Shown: positions 1 through 64,000 of the stretch, in pieces
Numbering within the stretch: position 1 is the stretch's first letter
Layout: the number at the start of each line of letters is the position of its first letter
Assembly (NCBI GenBank): GCA_043228905.1
Contig: JBHGNT010000013.1
Location: forward strand, 20,088,001 to 20,152,000
Direction: 5' to 3'
DNA: 64,000 nt
From: Azolla caroliniana
Taxonomy: Eukaryota > Plantae > Polypodiophyta
Program-made: the position numbers and the translations under genes
The notes under the pieces: generated by a model
Told to the model about the DNA's origin: nothing
The model's input: the letters and a program-made list of their open reading frames with translations, nothing else
Databases searched by the model: none

Positions 1-2651
1 AATTAGCGTTGAACTAATTCTATGTATCTGTATGTCATCCCTAGGCCACACTCTCCAACATAACACATATATCTACGTTATGTACATATGTATGTATGTC
101 ATCCCTAGTCCATAGTCTCCAACATAACACAATATCTCTACGTCATGTACATATATGTATGCATGTCGTCCCTAGTCCCTAGTCTCCAACGTAACACATA
201 TAGATCTACGTTATGTAAATATGTATGTATGTCATCCCTACTCCATAGACTCGGACATTTCACAAATTTATCGCTGCCGCGCGTTCGCTCACACGTACCT
301 AGTCATCGCGCACTCACCCCACCCGCTACCCGTGTATATCCGATTCTCGGCCAAGGCGCCTGCATGGCCCATTACCATGTGCGCGACGATCGACGCGTTC
401 TGGTTCGGGCACCGTAGGCCGATGCAACATGGTCGACGCATGTCCGCAAAAATCACTTATAATACGTAACGACGACCCTTCATCCCGCTCGTGGCCGGGT
501 GGAATGTTGATGCGCGCGGAACGACGCAAAGCGCCCATGGCCTGCTCTCGCACCACGTCTACGTTGTCCCGCGACCAACAATACTTAACATATCTCAACG
601 CGACACGGAGCTCCGGTCCCATAGACTCCAATCTCTCCGTCACTTGCCACCGTGATTGCCTCTTGCCCTCATCTCGACCTCTTATAAGTAACTCCCCCGT
701 GTGCGCGACGTACGCCATACCTCGCATTATAATCGAGGGTGTTAAGTTGTGTAGTGGGCAAGTCCCTCCATGGATCAGGACCGCGCGCAACTATTCTACG
801 AATTCGAAGGACATTCGACATGCATGATCAACTATGCAACCGGTGAGTTCGATGCCCCAATGTTTCGCTTCGAACAATATGCACACGACTACTCACCTGC
901 ACATTGCCAACGCATCAGGTGTGTGTGGCCGGCCACAAACACCATCAGGTGTGCCTGTAAGCCGCCACACAAGGATATTTAGTTTGTGGTTCGCACCTAG
1001 CTGTTCGAATGGAATTAAAGAAGAAGTTGGTCCAACATTTGGGTTCGAACATCCTAAATCTCGTTCGACCAACGATGATATTATACCGAGCTTAAAAAGG
1101 TCCAATTTACCGAAGCCGTGGGATATCCAATATTACTACTTGCTCCTACCACAAGCCCTACAAAAACACAACTATTCGTACGGGTCCCTATCTCGTTGAC
1201 CCACCTATAAATGGATTAGTAGTTGTTATCGTGGACTTCAAAGGGACGTAATGAGCGAGCCATTGCCTCATACTCATAAACCGTTCTGCGAGGGCCGACG
1301 CAACCTCGTAATTCGTAGTGGTATACCGTTGACATCATCATCGGAGCTCGCTCTCACTTTTGCTATCAATTATAGAAAAGGGGGGAGATCCCTTGTATCA
1401 CCTCGCTTCAACACATCCGGCGACCCGGACACTTCGAGCGCCGTAATGCCTTCTTCGTGCTTTGCATAACAATCTTTTGCCGATAAGTATCGCGTAAGAG
1501 TTCCGAAATATTAAACAAAGGCTCGAAGACGTTCACAAACTCTGTCGGCCGAGCGGAGAAGCACTGTGAACTAGCTCCAAAACCAAGCATGCTTATTCGA
1601 TGCATAGAGCATACGAGAGACGAGAATCTGAAACGAGGTTAGAACTCAAATTAATAAGCACAAAGAACGGGTGCTCAACCCCATACTCCAATATTATCAA
1701 TCATCGTAAGCACGGAGCAAATAATATACGCAAGCATTTTTGGCATCGATAAGGAATAAATAAACAAAATGAATACATATCTGAACAATGCACCAAAGCC
1801 AATAGACATCGTATGGATCGTGACATTCGTGTCTCCTTTGCTTCCCGTCGTAGCATCCCGCACGTTATATAGGCCGTACGTATTGGGAATTCAATTCTCT
1901 TGGTTTTATACCGAGAGTACGCTTAGAAGGATTGCGCGTGGAATTTGACTTTGTGATCTGCTTTGAATTCGGACGTATATCATTGCCTAGCTAGCCGTGA
2001 TATTCGTACGATGGCTACGATGCCATTTTAGTTGTGACGACAAGTATTGGAAAGGTTTGTTTCGTATATAGGTACAGTAAGTGACTTTTCCTATGTATTT
2101 GACGTTGATTTTGAACGTAGGTGCCGCCATATCAAACTTTGATCTTCGTGATGATCGCTCGAATTCGTATACGTGTCCCTAACCCCTCTCAAAATTCTAG
2201 ATGTTCCAATCGTAACGGATGGTGTTTCAATGAGGGAACTTGGGATGTTATGCCCTCACTTAGGAATAGTACATAAGTTCTAATTAGCTAATTCATGTGC
2301 TTTGGAAGCCTCGTCTCGAAAGAAATACGCCGCGTCATTCATAAGCAGGGAATTGAGGAAACCTAAGACATCGGTTTGCACAATCGAAGCCGTTCGTAGC
2401 TAGAAGTAGCCGAGCCAAATTCACAGTTTTGAAAAGGAATGTATTATGATCAAGCTTGGCTTCGTTTTACATCATGAATCATGAATGGGACGATCAAGCA
2501 GTGACGAGATTAGTGATTCGGCGTCGGAATGACGTCTTAGGAATCCGATTTATTGGCGGACGGTGGATGTGACGTACCGTTAAGTCCACACAATATAATA
2601 TGTTTGAGGGTCTTAACATTATTCAGATGCCAATTCAATGAGTTAAGAGAT

Positions 2652-4566
2652 TCATGCGAAGGGTAGGACGATTCTAGGGGTGGCTGTGACGCGTAGAGGG
2701 GTCTTCATTTCGGAGGAGAGTTTCAGGATCTCGGTCAGGTCGAGGTCGCGTGCCATTTTATCCTCGGGCAAGGACCACGTAAAGTGGTGGAGGAGCCTGG
2801 CCGTCCATAGTTGCACGGTGGCCAAACCCATCGCCCTTCCCGGGCACACCCTCCGACCGGCCCCGAAAGGTGCTAACCTCAAATCGCCACCTCGCACGTC
2901 CACGTCTTCCTCGACGAACCTGTCGGGAACGAACCGGTCAGGCTTCTCCCAAATGTCCGCGTCGTGTGTAATGGCCCACATGTTCACCATGGCTGTCGTC
3001 CCTGCTGGCACGTGATGGCCCGCTAGCTCGACGTCCGATGTGGCCAACCTCGCCCATGAGAGCAACGGCCCGGGTGGGTGCATCCTCAACGTCTCCTTGA
3101 TGATGGCATTCACGTAAGGAAGGAGTGCCATGTCGGCTTCTCGCACGGTACGACATCGGCCCACGACAGCATCCAGCTCGGCTTGCGCTCGTGCTTGAAC
3201 CTCTGGGTGTAGGACCATCTCCGCGAGGATCCACTCCATGAGGATGGCGGTCGTGTCGGTTCCTCGGAATATCATTTCCTGGAGAAAAGAGCATGTAACG
3301 GGACACCGATTAGGATAGAAAAACGTGCAAAGTTGTTTGGACTAGGAAGCCACGAACGTACACGGTCCATTACATTCGTCGACCTTGACGACGCGACTCG
3401 TAAAAACACATTGCAATCCCGTTAAATATATGTGTATTTATATATAGTGGCGACCTTCAAGAGTTACGTACCCATAGGATGGCGATTATATCGGTATCCG
3501 AGAGTTTTTCGCTAGTCTGCAACGATAGGAGCACGTCCACAAAGTCGTCGGCCTCATCCACGGAGCTTTCACCAGAACCGTGCTCGCGACGGGCTCGATG
3601 CTCGTCTATGATCGTTTGGACGAAGTCTTGCACCTCTGCCACCAGCTTCGTGCATCGTGAATGCACTCCCTGGAGATCCAACCATTTCAAGAACGGCAAG
3701 TGATCGCTCCAATTGAACGCGCCGAGAAGCTCGAAGCCTTCTCGAATCATTCTGCGCAATTGCTCCGCCTCCGGATCGACTTGCACTAGGGCTTGCTTCT
3801 GAGTGTAAACGAAGTCGTAGCGACGGCCAAAGACGCTCTTCATGATGTTGTTGATGGAAGTGAGCTGGAGGAGAGGGCGGATTTCGAAGCTGGACCCCGA
3901 TTGGGCATGGATGGATTGGAGGAGCTGGGTTGTTTCGAACTGCCGGCAAGGCTCGAGGGCTGACAGGCGCCGGGGGGCGAAGAGGTGGGTGGCGGCAATG
4001 CGTCGGAGCGTGCGCCAATAATCGCCGTAGGGAGCGAATCCGATGGCGCGATGGAAGAGGAGGAGCTTGGCCGATTGTTTGATGGGGCGATCCGCGAAAG
4101 AGGAGCTGCTCAAAATCTCACGGGCGACGGAAGGTTCGGAGGTCAGGATGACTCGCGTGGTGCCGAGGCTGAAGGCCATCAAGGACTTGGCGGAGTGAGC
4201 ACGTGCGAGGTCGGCGAGGCGGACATGGGGGCGTTCGCCCATGAGCTCGAGCAAGCTACCCACCAACGGCCAGCCGCGTGGGCCTCGGATTTCCTTAGCA
4301 AGGGCATGGGAATTCGCGCGTGCCGCGAGGCCCCAGGCTGGCCCGCCAGGATGGCGCCACCACGCCAAGATTGCCAGCAAGCCGCTACAGACGAGCAAGG
4401 CCAGAATATGGCGGGCGGCCCAGATTGCACCTAGGAGAGAAGATCGTGAGAGCAACAACAACACGAGATGGAGACTAGTGGAGATCGCGGCACCCTCCGT
4501 CGACGAAGATGAAGCGATTGCGGCGGCGGATGATAACATCGGTGACGACACCGATATGGGATCCAT
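2652..4566 (-). CDS. CYP78A: Cytochrome P450 CYP78A (KLUH-like), copy 1; exons 4566-3472 and 3278-2652, 193-bp GT-AG intron, about 573 aa
   Basis: CYP78 I-helix W|EMIFRGTDT split by the intron, [17 protein letters not shown], heme motif [22 protein letters not shown], hydrophobic N-terminal anchor, canonical splice sites. Confidence 0.95.
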
Positions 4567-4673
4567 GTTTCCTCCTCCTCCTCTTGATCTTGATCAATGC
4601 GTTGTTCCGATTATACTCCCCTACTCATCAATGTGCTTGGCTACTCTACTCTACTCATCTTGCTCCCTCTCTC

Positions 4674-4728
4674 TTATATGTTATATATATACATACACAC
4701 ATATATATATATCTATACACACACACAC
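4674..4728. repeat. (TA)n/(CA)n microsatellite in the CYP78A 5' leader region; 2 bp longer in copies 3-4
   Basis: Seen directly; explains the 4879 versus 4881 period. Confidence 0.9.
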
Positions 4729-4899
4729 AACACGTATAACCCGTGAGCCACACAAGCGCTACTCTCTCTCTTCCCCCTATCAACGCTTCCATGCACGCAC
4801 GTGCTAATAAGGGAGAGACCACCCACACAATAATAGGGGAGAGAAAGGAAAGGCAATGGCTATACTAAGCCAATAAGCTAATTAGCGTTGAACTAATTC

Positions 4900-5130
4900 T
4901 ATGTATCTGTATGTCATCCCTAGGCCACACTCTCCAACATAACACATATATCTACGTTATGTACATATGTATGTATGTCATCCCTAGTCCATAGTCTCCA
5001 ACATAACACAATATCTCTACGTCATGTACATATATGTATGCATGTCGTCCCTAGTCCCTAGTCTCCAACGTAACACATATAGATCTACGTTATGTAAATA
5101 TGTATGTATGTCATCCCTACTCCATAGACT
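4900..5130. repeat. About 65-bp minisatellite, about 3.5 copies, upstream of CYP78A in every unit (also 21-250, 9779-10010, 14660-14890, 19541-19770)
   Basis: Recurring tatgtatgtcatccctag...ctccaacataacacat...tctacgt.atgtaca. Confidence 0.85.
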
Positions 5131-7530
5131 CGGACATTTCACAAATTTATCGCTGCCGCGCGTTCGCTCACACGTACCTAGTCATCGCGCACTCACCCCA
5201 CCCGCTACCCGTGTATATCCGATTCTCGGCCAAGGCGCCTGCATGGCCCATTACCATGTGCGCGACGATCGACGCGTTCTGGTTCGGGCACCGTAGGCCG
5301 ATGCAACATGGTCGACGCATGTCCGCAAAAATCACTTATAATACGTAACGACGACCCTTCATCCCGCTCGTGGCCGGGTGGAATGTTGATGCGCGCGGAA
5401 CGACGCAAAGCGCCCATGGCCTGCTCTCGCACCACGTCTACGTTGTCCCGCGACCAACAATACTTAACATATCTCAACGCGACACGGAGCTCCGGTCCCA
5501 TAGACTCCAATCTCTCCGTCACTTGCCACCGTGATTGCCTCTTGCCCTCATCTCGACCTCTTATAAGTAACTCCCCCGTGTGCGCGACGTACGCCATACC
5601 TCGCATTATAATCGAGGGTGTTAAGTTGTGTAGTGGGCAAGTCCCTCCATGGATCAGGACCGCGCGCAACTATTCTACGAATTCGAAGGACATTCGACAT
5701 GCATGATCAACTATGCAACCGGTGAGTTCGATGCCCCAATGTTTCGCTTCGAACAATATGCACACGACTACTCACCTGCACATTGCCAACGCATCAGGTG
5801 TGTGTGGCCGGCCACAAACACCATCAGGTGTGCCTGTAAGCCGCCACACAAGGATATTTAGTTTGTGGTTCGCACCTAGCTGTTCGAATGGAATTAAAGA
5901 AGAAGTTGGTCCAACATTTGGGTTCGAACATCCTAAATCTCGTTCGACCAACGATGATATTATACCGAGCTTAAAAAGGTCCAATTTACCGAAGCCGTGG
6001 GATATCCAATATTACTACTTGCTCCTACCACAAGCCCTACAAAAACACAACTATTCGTACGGGTCCCTATCTCGTTGACCCACCTATAAATGGATTAGTA
6101 GTTGTTATCGTGGACTTCAAAGGGACGTAATGAGCGAGCCATTGCCTCATACTCATAAACCGTTCTGCGAGGGCCGACGCAACCTCGTAATTCGTAGTGG
6201 TATACCGTTGACATCATCATCGGAGCTCGCTCTCACTTTTGCTATCAATTATAGAAAAGGGGGGAGATCCCTTGTATCACCTCGCTTCAACACATCCGGC
6301 GACCCGGACACTTCGAGCGCCGTAATGCCTTCTTCGTGCTTTGCATAACAATCTTTTGCCGATAAGTATCGCGTAAGAGTTCCGAAATATTAAACAAAGG
6401 CTCGAAGACGTTCACAAACTCTGTCGGCCGAGCGGAGAAGCACTGTGAACTAGCTCCAAAACCAAGCATGCTTATTCGATGCATAGAGCATACGAGAGAC
6501 GAGAATCTGAAACGAGGTTAGAACTCAAATTAATAAGCACAAAGAACGGGTGCTCAACCCCATACTCCAATATTATCAATCATCGTAAGCACGGAGCAAA
6601 TAATATACGCAAGCATTTTTGGCATCGATAAGGAATAAATAAACAAAATGAATACATATCTGAACAATGCACCAAAGCCAATAGACATCGTATGGATCGT
6701 GACATTCGTGTCTCCTTTGCTTCCCGTCGTAGCATCCCGCACGTTATATAGGCCGTACGTATTGGGAATTCAATTCTCTTGGTTTTATACCGAGAGTACG
6801 CTTAGAAGGATTGCGCGTGGAATTTGACTTTGTGATCTGCTTTGAATTCGGACGTATATCATTGCCTAGCTAGCCGTGATATTCGTACGATGGCTACGAT
6901 GCCATTTTAGTTGTGACGACAAGTATTGGAAAGGTTTGTTTCGTATATAGGTACAGTAAGTGACTTTTCCTATGTATTTGACGTTGATTTTGAACGTAGG
7001 TGCCGCCATATCAAACTTTGATCTTCGTGATGATCGCTCGAATTCGTATACGTGTCCCTAACCCCTCTCAAAATTCTAGATGTTCCAATCGTAACGGATG
7101 GTGTTTCAATGAGGGAACTTGGGATGTTATGCCCTCACTTAGGAATAGTACATAAGTTCTAATTAGCTAATTCATGTGCTTTGGAAGCCTCGTCTCGAAA
7201 GAAATACGCCGCGTCATTCATAAGCAGGGAATTGAGGAAACCTAAGACATCGGTTTGCACAATCGAAGCCGTTCGTAGCTAGAAGTAGCCGAGCCAAATT
7301 CACAGTTTTGAAAAGGAATGTATTATGATCAAGCTTGGCTTCGTTTTACATCATGAATCATGAATGGGACGATCAAGCAGTGACGAGATTAGTGATTCGG
7401 CGTCGGAATGACGTCTTAGGAATCCGATTTATTGGCGGACGGTGGATGTGACGTACCGTTAAGTCCACACAATATAATATGTTTGAGGGTCTTAACATTA
7501 TTCAGATGCCAATTCAATGAGTTAAGAGAT

Positions 7531-9445
7531 TCATGCGAAGGGTAGGACGATTCTAGGGGTGGCTGTGACGCGTAGAGGGGTCTTCATTTCGGAGGAGAGT
7601 TTCAGGATCTCGGTCAGGTCGAGGTCGCGTGCCATTTTATCCTCGGGCAAGGACCACGTAAAGTGGTGGAGGAGCCTGGCCGTCCATAGTTGCACGGTGG
7701 CCAAACCCATCGCCCTTCCCGGGCACACCCTCCGACCGGCCCCGAAAGGTGCTAACCTCAAATCGCCACCTCGCACGTCCACGTCTTCCTCGACGAACCT
7801 GTCGGGAACGAACCGGTCAGGCTTCTCCCAAATGTCCGCGTCGTGTGTAATGGCCCACATGTTCACCATGGCTGTCGTCCCTGCTGGCACGTGATGGCCC
7901 GCTAGCTCGACGTCCGATGTGGCCAACCTCGCCCATGAGAGCAACGGCCCGGGTGGGTGCATCCTCAACGTCTCCTTGATGATGGCATTCACGTAAGGAA
8001 GGAGTGCCATGTCGGCTTCTCGCACGGTACGACATCGGCCCACGACAGCATCCAGCTCGGCTTGCGCTCGTGCTTGAACCTCTGGGTGTAGGACCATCTC
8101 CGCGAGGATCCACTCCATGAGGATGGCGGTCGTGTCGGTTCCTCGGAATATCATTTCCTGGAGAAAAGAGCATGTAACGGGACACCGATTAGGATAGAAA
8201 AACGTGCAAAGTTGTTTGGACTAGGAAGCCACGAACGTACACGGTCCATTACATTCGTCGACCTTGACGACGCGACTCGTAAAAACACATTGCAATCCCG
8301 TTAAATATATGTGTATTTATATATAGTGGCGACCTTCAAGAGTTACGTACCCATAGGATGGCGATTATATCGGTATCCGAGAGTTTTTCGCTAGTCTGCA
8401 ACGATAGGAGCACGTCCACAAAGTCGTCGGCCTCATCCACGGAGCTTTCACCAGAACCGTGCTCGCGACGGGCTCGATGCTCGTCTATGATCGTTTGGAC
8501 GAAGTCTTGCACCTCTGCCACCAGCTTCGTGCATCGTGAATGCACTCCCTGGAGATCCAACCATTTCAAGAACGGCAAGTGATCGCTCCAATTGAACGCG
8601 CCGAGAAGCTCGAAGCCTTCTCGAATCATTCTGCGCAATTGCTCCGCCTCCGGATCGACTTGCACTAGGGCTTGCTTCTGAGTGTAAACGAAGTCGTAGC
8701 GACGGCCAAAGACGCTCTTCATGATGTTGTTGATGGAAGTGAGCTGGAGGAGAGGGCGGATTTCGAAGCTGGACCCCGATTGGGCATGGATGGATTGGAG
8801 GAGCTGGGTTGTTTCGAACTGCCGGCAAGGCTCGAGGGCTGACAGGCGCCGGGGGGCGAAGAGGTGGGTGGCGGCAATGCGTCGGAGCGTGCGCCAATAA
8901 TCGCCGTAGGGAGCGAATCCGATGGCGCGATGGAAGAGGAGGAGCTTGGCCGATTGTTTGATGGGGCGATCCGCGAAAGAGGAGCTGCTCAAAATCTCAC
9001 GGGCGACGGAAGGTTCGGAGGTCAGGATGACTCGCGTGGTGCCGAGGCTGAAGGCCATCAAGGACTTGGCGGAGTGAGCACGTGCGAGGTCGGCGAGGCG
9101 GACATGGGGGCGTTCGCCCATGAGCTCGAGCAAGCTACCCACCAACGGCCAGCCGCGTGGGCCTCGGATTTCCTTAGCAAGGGCATGGGAATTCGCGCGT
9201 GCCGCGAGGCCCCAGGCTGGCCCGCCAGGATGGCGCCACCACGCCAAGATTGCCAGCAAGCCGCTACAGACGAGCAAGGCCAGAATATGGCGGGCGGCCC
9301 AGATTGCACCTAGGAGAGAAGATCGTGAGAGCAACAACAACACGAGATGGAGACTAGTGGAGATCGCGGCACCCTCCGTCGACGAAGATGAAGCGATTGC
9401 GGCGGCGGATGATAACATCGGTGACGACACCGATATGGGATCCAT
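7531..9445 (-). CDS. CYP78A: CYP78A copy 2 (exons 9445-8351, 8157-7531), His87 variant
   Basis: Translation identical to copy 1. Confidence 0.95.
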
Positions 9446-12409
9446 GTTTCCTCCTCCTCCTCTTGATCTTGATCAATGCGTTGTTCCGATTATACTCCCC
9501 TACTCATCAATGTGCTTGGCTACTCTACTCTACTCATCTTGCTCCCTCTCTCTTATATGTTATATATATACATACACACATATATATATATCTATACACA
9601 CACACACAACACGTATAACCCGTGAGCCACACAAGCGCTACTCTCTCTCTTCCCCCTATCAACGCTTCCATGCACGCACGTGCTAATAAGGGAGAGACCA
9701 CCCACACAATAATAGGGGAGAGAAAGGAAAGGCAATGGCTATACTAAGCCAATAAGCTAATTAGCGTTGAACTAATTCTATGTATCTGTATGTCATCCCT
9801 AGGCCACACTCTCCAACATAACACATATATCTACGTTATGTACATATGTATGTATGTCATCCCTAGTCCATAGTCTCCAACATAACACAATATCTCTACG
9901 TCATGTACATATATGTATGCATGTCGTCCCTAGTCCCTAGTCTCCAACGTAACACATATAGATCTACGTTATGTAAATATGTATGTATGTCATCCCTACT
10001 CCATAGACTCGGACATTTCACAAATTTATCGCTGCCGCGCGTTCGCTCACACGTACCTAGTCATCGCGCACTCACCCCACCCGCTACCCGTGTATATCCG
10101 ATTCTCGGCCAAGGCGCCTGCATGGCCCATTACCATGTGCGCGACGATCGACGCGTTCTGGTTCGGGCACCGTAGGCCGATGCAACATGGTCGACGCATG
10201 TCCGCAAAAATCACTTATAATACGTAACGACGACCCTTCATCCCGCTCGTGGCCGGGTGGAATGTTGATGCGCGCGGAACGACGCAAAGCGCCCATGGCC
10301 TGCTCTCGCACCACGTCTACGTTGTCCCGCGACCAACAATACTTAACATATCTCAACGCGACACGGAGCTCCGGTCCCATAGACTCCAATCTCTCCGTCA
10401 CTTGCCACCGTGATTGCCTCTTGCCCTCATCTCGACCTCTTATAAGTAACTCCCCCGTGTGCGCGACGTACGCCATACCTCGCATTATAATCGAGGGTGT
10501 TAAGTTGTGTAGTGGGCAAGTCCCTCCATGGATCAGGACCGCGCGCAACTATTCTACGAATTCGAAGGACATTCGACATGCATGATCAACTATGCAACCG
10601 GTGAGTTCGATGCCCCAATGTTTCGCTTCGAACAATATGCACACGACTACTCACCTGCACATTGCCAACGCATCAGGTGTGTGTGGCCGGCCACAAACAC
10701 CATCAGGTGTGCCTGTAAGCCGCCACACAAGGATATTTAGTTTGTGGTTCGCACCTAGCTGTTCGAATGGAATTAAAGAAGAAGTTGGTCCAACATTTGG
10801 GTTCGAACATCCTAAATCTCGTTCGACCAACGATGATATTATACCGAGCTTAAAAAGGTCCAATTTACCGAAGCCGTGGGATATCCAATATTACTACTTG
10901 CTCCTACCACAAGCCCTACAAAAACACAACTATTCGTACGGGTCCCTATCTCGTTGACCCACCTATAAATGGATTAGTAGTTGTTATCGTGGACTTCAAA
11001 GGGACGTAATGAGCGAGCCATTGCCTCATACTCATAAACCGTTCTGCGAGGGCCGACGCAACCTCGTAATTCGTAGTGGTATACCGTTGACATCATCATC
11101 GGAGCTCGCTCTCACTTTTGCTATCAATTATAGAAAAGGGGGGAGATCCCTTGTATCACCTCGCTTCAACACATCCGGCGACCCGGACACTTCGAGCGCC
11201 GTAATGCCTTCTTCGTGCTTTGCATAACAATCTTTTGCCGATAAGTATCGCGTAAGAGTTCCGAAATATTAAACAAAGGCTCGAAGACGTTCACAAACTC
11301 TGTCGGCCGAGCGGAGAAGCACTGTGAACTAGCTCCAAAACCAAGCATGCTTATTCGATGCATAGAGCATACGAGAGACGAGAATCTGAAACGAGGTTAG
11401 AACTCAAATTAATAAGCACAAAGAACGGGTGCTCAACCCCATACTCCAATATTATCAATCATCGTAAGCACGGAGCAAATAATATACGCAAGCATTTTTG
11501 GCATCGATAAGGAATAAATAAACAAAATGAATACATATCTGAACAATGCACCAAAGCCAATAGACATCGTATGGATCGTGACATTCGTGTCTCCTTTGCT
11601 TCCCGTCGTAGCATCCCGCACGTTATATAGGCCGTACGTATTGGGAATTCAATTCTCTTGGTTTTATACCGAGAGTACGCTTAGAAGGATTGCGCGTGGA
11701 ATTTGACTTTGTGATCTGCTTTGAATTCGGACGTATATCATTGCCTAGCTAGCCGTGATATTCGTACGATGGCTACGATGCCATTTTAGTTGTGACGACA
11801 AGTATTGGAAAGGTTTGTTTCGTATATAGGTACAGTAAGTGACTTTTCCTATGTATTTGACGTTGATTTTGAACGTAGGTGCCGCCATATCAAACTTTGA
11901 TCTTCGTGATGATCGCTCGAATTCGTATACGTGTCCCTAACCCCTCTCAAAATTCTAGATGTTCCAATCGTAACGGATGGTGTTTCAATGAGGGAACTTG
12001 GGATGTTATGCCCTCACTTAGGAATAGTACATAAGTTCTAATTAGCTAATTCATGTGCTTTGGAAGCCTCGTCTCGAAAGAAATACGCCGCGTCATTCAT
12101 AAGCAGGGAATTGAGGAAACCTAAGACATCGGTTTGCACAATCGAAGCCGTTCGTAGCTAGAAGTAGCCGAGCCAAATTCACAGTTTTGAAAAGGAATGT
12201 ATTATGATCAAGCTTGGCTTCGTTTTACATCATGAATCATGAATGGGACGATCAAGCAGTGACGAGATTAGTGATTCGGCGTCGGAATGACGTCTTAGGA
12301 ATCCGATTTATTGGCGGACGGTGGATGTGACGTACCGTTAAGTCCACACAATATAATATGTTTGAGGGTCTTAACATTATTCAGATGCCAATTCAATGAG
12401 TTAAGAGAT

Positions 12410-14324
12410 TCATGCGAAGGGTAGGACGATTCTAGGGGTGGCTGTGACGCGTAGAGGGGTCTTCATTTCGGAGGAGAGTTTCAGGATCTCGGTCAGGTCG
12501 AGGTCGCGTGCCATTTTATCCTCGGGCAAGGACCACGTAAAGTGGTGGAGGAGCCTGGCCGTCCATAGTTGCACGGTGGCCAAACCCATCGCCCTTCCCG
12601 GGCACACCCTCCGACCGGCCCCGAAAGGTGCTAACCTCAAATCGCCACCTCGCACGTCCACGTCTTCCTCGACGAACCTGTCGGGAACGAACCGGTCAGG
12701 CTTCTCCCAAATGTCCGCGTCGTGTGTAATGGCCCACATGTTCACCATGGCTGTCGTCCCTGCTGGCACGTGATGGCCCGCTAGCTCGACGTCCGATGTG
12801 GCCAACCTCGCCCATGAGAGCAACGGCCCGGGTGGGTGCATCCTCAACGTCTCCTTGATGATGGCATTCACGTAAGGAAGGAGTGCCATGTCGGCTTCTC
12901 GCACGGTACGACATCGGCCCACGACAGCATCCAGCTCGGCTTGCGCTCGTGCTTGAACCTCTGGGTGTAGGACCATCTCCGCGAGGATCCACTCCATGAG
13001 GATGGCGGTCGTGTCGGTTCCTCGGAATATCATTTCCTGGAGAAAAGAGCATGTAACGGGACACCGATTAGGATAGAAAAACGTGCAAAGTTGTTTGGAC
13101 TAGGAAGCCACGAACGTACACGGTCCATTACATTCGTCGACCTTGACGACGCGACTCGTAAAAACACATTGCAATCCCGTTAAATATATGTGTATTTATA
13201 TATAGTGGCGACCTTCAAGAGTTACGTACCCATAGGATGGCGATTATATCGGTATCCGAGAGTTTTTCGCTAGTCTGCAACGATAGGAGCACGTCCACAA
13301 AGTCGTCGGCCTCATCCACGGAGCTTTCACCAGAACCGTGCTCGCGACGGGCTCGATGCTCGTCTATGATCGTTTGGACGAAGTCTTGCACCTCTGCCAC
13401 CAGCTTCGTGCATCGTGAATGCACTCCCTGGAGATCCAACCATTTCAAGAACGGCAAGTGATCGCTCCAATTGAACGCGCCGAGAAGCTCGAAGCCTTCT
13501 CGAATCATTCTGCGCAATTGCTCCGCCTCCGGATCGACTTGCACTAGGGCTTGCTTCTGAGTGTAAACGAAGTCGTAGCGACGGCCAAAGACGCTCTTCA
13601 TGATGTTGTTGATGGAAGTGAGCTGGAGGAGAGGGCGGATTTCGAAGCTGGACCCCGATTGGGCATGGATGGATTGGAGGAGCTGGGTTGTTTCGAACTG
13701 CCGGCAAGGCTCGAGGGCTGACAGGCGCCGGGGGGCGAAGAGGTGGGTGGCGGCAATGCGTCGGAGCGTGCGCCAATAATCGCCGTAGGGAGCGAATCCG
13801 ATGGCGCGATGGAAGAGGAGGAGCTTGGCCGATTGTTTGATGGGGCGATCCGCGAAAGAGGAGCTGCTCAAAATCTCACGGGCGACGGAAGGTTCGGAGG
13901 TCAGGATGACTCGCGTGGTGCCGAGGCTGAAGGCCATCAAGGACTTGGCGGAGTGAGCACGTGCGAGGTCGGCGAGGCGGACATGGGGGCGTTCGCCCAT
14001 GAGCTCGAGCAAGCTACCCACCAACGGCCAGCCGCGTGGGCCTCGGATTTCCTTAGCAAGGGCACGGGAATTCGCGCGTGCCGCGAGGCCCCAGGCTGGC
14101 CCGCCAGGATGGCGCCACCACGCCAAGATTGCCAGCAAGCCGCTACAGACGAGCAAGGCCAGAATATGGCGGGCGGCCCAGATTGCACCTAGGAGAGAAG
14201 ATCGTGAGAGCAACAACAACACGAGATGGAGACTAGTGGAGATCGCGGCACCCTCCGTCGACGAAGATGAAGCGATTGCGGCGGCGGATGATAACATCGG
14301 TGACGACACCGATATGGGATCCAT
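12410..14324 (-). CDS. CYP78A: CYP78A copy 3 (exons 14324-13230, 13036-12410), Arg87 variant
   Basis: Identical except ANSHALA to ANSRALA (SNP at 14065). Confidence 0.95.
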
Positions 14325-14458
14325 GTTTCCTCCTCCTCCTCTTGATCTTGATCAATGCGTTGTTCCGATTATACTCCCCTACTCATCAATGTGCTTGGCT
14401 ACTCTACTCTACTCATCTTGCTCCCTCTCTCTTATATCTTATATATATACATACACAC

Positions 14459-14489
<31 letters not shown>

Positions 14490-17290
14490 ACACGTATAAC
14501 CCGTGAGCCACACAAGCGCTACTCTCTCTCTTCCCCCTATCAACGCTTCCATGCACGCACGTGCTAATAAGGGAGAGACCACCCACACAATAATAGGGGA
14601 GAGAAAGGAAAGGCAATGGCTATACTAAGCCAATAAGCTAATTAGCGTTGAACTAATTCTATGTATCTGTATGTCATCCCTAGGCCACACTCTCCAACAT
14701 AACACATATATCTACGTTATGTACATATGTATGTATGTCATCCCTAGTCCATAGTCTCCAACATAACACAATATCTCTACGTCATGTACATATATGTATG
14801 CATGTCGTCCCTAGTCCCTAGTCTCCAACGTAACACATATAGATCTACGTTATGTAAATATGTATGTATGTCATCCCTACTCCATAGACTCGGACATTTC
14901 ACAAATTTATCGCTGCCGCGCGTTCGCTCACACGTACCTAGTCATCGCGCACTCACCCCACCCGCTACCCGTGTATATCCGATTCTCGGCCAAGGCGCCT
15001 GCATGGCCCATTACCATGTGCGCGACGATCGACGCGTTCTGGTTCGGGCACCGTAGGCCGATGCAACATGGTCGACGCATGTCCGCAAAAATCACTTATA
15101 ATACGTAACGACGACCCTTCATCCCGCTCGTGGCCGGGTGGAATGTTGATGCGCGCGGAACGACGCAAAGCGCCCATGGCCTGCTCTCGCACCACGTCTA
15201 CGTTGTCCCGCGACCAACAATACTTAACATATCTCAACGCGACACGGAGCTCCGGTCCCATAGACTCCAATCTCTCCGTCACTTGCCACGGTGATTGCCT
15301 CTTGCCCTCATCTCGACCTCTTATAAGTAACTCCCCCGTGTGCGCGACGTACGCCATACCTCGCATTATAATCGAGGGTGTTAAGTTGTGTAGTGGGCAA
15401 GTCCCTCCATGGATCAGGACCGCGCGCAACTATTCTACGAATTCGAAGGACATTCGACATGCATGATCAACTATGCAACCGGTGAGTTCGATGCCCCAAT
15501 GTTTCGCTTCGAACAATATGCACACGACTACTCACCTGCACATTGCCAACGCATCAGGTGTGTGTGGCCGGCCACAAACACCATCAGGTGTGCCTGTAAG
15601 CCGCCACACAAGGATATTTAGTTTGTGGTTCGCACCTAGCTGTTCGAATGGAATTAAAGAAGAAGTTGGTCCAACATTTGGGTTCGAACATCCTAAATCT
15701 CGTTCGACCAACGATGATATTATACCGAGCTTAAAAAGGTCCAATTTACCGAAGCCGTGGGATATCCAATATTACTACTTGCTCCTACCACAAGCCCTAC
15801 AAAAACACAACTATTCGTACGGGTCCCTATCTCGTTGACCCACCTATAAATGGATTAGTAGTTGTTATCGTGGACTTCAAAGGGACGTAATGAGCGAGCC
15901 ATTGCCTCATACTCATAAACCGTTCTGCGAGGGCCGACGCAACCTCGTAATTCGTAGTGGTATACCGTTGACATCATCATCGGAGCTCGCTCTCACTTTT
16001 GCTATCAATTATAGAAAAGGGGGGAGATCCCTTGTATCACCTCGCTTCAACACATCCGGCGACCCGGACACTTCGAGCGCCGTAATGCCTTCTTCGTGCT
16101 TTGCATAACAATCTTTTGCCGATAAGTATCGCGTAAGAGTTCCGAAATATTAAACAAAGGCTCGAAGACGTTCACAAACTCTGTCGGCCGAGCGGAGAAG
16201 CACTGTGAACTAGCTCCAAAACCAAGCATGCTTATTCGATGCATAGAGCATACGAGAGACGAGAATCTGAAACGAGGTTAGAACTCAAATTAATAAGCAC
16301 AAAGAACGGGTGCTCAACCCCATACTCCAATATTATCAATCATCGTAAGCACGGAGCAAATAATATACGCAAGCATTTTTGGCATCGATAAGGAATAAAT
16401 AAACAAAATGAATACATATCTGAACAATGCACCAAAGCCAATAGACATCGTATGGATCGTGACATTCGTGTCTCCTTTGCTTCCCGTCGTAGCATCCCGC
16501 ACGTTATATAGGCCGTACGTATTGGGAATTCAATTCTCTTGGTTTTATACCGAGAGTACGCTTAGAAGGATTGCGCGTGGAATTTGACTTTGTGATCTGC
16601 TTTGAATTCGGACGTATATCATTGCCTAGCTAGCCGTGATATTCGTACGATGGCTACGATGCCATTTTAGTTGTGACGACAAGTATTGGAAAGGTTTGTT
16701 TCGTATATAGGTACAGTAAGTGACTTTTCCTATGTATTTGACGTTGATTTTGAACGTAGGTGCCGCCATATCAAACTTTGATCTTCGTGATGATCGCTCG
16801 AATTCGTATACGTGTCCCTAACCCCTCTCAAAATTCTAGATGTTCCAATCGTAACGGATGGTGTTTCAATGAGGGAACTTGGGATGTTATGCCCTCACTT
16901 AGGAATAGTACATAAGTTCTAATTAGCTAATTCATGTGCTTTGGAAGCCTCGTCTCGAAAGAAATACGCCGCGTCATTCATAAGCAGGGAATTGAGGAAA
17001 CCTAAGACATCGGTTTGCACAATCGAAGCCGTTCGTAGCTAGAAGTAGCCGAGCCAAATTCACAGTTTTGAAAAGGAATGTATTATGATCAAGCTTGGCT
17101 TCGTTTTACATCATGAATCATGAATGGGACGATCAAGCAGTGACGAGATTAGTGATTCGGCGTCGGAATGACGTCTTAGGAATCCGATTTATTGGCGGAC
17201 GGTGGATGTGACGTACCGTTAAGTCCACACAATATAATATGTTTGAGGGTCTTAACATTATTCAGATGCCAATTCAATGAGTTAAGAGAT

Positions 17291-19205
17291 TCATGCGAAG
17301 GGTAGGACGATTCTAGGGGTGGCTGTGACGCGTAGAGGGGTCTTCATTTCGGAGGAGAGTTTCAGGATCTCGGTCAGGTCGAGGTCGCGTGCCATTTTAT
17401 CCTCGGGCAAGGACCACGTAAAGTGGTGGAGGAGCCTGGCCGTCCATAGTTGCACGGTGGCCAAACCCATCGCCCTTCCCGGGCACACCCTCCGACCGGC
17501 CCCGAAAGGTGCTAACCTCAAATCGCCACCTCGCACGTCCACGTCTTCCTCGACGAACCTGTCGGGAACGAACCGGTCAGGCTTCTCCCAAATGTCCGCG
17601 TCGTGTGTAATGGCCCACATGTTCACCATGGCTGTCGTCCCTGCTGGCACGTGATGGCCCGCTAGCTCGACGTCCGATGTGGCCAACCTCGCCCATGAGA
17701 GCAACGGCCCGGGTGGGTGCATCCTCAACGTCTCCTTGATGATGGCATTCACGTAAGGAAGGAGTGCCATGTCGGCTTCTCGCACGGTACGACATCGGCC
17801 CACGACAGCATCCAGCTCGGCTTGCGCTCGTGCTTGAACCTCTGGGTGTAGGACCATCTCCGCGAGGATCCACTCCATGAGGATGGCGGTCGTGTCGGTT
17901 CCTCGGAATATCATTTCCTGGAGAAAAGAGCATGTAACGGGACACCGATTAGGATAGAAAAACGTGCAAAGTTGTTTGGACTAGGAAGCCACGAACGTAC
18001 ACGGTCCATTACATTCGTCGACCTTGACGACGCGACTCGTAAAAACACATTGCAATCCCGTTAAATATATGTGTATTTATATATAGTGGCGACCTTCAAG
18101 AGTTACGTACCCATAGGATGGCGATTATATCGGTATCCGAGAGTTTTTCGCTAGTCTGCAACGATAGGAGCACGTCCACAAAGTCGTCGGCCTCATCCAC
18201 GGAGCTTTCACCAGAACCGTGCTCGCGACGGGCTCGATGCTCGTCTATGATCGTTTGGACGAAGTCTTGCACCTCTGCCACCAGCTTCGTGCATCGTGAA
18301 TGCACTCCCTGGAGATCCAACCATTTCAAGAACGGCAAGTGATCGCTCCAATTGAACGCGCCGAGAAGCTCGAAGCCTTCTCGAATCATTCTGCGCAATT
18401 GCTCCGCCTCCGGATCGACTTGCACTAGGGCTTGCTTCTGAGTGTAAACGAAGTCGTAGCGACGGCCAAAGACGCTCTTCATGATGTTGTTGATGGAAGT
18501 GAGCTGGAGGAGAGGGCGGATTTCGAAGCTGGACCCCGATTGGGCATGGATGGATTGGAGGAGCTGGGTTGTTTCGAACTGCCGGCAAGGCTCGAGGGCT
18601 GACAGGCGCCGGGGGGCGAAGAGGTGGGTGGCGGCAATGCGTCGGAGCGTGCGCCAATAATCGCCGTAGGGAGCGAATCCGATGGCGCGATGGAAGAGGA
18701 GGAGCTTGGCCGATTGTTTGATGGGGCGATCCGCGAAAGAGGAGCTGCTCAAAATCTCACGGGCGACGGAAGGTTCGGAGGTCAGGATGACTCGCGTGGT
18801 GCCGAGGCTGAAGGCCATCAAGGACTTGGCGGAGTGAGCACGTGCGAGGTCGGCGAGGCGGACATGGGGGCGTTCGCCCATGAGCTCGAGCAAGCTACCC
18901 ACCAACGGCCAGCCGCGTGGGCCTCGGATTTCCTTAGCAAGGGCACGGGAATTCGCGCGTGCCGCGAGGCCCCAGGCTGGCCCGCCAGGATGGCGCCACC
19001 ACGCCAAGATTGCCAGCAAGCCGCTACAGACGAGCAAGGCCAGAATATGGCGGGCGGCCCAGATTGCACCTAGGAGAGAAGATCGTGAGAGCAACAACAA
19101 CACGAGATGGAGACTAGTGGAGATCGCGGCACCCTCCGTCGACGAAGATGAAGCGATTGCGGCGGCGGATGATAACATCGGTGACGACACCGATATGGGA
19201 TCCAT
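17291..19205 (-). CDS. CYP78A: CYP78A copy 4 (exons 19205-18111, 17917-17291), Arg87 variant
   Basis: Translation identical to copy 3. Confidence 0.95.
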
Positions 19206-19339
19206 GTTTCCTCCTCCTCCTCTTGATCTTGATCAATGCGTTGTTCCGATTATACTCCCCTACTCATCAATGTGCTTGGCTACTCTACTCTACTCATCTT
19301 GCTCCCTCTCTCTTATATCTTATATATATACATACACAC

Positions 19340-19370
<31 letters not shown>

Positions 19371-22300
19371 ACACGTATAACCCGTGAGCCACACAAGCGC
19401 TACTCTCTCTCTTCCCCCTATCAACGCTTCCATGCACGCACGTGCTAATAAGGGAGAGACCACCCACACAATAATAGGGGAGAGAAAGGAAAGGCAATGG
19501 CTATACTAAGCCAATAAGCTAATTAGCGTTGAACTAATTCTATGTATCTGTATGTCATCCCTAGGCCACACTCTCCAACATAACACATATATCTACGTTA
19601 TGTACATATGTATGTATGTCATCCCTAGTCCATAGTCTCCAACATAACACAATATCTCTACGTCATGTACATATATGTATGCATGTCGTCCCTAGTCCCT
19701 AGTCTCCAACGTAACACATATAGATCTACGTTATGTAAATATGTATGTATGTCATCCCTACTCCATAGACTCGGACATTTCACAAATTTATCGCTGCCGC
19801 GCGTTCGCTCACACGTACCTAGTCATCGCGCACTCACCCCACCCGCTACCCGTGTATATCCGATTCTCGGCCAAGGCGCCTGCATGGCCCATTACCATGT
19901 GCGCGACGATCGACGCGTTCTGGTTCGGGCACCGTAGGCCGATGCAACATGGTCGACGCATGTCCGCAAAAATCACTTATAATACGTAACGACGACCCTT
20001 CATCCCGCTCGTGGCCGGGTGGAATGTTGATGCGCGCGGAACGACGCAAAGCGCCCATGGCCTGCTCTCGCACCACGTCTACGTTGTCCCGCGACCAACA
20101 ATACTTAACATATCTCAACGCGACACGGAGCTCCGGTCCCATAGACTCCAATCTCTCCGTCACTTGCCACGGTGATTGCCTCTTGCCCTCATCTCGACCT
20201 CTTATAAGTAACTCCCCCGTGTGCGCGACGTACGCCATACCTCGCATTATAATCGAGGGTGTTAAGTTGTGTAGTGGGCAAGTCCCTCCATGGATCAGGA
20301 CCGCGCGCAACTATTCTACGAATTCGAAGGACATTCGACATGCATGATCAACTATGCAACCGGTGAGTTCGATGCCCCAATGTTTCGCTTCGAACAATAT
20401 GCACACGACTACTCACCTGCACATTGCCAACGCATCAGGTGTGTGTGGCCGGCCACAAACACCATCAGGTGTGCCTGTAAGCCGCCACACAAGGATATTT
20501 AGTTTGTGGTTCGCACCTAGCTGTTCGAATGGAATTAAAGAAGAAGTTGGTCCAACATTTGGGTTCGAACATCCTAAATCTCGTTCGACCAACGATGATA
20601 TTATACCGAGCTTAAAAAGGTCCAATTTACCGAAGCCGTGGGATATCCAATATTACTACTTGCTCCTACCACAAGCCCTACAAAAACACAACTATTCGTA
20701 CGGGTCCCTATCTCGTTGACCCACCTATAAATGGATTAGTAGTTGTTATCGTGGACTTCAAAGGGACGTAATGAGCGAGCCATTGCCTCATACTCATAAA
20801 CCGTTCTGCGAGGGCCGACGCAACCTCGTAATTCGTAGTGGTATACCGTTGACATCATCATCGGAGCTCGCTCTCACTTTTGCTATCAATTATAGAAAAG
20901 GGGGGAGATCCCTTGTATCACCTCGCTTCAACACATCCGGCGACCCGGACACTTCGAGCGCCGTAATGCCTTCTTCGTGCTTTGCATAACAATCTTTTGC
21001 CGATAAGTATCGCGTAAGAGTTCCGAAATATTAAACAAAGGCTCGAAGACGTTCACAAACTCTGTCGGCCGAGCGGAGAAGCACTGTGAACTAGCTCCAA
21101 AACCAAGCATGCTTATTCGATGCATAGAGCATACGAGAGACGAGAATCTGAAACGAGGTTAGAACTCAAATTAATAAGCACAAAGAACGGGTGCTCAACC
21201 CCATACTCCAATATTATCAATCATCGTAAGCACGGAGCAAATAATATACGCAAGCATTTTTGGCATCGATAAGGCTGATAAGGGTGGAAGCACGCTATGG
21301 TGTACCAGAGAATTCCTATTTTTGTCCACAAAAAATGATAGTCCTTTCGATACTGTTATTTCTAAATAATTGAATAAGAAAATCAGGGGAAAAAAGCAAT
21401 TTTGGGTAGTGGGGTGATTGTAGTAAAAGTGACATTTAAGACAAGGAGTGAGGGGAACACGTGATGAGATGTTCTTTTTATTTTGGGGGTTAATTTCCCC
21501 TCAGGTGGATTTGAGCGTTTTTTGGCGCTTCCCCTCAAACCAACTTCTCTTCGTCTATCCCTTTGAGTTTGTTTTAGCTCTTCATCTCAATCATCTATCT
21601 TAGGTTTCTGGTTTTCCTCCAATCTCAGAGGTTTGTTACGATTGTATATCATTAGGGTTTAGGGAGCCTATCTCATATATTTAGGTGCTTCAATACTAAA
21701 CATGTTTTAGTGTTTGAGTTGACGATTAGAGATTGTTCTGAAGCCTCTTATAACATCCAATAATTACTTCTTCGAGAACAATTTTTTACTTCTTCCACCG
21801 ATTGCACTTTATCTCACGATGATTTGAGGCTTTTTCCACCCAGGCGAGGATCCTTCCATAGAATCGAGGTGGAATATCACACAGATTCAAGGTGCCCTCC
21901 AGCAATTGGAGGTTCCTTCCACCGATTTGAGGCATATTATTTCTGAAACATGAGGCATCATCCATTGATTTGAGGGTTTGTCCATCGATTGGAGGCACAA
22001 TACAACATTCATCTTCGTCACTTATTCCAGTCATTTGTAAGTATTCCAATACTTGTTTGAGACTTCAGTGATAATTGATTTATTTGGTAGGCACCCCTAT
22101 TCTTAATTTTTACATTTTGAGAAATCTATAGTCTCATATTCGTAAATCTATTTTTTCCTTTTCAGTACTAAATTTTTTCATTTTCATAAATCTGTAAATA
22201 AAGAAATGATTAATTGTCATTTTTTAGTCGTAATTCTAATGTCCGAAATGAATGATTTCTCACTTTGCAGATCGCATTTAAAAACATTTGACTGTAATTT

Positions 22301-22459
22301 TTTAGTGTAGTTTATATAACATTAACTACTCTCGCAAGAAAATTAATTGTTTTGGGTAAATCTAGTGACCAAATGGGGATCCCCAACGAGAGTGAGTTGT
22401 CAAGTAACTCATGTATATCTGAAAGGACCAAGAGACGAGTGGTTCTTGACATAGTCCGT

Positions 22460-23771
22460 TGTTGTGCCTTTCGACTCCAGATCGTTACGTGAATCGGGTG
22501 GGAACCACCGAGGTTTTGGACTAGGAGAAAAGAAAATTCTAAGATAATTAAGAATATGAAATATATGGTAAGAAAGAAAGTTATGAAAAACTCGTGAATC
22601 CCACGAGTATAGTGTATTAATTGATACTTAGAATATAAGATAGAAATAGATGGCAAAATCGTGAATCCCACAAATATTTTTTTATTAATCAATCCTTGTA
22701 AAATAATTAACAACCTCCATACATCAAAGTATTTAAACCTAATCAAAGTTTTTAGAACATATTAAAGATCATTGGGATAACTTAAGTTATTAGACACCAA
22801 TAAAGTATTATTAAAACACCAATATAGAGTATTATTAAAACGGGACCACACGCTTAAATGATTAAAAATAAAAATTGAAAAGAGAGATTGAGATTAAAAA
22901 ATGATTATGGTTAAGAAGGGATTATAATTAAGGGGGAAGGGGTTGCTAAAACAAAGTACTTAAACGAATGTTTAAACAAATATTTAGATAAGAAAACACT
23001 TGGGCAAACACTTAAAGCAAGGTTATGATTAAAAGAGAAGGGAGGGATTATGGTTAAAGAAAAGGGGTCATGGCTAAGAAGAGAATGATTATGATTAAGA
23101 GAGGAGAATATTTAAACAAATGTTTAAACAAAAATTTAAACCTAAAAATGATTGAACAAGTACTTTTAAAAAAAAGGGGTTGAACAAGTACGTAATAAAA
23201 ATGATTATTAAACAAGTACTTAATAGAAAATGATTAAATAAATACTTAAAAACTTAAGACAAAAAAAATTTGATAAAAAAGTGATTAAACAAGTACTTAA
23301 TAAAAATTTATTAAATAAGTACTTAAGAACTTAAGACAAAAAATTAGATAAGAGCAACACATAGAAGGAAAGAAAGTTTTACTATCATAAGGCAACGATC
23401 GGCAGTGCATTTCGCCTCGATGGAGGCTCTTCAGTGCCCGATGTACAAATGATAAAAACTAAGCCTACCAGGTTGCTCTTTTTATAGGGAGAGGGAGGAG
23501 AGTCCTTTGTATGTGGGACATACAAAAGTGTGTACAAAGGGAAGGTAAAAGAGTGTACACAAGACTTTAGGTGGGGGTTAAGAGGGGTAAGAGTACATAA
23601 AACATTAGGTGGGGGGAAAGGATGAGTGTACTAGGTGTTTTCTTAGTTTTTTACCATTTAGCCAACATGTGAGAGGGAGTGTAAGGGAACTGTATTTTAT
23701 TTATTATAAGTACTTTAAATCGGATATAGTATTTTACATATTTCACGTAGTGTGTGATTCACACTACGACA
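22460..23771 (-). mobile_element. Solo LTR related to the tRNA-Trp-primed Ty3 family
   Basis: Termini TGTTGTG...TACGACA. The first about 250 bp resemble the LTR at 38846. 4-bp TSD ccgt/tcgt. Confidence 0.9.
23398..23442 (-). ncRNA. Minimal type I hammerhead-ribozyme-like motif, probably degenerate
   Basis: Minus strand atcgggca-CTGAAGA-gcctc catc gaggc-GAAA-tgca c-tgccgat: both core boxes, perfect stem II and a bulged stem I. The NUH cleavage triplet is not intact. Confidence 0.6.
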
Positions 23772-25744
23772 TCGTTATTTGGTAGAAATAACAAAGAAAT
23801 TTAGTGAAGAGGATCGTAGGGATATTATATGTAGAGTGTTACACCATCAATGTTTGAATGAAGACATGGGGAGAATAAAATTTAGGGACCAATGTGTTTT
23901 AGAAGAGATTGTAGAGTCTATGCAGTCATCCCTAGACTTAGTGAAAGGTGTAGAGAGCATAGACAAACTTGTTGCAAAGAGGGCAGCCCTACACATCATT
24001 ATGAACGGTGCGAGAGAAAAAAAAATATAGTGATACTAAAGTTGCCTTAGCCCTAGGTATTCAAAGAAGGAACTTGAGGAAACATCGCCGAAATATACTA
24101 ACTCAAGCCAATTCAAGTGGTGGGGGTTGGGACATAGACGACGATGCGATGTCTTATCTCAAGAGATTATGAAGAAAGTGGATTCATTTTGGGCAAAAAA
24201 TACACGTGTCTCACCAAATAAGAAGGACATGTGTAGACAACGAATAAGTCAAGCTAAGTACCAGATTCACCCTAGACACTTCTTGGAGATGATAGAGGTA
24301 TTCCATTTTTTTATATCAATTCACATTCCATAAATTTTTGTTTTGACCAAATGTATATTAATGTTTGCTATATATTGGTTGATGTAGGCTGAATTGTACA
24401 TGAACTTTAAAGACCAACATCCAAGCTTGACTATTGGATTCCGCAAGTTCCAAGGTTTGAACCCATATTATGTTAGAAAATTAAATGAGAGGAATACATG
24501 TTGTTGTGTGTACCACATGAAGATGGACATGTTAAGGCTTGGAGTGAATGCAATGCGTACTAATTCTAAGGGTATACACGGGGAATTATGTGTCTGCACT
24601 TGTGAGGTTTGTCGACCAAATGGGGAGGATAATACGTGTAATGCACGAAACATGACTTATGCATCCATTTCTGAGTTATGGAGGTCTTGTGTTTGTGAAA
24701 AAGAACCATCATGTGAATGGCATCATCGTACATGTCTTTTAAGAATATGTAAGGTTGTCGGCTACCATTATTTTGTAGACAAGAGCTTGATTTGGGAAAC
24801 AATCATATTGTAAAATGAAAATATTTCAATATGTGACTGAAAATATTGGCAAGGGACTTGTAACTAAGCGTATCAAGGAAGTATAAAACGAGACATGTGC
24901 TGCTACCCTTGTCTCAGAATTTAAGAAACAACTTGGGGAGTTCATTCAACATAACTTTCGGAGTTATTGGCAAAATTCACAGTTCAAGGAATGTATTAAT
25001 AACTTACCAACCGGTGTCATCATATCCATTATTGACTTTGTAGAAAACTATACATTTAAAGTTCAAAATGAGGTTCAATCAATGCATTGGTACAATGATC
25101 AATGTACAATACTTGTACATATTTGCTATTGGAGACAAGACGGTGACTTACATAAGAAATCAATATTTTACATTTCAGATGATAAAAAGCATGATACACT
25201 ATTTGTTCAACATTGTTTTAAGCTTCACCATGCATATTTATTGCCTCTAGGGTTTAGCTTTAACCATCATTGGGTTTGGTCTGATGGTGTTGCCTCGCAG
25301 TTTAAGGCGGCACGATTGTTCTACTTTATCGCCAAGTAATTTTTAATCTATATGGTTAGTACTTATAATGCAATGTCTAAGGAAGTAAGTCGTGTGTTAG
25401 TGCTCATCCTTCACATGAATCAGTACTACTTGTTGTAATTCTCCTACTTGTTGGGTTCAAAGTTTACATCTTAATATGGTACTCCCTATTGCGTTTGTAC
25501 TAATGCTCTACACACTAATTGTTTTTAGTGTTCTTGCAAGACAAGTGGGTATTCTCCTATCATGTCACCTCCAACTTAGTTCTATCTGCCCTTGTGCATC
25601 AATACTATTTAATGTTTTCAGCTACATAAAAAACTCTTGATAGACAACACAGTAACTATTCAAATGGATGCATGCATACTAATTATGTTTGTAACTATGT
25701 TAAGTGTTCTTGATTGATCATATAGTACTACCCTTTCACGTGAA

Positions 25745-26430
25745 TCTGTGTTTATTATCTTTTAATCCACATAGAGTGTTCTCCATAGACACATTGTACT
25801 GTGTTGTGTGTTGTATCTGTACTAAATCAGTATTTATTGAAAGATGTAAAGTACTCGTCTTGTACTCATAGTATTGTCCGTTCTTAAGAGTTTGTACTAA
25901 TTATCTTTTAATCCATGTTGAGTGTTCTCCATGGACACATTGTATTGTCCTATGTGGTATATCTATACTAAATCAGTATTTATTGAAGGATGTAAAGTAC
26001 TCGTCTTGTACTCATAGTATTGTTCATTCTTAAGAGTTTGTACTAATTATCTTTTAATCCATGTTTAGTGTTCTCCATGGACACATTGTACTATATTGTG
26101 TGTTGTATCTGTACTAAATGAGTATTAATGGATGTAAAGTACTCGTCGTCAGCAACATAGTATTGTCCAATATTGAAGAGTTTGTACTAATTATCTTTTA
26201 ATACATGTAGAGTGTTCTCCATGAACACATTGTATTATGCTTTGTGATGTATCCATTCTAAATTAGTATTAATGGATGGTAAGTACTGTTGGTTGACAAC
26301 GTAGTACTATTTATCTTTTAATTGGTGTAGAGTGTTCTCCATGGATACACTATGTTATGCTTTGTTATGTATTTGTACTAAATCAGTATTAATGGATGTA
26401 TAGTACTCTCGATTGACAACATAGTACTAA
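25745..26430. repeat. About 145-bp tandem repeat (about 5 copies) inside the transposase intron
   Basis: ttatcttttaat...gagtgttctccat recurs near 25755, 25901, 26047, 26191 and 26311. Confidence 0.9.
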
Positions 26431-27884
26431 TGTTTGTTGGAAACCTTGGATACAAAAGTAGGTACTTCTCCCTATTCAACATTCATCTGCAATGGAACTA
26501 CTTCGGGTCTGGACATGGAAAAGGAGAGCATGATGGCACGGGGGGGCTGTGATCAAATGTGCTCTTACAAGTGAGCAGTTGGATAATAATGGTGCTAAGT
26601 TACAAAATGCACATGATGTTGTGGAACGGCTAACATGGAAGATGTCAAATGATGGTAAGAACAGATTGTTTGTTGAGGTTCGCGCTGATGAGGTCGATAG
26701 AACTAAATCCTATGGTTGTAAAACCATGAAAGGCACTCGCAACACCGATTGTGTATTAGGGTTTAGGCGCAAGGACACAACACAATTGTTACTCCGTACT
26801 TTATCATGCTTTTGTTCCATGTGTATAGATGAAGCTTGGGATGAATGCATCAACCTATCAATTGTGGAGCCCTGGAGCCTAAATGACAAGATGATATTGA
26901 AGAGGATGCACATTCAAACGATATTGTATACTACAACCAACGTCAAAACTTGGCAGTTTTATTGGAAGTTGGAGATCATTTTGCAGTGCTCAAATCTCCT
27001 CAGAATGAAGATTTAGAAGACTGCTACATTGTGGTGTGCAAGCAAGGGAAGACATTATTGAAAGAAGTTGTGAGGGATGGCTAGGGCAACATGTTCAACG
27101 TTGGTGAGTCTGTCGTGTATGGAAACTATTATGCAAAGTTGTCACAGTGCAAGAACACATATGCATTACTAAAAGATGCACCTACCGCAATAATCTACAT
27201 TGCTACCATTATTGCGATCAAGTTCAATATGACTCAAGAAAAGCACAAGGTTAAGGGATACAACACTGTCTACAAGGTCCCCCAAGAGGTTCATGAGCAC
27301 ATATTTGGGGAGGTCTCTCTGTTTAATGCTTGAAAGTTACCCTATTAATACATTGTAGTTGGCAACTGAAAAACATTCGCTTGTAGTTCACTATTTGTAC
27401 ATTGTATCTAGATCGGTTATTAATTTTGATGATTGACAAATGAATCGATATATTGCGTCTTTCTTCTAAAGTGTTTAGAGTATTTATTGAGCTTGTTTTG
27501 TAAGTGTTCATGGTAATTATAGAGTTGCTTGTTTCTAGGGTTTAGGGTGTGAAGTCTTTATTCAAGTATCAATACTTAGTAGCATCAATATGGCCCAAAA
27601 TTATTCAAATATCAATACCAGTAATCTAATTCCTATTGTGTTAAGTCTGTATTCAACTCTGATTATGTGCACTCAAGGAGACCATACTTCGCAAGTATCA
27701 ATATAGCCCAAGCTTTTTACAATATACATAATAGTTTAGTACTAATGTGAATGTCAAATGTTCACTAATACATAATAGTCTCCCGAAGTATCTCAGTTAG
27801 ACAGATACATACATCTTATTTTAGTACTAATATGAATGTCAAATGTTCCCTACTACACAGACAAAGATAGTATCTCATTTGAAA

Positions 27885-28290
27885 TCAACACAATCATGGT
27901 TGCATGACAATTGACAATAGAATACATTCTCATTCTCTACAATTAGCAATATAGAATTTCACATTACGCTAACAACACTAGATGAGTGATCTTGTCTTCA
28001 CAGCATTTCACATTAGCAATTTAGATAGTAATTTGGTATTACAAATAGTTCAAGTATAGACATCACTAACAGTTTAGTTGTAGTTCAACACAATCATGGT
28101 TGCATGAAAATGGACAATAGAATACATTCTCATTCTCTACAATTGGCAATATAGAATTTCAAATTACGTTAACAACACTAGATGAGTGAACTGGAGTCAG
28201 TACAACATTTCACATTAGCAATTTAAATAGTATTTGGGTATTACAAATAGTTCAAGTACAGACATCACTAACAATTCAGCTATAGTTCAA
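27885..28290. repeat. About 200-bp direct duplication between the two convergent genes
   Basis: caacacaatcatggttgcatga...acattctcattctctacaatt at about 27885 and 28086. Confidence 0.85.
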
Positions 28291-28589
28291 GTACAATAGC
28301 CAAGCACAATTTCACAATTTCGCCGATCTTGTAATGCACTTGTTATTGGTGCCATTTTTACTTTTTTTACATTCTTCTTTATCTTAAAGCCTTTAGGTAT
28401 CAGCTTACTAAGTGACACTTCATCATCAGAGGCATCAGAGACAGGCGTGGATGTACAAGCACCTTGTACCAGTGGCAAGCTTGAGAGAGGAACTGTGTTT
28501 TCTACAACTGCAATGCTTGTACACACATCCACGAAGGTATTGTTGATAGTCAAATTATCACTGATCTTGTTCTCCACATGTTATTATTC

Positions 28590-29050
28590 CTGTATGTGGG
28601 TTGTGGTAGTACTCATGGTCAACTTCTGGCTGGTGATGATAGTCATCTCATTCTTAAGACCATCGTGCTCCCCTTCATGGGTGGTCTTTATTGCCCTGTC
28701 CTCATGGGTGATGTTAGTATGCTCATTCTCAGTACAATTAGGCTCCTGTATGTGGGCTATAGTAGTACTCATGGTCAACTCCTCTTGTACAGTGGTTGTC
28801 ACCTCATTCTTAAGAACACTGTGCTCCCCTTCTTGGGTGGTCTTTATTGCCCTATCATCATTGGTGATGCTAGTATACTCATTCTTAGTACAACCAGTCT
28901 CCTATATGTGGGTTGTGGCAGTACTCATGGTCAACTCCTCTTGTACGGTGGTTGTCACCTCATTCTTAAGACAACCGTGCTCCCCTTCTTGGGTGGTCTT
29001 TATTGCTTGGTCCTCATGGGTGATGCTAGTATGCTCATTCTCAGTACAAT
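28590..29050. repeat. 156-bp (52-codon) tandem repeat, 3 copies
   Basis: tatgtggg...agtactcatggtcaac at about 28593, 28749 and 28905; peptide TENEHT.ITHED.AIKTT.EGEH repeats. Confidence 0.9.
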
Positions 29051-30229
29051 CAAGCTCCTCTTCAGTACTAGCGATATTCTTTCCACACTCCTCATGGGCT
29101 TCTTTAGACAAAAATATGAATGATTCCTTCTTTTCACAGTCCTCATGTCTAGAAGATGTGCTTCCAAAGTCTTCCTCCGTGCAAAGGTTAATCCCAGAAT
29201 CTAACTTTGCACTTGTGCTCCATATAGTTCCCAATTCGTTTGATTGCAGTTGGGAATCGAACTCCTCTTGTAAACCTAAATAATGGGATCCCAAAGAATA
29301 TTAATATCAACTCACATACTCAAAAGTTTGCAAACATACCAGCAACTATGAACAGGTTCATAGCCACATTTTTACCTATTGTTAGATCGTCATACTATAC
29401 ATCCGTAGACAACCCATTGCAAGTGGTAGGCTCAGTCATCTTCTCCACAACATCTAAGTGTTCATCAGATTTAGTGATGGTGCCAATCGCAGGTTGGAGC
29501 TCATTGTCAATAGAAGATTTCATAATAGTATCTATAGAAAGCACCACTATAATAGGGTTGTTATGATCTAAATCATTGTTTTCTTAGAGGGCTTTTGACG
29601 TGTCCCTGGGAGTGTGATAAATTCTTCTTCATTATCAGGCTTTGGACTTGTATCTTCGTCACCAAAGATCATTTCGTCATCAGTTAGTAACACAAGTACA
29701 TGGTCTTAGACAATGCATTAGGTTGACAGCTCTCCAGACAGGTGAGAACATATATGACTCACCATTGCATTCAACTCTGACTTTCTTGCCCTTTCCATAC
29801 AGCTTTCTTGTAGCATTCCTCTTCTTAGTGGGCTCTTTTTTAAAGACATTAGGCATTCAACATACACACAAATGAGAAATAAGATATGCTAACTCAAATT
29901 GTGTTACTTGGATTGTTGAGATGTTGACCAGAGCTTGGGGAATTCATTTGTAGAAGCATATGTTCCACTGCTCCAATGGCCTTTCTCATACATTCATCTT
30001 CATCATAAAACTCATAGGTTACTAGTAATGAAGGTTCCTGAACCTTGGAATGTGCAACAGATACCAAGGGTTTAGGCACAGGAATTGGTTGTTCCATTAC
30101 CTTCCCTGGTGTGGAGTTGCTTGACACTACAACATTCATTGCATGAAACAAAAAAACCTTCAACGTTAGTACCATGATAGAAAAAATACAATGTAGGTCA
30201 CAAGAGCTACATTACTAAATCATTAGGCT

Positions 30230-31150
30230 ACACCTAGTTCCCATATTACACAACACAATGTAGTACAAGTATAGTGTGTACTAACACTAGTACTAGGCAC
30301 GTTGTAATATAGATTGGACTAACATCTAATCCAACAAATACATCTAAACAGCTTCCTACTTTAGTACTAAAGTGGTATTTTGCACACAAGTAATACTAAA
30401 CGTGATATGTGTTCTACACACCTAATTCCAAATTTACACAAACAGTATTAATTTTCAACAATTTATTACACTCCTTGTTCCCAAATTACATAACTAGTAC
30501 GAATCGTGAACAATGTACTACACAACTAATTCCCAAATTACAGAAATAGTACTAATTGTGAACAGTGTACTCCAAGTGAACAACTCCCTACTTTAGTACT
30601 AAAGTGGTATTTTGCACCCAAGTAATACTAATCGTGATATGTGTTTGACACACCTAATTTCCAAATTACACAAACAATACTAATCTTCAGCAATTTACTA
30701 CACACCTTGTTCCCAAATTACATAACTAGTACTAATCGTGAACAATGTTCTACACAACTAATTCCCAAATTACACAAATAGTACTAATAGTGAACAATGT
30801 ACTACAAGTATAGTGTGTACTAAACTAGTACTGGGCAAGTTGTAATTAATATAGATTGGATGAACAACTTGTCCAACAAATACATCGAAACAGCTTCCTT
30901 CTTTAGTACTAAAGTGATATTTTGCATACAAGTAGTACTAATCGTGATATGTGTTCTACACTCCTAATTCCCAAATTACATGTTTAGTACTAATCGTTAA
31001 CAATGTACTACATACCTTGTTCTTAAATTACATAACTAGTACCAATCCCGAACAATGTCACACTTGATTCCCAAATTACTCAAATAGTACTAATTCTGGA
31101 AAATATATGTTCAACTACCCATGCTAATTATATATTAAGAGTACTACACA
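30230..31150. repeat. Complex intronic tandem repeat built from ttcccaaattaca and tagtactaa motifs
   Basis: Short motifs recur throughout, with higher-order blocks near 30355, 30588 and 30899. Confidence 0.85.
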
Positions 31151-31373
31151 CCTATCAGGATGTGATAAATGCACCAATACTAACCCACATAAATAGGGTT
31201 CCACATATTAGTTGTTGGAGGTACACTAGTACTAACCCATTGTTTTCCTAATTTGAAGTATGAATTGTGGCCTACACCAGTTCTAAACCAAATGTAAATT
31301 GACATCATATAATACAAACAATAGAATAGTAGAGCCACATAACGTATAGGTGTACTTTTAAACCCCAAGCATA

Positions 31374-31655
31374 GTACCATTCAACAGCAATTGTAGTTTT
31401 ACAGTCCATACATGTATTTTCTTTCTCAAAATGATACTTAACACATAGCACATGATATGTGTGCAAGCACGATGTAATCACAACATCCATGGCCTCAAGC
31501 TTGAATCCGAGGCCGTACCATTCAGCAGCAATTGTAGTTTTACAGTCCATACATGTATTTTCTTTCTCAAAATGATACTTAACACATAGCACATGATATG
31601 TGTGCAAGCACGATGTAATCACAACATCCATGGCCTCAAGCTTGAATCCGAGGCC
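31374..31655. repeat. 141-bp in-frame tandem duplication of most of the RING domain
   Basis: GLGFKLEAMDVVITSCLHTYHVLCVKYHFEKENTCMDCKTTIA occurs twice. Confidence 0.95.
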
Positions 31656-34600
31656 ACAAAATATACACCTGGCAGTTTGCAAACACTAGTTATAATATAT
31701 TAGTTAATATGATATTTATACCACAGAAGTAAAGATAAATAACTTATAAAGCCAATACCGTGATATAGCTATACTAGTAATGGTACTTTCCATACCACTT
31801 CGGTGCTCAATTACAAATGGACACAAAGTTTCAAAACCTTTCTGTTTTAAATCCTGCATCAAGCACGCAAGGTTCTCGGAATGCAGCTTTAAAGCTAACA
31901 ACTTATTATCTAGTTCGCAATGTGCATTTCTGCAAGTATCAAGGCCTCTCATCTGTGATCTTAATTGAGTGCCCATTTTGTTCAACTCTTTCTTCAACTC
32001 CTCTTTCAACACCTCACTTTCTGAATTTTGGATTGTCAATGCAATCCATTCATATGTAGTCTTTATTGAAGAGAATTGTTTTTCTTCCTGTATCACAGCT
32101 GATTTAACTACTTCCAAATCAACAAGCAGTGCTTGTATTCTTGAGCTCATGGAAGCTATGCAACCGGCCATTATCTGTTCATGCTTTTCAATCATTGTGG
32201 CCCTTAGTTTTGCAGATTGAACTTGGTGGATAGGTGTCGTAGCCGAAATATCCACATGAGAGGTTCCCGATGACTTCAAGCCAGTGTTGGTACTGGAGGA
32301 CCCTCTATAATGTTCTGATCAATGACGATTAAAATCTTCCCAATCTACGTCGATGCCACCTTGAACTTCACATGCAAATGCACGTGCAAAAACAATACCC
32401 ACCTCATTATTACAGATTTGATTAGTATCATAAACATGTTCATATCTCGTCTTCAATAAGTTCACATATTTCTTCTTCAACCCACTTATGTAGAATCCTC
32501 GCCTTGTATCTGGATGTGGTGACCCCAGGTTTTCATCAACCACTCTCTCAACTCTTCATAAACTTCAGGTCATGCTCAAAGGAAATAACGGCATCCGAGA
32601 GGTGTGTCTCGAGTGATGGAGTGGCACATCTTCTTCCTCTGAGTTGATGAGTTCATCACCCTTTCTCTTGTGGGTGTCTTCTTGCTTTCTTTGATAGGCG
32701 TCCTTTTTCTTTCCTTCACTGGTGTCTTCACTTTCTCTTTCACCAATGTCTTCTTTATGGGTGTCCTTCTCGTCATTGTCCAGGTCTTCCCTATTCTTGT
32801 TGAAAGAATATGTGTGTACAAGAAGAAAACTCATCAAAATACTATCAACAACCAGCAAATCATCGTAGCCAACTCAATCTAAGTTGCATGTAGAAGCCAT
32901 GTCAAACACACACAAACCCTAAACAGTCAGACAAAAGCTCATCCATGTGAAACACACACAAAATAAAAACAGACGGACATGAAACACAAAGAATACGAAA
33001 ACATACCAGTTGGACATGCAGCACAGAGAATATGAATAATCAAACCCTAAACCGTAAATGCAGCACAGAGAATACCTAGAGGTCGTACAAGTTGCAGATG
33101 GAACGACGCAAGCCAAGGTCAAGCCACAAAGGCCATTGTAAAAAGCTAGCTTATTCTGAGAGTGTTGTTTTAATATAGTTTATCTTCTCTGATCTTGGTG
33201 TCCTGTCCATTGGCCTATTGGTGTCTTGTTTCCGTGTCTCGTTCTCTGTACAAGACTGTGTTACAGTAAACACAAGGTAAGTACACGTTGGATGCTACGC
33301 CCTCAGGAGGCTAGGTTGTAGTCGTCTCCTCCTTGCGCCCTACCGATCACACACTACGCATCTCTATTCCCTTGCACCACAATCACCTTGTAAGCTACCC
33401 CGAAGGACTAAGGGTGGCTTGTGTTCCTAACCAGTAACAATTTTGGCACACTTGGTGGTCTAGGAATCCTCGCAGTCAAGCAAGCAAGGAATGGATGTCT
33501 AGTCACCGACGTATCAGAGAACCTGTGCGACAAGATCGACCACTAACTAGATCCATCACCAAACAAACAGAAGAATGCGTTACGCGGAAACCCCACCTCA
33601 ACGACCACACCTCCTCTTTTCAAGAATACACTATAGACTCCACGCTCACGGAATAGAGCGGCTTTGATCACGAAGTCTTATCACCACACGACCAAAGTAG
33701 TGCGAACAAACACCACAGTAGCCCACACCGCGGGGTCAGTAGCTTTCGTTGGCCAACAATCACCATCACGACCGGAATGGCTTTATCATACCCCCGCTTT
33801 AATGAGGAAACCGACACTCCAAACCACATACGATTGTTCCTCAATGTCTGGAATGCTAATCACATCGCGCAGCGGTTTCCAGACGCAAAAGCTCACACTT
33901 CGCAGATCACCGAGTTTGGGTTAACTTTGGACAGTCGAGCTGCGTGTTGGCATTCCCAGATGGATTTGGCAGCAATCACAACCTTCGACCAATTGCAATC
34001 GGCGTTCTTGTGTTTTTTTCATCGAAGGGTGCCACAACATGAAATAATCGGGCAGTTCTATACCATCAAGTAACTTCCCACAGAATCTGTAGCGGATTTT
34101 AGTCTGTGTTTCCAGAGTCTACGACGGAACCTGACACGGGCCCGGCAGACGAAGAGGCCAAGGAAACGTTTTTGACGGCCCTAAGACGGTCTATCCGGAT
34201 GACGCTGAATAGACACAATGTGAAAGGGGAGACGTCGGATATGGTCATCGAGCGAGCATTATAGCTCGAGTTAGAGGAAACAACGACAGCCAATAAGCGT
34301 ACAATCGAAAACCTCAAGAAGGCCCTGGACGAAGCGCAAGACCGCGTCCAAACGCTAGCGGGCAATGTACACGTCCCCCTTCAAAAAAATCGTGAGCGGT
34401 TTACAACGCAATTGAAAGTAGCGTTGGACAAAGGATGGGCGGCATAGACTACACAAGCAGCGGAATTGCACACCTACCGGGTGGATTGGGAGAACCACCA
34501 CAAAGAGGGCAAAGGCTTCTACAAACTAAATGAGGAGAGTATTGCGGCGGTAAGAGAGGACCTCACGCAGGATTATCAAACGTTCGATGACCAACACTCC

Positions 34601-36131
34601 GAAGAACTCACGCAGCTCCTAGAAGATTTCAGGGAAAGTCAAGAAGACACCTTACACCAGCTAATGGAGCTCGGCAGCAAGAGCCAGAGGGCTGAAGCAA
34701 TAACGTACCAGACAGCAACTCCACCAAACAGAATGAGCCCCAATCTAACCCAAATGACGCGCCTAAGGAAACAACTACACCAATCAACCCCGCGGACGTT
34801 ACGGGCAAAGAGGAGCAACGCCCGGACGCCTGCCCACGCCAGGGAGAGCTGTCACCGGAACAACAAGGAAATGTCCCGGACAACATACCAACCGAGCCCA
34901 CCATGACGGTGTCGCATGAAGAAGTCAACACAAGATCCGACGCACCAGCCAACCCAAACAATGAAGCACCTACGAACATCATGTCCTCTCCAGAGTGCAT
35001 GGCAAATGATGGGAGCCACGTGATGAGGTCAACACAGAAATCAACACACCGGCTGAATGTACCCACAAAGCACCTACGGACATCACACAGCCTTCGGCGC
35101 ATGACGAACGAACGGAGCCAAACATCCTCGACATTTTGGGCAACGAATAGGAAGCTGATGGGTTCGACGTGCCATGGCACTGTCCCACAAGCATGCCAGA
35201 TGTTGTCCGCCGAACATAACGCATGAGGAATAGAGTATTATATTAGGATCATTAAAGTAACGCGTGTAACGGTTGTACAGAGGGAGCATAACCGATTAGA
35301 GGCCATGTATATATAAAGGGAGAGAGACCATTGTAAAAAGCTAGCGTATTCTGAGAATGCCGTTTTAATATAGTTTATCTTCTCTGATCTTGGTGTCCTA
35401 TCCATTGGCCTAATGGTGTCTTGTTTCTATGTCTCGTTCTCTATACGAGACTGTGTTACAGTAAACACAAAGTAAGTACGCGTTGGGTGTTACGCCCTAA
35501 GGAGGCTAGGTTGTAGCCGTCTCCTCCTTGCGCCCTACCGATCACGTTGTCGTGAAGAATTTCGGCCAGAGGCGGAAACCGGGAAACATTGGCTACATCG
35601 GCGGGGTGCAGCGTGTGTGCTCACCCTTGTACATTTAGTGTGAATAACGAGGGCGCCTTTATGGCACCGAAGAGTAGTCAAGTCGGGATAGACGATCCCA
35701 TGTAAGTCGGGATTTATCCCACATTGTAACGCATCCCTCTCCTTGTTCTATAAAAGGAAGGGAGCGGCCTTTGTGAAAGGGTTGCCCATTTTGCGTTAGA
35801 AGGTATACCATTAGTTTAGGGTTAGTTATTCTTCTTCTTCTTCTTCTTCTTCTTCTTCTTCTTCTTCATGTTCGCTTAGGGTTTGCTTTAGCTCGGCCTC
35901 CTGGGCAAGACCCCGCTCGGCGCGACGAGCCGAGAGCTCCCCGATGGCGGCTTGACAGCAAACGACTGTCGTAACCTACCTTGGTCTGGCTCGATGCCGG
36001 GAATGTATTCTTCCTTTCATATATACATACATATACGTTTGCGTCTGTCTGTGTATATTCGCGTCTTTGTTGGTGTCAGGTGCTTCCCCTTTCCTGCATT
36101 TCCTGTACATAAGGGCGTGAGTTGGGTTGGC

Positions 36132-36168
<37 letters not shown>

Positions 36169-36550
36169 CGTGTGCGTTAGTCAGTGTTAAGTGCACGCTC
36201 TCTCTCTCTCTCCCTTTGGTTGCTTCAGGTGTGCTTCTGGGATGCCCCAAAAACGGTGACGCACGACTTCCTACGCTCCATCACTCCCTAGTCCAAGACC
36301 CCCGTGGTCCCGCCTTTCTCCACGCATGCGTGTAACTACGCGACATCTTTGGTGAACCCGACGTGAAAGGCGGCAAGGGAGGATGGAGTCGGAAGACGAC
36401 GACCTCGTAGAGATGGTGGCCGAAGTGGTGTTGGAGTCGGCACGAGTGGTGATGAGGTGAGAAGCAGCGCAACAAGCGGTTGAGCGAGTGGTCGAAAGAG
36501 TCGGTCGTTTTAGCGGGGACAGAGTCCCATCTTACTTGGAAGCCTAGAAT

Positions 36551-37840
36551 GTGGAAATGGAGAAGCGTGGCGTAGACGAGGCGTTGAGGCTGGAGTTCTT
36601 CTATCGGGTCGTAGCTATCCGGATGCATGCGGAAATAAAGGAGCTCCGTGAGGCTCATAGTTCGTGGGAGGCCTTCGAAGAGGCGCTCTTGAAGGCATAC
36701 GGAGGACGGCGGAAGAGTCGGGGACGACACGACTTCGACCAGTGGGTAGCATCGGCAAAGACCCACCGGGGCACGACCAAGGCGTTCCGAGAGTTCGAGC
36801 GACGGCTTGCTCGGCTCTCGGAGCGGGAACAAGGTTTGGTGGGGGCGGACAAGGTCTTATTGTTCGTCAGGTCGATCGACCGAGCGAAACAGGAGGCCAT
36901 CGGGATTGAGCTCAAAGACAATGATGGAGCGAATGGGCTTACGAAGGACTGGTCGAAGGTCAGAAGGGTGTGCCAACGGCTAGACAACGAGCGAGCCGAG
37001 AAGGCTAAGAGGAAGGTACGCGACGGCGTGCCATCACAGCGGGAAGAGGCCGAACGGCAAAGAGAGTCGGCAAGGGTCGGCGTTGGGGCCAAGATTGTGG
37101 AGGCGTACACAGCTCTCGAGGCGATGCTCGAGGAAGAGGAAAGACGGACGCAGCAAGCCGAGACTAAGGAGACGGACTTGCCCCACGCGACGGCGGAAGA
37201 TCGGTACGACGGTACCACGGGAGAGGGTGCGGAACAAGACGCCCTCTCGACTTGCGGAGATAGAACGGCCAAGGACAAGGCCGAGATACGGATCGCGGAA
37301 CCAGGTAGTTGGGGCCAGCGGTTTCGGGCATGTCAGCCCGAAACCCCGGAAATCGGAGAAGCAAGCCTAGGCGGGGCTTGCGCGATCGGTAAGAAGACGA
37401 CCGCCGACCACGAAGAGTCGGTGGCTACGGACAAGGGCATAAAACGGGTGGGCGATTCTTTGTGTCTTCCCACACTTGCTCCCAAGACGATGGCAGTCGG
37501 GCCCGAGTACCCACGTGAGTCCCAACTGGAGGAAGGCGGCGGCGAAGGACCAAGAATCACCGGCGAGACGATACGGGGAAGGAGCGGACGAAAGCCCACG
37601 GACCCGATTCCGGAGAACTCGGCGTTCGGGCCCGTATGCCCATGTAAGACCGAGGAGATGGATGGCGGTACCGAGGAGTCTTGGCAAGATGCCAGCGAAG
37701 ATGGATGGGAGATGGCCAGCGAAAGGGGCGATGAGGAGACCAAGGAACGACCTGACCAGGGACCGAACCACACGACCCTCCGGTACGGCTGGAGCGTGAT
37801 CCGGTCGTGGATCGTTCGATCGGCGCCGGATTCGGCATGA
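36551..37840 (+). CDS. Gag-like protein of the non-autonomous element
   Basis: WEAFEEALLKAY..FDQWV..DKVLLFVRSID..GLTKDW matches the gag at 45311-43494; low-complexity tail. Confidence 0.7.
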   Translation: MEMEKRGVDEALRLEFFYRVVAIRMHAEIKELREAHSSWEAFEEALLKAYGGRRKSRGRHDFDQWVASAKTHRGTTKAFREFERRLARLSEREQGLVGADKVLLFVRSIDRAKQEAIGIELKDNDGANGLTKDWSKVRRVCQRLDNERAEKAKRKVRDGVPSQREEAERQRESARVGVGAKIVEAYTALEAMLEEEERRTQQAETKETDLPHATAEDRYDGTTGEGAEQDALSTCGDRTAKDKAEIRIAEPGSWGQRFRACQPETPEIGEASLGGACAIGKKTTADHEESVATDKGIKRVGDSLCLPTLAPKTMAVGPEYPRESQLEEGGGEGPRITGETIRGRSGRKPTDPIPENSAFGPVCPCKTEEMDGGTEESWQDASEDGWEMASERGDEETKERPDQGPNHTTLRYGWSVIRSWIVRSAPDSA

Positions 37841-39391
37841 AAGTGCCTATACGAGAGAGGGTGCGGGACGAGCCGCCCTCTTTTACATGGGGAGAAAGAC
37901 CGACCAAGCGAAGGTCGGGAATTGGAAAGGAAGGTGATCAAAGGTTCGGAACGAGTCTGGCAAGATCGGCATCGGAACCAAAACTCCGGACATTGGAGAA
38001 TCAAGCTCAGGCGGGGCTTGATTGATCATAGAGCGGATGCTATCCACCGACACCACTAAAGGGGGCGGACCCGGACGAGAACCGGGCGGAGCAGACTCCC
38101 GGATGACCATTCCGGGAGGGAGGAAGAGAGCAGGCCTATGGAGAAGCCGAGGAGACGGTACGTCGGTACCACGGGAGAGGGTGCGGAACAAAACGCCCTC
38201 TCGGCATGCGGAAAGGGACGACCCAGGACAGGGTCAAGAAGACAAATCGGAGGTCCAAGGAGGATCCTTCACACCGGTTCTAGAGACTTCGGCAGTCGGC
38301 AACGCGGCCAACGTAAGACCAAGATACTGACGGTGGCGGCAAGGGGACGAAGGCAAAAGGGCTACGGATGGGCGGTCTACGGAGATCCTCACACCGATCC
38401 GGTGGTTGGCCCGAGTGCCGGCGTGAGTCCTATAGGAGAAGTCGGTGGCGGCAGGTGAACGTGATCGGACGGCAGAAGCAGAGAAACAAGGTATCAGGCC
38501 GGCGGGGCGGCTACGAACCGAATCGGACCTTCCGGCAAGGTCAGTGGGCGAAAGGAAGTCCAGTCCCACGGGATCCCCACACTTAACTAGAGACTCTGGC
38601 AGTTCGGCCAACGTGGCAACATAAGACCGAGAGAGAAGGTTGGTGGCGGCGGGAAACGGGACCCGACTACGCGGAAGACACGAGGAGAGTCCGGGAGGGA
38701 CTCAAACAAAGGACACCCAAATTACATCAAGCATAGAAACGGAGTCCGGTCCCATGGGACCCTCACACCGATCCGGAGACTCCGGCAGTTCGGCCAACGT
38801 GGCAACGTGAGACCTAGGGAGAAGGACGGTGGCGGCAGGGAACGGTGTCGTGCCTTTCGGCTCCGGATCGTTGCATGAGTCGGGTGGGAACCACAGAGGT
38901 CTTGGACTAGGAGAAAGAAGTTCGTGAGATAGAGATTAATTATGAGTAAATAGCAAAGAGAAAGATAAGAAACTCGTGAATCACACGAGTATACTATATT
39001 AATTGGTACTTAGGGTGTTAAGAGAGAAGTAGATGTATAAATCGTGAATCCCACGAATAATTTTTGTATTGATTAATTCTTAATCCAAATAATCAACAAC
39101 CCTTTATATATTTCTCTCCTCCTTATATAAGGAAGGAAGAGCTAAGCATGGCTTCATGCTTTTTTTTACAAAAAGTGTTCATGTCCACTAAATGTGCATG
39201 TGATGCTTTTTTTATTTCCTAAGTATAGGGCTCATGCACGCTAGATGTGCATGAGTTATTTTTAGTGTCTCATGTTTTTTTTTTTCTTCTTTTTTATATA
39301 TTAAAAAAATACACGATTTACCTTTTAATAAAGGTATGCATAAATAAAGGTCTTATACGTATTAAATCTATATTTAAAACACTTAAGATAA

Positions 39392-39460
39392 GTTAATGTA
39401 ATGGTAAGGTTGGGGTTTGTCAACGTGGAGGTGCAGAGTTCGAATCACGCCCTGCGTAGT
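39392..39460 (+). promoter_or_regulatory. tRNA-like A-box/B-box cassette inside the LTR, antisense to the element (second copy about 45897-45965)
   Basis: TAATGTAATGG..TTGTCAA (Asp-like anticodon loop)..GTTCGAATC at tRNA spacing; stems degenerate. Confidence 0.55.
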
Positions 39461-39671
39461 AGTGAGTATTTCCATTTTTTTTTACATTTATGTCTCTTTA
39501 TCCGGCTCTTCCTTGCCGGTATGCCGTTTTCTTCCTTGCCGGTATGCCGTTTTCCTCCTTGCCGGTATGCCGTTTTCCTCCTTGCCGGTATGCCGTTTTC
39601 TTCCGGTTGTCACCGAGCACTCCATTCTCTATCCGGAGGGACAAAAATATAATTTCCACATAGTGTGCAAC

Positions 39672-42600
39672 CTACACTACGACACTCGCCCCCTCCAAAC
39701 CCGCACATCCTCCGGTATGTGCCGAAGTTCTTGATTCTTCGTATCCGTCTTCATCCGAAGCTTCCTCCGATTCTCCCCTTATGTCGACTATGAGTTGTAA
39801 TCCACTTTCTTCGCTTCCCGCATCATTGTGGTCTTCGTCCGATTGCTCCTCGTTGTCGGCCTCGACTTGGATCACATAAGGTTTGTCGTCGGTCCGCTTC
39901 TTGAAAATCTTCACCCGCTTCCCGGCTATAGGCACTCGTAGTATTGTTCCATCCAACTCGGACAGTCGGTACGTCCCGTTGTCGAAGACCTTCCGAACCT
40001 CGTACGGCCCGAACCACCTTTTCGCGAATTTCCGCATCGTTGTATGTTGATGGTCCAAGCTACTATCATAGACGATCACCCAATCTCCTTCTTCAATCCT
40101 CCTCGGTCGTAGTCGGTGCTTTGTGTCGAACCGGCTTTTGTTCCGGAACCGTGCTTCTTGTTGTCGGCGTGACGCTTCCGCTACATCTTTCGGTCTTCCC
40201 TCCAGTTGTCGTATCCGGACCGCTAGTAGTTCTTCCCGGCTCATCTCTTCCTTCCACGGTAGTATTGTCCATGTCGCGATTGCGGTTTCCGTTGGCATTA
40301 CCGGTGCTTGTCCGGTCATGAGTTCTGTCGGCATGTAACCGGTCACGGAGCTATGCGTCGTCCGATCTGCCCATAGTGCATACGGAAGCATTTGTGGCCA
40401 ATCCTTCACCCTTCCGTCACATGCCTTCGCAAGTGCTTTCACGATCGGACTATGTCCTCGTTCGATCTTCCCGTTGGCCTCCGGATTGTAGGCCGTTGTC
40501 AACGTTAACCGAACTCCATGTTTGGCGAAGAATCCCCTAGCTTTGTCCGAGTCGAGTTCTCCCCGGTCCGCAATCACTTGTCCTACGCAGCCGTACCTAC
40601 AAAACACTTCTTCCAAAAGAAATTGGCACACCGCGGCACACGTTTTCCTCCGAAGCGCTCGACCTTCAACTTGGTTTGTGAGATCTTCTCGAGCTAACAC
40701 CAAGTATTTCTTTTGTCCAATCCCGGTCGGCATAGCTACAATGTCGACCATCCACTTGAAGTTGATTGTCAGTGAGAATGTCGGATGCAGCTCATCTCGG
40801 TGTCGGACCCCGGAGTAGACTTGACATTTCTCGCAGCTTTCTGTGAACTCCGCGACATCTTTATACATGTTCTTCCACCAATATCTTTGCTTGATTTTCA
40901 CGAAAGTTGCCCATGTTCCTCGATGTCCAGCCCAATCGGATTCGTCGAACTCGGACATTATCCGGTTTCGTTGCTCTTTCGTCCCGACTACTCGAAGTGG
41001 TATCCCATCCGGTCTTTTCGGCGTCCTCCATATTAAACCGTTTTCCAAGAAGAACTTTTGGACTTGCCTCTTCTTCCTTCGGATCTCGGCTCTCCTTTCT
41101 TTATCATTGGTTGAATCCTCGACCTCTTGTAGCATCTTCCCGATCATCAAGGTTTCCCCCTCGTATTCTTCTTCCCGGAATTCTTGGATCACGTTCACTC
41201 GGCATATGTGTTCTGACGTGAAGTAGTCTTCGGAAACTTCTTCATTATCTGATTCGGTTATGTCGTCTTCAAACCGCGCCCTCGATAACATGTCCGCTAC
41301 CGCGTTGTCCTTCCCCGAGATGTGTCGAACCTCCGGATTAAGTGACTTGACATATGCAATCCACCTTAGCATAGCCACATCCGGTATCGTACAACACCGC
41401 ATCATCCCGAGTATCGGAAGACAATCCGTCTCGATCACCACTTCAGCTCCGATCAAATAATCCCGATCCGATTTTATCGCCGACACGACTCCCCACAATT
41501 CTCTTTTGACTTGTGCATATCCGCGTTGCCTTTCATTGAGGACCTTTGCTCCAAATCGGATCGGATACCGCGAACCATCCGAGTCGGCTTGATTGATGAC
41601 CCACCCGATACCGGTTGGACTTGTATCAACCGTTACTATGATTGGCCGCTCGTAGCTTGGCTTCTTAAGTGATTCCGCCCTCCATAGTGTCTTCTTGAGC
41701 TTCCTCATGGCTTTAGTGTGTTCCGGTTTCCACTCGAATTTCTTACCTTTCCGCAACAAGTGATAGAGCGGGTCCGCTATATGTGCATAGTGCGGAATCC
41801 ATATGTGATAGAATGCACACGCACCCAGAAACCTTCGGACTTCCGATGTTGACTCACATACTTCCTTCATAGCTTGAATCGCATCGATCTTTGTTGGTGA
41901 CGGTCTTCGGCCGTAGGGTCCACATAGATGTCCGACCACCAATATTTCTTCTTGCCCGAATGCCGATTTCTCCCCGGAAAGTGTTAGGTGCACATCTTCT
42001 AGCTTTCGCAACACTTTCTCGCAATCATGAATATGGTCGACCACGAACTTTCGGCATCCCCGATCATCCATAGTCTCATCTTTTTCTTCCACCGCGCATC
42101 CTTTCATCGGAATGTCATCTAGAAACGGCATCGTTATCTCCGGGATGCAATCTCGAAGCACCTTGTTCATCGCGTTCATCATATGTGCAACCGAGTTTGT
42201 CGCTCCTTGTGGTAGTGTGCACATTCAAACTAGTCCTATCGGTGTCCGCATGGTAGTGATGTCTCGGCTCTCCACGGCTAGTTGGAATTGGTCATACCCC
42301 GAGTATAGGTCCCCGATGGAGTATATCGCACGTCCGGCAAAAGCTTCCGCGAATTCGTCCACTATCGGACCGACTCCCGAGTTCCGGATCGTGACCTTGT
42401 TCACCGGTTGCAAGTCTTGGATGAATCGGAGTGACCCATTCTTCTTCGGAACCGTAAACCATCGATTTGAGTACGGAGCACTTGATGGTTCTAGAATCCC
42501 CATCGCCACCTTCTCCTTGAGCAAGTCGATGACTTTCGGAATATGCGCCCGTGGCACCGGAATCGGCTTCGGGTTCCACGGTACATGATCAATCGTGAAA

Positions 42601-43280
42601 ATCACCATCGGCTCCACTATCTTTGGATCAATGCATCCGATCTCCCTCGATGTGAACGCGAATGCTTTGCCATGTTGCTCCAACATCTCTCGAAACCGTT
42701 TTTCTTCTTCTTGTAAGAGGAACCCACCTCCACCGATCCGAAGTTTCTTCCGGGTCTCATCTGTGAAGGCATGTCCGATATCCACGGACTTCCGAAGTGT
42801 CGGATCTCCCGAGACTTCTTTCTTCTTTTGTTCGCTATCGGCGGGTAGTGGTCCCGCGGCCGGTTTCACCTTCTTCTCCACGGTCTTGTATTTCGTACTT
42901 ACCATTGCTTCTTCTTTGCGGAGCGCATCTGGCCCCATTTTCGCAACGATCTCGTACATCTCGACCGATTCCACCGGGACTACCCGGTTCCCTTGGCTTT
43001 TATCTTCCGCAAGCTCTTCAAGCCGTTGTAGTGTATTCCCATAGAACACTTCCTCGATCACTCCCACGATTTCTTCGTCTTCTTTTATTATTGATGCCGA
43101 CTGTAACTTATCCTCCACTTGTCGGTATTGTTTCTTCATTCCTCCGGTTACGGCCGTGTACGTAGATGCCCCATCCGGGCCGATTCGTACTTGTTTCGCT
43201 CCGAGAGTTTTCTTCCTGTGTGGGGTATCAGGGCTTCTCGGACTATCACTTCCCCACTCCGCAACAGTCCGCTTTAAAAA
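39672..43280 (-). pseudogene. RT-RNaseH-integrase of the Phygy-like element, one in-frame TGA at 42225-42227
   Basis: TLPQGATNSVA, PFLDDIP, VDTS, HISGKDNAVADMLSR, GHRG..CEKC, NGKIER, WFGPY. Confidence 0.93.
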
Positions 43281-45311
43281 TCCATTCTCACTTGGGACAA
43301 GAGTTCCCTCTTGTTCCTTTCGTGATTTGCCGGCACCGTTAGGAATTGGACGGATTTCCCTCCGTTTTGGCTCCGAATTCGCACAAAAGCCGCACCACTA
43401 TCGAGCACCTTCGTCTCCATCCGTGAAGCCGTGATAAAGGGTTGGCCGAGGATGACAGAATGTGAAACCTCATCCTGCACAAAGAAATTTTGGTCAATTT
43501 CGACATCCCCGATCTTTACCGTCATCCGGACAAGCCGCAAATAGGTCTTCTGTCGTTTTCGTGGCTGCCCGAATCTTCCATCCATGGTTGGTGTTTATAG
43601 GCCACTTCCCCTTTCGGTAGAACTCCTTGGACATCAAGTTGATCTCCGATCCGTGATCAATCAATGCTAGCACGGGTTCTTTGATGTTGCCGATTCGGAC
43701 CGGAGTCTCCGTAGTCGCACGTGCCCAGTGTGGCCTTGTATAGTGGGAGTTCGGAATTTCGCCTTCCACTTCGGTGTCGTTCATTGAAACGGTATTTGCA
43801 TTCACCCTTGGAGCATTTTCCTCCGTACTTTGTCTCTTCCTTTTCACGAGATCCACGAGAAGATCGTGAAACTCCTTCTTCGCTATTCCGAGTAGTTCCC
43901 GCAGCGAAAAATCTACCCGGCTATCCAAGATTCTTTCCTCGAACACTCTTTTCAAGTCGGTTTGTTGTTCTATGTCCGAGGCGAGCTTGAATGTCGGAGT
44001 CGCCTTTTCTTTTCCCTTACCTCCGGAGTTCCAGCTTCCCGGTATCTTCGATGGTCCGGCCGCATCCTCCATGCGCCGTCGTTTCTCGTCCACATACACC
44101 TCATGTAATTGACACAGGGCGTATATGCTATTCTTGTCGACAGGGCACTCCCATCCCGTAGCTTCCCGGACGCCTTCCGCGGTGTTTCGGATATCGTTGG
44201 AGTCGGTTTTCTCGGTGTTTCCTAGCACCTCCGGCCAGAAAGACGCCTTCGCTCCCGTTGACTCCCCGACACATATTCCCGCGGTTGTCGCATAGTTGCT
44301 TCTTGCCGCTAACTCCTCCTCGAGCACCTTCTTCATGCCGCCTTTCCGGAAGTTCGGTCGGAGTGGCTTCCGAGAGTCCATCGAATGAATCCGGTTTCCC
44401 TCGTAGTAGATGAGATCCCGTCGTAGCGCCTCCTTATGGTCGTCGCAATCCCTCCGATCGTGTTCGGCGCTATCGCACCATATGCACCGTCGATCCGTAT
44501 ATTCGGAGCTTTTGGGGCGGTCATCCGACTTCTTCACCATCGCGATCTTTAGATTCTCCATCTCCTTCAGCAGCTGCTCCACCGTAGATGCGTCGACTCC
44601 CTTCTCAGTCGTAATCTCCCGAGCCCTCGGTTGATGGTCTTCCAGTCCCGTTCTCGGTTTCGGAATCGGTTCCGAAACCCTCTTTTCTTCGTTGGCAAGC
44701 CATTGCCCCCTCTTCGTGTACCGCGCGACGATATCCCGCACGCTTTCCCATGTTTCGGTGAGGCCGCTTTCGGTGGTCGTGTCCTCAAGAAGCACTCCGA
44801 GATCTTTCCGGTCCCGGACGTCCACAGCTCGCAAAAACATGATGACTTTGTCCGGTGCAAGAATAGTTTGATCTCTCGCGGACAACCTCCCGAACCGACT
44901 TTCGAATGTCGAAAACACTTCGAGGACCTTCAGCCCCTTACCTGACGTTTCCACCCAATCCTCAAATCCCCTCCGCGTTGCCTTGGAGGAGTCCTCGATG
45001 GCAAACGTGGTCTTTAACGCCTCTTCGAATGCTTCCCACGTCGGATTTTGTTGTTGCAACCCGTGGATACTCCCTTGAAGCCCGTCGGTCGCCACCCGGT
45101 TAAAGGATGTCACTTGCAGTCCTTCCGAAGCCCGGCACCGGAGCATCTCCGCCTTGTAGTCCTGCAAATATCGCGACACATCCTTACCATTAAATTGCCC
45201 GTTGCGTTGCACGAGCCGCTCTACTGATGCCGAAATCTCCGACATCGTGCGTTGTTCTTGAAGCATCCGTTCGAACATCGACATCATATTGTTAGCTTGT
45301 TGAGCCTCCAT
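43274..45311 (-). pseudogene. gag-protease of the Phygy-like element, frameshifted near 43520
   Basis: CIWCDSAEHDRRDC zinc knuckle; ALIDHGSEIN protease site; VILGQPF lies in a different frame. Confidence 0.85.
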
Positions 45312-47829
45312 CTCCTTGCCACCCGTCTTCACGTCGGGTTCACCAACTGTGTCGTGCCTTTCGGCTCCGGATCGTTGCGTGAGTCGGGTGGGAACCACAG
45401 AGGTCTTGGACTAGGAGAAAGAAGTTCGTGAGATAGAGATTAATTATGAGTAAATAGCAAAGAGAAAGATAAGAAACTCGTGAATCACACGAGTATACTA
45501 TATTAATTGGTACTTAGGGTGTTAAGAGAGAAGTAGATGTATAAATCGTGAATCCCACGAATAATTTTTGTATTGATTAATTCTTAATCCAAATAATCAA
45601 CAACCCTTTATATATTTCTCTCCTCCTTATATAAGGAAGGAAGAGCTAAGCATGGCTTCATGCTTTTTTTTACAAAAAGTGTTCATGTCCACTAAATGTG
45701 CATGTGATGCTTTTTTTATTTCCTAAGTATAGGGCTCATGCACGCTAGATGTGCATGAGTTATTTTTAGTGTCTCGTGTTTTTTTTTTTTCTTCTTTTTT
45801 ATATATTAAAAAAATACACGATTTACCTTTTAATAAAGGTATGCATAAATAAAGGTCTTATACGTATTAAATCTATATTTAAAACACTTAAGATAAGTTA
45901 ATGTAATGGTAAGGTTGGGGTTTGTCAACGTGGAGGTGCAGAGTTCGAATCACGCCCTGCGTAGTAGTGAGTATTTCCTTTTTTTTTACATTTATGTCTT
46001 TTTATCCGGCTCTTCCTTGCCGGTATGCCGTTTTCTTCCTTGCCGGTATGCCGTTTTCCTCCTTGCCGGTATGCCGTTTTCTTCCGGTTCTCACCGAGCA
46101 CTCCATTCTCTATCCGGAGGGACAAAAATATAATTTCCACATAGTGTGCAACCTACACTACGACAACGGGACCCAACGACACAAGGTAGCGGATCGGGAG
46201 TCGGTAAGACGGGCGGACGAAGTGCAAAACCCTCACCGGCCGGTTACGGTCTCGGAAGTAGCCGGTAGGGCGAACACGAGGAGGTGTGTCGGGCCGGGAA
46301 GGCACGCCTGGGACGGAACAAGAGTCTCGCAAGTGGCCATCGTGGGCCGGATCGAAGCGTGACTACGGGACAGTGTTCGGCACGGGCGGTGCCGAGCGAA
46401 GGATGCGAAAGACGGCACAAGAGAGGTGTCGGGAACGAGGTGACAAGTGCCTAGTGGACTGCACAGGGTCGGATTCAAGGGATGGCAAGAGAGGCTGAAG
46501 GAGGATCCTCCACACTCGCTTCGTAGATCTCGGGAGCTCCGTCGAAGTAGCGAAGACTGACACGGCAAGCTCGGGGGTGACAAGCTGGTGGGGGCGAGGG
46601 GACGATGGCAAGCGGAAGACTCATGACCTATTGCAGCAGCACGAAGACGGGAAGGGCCAAGCGGGCTACTACGGGGTGTTCCTCGGATGCAAAGGACACC
46701 AGTATGCGGGTGAGCGGCGATGCACGATCTGGCCGGAAAAGGGGCCGACAAGGCGTGCAATGAACCGGAGTGCGATACAGGCAGTGCCAAACAACGGACG
46801 AGGGTATGTGGCACACGGAGGTGCCGGAGCGGAAAGGCAAGCGCGGAGATAGGTTGCGCGGTTCGGAGGTAGCGCGGAGAAGGCCGAAAAGGGATCCTCC
46901 ACACCGTTCCGGAGACCATGGCGGTTCGAGCCGACGCGGCGATGTAAGACCATGGAGAAGGAAGGTGGCGGCGAGAGGACGAGGGCATACGACGGGAGCG
47001 GGGCGTTCATACGGCCGAACAAGGGCCAGCGAGGTATGCGTACTACGGAGATCGCGGCAGAGGATCCATCAACGGGTCGAACGAGCCTACGGGGAGGTAA
47101 GCGCGAAGGAAGAATCGAAGCCGACGGATCAAACCAGCAACGAGCCGAGATGCGGATCACGGAAGACCGGTTTCTCACCGGCCGAAATCTCTCACCCTTC
47201 AACCAGATTTGGCACGTACCGGTGGACGTGCAGTTAGGTGGGGGCGGATGTCGTGAAGAATTTCGGCCAGAGGCGGAAACCGGGAAACATTGGCTACATC
47301 GGCGGGGTGCAGCGTGTGTGCTCACCCTTGTACATTTAGTGTGAATAACGAGGGCGCCTTTATGGCACCGAAGAGTAGTCAAGTCAAGACAGACGATCCC
47401 ATGTAAGTCGGGATTTATCCCACATTGTAACGCATCCCTCTCCTTGTTCTATAAAAGGAAGGCAGCGGCCTTTGTGAAAGGGTTGCCCATTTTGCGTTAG
47501 AGGGTATACCGTTAGTTTAGGGTTAGTTATTCTTCTTCTTCTTCTTCTTCTTCTTCTTCTTCTTCATGTTCGCTTAGGGTTTGCTTTAGCTCGGCCTCCT
47601 GGGCAAGACCCCGCTCGGCGCAACGAGCCGAGAGCTCCCCGACGGCGGCTTGACAATAATCGACTGTCGTAACCTACCTTGGTCCGGCTCGATGCCGGGA
47701 ATGTATTCTTCCTTTCATATATACATACATATACGTTTGCGTCTGTCTGTGTATATTCGCGTCTTTGTTGGTGTCGGGTGCTTCCCCTTTCCTGCATTTC
47801 CTGTACATAAGGGCGTGAGTTGGGTTGGC

Positions 47830-47884
<55 letters not shown>

Positions 47885-48160
47885 CGTGCGTGCGTGTGCG
47901 TTAGTCAGTGTTAAGCGCATGCTCTCTCTCTCTCTCCCTTCGGTTGCTTCAGGTGTGCTTCTGGGATGCCCCGGAAACGATGAAGCACGACTTCCTACGC
48001 TCCATCACTCCCTAGTCCAAGACCCCCGTGGTCCCGCCTTTCTCCACGCACGCGCGTAACTACGCGACAACGCACTACGCATCTATATTCCCTTGCACCA
48101 CAATCACCTTGTAAGCTACCCCGAAGGACTGAGGGTGGCTTGTGTTCCTAACCAGTAACA

Positions 48161-50398
48161 AGAACGACCCACTAGGCTGAATCAGAGATTCGACAAACAA
48201 TCGAACTCGATCAAGCCGACAATACACCTGCCAACTCTGTATCAGTAGGAGGTCCACTAGTCGAACTCGAAGACAAAGCAAAACTAACAAGAGTCAAAAA
48301 AGGCAAAGTCAACAAGGTGTGAGCCGGAATCGACAGAATCGATCCGACCCACACACATAAGGCCAAACGGAAAAACAGAACCAAGTTGGCTAAGACTTCT
48401 ACCTCTAAGTCAACTGATCCCGAAGAAGGGGAGGATGCCCTAACATCACTGAAATCCTACTACAAACAGTTCAAGTAATACCAATTGGTCGGTCGAGCCG
48501 ATTGAAGAGTTCGAACCCACAACATCGGCACCCAGGAGATCCGGACAAGTTAAAAGGCCCATAGAGTTTTATCAACCAGGCCTCGACTATGTCAACTACA
48601 CGGATGCAAGTGAACCAAGTACTTACGAAGAAGCTATAGCTGCACCTAATGCGGTCACATGGCTACAAGCCATGCAATCTAATATGGACTCGATTCATCA
48701 GAATCATACATGGGAGCTGGTCGAACTACCAGTCGGGAGAAAGTCATTACCCTGCAAATGGGTCTTCAGATACAAATATGTATCCGACTCAAAGAAGCCC
48801 AAGTACAAAGCCTCAGTTAATCATGAAGGGATTCAAACATGAACATGAGGTCAACTATGATAAGATATTTTCTCCAGTAGTCAAGATGGCCACCCTTCGG
48901 CTCCTACTTGGGGTCGTGGCGACAGAAGACCTAGACCTCAAGCAGATGGATATAAAGACAGCATTCCTACACAGAGATCTGGAAGAAGACATTTACATGT
49001 CTCAACCGGCAGGCTTCACGACGATGGGGAAGGAAAGTCACCTCGTATGTCATTTGAAGAAAAGCCTTTATGGATTAAAACAAGCATCAAGGATGTAGTA
49101 TCAGATGTTCGACACCTACATCATGCAGCTTGGATACCGTCGATCTAACTCCGACCCATGTATGTATGTTCGGTAACTGGCCAACAAGTCCAGGATCTAT
49201 CTGATCCTATATGTTGATGACATGCTCATTGTAGGGAGCAATCCAGCAGAGATCGGAAACCTAAAGCGAAGCCTTCACGACAAGTTCGCGATGAAGGAAC
49301 TAAGACAAGCCCGACACACACTAGGCATGAGGATCAAGCGAAATCGGACGAAAGACTCTCCGACTCTCCCAATCCGACGTCACCCACAAAGTGTTGAACA
49401 CTTCAACATCAAGAATGCAAAGCCAATACCAACACCGCTTCCAACATAAATCTGACTATCAGACAGAGACTCTCCTTCGATAGATAAGGAAAAAGAGCTT
49501 GCCTATGCCGTAGGAGTCGTCAACCACTACATGTCAAACCCAGGACAGAAGCATTGGGAGGCCATCAAGCACATCTTCATGTACCTGAGAGAGATCGAAG
49601 ATGCACAACTGACTTTCAAATCGTCAAAATCAACCAAAGTCAAAGGCTACACCGACTCAGACTATGCCGGAAATACCGACAATCGAAAGTCGACATCATG
49701 CTACATCTTCACCTATGGTGTCGGTGCCATATCATGTCCGAGGTTGAAGCTTCAAGAGTGCTCGACTCTATCTACCACAGAAGTCGAGTACATAGCAGCA
49801 TCAGACACAACGAAGGAAGTGATCTGGTTACACCAACTAACTTTTGACTTCTCGACCATGAGCCGAATCGATCGATCAGCACTGACCATCTATTGCAACT
49901 CACAGAGCGTAATACACCTCATTCAAAATCTAGTCTATCATGCGAAGACAAAACACATTGAGGTGTGGTTTCATCATATCTGGGAGCTAGTAAACGAGTA
50001 GAAGCTCGAAGTTCGGAAGATCAATACCAAGGTGAACATAGTTGATTGCCTGACGAAGCCACTCCCCTATCAACACTTCGGAGCACTAAGGACGAAGATG
50101 GGACTACAACAAGTGATCGAGCCAAAGGGAGCTGAGCATGGAGCAGAAGGTAATATGATCCAACTGTTTCGGACAAACCGATCCGAACAACTAGGCTAGA
50201 TATTTATTCTACCTCTGTCGAGTCAGTTATACACTAACTGACTTCTACTATAAATTTAGATCAACTTTGTAATCTAAGTTTACAAGAGAGATAACCCCAA
50301 TCACTTGCACATGTATGAAAGAGTAGTACTTTTACGGGGGAGTTTGCTGGCATAAAAGGCCGACTCCGATTACTTTTTCCTTCCTAGTGTGAACACGT
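48161..50398 (+). mobile_element. Degenerate Ty1/copia 3' part (RT, RNase H, PPT, start of 3' LTR)
   Basis: EPSTYEEA, CKWVF, QMDIKTAFL, LKKSLYGLKQ, YVDDML, GYTDSDYAG..RKSTS, KTKHIE; many stops; PPT gggggag at about 50336. Confidence 0.92.
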
Positions 50399-50409
50399 TG
50401 TCGCGTTAC

Positions 50410-50485
50410 TGTCATGATATGGCAAGACTCGAACCCATGACCTTAGGTTATATGGGTCGAGCTCTTGACCATTAGACCATCTATT
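50410..50485 (-). promoter_or_regulatory. tRNA-like A-box/B-box cassette at the start of the chromovirus LTR, antisense (also at 52206, 57434 and 61337)
   Basis: Minus strand TGGTCTAATGG (50479-50469) and GGTTCGAGTC (50435-50426), 45 nt from T8 to G53 as in tRNA. Confidence 0.7.
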
Positions 50486-50707
50486 GTAATACATAGGATA
50501 TTATTTTCATTTATATTTTATTATAGGAAATTAGTGTATATTCCATATTTCTCTAGAACATTCTAGAAGCTTCAGGATTACTCCGGAAAACACTATAAAA
50601 GAGGGCACTAGGCATTATGTTGAACCAAATTGGTTCAACGCCAGTCTTAAGCCTTTTAGCCACCGTTGTATATTCTCTTCATATAATAAATATCTTTCTT
50701 ATCATCA

Positions 50708-50742
<35 letters not shown>

Positions 50743-50929
50743 TTTTCTCTCTGTCTCGCTCACTTCTTCCTTCTCTCGAAGAAGTTCCACACCTCTCATA
50801 GTACTAATCTTTCGTTTAGTACTAATTCCTTCTCTGTCTCAGTACTGTTCATGACAGTTTGAACAAATTTCCCTACCTTCTATCTCTCTCATTTCCTACT
50901 AATCTTTTATTCCTCTTTTCTTTCATCCC

Positions 50930-52081
50930 ATGGCCACTGTTAGCGCTGAAGAATATCAATCTGTTTTCTCGGAATTTCAAGGCTTGAAGGAGAAGTTCCA
51001 TGCTTTGGAACAAGAAAACCAATGGTTGCTGGGGGATCTTCAGCAAATCTCCTTAGAAAAGCAGCAAACGCAACAACAGCATGGGGAACTTGCGTTACGC
51101 GTGCAACAACTCGAAGCCACCATCGTAGCGATGCAACAACACGGGCCCGGAACACAAGGGATTCATAAAGAACCTAAGATTGGCCTTCCCACGAAGTTCG
51201 ATGGAACGCGATCGCAGTTTAGAGGGTTCCTTAACCAGGTACGATTAGTTATTCAAATGCATCCTTCCCGATATCCCACCGATGCATCACGAGTGGGTTT
51301 AGTAGGCACTTTGTTAAGTGGCTCAGCGTTGTCATGGTTCGCTCCACTATTAGAAAAGGAATCTCCGTTACTCAACAATTTTGAAGAGTTCCTAGGTGAG
51401 TTTAAAGCATGTTTCGGAGATACTGACAGCATCAGGACCGCAATCAACAAAATCCGGCGATTACGCCAAGGTGACGGTCCAGCCTCCGCATACGCTGCAG
51501 ATTTTCGCCTACTCGCCGCCGATATCCCTTGGGATGATCAAGCGTTGATGGAGCAATTCCGTTATGGTTTACGCAACGACGTCAAGGATTTACTCTTGAC
51601 CTTCCCCGAAGAGCCAAAGTCCTTAACAGAAGCAATCAGTCGCGCGGTGAGATGTGACAACCGCCTCTTTGAGCGACGTTCGGAACGACAGCTACAGATG
51701 CCGAGGGCAAGATCAGAGCCCACCTACGCCTCAGTGGTAGCAAGACCTTTTCCGAGGGAGTCATATAATGCGCCTCCAGTGAATACTCCGACTCCGATGG
51801 AGATTGACACTACACGTCGTCGAGGGCCATTATCCGAAGAAGAAAAGCAGCGACGTCGTACAAATCGACTATGTCTTTACTGCGGTGGACCAGGACATAT
51901 CGCAATAAATTGCCCCCATAGGCCAAGAAGACAGGTAAACCAAATAGTCACTAGTTCTAATTGTACTAAATCCGAGCCTATTTCAGTAGGGATATCTGAT
52001 AGTCCTAATAGTACTAATATCCCAGATCTAGCAAACAGATTTGATGTCCTTAGTCAGTTAGAAGAAGAGTTAAACGACTAA
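50930..52081 (+). CDS. Gag of the outer chromovirus
   Basis: EPKIGLPTKFDG, PMEID, CLYCGGPGHIAINC zinc knuckle. Confidence 0.93.
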   Translation: MATVSAEEYQSVFSEFQGLKEKFHALEQENQWLLGDLQQISLEKQQTQQQHGELALRVQQLEATIVAMQQHGPGTQGIHKEPKIGLPTKFDGTRSQFRGFLNQVRLVIQMHPSRYPTDASRVGLVGTLLSGSALSWFAPLLEKESPLLNNFEEFLGEFKACFGDTDSIRTAINKIRRLRQGDGPASAYAADFRLLAADIPWDDQALMEQFRYGLRNDVKDLLLTFPEEPKSLTEAISRAVRCDNRLFERRSERQLQMPRARSEPTYASVVARPFPRESYNAPPVNTPTPMEIDTTRRRGPLSEEEKQRRRTNRLCLYCGGPGHIAINCPHRPRRQVNQIVTSSNCTKSEPISVGISDSPNSTNIPDLANRFDVLSQLEEELND

Positions 52082-52695
52082 GTCCAGCCAAAATAGGAGC
52101 CGTTTGGTTGGACAGCCCTAGATCTGTGCAGCCCATTAGTGGTTCCATTCCCTCTAAGCAAGTTAGTGATGTGTTCGTAGCCCAAGTAATAGTTAGTACT
52201 AAAAGTGTCATGGCAAGACTCGAACCCATGACTTTATGCTACATGGGTCGAGCTCTTACCATTAGATTAGGAATTGTATTTTGTAGGATATTATTTTCAT
52301 TTATACTTTATCATAGAAAATTGATGTATATTCCAGATCTCTCTGGAACATTCTAGAAGCTTCAAGATTATTCCTAAAAACACTATAAAAGGAGGCACAA
52401 GGCATTGTTTTGAACCAAATTGGTTCAACGCCAGTCTTAAGCCTCTTAGCCACTTGTACTTATCTTTTCACATAATATATAGCCGCTGTCATCATCTCTC
52501 TCATTCTCGCTATCTCTCTCTCTCTCCTCTTCTCACTTCCTCTCTCGGGAATCTTACGTAGTCCCGTCCTCTTAGTACTGTTGTTCTTAGTACTAATTCC
52601 ATCTCTGTTTTAGTACTATTCCTGACAGTTTGAACCAATTTGTTCTCTAGCCTACTTGTCACTCTCCCTCATCCTCCTACCCTTTTCCCTATACT

Positions 52696-53853
52696 ATGGC
52701 TACTGTTAGCGCCCAAGAATACCAATCCGTTTTCTCCGAGCTACAATGCCTAAAAGAAAAGTTTGTTGCCCTGGAACAAGAAAACCAACGGCTGATAGGG
52801 GATCTGCAACAAATCGCTCTAGAAAAACAACAAACGCAACAACAACATGGGGAGTTAGCGTTACGGGTACAACAACTCGAAGCAGCGTTGCAACAACAAG
52901 GATCCAGTCCCCAAGGATTTCATAAAGAGCCCAAGATTGGACTTCCTGTGAAATTTGATGGAACGCGTTCGCAATTCCGGGGATTCCTTAATCAGGTACG
53001 CTTAGTCATCCAGATGCATCATTCCCGATATCCCACTGATGCATCTCGAGTCGGCCTAATAGGCACGCTACTTAGCGGCTCAGCCTTGGCATGGTTTGCT
53101 CCGCTTCTAGAAAAACAATCACCCTTACTTAATAACTTTGAAGATTTTATTGGTGAGTTTAAAGCCTGCTTTGGAGACACCGACAGCATCAGGACGGCGA
53201 TCAACAAGATCCGGCGATTGTGTCAAGGCGATCGTCCAGCCTCTGCCTACGCGGCGGATTTCCGCCTACTTGCTTCAGATATACCCTGGGATGATCAAGC
53301 ACTAATGGAGCAGTTTCGCTATGGCTTGCGAAACGATGTCAAAGATCTACTTCTAACTTTCCCCGAAGAACCAAAGTCTCTTACGAAGGCAATCAGTCGA
53401 GCAGTTCGATGTGACAACCGCCTTTTTGAACGGCGTTCAGAACGTCAATTACAGATACCACGCTCTAGGCCAGAGCCCACTTACGCCGCAGTCGTGGCTA
53501 AACCGTTTGCACGAGACACACCTCAAGCAAATACTTCGACACCGATGGAGATCGATACCATGCGTCGACGCGGCCCATTATCAGAAGAAGAAAAGCAACA
53601 ACGACGTGCCAATCGATTATGTCTTTATTGCGGTGGACCAGGACATATCGCCATCAATTGTCCCCATAGGCCAAGAAGACAGGTAAATCAAATCGTCGCC
53701 TGTACTAAACCCGAGTCAATTCTTCCCTTTGGAGTGTCTGATAGTATTAATAGTACTAATAGAGTGTCAGATAGTATTCATAGTACTAATAGCCCAAGTA
53801 TCTCAAATAAATTTGAAATCCTTAGTCAATTAGATGAAGAGTTAAACGATTGA
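52696..53853 (+). CDS. Gag of the inner chromovirus
   Basis: Paralogue of the outer gag with a CCHC knuckle. Confidence 0.95.
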   Translation: MATVSAQEYQSVFSELQCLKEKFVALEQENQRLIGDLQQIALEKQQTQQQHGELALRVQQLEAALQQQGSSPQGFHKEPKIGLPVKFDGTRSQFRGFLNQVRLVIQMHHSRYPTDASRVGLIGTLLSGSALAWFAPLLEKQSPLLNNFEDFIGEFKACFGDTDSIRTAINKIRRLCQGDRPASAYAADFRLLASDIPWDDQALMEQFRYGLRNDVKDLLLTFPEEPKSLTKAISRAVRCDNRLFERRSERQLQIPRSRPEPTYAAVVAKPFARDTPQANTSTPMEIDTMRRRGPLSEEEKQQRRANRLCLYCGGPGHIAINCPHRPRRQVNQIVACTKPESILPFGVSDSINSTNRVSDSIHSTNSPSISNKFEILSQLDEELND

Positions 53854-56800
53854 GTCCAGCCAAAATAGGAGCCATTTGGTTGGATAGCAGCCCTAGATCT
53901 GTACAGCCCATTAGTGGTTCCATTCCTTCCAAGCAAGTTAGCAATGTGTTCCTAGCCCAAGTCATTGTTAGTACTAAAAGTACTCCCCCAGTACCCGTCC
54001 TAGCACTTTTAGATTCCGGAGCTAATTCCTGTTTCATGGATCGAAATTTTGCCCAAGCTTCTCAGATATCCTTAAGAAAACTTCCTCGTCCCGCATCTGT
54101 AGTGGTCATTGATGGTCGTCCCATTGCTTCCGGGAATATTGTAGAAGAATCAGAACCCATTCAAGTTGTCCTAGGTAGTTTTGTGTGTATATTATCATTT
54201 AATATAATTAGTAGTCCAGAGCATCCCATTGTCCTAGGATTACCTTGGCTTGAATTACATAATCCAGCCATAGATTGGAGAACAAGAGAAGTCCGATATC
54301 GACCACCCCAAGAATCAACTCACCGAGTTTCGACCATTTCACTCCATCAACTACGCGAAGAAGGACCCAAGGAGGCAATGTTCCTATTTGCCATATCAGT
54401 ACATCCTTCTAGCACTATTAAGAAGGACTCCTCAATACAACTTCCGGCAAAATATCATCCTTATGCCGATGTATTTGACAAGGTAAAAGCCGGTACCCTT
54501 CCTCATCACCGTCCCTATGACTGTCCCATCGATTTACAACCAGGAACCGAGCCACCATGGGGACCAATTTACAACTTGTCACCCACCGAGTTAGAAGTCC
54601 TTCGAGCCTACATAGAGGAGAACTTGGCAAGGGGGTTCATCCGTCATTCGAAATCTCCGGCCGGTGCACCCATCTTCTTTGTCAAGAAGAAAGATGGCTC
54701 ACTTCGTCTTGTCATTGATTACCGCGGATTGAATAAAGTCACCATCCGGAATAGGTATGCACTTCCTCTTATATCAAGTCTTTTAGAGCGAGTTAATGGT
54801 GCCAAGTTTTTTACTAAAATCGACCTACGAGGAGCGTATAATCTTGTGCGGATCCGACCGGGAGATGAGTGGAAGACCGCTTTTCGCACGCGGTATGGGC
54901 ATTTCGAGTATACTGTTATGCCGTTTGGCCTAACCAATGCACCCGCAGTCTTCCAACACATGGCAAATGATATATTCAGAGACCTCTTGGATATCTGTTT
55001 GATCATTTATCTGGATGATCTGTTGATTTATTCGAAGACCCAGGAAGAGCACGATTCTCATGTACTATTAGTACTAAAGCGACTCCGCGAGAATGGTCTT
55101 TATGCCAAGCTAGAGAAATGTAGCTTTGACTGCAAGCAAGTGGAATTTCTAGGCTACGTCATCTCCTCAAAGGGCATCGCCATGGATCCAGCTAAAATCC
55201 AAACTGTACTAGAGTGGCAAATTCCACGGTCGGTACGAGATGTACAATGTTTTCTAGGCTTTGCTAACTTCTACCGTAAGTTTATACAGGATTACTCGAA
55301 GATTATTTTACCTCTCACACAACTTACGAAGAAGGGCCAAGCATTTCTTTGGTCCATCGAAGCAGATATGGCTTTTCGGCATCTTAAGAAAGCCTTTACA
55401 TCAGCACCGATTCTAGCTCATGTGGATACAAGCAAACCATTCATCATGGAGGCCGACGCATCAGATTTCGCCCTCGGTAGCATCCTTTCTCAACAAGGCG
55501 ATAAAGAAGAGTTGCATCCGGTGGCTTTCCATTCGCGCAAATTCAATGTCGCAGAAATCAACTACGAAATACATGACAAGGAGTTATTAGCCATCGTGGA
55601 TTCATTTGTACAATGGCGGCATTTCTTAGAGGGCTCTCCACATCAGGTCATTGTCTTTAGCGATCATAAAAATCTTGCTTATTTTCAGAACACTCGCGTA
55701 CTAAATCGACGGCAAGCTCGGTGGGCGCAATTCCTCACGCGTTTCAACTTCGAAATCACATATCGACCGGGGAAGCAACAAGGAAAAGCAGATGCACTAT
55801 CACGGCGTTCATATCTTGCACCTCGTCCTGGTGACGCAACATTTGATAATCAAAAGCAAGTAATCTTGGGACCAACACGATTGCACACGACGCGGATTTT
55901 TCACACCCCGATGGATTCACGGATTACCGATGACATACGTGCAACCTTGAAGACGGATAGTTTTGCTCAAGACATCCTGGCGCACATTGATACTTCTCGG
56001 GCATCCTGTTCTCAGTCTCAACAACCAGGTATTGACTACCGACAATTCGAATATCATGATGGTTTGTTATTCTTTAAAAAGCGCGTATATGTCCCCGATT
56101 GCTCCTGTCGCCTTCAAATCGTCCAACATTGTCACGACACCCATACGGCGGGACATTTCGGTAGTACCAAGACGTTGGAGTTAGTGCACCGATCTTTTTG
56201 GTGGCCCCACATGCGCCGTTTTGTCGACGACTACGTTCGGACCTGTGATGCTTGCTGCCGAGCAAAGATGCCACGACACCATCCATATGGCTTGTTGGAA
56301 CCTTTACCAATTCCAAGTAAGCCATGGCAGTCTATTTGTCTTGATTTTATTACAGATCTGCCGGTCTCGAAGGGGTTCGATGCTATCCTAACCATCGTCG
56401 ATCGATATACGAAGATGGCACATTTTGTGCCATGTACTAAAGCCATCACTAGCGAGGAAACCGCCGCTCTTGTTATGCGTGAGGTATTTCGGCATCATGG
56501 CCTACCAGAAAGTATTATCAGTGACCGAGGCCCGCAATTTGTCTCCAAATTTTGGCAGCATCTCTTCAGGATGCTCAAGGTCTCCTACAACCTCTCCTCC
56601 GGCTACCATCCTCAAACTGATGGACAGGCGGAACGAACAAACCAAACGTTGGAGCAATATCTCCGGTGTTTCCTGAGTTATCAACAGGACGATTGGGCCG
56701 AGATTCTCCACTTTGCGGAGTTTGCGTATAATAATGTTATTCACTCCTCGACTCGGGTCTCCCCATTTCTCGCTTATACCGGTTTCCATCCTCGCTGGTC

Positions 56801-57422
56801 GGTGATCGACACTCCGGAGCTACCTACCAACCCTCGTGCCGAGGACCATTTGGAGAGGCTACGCAAGATCCAGATGGATCTCTCTACTCACCTTCGTCAT
56901 GCTCAACACACACAGAAGACTTATGCGGATCGTCATCGGATTCCCTCCTCTTTTGCCATCGGAGATCAAGTATGGCTCTTACGTCGTCACATCAAGACTA
57001 CTCGACCGTGCGACAAGTTGGATTATCGACGACTCGGTCCTTTCCGTATTACGGGGAAGATTAATGATGTCACCTTCCGCCTGGATCTCCCTCCGCAGCT
57101 TCAGATACATCCGGTTTTCCATTGTTCTCTTCTTGAACCTTATAAAGCAAACACCATTCCCGATCGTGTGACACCACCGCCGCCCCCGCTGGAGTTGGAC
57201 GCCGGCCCGGAGTATGAAGTTGCTGCCATCCTCGATTCCAAACTTGTTCGCAACAAACTTTATTACTTGGTCGATTGGCTCGGTTATAGTCCGAGCGAAC
57301 GTACTTGGGAACCCGTCGAGAATGTTGCCAATGCACAAGATCTTCTTGCTGATTTCCACCGAAAGTATCCGGACAAACCCGGTCCGCAGTTAGCGCCGAC
57401 TCGTTCCACTCGTCGTCTTTAA
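53850..57422 (+). CDS. Pol (PR-RT-RNaseH-IN-chromodomain), in the -1 frame relative to gag
   Basis: 1190-aa open frame with LLDSGA, YLDD, DAS, HHCC, integrase core, GPF and chromodomain. Confidence 0.96.
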   Translation: MSPAKIGAIWLDSSPRSVQPISGSIPSKQVSNVFLAQVIVSTKSTPPVPVLALLDSGANSCFMDRNFAQASQISLRKLPRPASVVVIDGRPIASGNIVEESEPIQVVLGSFVCILSFNIISSPEHPIVLGLPWLELHNPAIDWRTREVRYRPPQESTHRVSTISLHQLREEGPKEAMFLFAISVHPSSTIKKDSSIQLPAKYHPYADVFDKVKAGTLPHHRPYDCPIDLQPGTEPPWGPIYNLSPTELEVLRAYIEENLARGFIRHSKSPAGAPIFFVKKKDGSLRLVIDYRGLNKVTIRNRYALPLISSLLERVNGAKFFTKIDLRGAYNLVRIRPGDEWKTAFRTRYGHFEYTVMPFGLTNAPAVFQHMANDIFRDLLDICLIIYLDDLLIYSKTQEEHDSHVLLVLKRLRENGLYAKLEKCSFDCKQVEFLGYVISSKGIAMDPAKIQTVLEWQIPRSVRDVQCFLGFANFYRKFIQDYSKIILPLTQLTKKGQAFLWSIEADMAFRHLKKAFTSAPILAHVDTSKPFIMEADASDFALGSILSQQGDKEELHPVAFHSRKFNVAEINYEIHDKELLAIVDSFVQWRHFLEGSPHQVIVFSDHKNLAYFQNTRVLNRRQARWAQFLTRFNFEITYRPGKQQGKADALSRRSYLAPRPGDATFDNQKQVILGPTRLHTTRIFHTPMDSRITDDIRATLKTDSFAQDILAHIDTSRASCSQSQQPGIDYRQFEYHDGLLFFKKRVYVPDCSCRLQIVQHCHDTHTAGHFGSTKTLELVHRSFWWPHMRRFVDDYVRTCDACCRAKMPRHHPYGLLEPLPIPSKPWQSICLDFITDLPVSKGFDAILTIVDRYTKMAHFVPCTKAITSEETAALVMREVFRHHGLPESIISDRGPQFVSKFWQHLFRMLKVSYNLSSGYHPQTDGQAERTNQTLEQYLRCFLSYQQDDWAEILHFAEFAYNNVIHSSTRVSPFLAYTGFHPRWSVIDTPELPTNPRAEDHLERLRKIQMDLSTHLRHAQHTQKTYADRHRIPSSFAIGDQVWLLRRHIKTTRPCDKLDYRRLGPFRITGKINDVTFRLDLPPQLQIHPVFHCSLLEPYKANTIPDRVTPPPPPLELDAGPEYEVAAILDSKLVRNKLYYLVDWLGYSPSERTWEPVENVANAQDLLADFHRKYPDKPGPQLAPTRSTRRL

Positions 57423-57869
57423 GGGGGAGATAGTGTCATGGCAAGACTCGAACCCATGACTTTATGCTACATGGGTCGAGCTCTTACCATTAGATTAGGA
57501 ATTGTATTTTGTAGGATATTATTTTCATTTATACTTTATCATAGAAAATTGATGTATATTCCAGATCTCTCTGGAACATTCTAGAAGCTTCAAGATTATT
57601 CCTAAAAACACTATAAAAGGAGGCACAAGGCATTGTTTTGAACCAAATTGGTTCAACGCCAGTCTTAAGCCTCTTAGCCGCTTGTACTTATCTTTTCACA
57701 TAATATATAGCCGCTGTCATCATCTCTCTCATTCTCGCTATCTCTCTCTCTCTCCTCTTCTCACTTCCTCTCTCGGGAGTCTTACGCAGTCCCGTCCTCT
57801 TAGTACTAATAGTACTGTTGTTCTTAGTACTAATTCCATCTCTGTTTTAGTACTATTCCTGACAAAAAG

Positions 57870-60800
57870 TACCCCTCCAGTAAATGTCCTAGCACTCCTA
57901 GATTCCGGAGCTAACTCTTGCTTTATGGATAAGAAATTTGCTCAAGCTCATAAGATATCCCTAAGAAAACTCCAGTGTCCAGCCTCTGTAGTAGTCATTG
58001 ATGGACGTCCCATTGCTTCTGGAAATATCCTAGAAGAGTCAGAGCCCATTAATATTGTCCTAGATAACTTAGCATGTGTAGTATCATTTAATATTATTAG
58101 TATCCCAGAACATCCTATAGTTTTAGGACTACCGTGGTTCGAGTTACATAACCCTGACATAGATTGGAGAACAAGAGAAATCCGGTGTCGACAAACCCAA
58201 GGGTCAACTCAGAAGATGGCAACCATTTCGCTACGTCAATTGCGTAAAGAAGGGCACAAGGAGGAAATGTTCCTCTTTGCAATATCAGTAAACCCCTCCA
58301 ACACCACTAAAGAAGAATCCACCATTCAACTTCCCGAGAAGTATCGTCATTACACCGATGTGTTCGATAAAGTACAAGCCAACACACTTCCTCATCATCG
58401 ACCGTACGATTGCCCCATCGATTTACAACCGGGAAAAGAGCCACCATGGGGACCGATCTACAATTTGTCACCAACCGAGCTGGAAGTCCTTCGGGCCTAT
58501 ATAGAGGAGAATTTGGAAAATGGTTTCATTCGGCATTCGAAATCTCCAACCGGTGCGCCCATTTTCTTCGTCAAGAAAAAAGATGGATCGCTTCGTCTCG
58601 TTGTAGATTATCGTGGCTTGAATAAGGTTACAATCAGGAATAGGTATGCTCTTCCCCTTATCTCAAGTCTTTTAGAACGGATCAATGGTGCCAGGTTCTT
58701 CACGAAGATCGACTTATGGGGAGCATATAACCTCGTACGGATCCGACCAGGAGACGAATGGAAGACCGCGTTTCGCACCAGATATGGGCACTTCGAGTAT
58801 ACTGTCATGCCGTTCGGCCTCACTAATGCGCCGGCAATCTTCCAGCACATGGCTAATGATATATTCCGAGATCTATTGGATGATTGTTTGATCATCTATT
58901 TGGATGATCTACTGGTTTATTCAAAGACCCAAGAAGAACATGATTCTCATGTACTATTAGTACTAAAACGACTTCGAGAACATGGTCTGTATGCAAAGCT
59001 AGAAAAATGTAGTTTCGGGTGCAACCAAGTGGAATTTCTCGGCTACATCATTTCATCAGAAGGCATCTCCATGGACCCAGCTAAGGTCAAAACGGTGGTA
59101 GAATGGCAGACTCCGCGTTCGGTACGGGATGTGCAATGCTTCTTGGGCTTTGCCAATTTTTACCGGAAGTTCATACAAGATTACTCAAAGATCGTTCTAC
59201 CTCTCACACAACTTACCAGGAAGGGACAACCGTTCATCTGGTCTGAAGAAACGGACATGGCTTTCGAGAGTCTTAAAAAAGCATTTACATCGGCTCCAAT
59301 TCTAGCTCATGTCGATTCGGAGAAACCATTCATTATCGAAGCTGACGCATCGGATTTTGCATTAGGGAGCATTTTGTCACAACAGGGGAATGATGAAAAG
59401 CTACATCCTGTGGCTTTTCACTCACGCAAGTTTGATGCCGCCGAAATCAACTACGAAATTCATGATAAGGAGCTATTGGCAATAGTGGATTCTTTTATGC
59501 AATGGAGGCATTTTCTGGAGGGATCCTCTCATCCAGTCACCGTATTTAGTGACCACAAGAATCTTGCCTACTTTCAGGATGCTCGTGTGTTGAATCGACG
59601 TCAAGCTCGGTGGGCCCACTTCCTCACGCGTTTCGACTTCAAAATTACGTATCGTCCAGGGAGGCACCAAGGGAAGGCAGATGCATTATCACGGCGTTCG
59701 TATCTAGCACCCCGTCCCGGCGAGCCAGCTTTCGATAACCAAAAACAAGTCATCTTGGGACTGGCACGACTACAAGCAACACAAATCTTTGACATGCCTA
59801 TGGATTCCCGCGTTATCGATACCATACGTGAAGACTTGAAGACAGATGCGTTCGCCCAAGCTATACTAGCACAAATTGATCCCTCTCGAGCATCGTGTTC
59901 ACAGTCGCAACCACCAGGTACGGACTATCGGCAATTCAAATACCATGATGGATTACTCTTCTTTAAAGAACTTTTGTATGTTCCTAATGGTTCTTGCCGC
60001 CTTCGAGTAGTACAAAACTGTCATGACACATATACAGCTGGGCATTTTGGTAGTACTAAAACATTACATTTAGTACAACGATCATTCTAGTGGCCCTGTA
60101 TGCGACAATTTGTCGAGGATTTTGTTCGGACTTGTGATACATGTTGCAGAGCAAAAATGCCAAGGCATCATCCGTATGGTTTATTAGAACCATTACCAAT
60201 TCCAAGCAAGTCGTGGCAATCCATTGCTCTAGACTTCATCACAGATCTTCCAGTCTCAAAGGGGTTCAATGCGATTCTAACGGTGGTCGATCGATATACG
60301 AAGATGGCTCATTTCTTGCCATGTACTAAGGAGATCTCTAGTGAAGACACTGCCGAAATTGTCATGCGTGAAGTATGTCGGCATCATGGACTCCTCGATA
60401 GTATCATCAGCGACCGTGGACCCCAATTCGTGTCAAAATTCTGGAAGCACCTTTTTAACATGCTCAAGGTCAGTTGTAACCTCTCTTCCGGCTACCACCC
60501 ACAAACTGACGGCCAAGCTGAACGAACAAATCAAACGTTGGAGCAGTATCTGCAGTGCTTTCTCAGCTATCATCAGGACGACTGGGCAGATATTCTCCAC
60601 TTCGCCGAATTTGCCTATAACAACTCTATCCACGCATCCACTAAAGTTACGCCATTTTATGCTTATACGGGATGTCACCCCCGGTGGAGTGTACTTGAAA
60701 ACCCAGAGGTGTCCACAAATCCGTGCGCGGAGGATCGTTTGGAGCGGTTACGCAAGATACAAGCAGATTTATCTACTCATCTCCAGCAAGCTCAACAAAC

Positions 60801-61329
60801 ACACAAGGTCTACGCGGATCGTCATCGACTTCCATCTAGTTTTAATATTGGAGATCGAGTGTGGCTGCTACGACGACACATCAAGACTACTCGCCCATGT
60901 GAGAAGTTGGATTATCGGCGATTAGGTCCTTTCCGTATTATTGGAAAGATTAATGATGTCGCTTTTCGTCTCAATCTACCTCCTCAACTTCGGATACATC
61001 CGGTGTTTCATAGTTCTCTCTTCGAACCCTACCACGAGAGCACCATCCCAGAACGTCTTATCCAACCTCCACCCCCGATCGAGCTTGAAGATGGGCCGGA
61101 GTACGAGGTTGCCGCCATCCTTGATTCCAAGATTGTTCGCAACAAGCTCTACTATCTAGTCGATTGGCTAGGCTATAGTCCCAGCGAACGTACTTGGGAA
61201 CCGATTGAGAATGTAACCAATGCTCGTGCTCTTCTTGAAGACTTCCATCGTCAATATCCACACAAACCGGGTCCTCAATCCAAGACGACTCGTGACACTC
61301 ATCGTTTTAAAGGGGGGATAGTGTCATGA
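57870..61329 (+). pseudogene. Pol of the outer chromovirus (PR-RT-RH-IN-chromodomain); N-terminus at about 52080-52205; TAG at 60088-60090
   Basis: LLDSGA, YLDD, EADASD, GHFG..CDTC, EYEVAAILD..YLVDWLGY..TWEP. Confidence 0.93.
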
Positions 61330-61754
61330 GGGATAGTGTCATGATATGGCAAGACTCGAACCCATGACCTTAGGTTATATAGGTCGAGCTCTTGACCATT
61401 AGACCATCTATTGTAATACGTAGGATATTATTTTATTATAGGAAATTAGTGTATATTCCAGATTTCTCTAGAACATTCTAGAAGCTTCAGGATTACTCCT
61501 GAAAACACTATAAAAGAGGGCACTAGGCATTATGTTGAACCAAATTGGTTCAACGCCAGTCTTAAGCCTTTTAGCCACCGTTGTATATTCTCTTCATATA
61601 ATAAATATCTTTCTTATCATCACTCTCTCTCTCTCTCTCTTTTTCTCTCTGTCTCACTCACTTCTTCCTTCTCTTGAAGAAGTTCCACACCTCACATAGT
61701 ACTAATCTTTCGTTTAGTACTAATTCCTTCTCTGTCTCTGTACTGTTCATGACA

Positions 61755-64000
61755 CGTAGCGGCTTTTGGGTCTCGCTCGAGTGAATCATGTTGCCGTCCA
61801 AATAGACGACATTCTTGTGAATCGCATCTTGCAAGTCAGTGCACTCCCTTCGCGAGTGCTCGAAGCTGTCACACCAGACACATCTATACGCTTCTTTTCC
61901 CTTTGGCCCACGTCGACCTAAGTTGGCCAACGATACCGCTTCAAACTTCTTGGAGAGCTCTTCGATTATGGATTCTTCCATCGCTTTCTTGTCGAAATTG
62001 TTGATCGCCTTGCTAGGCTCGATCATCATAGGCGCCTTCCTCCACGATTGTGGATTCTCCATATCAGTTTCCTCTTGCCATTGTCGACGCTTATCAAGAC
62101 GGCTACAAGCCTTCTTCACCGCCGCCTAGTCTGCTACTAAACCATTTGGTTGTGTTTCATCCTCCAAAAAGTTACCCAATTCACACCGATCTTTCGCATC
62201 CACTGCCTTCAGGAATAGTAGGGCTTTATCTCCATCGAGAACTCGTTGATCAACACTCGGAAGTCGGTTATACTTCTGGTCGAATTCGGCATATACTCTA
62301 GACGCACACATATTCTTCCCTTTCTTCTCGATCCATGTCATTAGCATATGTCGAGTCATCCGTGATGCGTCTTCAAGCATGTATTTAGCAAGAAGCGCCT
62401 TTTCAAACTCCGCCCAAGTTGCATGCTCATTTTGGATCTCCATGACGCGCTCGCTGATCCCTGGTTCCACCAGACGTTAGAAGCTAGAAATTTGTTTGAG
62501 ATCATTGACATCCCTTTGTTGCATCTCGTTCCGATAGGTAGCAAGAAAATCCGTGATGTTCTTGCCACCAAATTGTCCAACTATCTCGACCGTACGATCA
62601 ACAGCTTTGGCGATTAAAGCTTCTCGATCTCTCACCTTCAGCATATATTCCACTATGGACACCATGCCTTTCGTTAATTCCTCTTCTTGAGTTCCGCTTG
62701 TGGAAGCCATCGTTGCACTTGCTATCCTCCCTACCGCCTCTTTCACGTCGGGTTCACCACTTAATTATGTCGTGAAAATCCGTCACTATGTGCGGATCAT
62801 GAGACGGAACCGTCGGGGTTCTGGACTAGAAGGATTTAGTGCAACACGTACAACACAAGCAATTTTTAAGCATAAGACAAGTGGGAGAGACAAATCATTC
62901 GTTTATTCCAAAAGAAAATCGATTCTTTATAATTTCAGAATCGTGTTACAATGGGTTGGGTATGGAAATGAGGGATTAGTTTTTCAAAGAAAGGAGCCAA
63001 CAACAATGCAAGGAGTGGTCTGATATGAATACGAGAGATGATTGTTTTTTGACAAGAAAGATCGAGTCCCCAAACTTAGCTAGTTGGGTATGGAAATGAG
63101 AGATTAATTTTTCAAAGAAAGGAGCCAACAACCATGCAAGGAGTGGTCTGATATGAATACGAGAGAGATGATTGTTTTTTTACAAGAAAGAACGAGTCCC
63201 CAAAGCTAGGAGTTTGATATCAATATGTGAGATAAATTGTTTCTCGAAAACCTAGAGGGAAGAAGAAGGAAGAGGGGGGGGGGGGGGGGGGGGGGGGAAC
63301 TAGGAGGAAAAAAATGGGACATATATCGAGCTCCTCGTTGATCCTCCTCCTCAATATTACTTTGCATGCCCACTTTTAGTTGGATGGCCTCTATTTTTAG
63401 TTGCAAGCTTCCATTTTTAGATGCATGCCTTTTACTTTTAGTTGCATGGCCTTGGCTTTTGGTTGCATGCGATTGTCCGTATAATTCGGCCAAATGACAC
63501 AATCATCCATAAAGTTTAGCCCGTGCGCAATCTATACGTGCGTCGCAACCAAACCGTAGACGCGTCCACATGCAAAAGTCCCGACCACGTAGTAGTGTAC
63601 GCATCCACACATGCGTGCATCCCGACCGCGCCGTAGTGTACGCATCCACGCGCCCGCGCACACACACACGCGTCTGCGCGCTCGTCCGCACATACACCCG
63701 AAACTTGCACACACGCGTACATCCGAAGACATCCATGCGCGTGTATGTCTGAAAATGTCCACGCAGCCATGCACACACGCATACGCCCAAAGCGTGCACA
63801 CCACATAGTGTAGCCCAAGTCACCTTGAACATTCTATGCTCCACACATTGATAGAATGAATATGTTTTGGTTTCCCTTATATATTCCGGGTTCCAATGTT
63901 GTCCTATCTATGTGGGATATCTCACAATTTTGTCTTTTCTTTTCTCTTCTTTAAACTTTACACTCACATAACTTGATACTTGTTTATCCGTTTTATGTGT
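61755..64000 (-). mobile_element. Truncated tRNA-Trp-primed Ty3 element: decayed gag (62746-61755) and 5' LTR from 62768 to beyond the window
   Basis: PBS complement ttcacgtcgggttcacca at 62742-62759, LTR end TGTCGTG at 62768, gag fragments FGGKNITDFL and CVWCDSFEHSRREC. The LTR has an about 130-bp duplication and a poly-G tract at about 63273-63297. Confidence 0.88.

Follow-up and report, generated by a model that had tools for sequence, protein, structure and literature searches.

The question raised by this locus of Azolla caroliniana is how long a head-to-tail array of near-identical CYP78A genes has existed there and what has kept its copies uniform. The plastid rbcL points to Azolla. 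The window, i.e., the whole 64,000-nucleotide stretch analysed here, had been described in a first-pass annotation as carrying at least four full 4.88-kb units that run off its left edge, and both self-alignment and the flanking contig confirm a real array: a single 16,395-nt match at 99.96% identity is obtained, with offsets of 4879 and 4881, and to the left of the window lie another two complete units plus a partial one of 553 nt. In the assembly (G000), the array forms a single locus on contig C13 (20079444-20109274), with six full 4.88-kb units, four of them within the window, plus the 553-bp partial unit; it is gapless, as 0 N occur across the 144 kb examined around it. The order of units over the whole array is AAAABB, and unit-to-unit identity is 99.9-100% (99.92% within the array; dS 0). 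Types A and B differ by four substitutions and one 2-nt indel, in agreement with the roughly four variable sites per unit counted at first, including H87/R87, which is the outcome of one substitution. The window is laid out as follows.

1-1754: tail of a type-A unit, with the same letters as the U1 and U2 tails; the full unit starts left of the window
1755-6633: unit U1, type A, 4879 nt (unit alignment)
6634-11512: unit U2, type A, 4879 nt, identical to U1 (unit alignment)
11513-16393: unit U3, type B, 4881 nt (unit alignment)
16394-21274: unit U4, type B, 4881 nt, identical to U3, the right end of the array (self-alignment and unit alignment)
20722-21274: 553-nt terminal redundancy, with seven occurrences in the array, both ends identical (sequence comparison)
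21275-64000: right flank, outside the array, with AT-rich repeats and then nested Ty3/gypsy LTR retrotransposons (window annotation)

Each unit contains one intact two-exon gene of 573 aa on the minus strand; the initial description of a complete gene with about 2 kb upstream and 0.9 kb downstream holds, the measured lengths being 2069 and 897 nt. In U4, the ATG lies at 19205 and the stop codon ends at 17291.

2652-4566, minus strand: CYP78A copy with H87; exon 1 4566-3472, intron 3471-3279, exon 2 3278-2652
7531-9445, minus strand: CYP78A copy with H87; exon 1 9445-8351, intron 8350-8158, exon 2 8157-7531
12410-14324, minus strand: CYP78A copy with R87; exon 1 14324-13230, intron 13229-13037, exon 2 13036-12410
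17291-19205, minus strand: CYP78A copy with R87, 573 aa; exon 1 19205-18111, 193-nt GT-AG intron 18110-17918, exon 2 17917-17291

PF00067 matches both exons, and the P450 motifs (defined as heme FxxGxRxCxG, ExxR, PERF-like and I-helix Thr) are represented by a ten-residue motif at 503, ETLR at 427, PDRF at 478/483 and RGTDT at 370. Over the aligned part, identity reaches 57.0% with maize CYP78A1, 58.8% with Oryza brachyantha 78A11, 55.2-55.7% with 78A5-like proteins and 54.2% with a Juglans 78A3-like protein, the threshold for CYP78A membership being >55% identity to named members. In a quick IQ-TREE analysis of 57 rows, among which Arabidopsis KLUH itself is not included, SH-aLRT values are 99 for a 54-row CYP78 clade, 98 for the array gene plus its paralogue on contig C9, and 100 when Adiantum P0005 and P0004 are added. 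Judged by domain, motifs, identity and clade, the array gene can be assigned to the CYP78A cytochrome P450s, and it appears to belong to a fern CYP78A clade separate from the seed-plant clade with the 78A5-like rows. The CYP78A half of the original CYP78A/KLUH identification is thus retained, whereas the KLUH half was overstated, and one-to-one orthology with KLUH/CYP78A5 is rejected, since this quick tree places the array gene among proteins of ferns. At conserved CYP78 columns, the array protein differs at 5 of 180, all of these changes being conservative or common to the paralogue, and its substrate-recognition regions are of the ordinary CYP78A type; a new substrate specificity is unsupported by this comparison. 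The sister gene on C9 is single-copy in the same assembly, and no tandem repeat was found within the 9-10 kb fetched around any of four other CYP78 paralogues. Database matches included no proteins 70-90% identical to the array protein, a blank that could mean a single-clade array but is uninformative. No RNA dataset was listed as containing the unit, and a spliced full-length product was found for none of ten cluster members, in a collection that also lacks the paralogue exon-1 product; both blanks are uninformative as to silence.

The spacers contain the following features.

19314-19368: TA/CA microsatellite block, shared by all units, its distance upstream of the ATG being about 110-160 nt
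19549-19772 (also 29-252, 4908-5131, 9787-10010 and 14668-14891): minisatellite of the promoter-side spacer, with 3.4 copies of a 67-nt repeat
20629-21084: spacer segment T, found in the units of the window and of lineage locus L010; the L011 and L015 units hold an unrelated segment, Z, instead

Of the six alignment columns separating types A and B, four fall within the microsatellite block, and repeats related to the minisatellite occur in the units of other lineages. No replication or transposition genes were found within the unit, and three spacer ORFs gave no Pfam matches. An Rfam scan returned no family at gathering level; two weak matches to mir-297, both scoring under that threshold, fall in the flank, whereas the unit lacks even weak matches, and an RNA gene inside it is rejected. 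A Helitron origin was discarded as L010 has lost the hairpin-plus-CTAG that lies near 21091, and the terminal repeat is not regarded as a transposon, as it occurs only in the array, with no G000 match elsewhere except a left-end relic. More generally, the spacer parts are restricted to the array, with no dispersed copies, which speaks against transposon-borne (Helitron or LTR) amplification, and the monomer carries a gene under purifying selection, in six assembled units at one locus, which sets the array apart from satellite DNA. Whole-genome searches with segment Z and with the L014 start gave no matches; a 72% relic of Z was detected beside a PPR gene by sensitive local BLAST.

Independent public assemblies provide unit-length or circular contigs of a diverged unit from three other lineages. 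Seven of ten metagenome loci represent this CYP78A gene; three of the seven have ends that overlap exactly, giving units of 4831, 4779 and 4790 nt, one is unit-length and three cross one unit into the flanks. In the protein cluster, the longest contig measures 4853-4998 nt in 7 of 10 members. The window unit is 83-92% identical overall to those of other lineages (dS 0.12-0.18, dN/dS about 0.1), and all between-lineage pairs fall at 83.2-92.3% over the unit (96.7% for L011-L015), with dS 0.049-0.178 and dN/dS 0.079-0.111. Reading frames and splice sites are intact in all three circular metagenome units, and the gene is under purifying selection between lineages. A sequencing run of the same species label from another study (X7) yields one 4902-nt contig that crosses from one unit into the next and differs by 20 substitutions and one gap. 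Divergence amounts to 0.08% within G000, 0.37% to this run and 8-17% between lineages. The left flank is present in L012-L014, with the PPR gene on the promoter side, and both flanks are syntenic in the only lineage whose contigs reach them; in this genome the right flank intervenes between array and PPR gene, and in another lineage the PPR gene adjoins the CYP78A gene. Since diverged versions of the unit occur in three other lineages, one with syntenic flank junctions, the array is not the very recent amplicon initially proposed. For the other lineages, the uniformity of an array is inferred from collapsed contigs, which drop rare variants, and single-copy lineages would be missed because metagenome assembly favours high-copy loci.

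Further evidence comes from the array ends. At the left end (about 20079094-20079446 of C13) lies a T relic 94% identical to the array, and L012 and L014 do not differ from the L011 unit close to the gene, whereas farther upstream their identity to it drops to 91% and 78-86%. Polarised changes in the array comprise 22 AT-to-GC and 9 GC-to-AT with CpG decay at 0 of 35 sites, whereas those in the relics comprise 8 and 36, respectively, with CpG decay at 16 of 53 (p 9e-6 and 1e-4 for the contrast). Terminal copies in G000 and in one other lineage have escaped homogenisation; they lose CpG and GC, in contrast to the GC gain of array copies, a signature that points to concerted evolution over roughly 12-18 Myr by a crude clock. 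The suggestion of active homogenisation is borne out by near-identity within the array, divergence between lineages and diverged terminal relics. The absence of CpG decay in array spacers, unlike in relics, fits open chromatin; the proposed TE-dense setting holds for the right flank, but the unit itself shows no CpG decay. A sex-linked amplicon, also proposed, found no support; Azolla is monoecious.

With regard to copy number, the ratio of unit to flank contig depth is 4-10 in run X2, 14-16 in X6, 16-31 in X7 and 15-24 in X9 (window type), the denominator being short flank contigs; the values are not copy numbers. X2 and X6 are two runs of one sample, yet their ratios differ. As a rough guide, these depths suggest that the true number exceeds the assembled one, at about 4-30 copies. 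The count of four identical A units is not fixable by reads shorter than the block because they are letter-for-letter identical, and the likely assembly error is under-counting.

The explanation towards which we lean is a fern CYP78A array that is likely old (roughly 12-18 Myr by the same clock), in which unequal crossing-over and gene conversion would keep the copies alike, and which selection would have retained for the high dose of ordinary product that it provides. Such exchange would homogenise the units in an rDNA-like manner; units would be low in methylation, several copies would be transcribed, and the extra enzyme would raise shoot production of the CYP78A growth signal, which is fatty-acid-derived, with the single-copy sister gene free to keep the ancestral fine-tuned role. 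Selection for dose would be plausible: CYP78A dose is rate-limiting in other plants (PMC9037380, PMC7531801, PMC5356070). Counted against it, under strong CYP78A overexpression leaves are initiated more slowly in Arabidopsis and maize fails to flower (PMC7531801, PMC5356070), so a higher dose need not speed growth. A more ambitious proposition, which we regard as possible but doubtful, is that a dose-sensitive regulator has become an rDNA-like locus of actively transcribed copies, uniform and selected for >10 Myr, whose copy number tunes the CYP78A signal and hence shoot growth or the leaf cavity. Also counted against the favoured explanation is that the array protein appears to evolve somewhat faster than its paralogue, with 34 versus 18 unique changes against one outgroup (p 0.027) and 36 versus 23 against the other (p 0.09).

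This mild rate increase, together with the retained paralogue, would permit a new role, and an old dose-selected array may instead serve bulk output, the enzyme making oxidised fatty acids for the cuticle, leaf cavity or cyanobiont niche rather than a trace signal. We consider this rather unlikely, although arrays of identical copies mostly serve bulk output and the title of one paper, PMC9262146, reportedly ties KLU to cuticle biosynthesis. In vitro, lauric and myristic acid undergo omega-oxidation by CYP78A5/7 (PMC7531801), but the ordinary CYP78A substrate-recognition regions of the array protein argue against such a shift.

Just as low a probability is given to an array that persists without selection on copy number, in which recombination maintains uniformity, one or a few copies are active and homogenisation spreads purifying selection to all. 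A low dN/dS is possible without many active copies, depth ratios differ between samples, and type B carries R87, a derived state found in none of 12 other rows covering the position. However, on a timescale of millions of years a neutral array would often be expected to shrink to a single copy, and four lineages retain it (subject to the ascertainment noted above), and CpG decay confined to the relics fits open chromatin.

Separate recent amplifications in each lineage at a recombination-prone locus, or extrachromosomal circles, with no single old array, are very improbable. Circular contigs may reflect either true circles or tandem arrays, and two spacer types might suggest repeated amplification, although T and Z are compatible with a single origin as well as with two; against this, the window and L010 have spacer and junction in common at dS 0.117, L011 and L015 pair at dS 0.049, the G000 terminal relic is already 6% off the array, junctions with flanking sequence show that the unit is chromosomal, beside which circles may also exist, and the unit encodes no replication or transposition gene. 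An assembly artefact in which one gene was written several times, as the identical A units could suggest, is largely refuted by independent assemblies with junction-spanning or circular contigs, unit depth 4-30x that of flank contigs and two unit types arranged in blocks.

PMC7531801 and PMC5356070 describe as still unknown both what CYP78A enzymes act on in vivo and what they make. If the rDNA-like proposition were true, Azolla would be a natural over-producer and a source for isolating the signal. Accessions differing in copy number would form a natural CYP78A dose series. Dated terminal relics and two spacer types would allow a direct measure of protein-coding array turnover, and short-read or older assemblies should be treated with caution, as they collapse such arrays into one gene model.

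A literature search found no published account of an Azolla CYP78A array, and an intron-containing enzyme gene of a developmental family in a long-lived homogenised array across species would be unusual. The concertedly evolving arrays of rDNA, histone clusters and U2 snRNA encode bulk housekeeping products; they resemble the present locus in within-genome uniformity, between-lineage divergence, fast spacer turnover, GC gain and diverged terminal copies, whereas what is repeated in Azolla is a single enzyme gene with an intron, of a family known for dose-sensitive developmental regulation. Units of kilobase size that carry a single intact gene or gene set, in a variable copy number that the Azolla array may share, also characterise the animal macrosatellites D4Z4/DUX4 and RS447/USP17, which are intronless and mostly silenced, and yeast CUP1, soybean Rhg1 and EPSPS amplicons, which are recent responses to metal, nematode and herbicide selection and are not shared across species. 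Arabidopsis KLUH/CYP78A5, rice PLA1/CYP78A11 and maize CYP78A1 share 55-59% identity (aligned part), conserved motifs and substrate-recognition regions with the Azolla gene (PMC7531801, PMC5356070), which differs in grouping with its C9 paralogue and an Adiantum protein. Tandem copy gain of a CYP78A gene is shared with tomato fw3.2 (SlKLUH), where copy number raises expression 2- to 3-fold as well as organ size (PMC9037380); that case is a duplication of about 50 kb in a crop lineage, whereas the Azolla array consists of a 4.9-kb single-gene unit in at least six copies, homogenised and present across lineages.

Self-alignment revealed a head-to-tail repeat from the left edge of the window to position 21,274 (a single self-match of 16,395 nt at 99.96% identity), comprising four full units (U1-U4) and one partial unit. 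U1 and U2 (type A, 4879 nt) are identical to each other, as are U3 and U4 (type B, 4881 nt), and the two types differ by four substitutions and one 2-nt indel. The array region contains no N across the 144 kb examined and lies ~1.1 Mb from the end of its contig. Outside it, no full-identity match to the gene stretch, the terminal repeat or the spacer downstream turned up in the source assembly, in searches whose results are lower bounds, and the six copies found are probably a minimum. The assembly's rbcL protein matches a sequence named Azolla caroliniana in NCBI nr without a difference and is shared by 9 UniRef entries, which makes the genus Azolla likely. Self-alignment and genome search thus bear out the array of 4.88-kb intact-gene units described in the first-pass annotation. 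The array and the repeats to its right are as follows:

C13:20079444-20109274 (contig holding the window), whole array: six full units (AAAABB) preceded by a 553-nt partial one
Window 22244-22831, AT-rich repeat of very high copy number (contig depths add up to tens of thousands in each of the four sequencing runs)
Window 25754-31655, cluster of short tandem repeats (periods 146, 156, 52/232 and 141 nt) in AT-rich DNA
Window 35548-36345/47249-48069 (94%) and 38841-39684/45345-46165 (97%), nested LTR pairs
Window 35548-48069, minus strand, Ty3/gypsy gag-pol enclosed by these pairs
Window 50407-61754, two Ty3/gypsy elements with chromodomains and long open pol frames, interleaved and 78% alike

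All four window units carry a two-exon gene, interrupted by a 193-nt GT-AG intron, for a 573-aa protein that shows a single difference (H87/R87) between types. Both exons match PF00067; by the usual P450 definitions, the heme, ExxR, PERF-like and I-helix motifs are intact. Among named homologues, the best match comes from Adiantum, a fern. A quick tree (57 rows, with the paralogue rows assembled from tblastn pieces) places the array proteins as sister to a gene on contig C9 (74% identity, dS about 1.15) within a clade of fern CYP78A proteins that is separate from the angiosperm 78A5-like rows. Of 180 columns that 46 other CYP78 rows conserve, the array protein departs at only 5. Because of this placement, the intact motifs and the conserved columns, the gene is assigned from sequence to CYP78A but not as a one-to-one KLUH orthologue; the earlier CYP78A/KLUH label holds for the family and overstates the orthology. 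Four other CYP78-like loci occur in the assembly (C9, C8 and two on C6), with no tandem arrangement in the 9-10 kb examined around each. The two C6 genes (1380717-1381334 and 1443905-1444537) are close together, inverted and on a long branch, the latter with 21 of 184 conserved columns changed, and the C8 gene is likewise fast-evolving. On the small contig C130, two P450 exon matches with identical scores (8875-9465 and 50264-50854), 41 kb apart, represent a possible further duplication.

The simplest reading, by analogy, is that extra copies would supply more of the ordinary CYP78A product. CYP78A dose is limiting in seed plants (PMC9037380, PMC7531801, PMC5356070): in tomato, added copies of SlKLUH increase both expression and fruit weight (PMC9037380); CYP78A5, whose in vivo substrate is described as not known, lowers leaf initiation rate when overexpressed (PMC7531801); and in maize PLA1 blocks flowering when strongly expressed and raises biomass when expressed locally (PMC5356070). 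The harm from strong overexpression elsewhere counts against the dose reading, as does sampling of the array in other lineages that is ascertained towards high-copy loci. A bulk lipid role of the enzyme is rather unlikely; the substrate-recognition regions of the array protein look ordinary for CYP78. Neutral persistence with few copies active appears equally unlikely.

A scan of metagenome contigs recovered 10 loci, seven of which carry the array gene at 95-98%. Exact terminal overlaps in three of them define circular units of 4831 (L010), 4779 (L011) and 4790 nt (L015), all retaining frame and splice sites; L016 is unit-length and 99.7-99.9% like L015. In a protein collection, the longest contig measures 4853-4998 nt for 7 of 10 members of the array protein's cluster. 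Compared with the window over the whole unit, L010 is 92%, L011 85% and L015 84% identical, with exons at 94-98% and the main upstream spacer at 79-88%. Synonymous divergence between lineages is 0.117-0.178 (L011-L015: 0.049), and dN/dS is 0.079-0.111. Calibrated with the Azolla genome duplication (Ks about 0.8, PMC6786969; 80 Ma, PMC11314209), this corresponds to about 12-18 Myr and about 5 Myr, respectively, by a crude clock in which GC-biased conversion possibly inflates dS. On the same clock, types A and B are 0.08 Myr apart, and the unit in X7, a run from another study under the same species label, comes out at 0.37 Myr. Such diverged unit-length and circular contigs contradict the proposal of a very recent amplicon. 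Repeated recent amplification, or circles, would accommodate the circular contigs, but is improbable; three further contigs (L012-L014) run through one unit and then into flanks.

Downstream, L012-L014 are 78-90% like the left flank of the array. In L012 a PPR gene and the P450 gene stand head-to-head; in the source assembly this PPR gene, in the same orientation, lies 68 kb to the right, beyond the LTR retrotransposon pile. The locus thus occupies the same chromosomal place in the one lineage providing flank evidence. A second PPR copy (C8:6001359-6002857; L030:5162-8536), 94% to L012, is followed by a relic of spacer type Z and ~730 nt of promoter-side array spacer with minisatellite (80%), with no P450 gene beside it within the stretch examined; it reads as a duplicate of the promoter side that was displaced long ago. 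Downstream of the gene, L014 ends (6547-9129) in a direct repeat of 188 nt whose copies lie 2395 nt apart and which has subrepeats inside; this may be a further tandem unit adjoining the array. Spacer type T occurs in the window and L010, and type Z in L011 and L015. Since a Z relic adjoins the PPR gene in the source assembly and a T-like piece lies upstream in L014, both were likely present on the ancestral promoter side; either each lineage lost T or Z from one longer unit, or the gene underwent two amplifications.

Active homogenisation in the manner of concerted evolution, suggested earlier as homogenisation, is supported by the near-identical copies, terminal relics and gradients, and opposite substitution biases. 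L012 equals the L011 unit up to 1200 nt upstream of the ATG (91% further out) and L014 up to 800 nt (78-86%), while the partial relic at the left end of the array is 94% like the array and 87% like L010. With substitutions polarised by outgroups over two relic comparisons, array lineages show 22 AT-to-GC versus 9 GC-to-AT changes and CpG decay at 0 of 35, whereas relics show 8 versus 36 and 16 of 53 (p 9e-6 and 1e-4). CpG observed/expected is 1.3-1.7 in non-coding unit parts, except for 0.69 beside the ATG. Most old flank DNA has values of 0.3-0.6, and in the young retrotransposons to the right they rise to 0.8-1.25. Because of this CpG and substitution pattern, the units may be unmethylated and frequently converted, and the drop-outs methylated. 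Unequal exchange and conversion would keep copies alike and shift copy number, while selection would purge damaging variants and likely hold copy number above one.

Four runs were compared: X2 and X6 (one sample, possibly the source), X7 and X9 (another species label). X2 and X6 carry type A as majority letters; one 4902-nt X7 contig crosses the unit junction (self-overlap ~30 nt) and differs from U4 by 20 substitutions and one gap. Unit/flank contig depth ratios are 4-10 (X2), 14-16 (X6), 16-31 (X7), and 15-24 and 32-55 (X9, two types). These ratios, taken against short and possibly allele-specific flank pieces and not against a single-copy gene, are not copy numbers. Given this junction and the deeper unit in four runs, the assembly artefact named in the first-pass annotation is very improbable, for all the identity of the assembled copies. 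X9 contains window-identical pieces plus a diverged unit type and would be a hybrid or mixed sample with two arrays; over window 14727-18850, their depths are 146-161 and 316-369, respectively.

A search of open texts found no description of a CYP78 array for Azolla or other ferns; tandem-duplicate tables in supplements might mention one. The main text of PMC6786969 has no mention of "P450" or "CYP", and that of bioRxiv 10.1101/2024.10.22.619683 none of the sought terms. In their main texts, a fern CYPome preprint mentions CYP78 a single time, among the shared families, and 10.1101/2024.01.05.574342 annotates its cold-induced P450 as CYP736. Homogenisation of gene arrays is known, as is copy gain in CYP78A; their combination, held across lineages, would be new. 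As at SlKLUH in tomato, a CYP78A gene has gained copies, but here the array is also homogenised and held across lineages.

Follow-up and report, generated by a model that had tools for sequence, protein, structure and literature searches.

Results

Two nested chromodomain-bearing Ty3 elements

The window, a stretch of 64,000 nucleotides from Azolla caroliniana (contig JBHGNT010000013.1), contains two nested, self-priming, chromodomain-bearing Ty3 elements, the inner one inserted within the pol gene of the outer one. The outer element starts with a 447-bp 5' LTR with TG...CA ends (50410..50856, + strand), followed by a gag frame (50903..52081, +, stop to stop). The inner element is 5659 bp long with open gag and pol, and a 5-bp target duplication flanks it (52201-52205, 57865-57869). 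It consists of a 422-bp 5' LTR (52206..52627, +), gag (52651..53853, +), pol (53838..57422, +) encoding RT, RNase H, integrase, an SH3 domain and a chromodomain with aromatic-cage residues, and a 431-bp 3' LTR (57434..57864, +). The remainder of the outer pol, split by the inner element, includes a chromodomain and has an in-frame stop at 60088-60090 (57870..61329, +). It is followed by a normal polypurine tract (61309..61336, +) and a 418-bp 3' LTR (61337..61754, +), with a 15-bp tandem duplication of the tract's end and the LTR start (61315-61329 and 61330-61344). No target-site duplication of the outer element was found, and this element may be a recombinant.

In both elements, a site 3' of the 5' LTR (50857..50870, +, with one mismatch, in the outer element; 52628..52641, +, in the inner) is complementary to the start of the R region of the LTR, which likely lies at 50627..50639 (+) in the outer 5' LTR, and there is no tRNA primer binding site (PBS). 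This supports self-priming. The Ty3 order of RT, RNase H and integrase with a C-terminal chromodomain is present, and the cage-type positions of the chromodomain, read by eye, are Y, W and Y. By domain order, caged chromodomain and self-priming, both elements appear to be Tcn1-like chromoviruses. They are 88% identical in RT-RNase H and share 350 of 421 aligned LTR bases. A likely Pol II TATA box is located at position 185 of the outer 5' LTR (50594..50601, +).

An antisense tRNA-like module at the LTR start

A preliminary description of this DNA had stated that each of the four LTRs opens with a tRNA-like sequence in reverse complement, and we found such a module in all four, pointing away from the putative TATA box. 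In the outer 5' LTR, the B box occupies LTR positions 16-26 (50425..50435, -) and the A box positions 59-70 (50468..50479, -), and the A-box score was reached by none of 1000 upstream shuffles. In the inner 5' LTR, the B box is at 52216..52226 (-) and a weaker A box, with A at tRNA position 10, at 52258..52269 (-). The 3' LTRs carry the boxes on the same strand (B 57444-57454 and A 57486-57497 in the inner, B 61352-61362 and A 61395-61406 in the outer). The outer boxes indeed stand at tRNA spacing: the G19-to-G53 distance is 35 in the outer module and 34 in the inner one, and 33-35 in host class I tRNA genes. The module has the A and B boxes at tRNA spacing expected of a type 2 Pol III promoter. 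With a model built from host tRNA genes, the A+B score was 29.9 for the outer module and 25.7 for the inner one, the 78 host tRNA genes used as reference ranging from 14.4 to 35.6 with a median of 31.1. None of 200 dinucleotide shuffles of each LTR reached the module score (shuffle maxima 15.0 and 19.6).

As also described, the B box is the same in all four LTRs while the anticodon-loop region varies; because the two elements are close, the shared B box is weak evidence by itself. The tRNA-like 3' end had been placed at the LTR terminus, which is correct for the inner element (position 73 at the LTR end) and not for the outer one, where this position lies about 5 nt within the LTR. The module is distinct from a PBS, as proposed, since the elements self-prime.

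The module does not qualify as a tRNA gene: ARAGORN found no tRNA gene in the window, Rfam gave no tRNA match (RF00005) in 50300-52700 at E<=10, and only two of the five anticodon-stem pairs are formed. Instead of a cloverleaf, the module of these two elements folds as a 20-bp rod hairpin (z -3.0 to -6.5 across the two strands), which the preliminary description had overlooked. In the outer 5' LTR it spans 50420..50472, counted without regard to strand, with arms at 50420-50439 and 50453-50472 and a variable loop between them. For the inner hairpin, the tRNA-sense strand gives the more stable fold (-29.0 vs -23.3). A rod conversion of a tRNA-derived head has also occurred in BC1, which is a free-standing Pol III transcript and no component of an LTR.

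Distribution of the module

In an RT tree of unnamed rows only, the module was carried by 13 of the 19 rows of the Tcn1-like clade. It was absent from all 18 rows outside this clade and from all 15 iMet-primed elements. The elements that bear it are autonomous and 5.3-5.7 kb long. Throughout the clade it keeps its place and orientation, and two families with about 55% identity in the C-terminal part of integrase both reach scores typical of real tRNA genes (29.9 and 31.1). Of its parts, the B box is the most widely distributed, being present in families with the hairpin (A, B, D), without it (C) and without an A box (F). For 16 of 19 modules the A box scored above shuffles (p<0.05), at a distance of 32-35. 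When 15 modules were aligned with MAFFT, the columns that were invariant or nearly so fell mainly in the D loop, the variable loop and the T loop, which is the pattern of tRNA promoters. Exact copies of the B-box arm number at least 2731. In some copies the module is lost or broken (L075, L084, L089, L192), the LTR of Selaginella SM-Tcn1 lacks it as judged by eye, and no relatives were found among viral contigs.

Outside the clade, the window holds a tRNA-Trp-primed non-chromovirus Ty3 element (38846-46165, -), the PBS of which matches host tRNA-Trp; two scanned frames gave no chromodomain match. The name Phygy used for it in the preliminary description is compatible with its short, tRNA-primed, non-chromovirus features. 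An A/B module lies inside its 3' LTR (39394..39447, +, antisense to the element), with a T-run 27 nt downstream, and another in its 5' LTR (45899..45952, +). In this sub-lineage 2 of 7 carry the module. The scores of 30 Trp-primed loci were biased by the search anchor and were left out as a test. The preliminary description had proposed convergent capture. A separate, non-chromovirus lineage does carry the module, and with 10-11 identities in 31 positions between the boxes of the Tcn1 and Trp-primed modules, convergence is plausible and unproven.

Constraint on the B box and on the hairpin arms

We compared inherited changes with tip changes in 90 genomic copies, in which the background was 51 inherited and 147 tip changes (51/198). 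The B box had 0 inherited and 14 tip changes (p 0.018; p 0.077 when only U3 positions 111-184 served as background), and similar constraint was seen in 4 of the 131 other 11-nt windows. Neutral clade-wide decay of the boxes, which the preliminary description had singled out as the outcome that would speak against its proposal, was not observed for the B box. The likely Pol II TATA box also had no inherited change in the copy tree. The A box drifts in the spreading lineages (10 inherited and 16 tip changes) and is not constrained as a block; at least 23 of the 90 copies have G at its near-invariant A14. A copy tree of family F, with 55 copies and too few changes, gave 0 inherited and 2 tip changes for the B box.

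The two hairpin arms together had 2 inherited and 38 tip changes (p 0.002), and the loop 5 and 6. The arm without a box was also constrained (0 and 11, p 0.04). The longest unchanged runs in the A/B clade are the two arms (LTR 10-32 and 43-57), which are the most constrained section of the module. The constrained footprint in these two families coincides with the hairpin.

After insertion, the CpG in the B box decays like the neighbouring CpG (6 vs 7 events), and there is therefore no footprint of methylation protection. In the spreading lineages, inherited CpG loss numbered 0 events for the B-box CpG vs 3 for an R-region CpG. The B-box site had decayed in 15 of the first 100 copies among the matches listed.

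Pol III transcription features and origin of the module

No T4 terminator occurs in the LTR past the B box. Counted from the B box, the first one comes after 650 and 1363 nt for the two 3' LTRs, and after 23 to 975 nt for 14 5' or solo copies. The lack of a close T4 terminator argues against a defined RNA; the Trp-primed lineage does have a T-run close downstream. Directly upstream of the promoter, CAA is conserved in 90 of 91 copies. Plant tRNA genes have a conserved upstream TATA-like site. Three of the four LTRs in the window have such a plant-type TATA, which we rejected because it is not conserved across copies (4 of 91).

No single parent tRNA stands out among the 17 isotype-anticodon types sampled, the best matches being 27-36 of 54 positions and spread over isotypes. 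The Trp-primed module is no nearer to tRNA-Trp than to other tRNAs. The D/E module shares 77-84% identity with a dispersed repeat flanked by (GA)n, which makes recent exchange possible. A search of 1.88 Mb revealed no free-standing relatives for the A, C or Trp-primed modules.

Discussion

The reading that we tentatively favor, which may well be wrong, is that a captured Pol III promoter has been retained as a TFIIIC site beside a Pol II promoter. A tRNA-type, SINE-head-like promoter would have been captured at the outer edge of the LTR, facing backward. The host factor TFIIIC would bind the B box at LTR 16-26, and this binding is the likely reason why the B box stays unchanged in the spreading lineages. 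Where the element lands in silent chromatin, bound TFIIIC would hold the upstream side of its Pol II promoter open, and this boundary or open-chromatin effect would act on a promoter that diverges from the module and lies about 160 bp further in. On this reading, the rod hairpin is secondary and restricted to some families. In favor of it are the spread of the B box over families with and without a hairpin or an A box, the lack of inherited B-box change, the promoter-like pattern of conserved columns, the quality and spacing of the A box, the tRNA-like scores of diverged families, the distant terminators and the caged chromodomain. Barrier activity is known for tRNA genes and for B boxes; such barriers share with the module a B box as a possible boundary, and differ from it as host features that no element carries. 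Since yeast tRNA genes can also repress nearby Pol II promoters, the effect on the Pol II promoter could go either way. The constraint on the arm without a box, the drifting A box and the Selaginella Tcn1 element without the module count against a TFIIIC site, as do the weaker B-box statistic against U3 111-184, the decay of the B-box CpG and the poorly kept upstream TATA-like site. The wider proposal, a possible one on the doubtful side, is that autonomous retrotransposons of this kind, targeting heterochromatin, bring along a boundary of their own, a TFIIIC-bound site at the edge of the LTR that was acquired two or more times from tRNA-type promoters and would keep new copies transcribable in silent chromatin. 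Heterochromatin targeting has been suggested for the moss chromovirus RLG1 (PMC7466625).

Rather unlikely, in our judgment, is that the captured sequence now acts as a hairpin, in RNA or cDNA, next to the polypurine tract, and likely serves a step of replication such as plus-strand priming, strand transfer, packaging or integration, with its tRNA likeness inherited. The stability of the rod and the constraint on both arms, including the one without a box, agree with such a role. Families A and D keep the same hairpin register with altered pairs, and fold equally well on the genomic-RNA strand. Among six modules, picked for good folding, 8 of 21 pairs were changed on both sides, vs 1-5 in slid controls. 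However, the RNAalifold covariation term was unfavorable (+1.75), and 2-4 of the 6 register pairs are present in real tRNAs anyway. The hairpin is not significant in family C, in several G copies or in any of four Trp-primed modules, though these keep the boxes; a clade-wide hairpin is therefore rejected. The hairpin would also leave the tRNA likeness of families that cannot be aligned without explanation.

It is unlikely that the module functions as a Pol III gene yielding an antisense stem-loop RNA, probably a decoy for small-RNA proteins or a regulator of the element. The full A+B promoter with its conserved CAA, the pre-miRNA size of the hairpin, the strand preference of the inner hairpin and the T-run of the Trp-primed module would suit such a gene, and there are precedents in the Pol III hairpin RNAs of foamy-virus LTRs (PMC3993851) and in the SB1 SINE RNA that binds HYL1 (PMC2408557). 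However, without a terminator in the A/B LTRs, the 3' end of the RNA would vary with every insertion. Moreover, the A box drifts and is missing in family F, families A and D show no strand preference, and the upstream TATA-like site is not kept.

We consider it quite improbable that the module is a neutral relic, SINE-like heads captured recently and perhaps repeatedly, and retained only because young families had no time for loss. The (GA)n-flanked repeat, the copies with a lost or broken module and the modest test statistics would fit this, while the clade-wide constancy of place and orientation, the lack of free-standing relatives of the A, C and Trp-primed modules and the absence of inherited B-box CpG losses would not. 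Annealing of the genomic RNA to a host tRNA or tRNA fragment to aid strand transfer, for which an antisense tRNA-like sequence in the HIV-1 U3 that concerns the primer tRNA has been proposed, would match the PBS-like orientation and the adjoining polypurine tract, yet is highly improbable for elements that self-prime and do without a primer tRNA, have no evident parent tRNA and would mask the annealing site with a hairpin, the Trp-primed module being no closer to tRNA-Trp either.

The nearest known likeness is in Helenus and TRIMp3 (Kojima 2024, PMC10886601), where, in the portion of the report available, LTRs contain tRNA-derived sequence that keeps the boxes and has lost the tRNA structure, and where SINE capture with several origins, one plant case being in Selaginella, is proposed. 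That tRNA-like LTR sequence was already published for TRIMs lowers the novelty of the module. Those elements are non-autonomous and short (under about 1.3 kb). Their boxes are sense-oriented in LTRs shown in its supplement and are proposed to drive their own RNA, in contrast to the antisense boxes at the LTR outer edge here; and unlike Helenus, the Azolla elements keep a likely Pol II promoter. The same text notes that "not a few" Repbase LTRs match tRNA, its analysis being limited to TRIMs (PMC10886601). The Cassandra and Ajax TRIMs, as far as the available text describes them, likewise have a small-RNA-gene Pol III promoter within the LTR; it is of the 5S type, the elements are non-autonomous, and in Cassandra it transcribes the element itself (PMC10886601, PMC12786077). 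Foamy viruses, like the elements here, are autonomous retroelements with A/B-box hairpin units in the LTR, and the accessible parts of the report give terminators and demonstrated miRNA products for these units (Kincaid 2014, PMC3993851), in contrast to the A/B LTRs, which lack a terminator and for which an RNA is hypothetical. The SB1 SINE RNA has a tRNA-derived head folded as an extended stem-loop, like the module, and is described in the section available as a free-standing Pol III transcript rather than part of an LTR (PMC2408557). The available portions of the descriptions of Tcn1-clade chromoviruses agree with our elements in self-priming, caged chromodomain, gag-pol layout and a similar R region, and do not mention a tRNA-like LTR start (PMC6317226, PMC2864245). 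In the literature searched, with most subscription papers and the Repbase notes outside its scope, we found no description of the module in autonomous Ty3 elements.

With this module, the capture of Pol III promoters reaches beyond non-autonomous TRIMs to Ty3 elements that are autonomous, and the module's orientation, opposite to that in TRIMs, points to a different job. For the expression of chromoviruses that land in heterochromatin, it offers a short cis element that can be mutated (an 11-bp box and a 20-bp stem). If the hairpin serves replication, it would be a new signal of self-priming elements. The thousands of exact B-box-arm copies could matter for the distribution of Pol III factors and for genome folding. 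If TFIIIC does form a boundary at the LTR edge, a transposon that insulates itself at thousands of sites would make up one of the genome's major sets of Pol III factor sites.

Results

The window lies in a genome of 523 Mb and contains two nested Ty3 elements. The inner element (52206-57864) has gag and pol both open and is flanked by a target duplication of 5 bp; its LTRs agree at 419 of 422 aligned bases. The outer element (50410-61754) has a stop within pol and LTRs identical at 410 of 418, and no target duplication was found for it. In both, the C-terminal domain is a chromodomain whose aromatic residues are of the cage type, and the site 3' of the 5' LTR has its complement in the likely R start, not in a tRNA. 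Judged by layout, chromodomain and self-priming features, both would fit the Tcn1 clade, whose plant members are given as mosses and club-mosses only in the parts of PMC6317226 consulted. At the outer 3' LTR, the PPT end and the LTR start are tandemly duplicated (15 bp, 61315-61344).

As the preliminary description had claimed, every LTR of both elements (4/4) starts with an antisense tRNA-like stretch carrying an A box and a B box (the module), and the box spacing, 35 in the outer and 34 in the inner element, is that of host tRNA genes. Box matrices were trained on 68 host tRNA genes out of 78 distinct ones, a set that covers 17 isotype-anticodon types and includes some organellar genes. On these the module scored 29.9 (outer) and 25.7 (inner) against a host-gene median of 31.1, and 0 of 200 shuffled versions of each LTR reached its score. 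A tRNA gene was ruled out, as tRNA-gene searches gave no match and cloverleaf pairing was poor.

The scan of LTR families proposed in that description placed the module in self-priming and some tRNA-Trp-primed elements. From 1.06 Mb of contiguous sequence, 52 repeat pairs were reduced to 36 rows by removing 15 tandem-array pairs and 2 duplicates and adding the outer element by hand. Five of the 7 self-priming rows scored at least 24 with the module at LTR 11-16, and the other two (family F) have a B box alone, at LTR 6. Antisense modules were present in 2 of 7 tRNA-Trp-primed rows (scores 20.4 and 29.1); sense-strand matches of 17-18.5 in 2 others look unrelated. No module was found in the 15 iMet-primed rows, 13 of which have a copia RNase H match on the same strand (one of these nested) and one of which is Ty3, or in the remaining 7 rows. 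Genome-wide there are at least 2731 exact matches to the 22-nt arm that carries the B box in the window's families (control, 0).

Several further observations concern the window and other loci (G000:C numbers). The abundant, young, Tcn1-like L064/L076 family (e.g. G000:C12:7481769) starts its LTR with only a B box in a short terminal hairpin, its A box being weak or lost. One family A LTR (G000:C13:20169413) carries a copia insertion some 15 bp upstream of its A box, a single case whose position is reminiscent of tRNA-gene-targeted insertion. Further high-scoring A/B modules in unassigned AT-rich repeats (G000:C6 near 14279600 and 14250882, C12 near 7449418 and 7406192, C4 near 6297006) are likely SINE-like or else belong to DNA elements. 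Ty3 elements at G000:C12:7450763, C17:9233710 and C4:6158020 lack the purine tract and the A/B module and have, ahead of the 3' LTR, an inverted sequence resembling a primer site. Tandem clusters, some of tRNA-Trp 3' ends and some of tRNA-Lys genes, lie at G000:C8:17796786-17823371, C16:4989495-5105657 and C5 near 17990000. Window 1-20350 is a tandem array of near-identical 4879-4881-bp units with a cytochrome P450 frame, either a recent amplification or an assembly artefact.

To place the module in the clade, the survey was anchored on the integrase-chromodomain end, independently of the module; a 3' LTR start could be placed for 164 of 200 matches, which formed 42 clusters. The tree, built on 37 rows (the inner element and, for every cluster that had a long match, its top-scoring copy), recovered a 19-row clade (support 85/84) from this genome and metagenomes. 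The module scored at least 18 in 13 of the 19, and in none of the 18 rows outside (maximum 8.3). The six lower rows comprise L076 (B box only), L228 (score 13), the mis-started L088, which scored 31.1 once its LTR start was corrected, and three disrupted rows. In 16 of 19 modules the A box exceeded upstream shuffles (p<0.05). Families that share about 55% identity in the integrase-chromodomain part scored 29.9 and 31.1 with different module middles. The box scores are partly circular, the matrix itself having framed the modules, while position, orientation and spacing are free of circularity. The Selaginella SM-Tcn1 LTR (PMC2864245, supplement S3, as consulted) lacks the module by eye, yet has the same self-priming match; by eye, sequence 3' of its 5' LTR has a complement within the LTR, whereas the consulted text of PMC2864245 says that no self-priming match was found.

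In the two window elements the module forms a rod hairpin of some 20 pairs (z -3.0 to -6.5 on the two strands), and constraint in their families coincides with this hairpin, B box included. The hairpin is significant in families A, B and D and at loci L196 and L200, and borderline in family E; no significant hairpin was found in family C, other G copies or 4/4 Trp-primed modules, where the boxes are kept. Families A and D share the hairpin register with altered pairs, and 8 of 21 pairs changed on both sides among 6 chosen modules; the RNAalifold covariation term was unfavourable, and genuine tRNAs already form 2-4 of the 6 register pairs. A hairpin serving replication is a less likely reading than the TFIIIC site proposed below, and the common element across the clade is the B box.

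A stem-loop RNA made by Pol III is unlikely for the edge module. The first T4 past the B box lies 650 and 1363 nt away in the window's two 3' LTRs and 23-975 nt away in 14 5' or solo copies, a variable distance that would leave any transcript without a defined end; a CAA upstream of the module is retained in 90 of 91 copies and an upstream TATA-like site in 4 of 91. The tRNA-Trp-primed non-chromovirus at 38846-46165 (minus strand) carries modules at 39394-39447 and 45899-45952, antisense and about 210 nt inside the LTR, with a T-run 27 nt downstream, a complete-looking candidate Pol III unit; among Trp-primed elements, the module is confined to one sub-lineage.

Constraint was read from the first 90 of 1810 LTR copies matching an R-region pattern away from the module, plus the two window 5' LTRs, with one removed (tree on 255 columns; all p values uncorrected). 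Changes in 1-2 copies were classed as tip and those in at least 3 as inherited. The B box had 0 inherited and 14 tip changes against 51 and 147 in background U3 (p 0.018; 0.077 against U3 111-184 alone), and the A box had 10 and 16, mostly outside the hairpin arm, as at A14, which is G in no fewer than 23 copies; neutral decay is not seen at the B box, and the A box drifts. The hairpin arms together had 2 inherited changes, both at the bulge, and 38 tip changes (p 0.002), the arm without the box (LTR 44-57) 0 and 11 (p 0.04), and the loop 5 and 6. The longest unchanged runs within LTR 1-211 are 10-32, 89-104 and 43-57. CpG decay after insertion hit the B box in 6 events and a neighbouring CpG in 7, with no sign of methylation protection of the inserted B-box CpG; it was never inherited there, and R-region CpG decay was (3 events). 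Because B-box changes are tip-only and its CpG decay is never inherited, constraint acts on copies that later spread. The module is likely under selection, and a neutrally drifting relic is improbable. Annealing of a tRNA to the module is very improbable; no parent isotype stood out among the 17 isotype-anticodon types compared.

Discussion

The module is real. Helenus TRIMs already carry tRNA-derived sequence in their LTRs, and foamy-virus LTRs contain Pol III hairpin genes with A/B boxes (PMC10886601 and PMC3993851, portions consulted). Unlike these, the module described here is antisense, at the LTR edge and clade-wide in autonomous self-priming chromoviruses, and a non-chromovirus lineage provides another case. 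The literature searched gave no description of an antisense edge module in autonomous Ty3 elements; autonomous cases may have been seen, since PMC10886601 mentions unlisted tRNA matches in other Repbase LTRs. Heterochromatin targeting is only suggested, for a moss chromovirus, in the section of PMC7466625 consulted.

As to origin, a dispersed repeat of about 200 bp flanked by (GA)n, outside LTRs (L006:223-430; L279:301-440; L319; G000:C12 near 7419375; G000:C13 near 20192200), is 77-84% identical to the module of families D/E, which would fit exchange with a SINE-like element in either direction. The identity lies in the tRNA-like head of this repeat; by eye, a second tRNA-like module faces that head. 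For the modules of families A and C and of the Trp-primed elements, no free-standing relative was found in the 1.88 Mb searched. Because the A and Trp-primed modules share only 10-11 of 31 bases between the boxes, near chance, their separate capture is plausible, the alternative being long divergence.

We tentatively propose that the module is a captured type 2 promoter retained as a TFIIIC site. B boxes have barrier activity. The module points out of the element from a position some 160 bp upstream of its likely Pol II TATA, on the LTR edge where silent chromatin would enter from the flank, and TFIIIC bound there may act at that edge.
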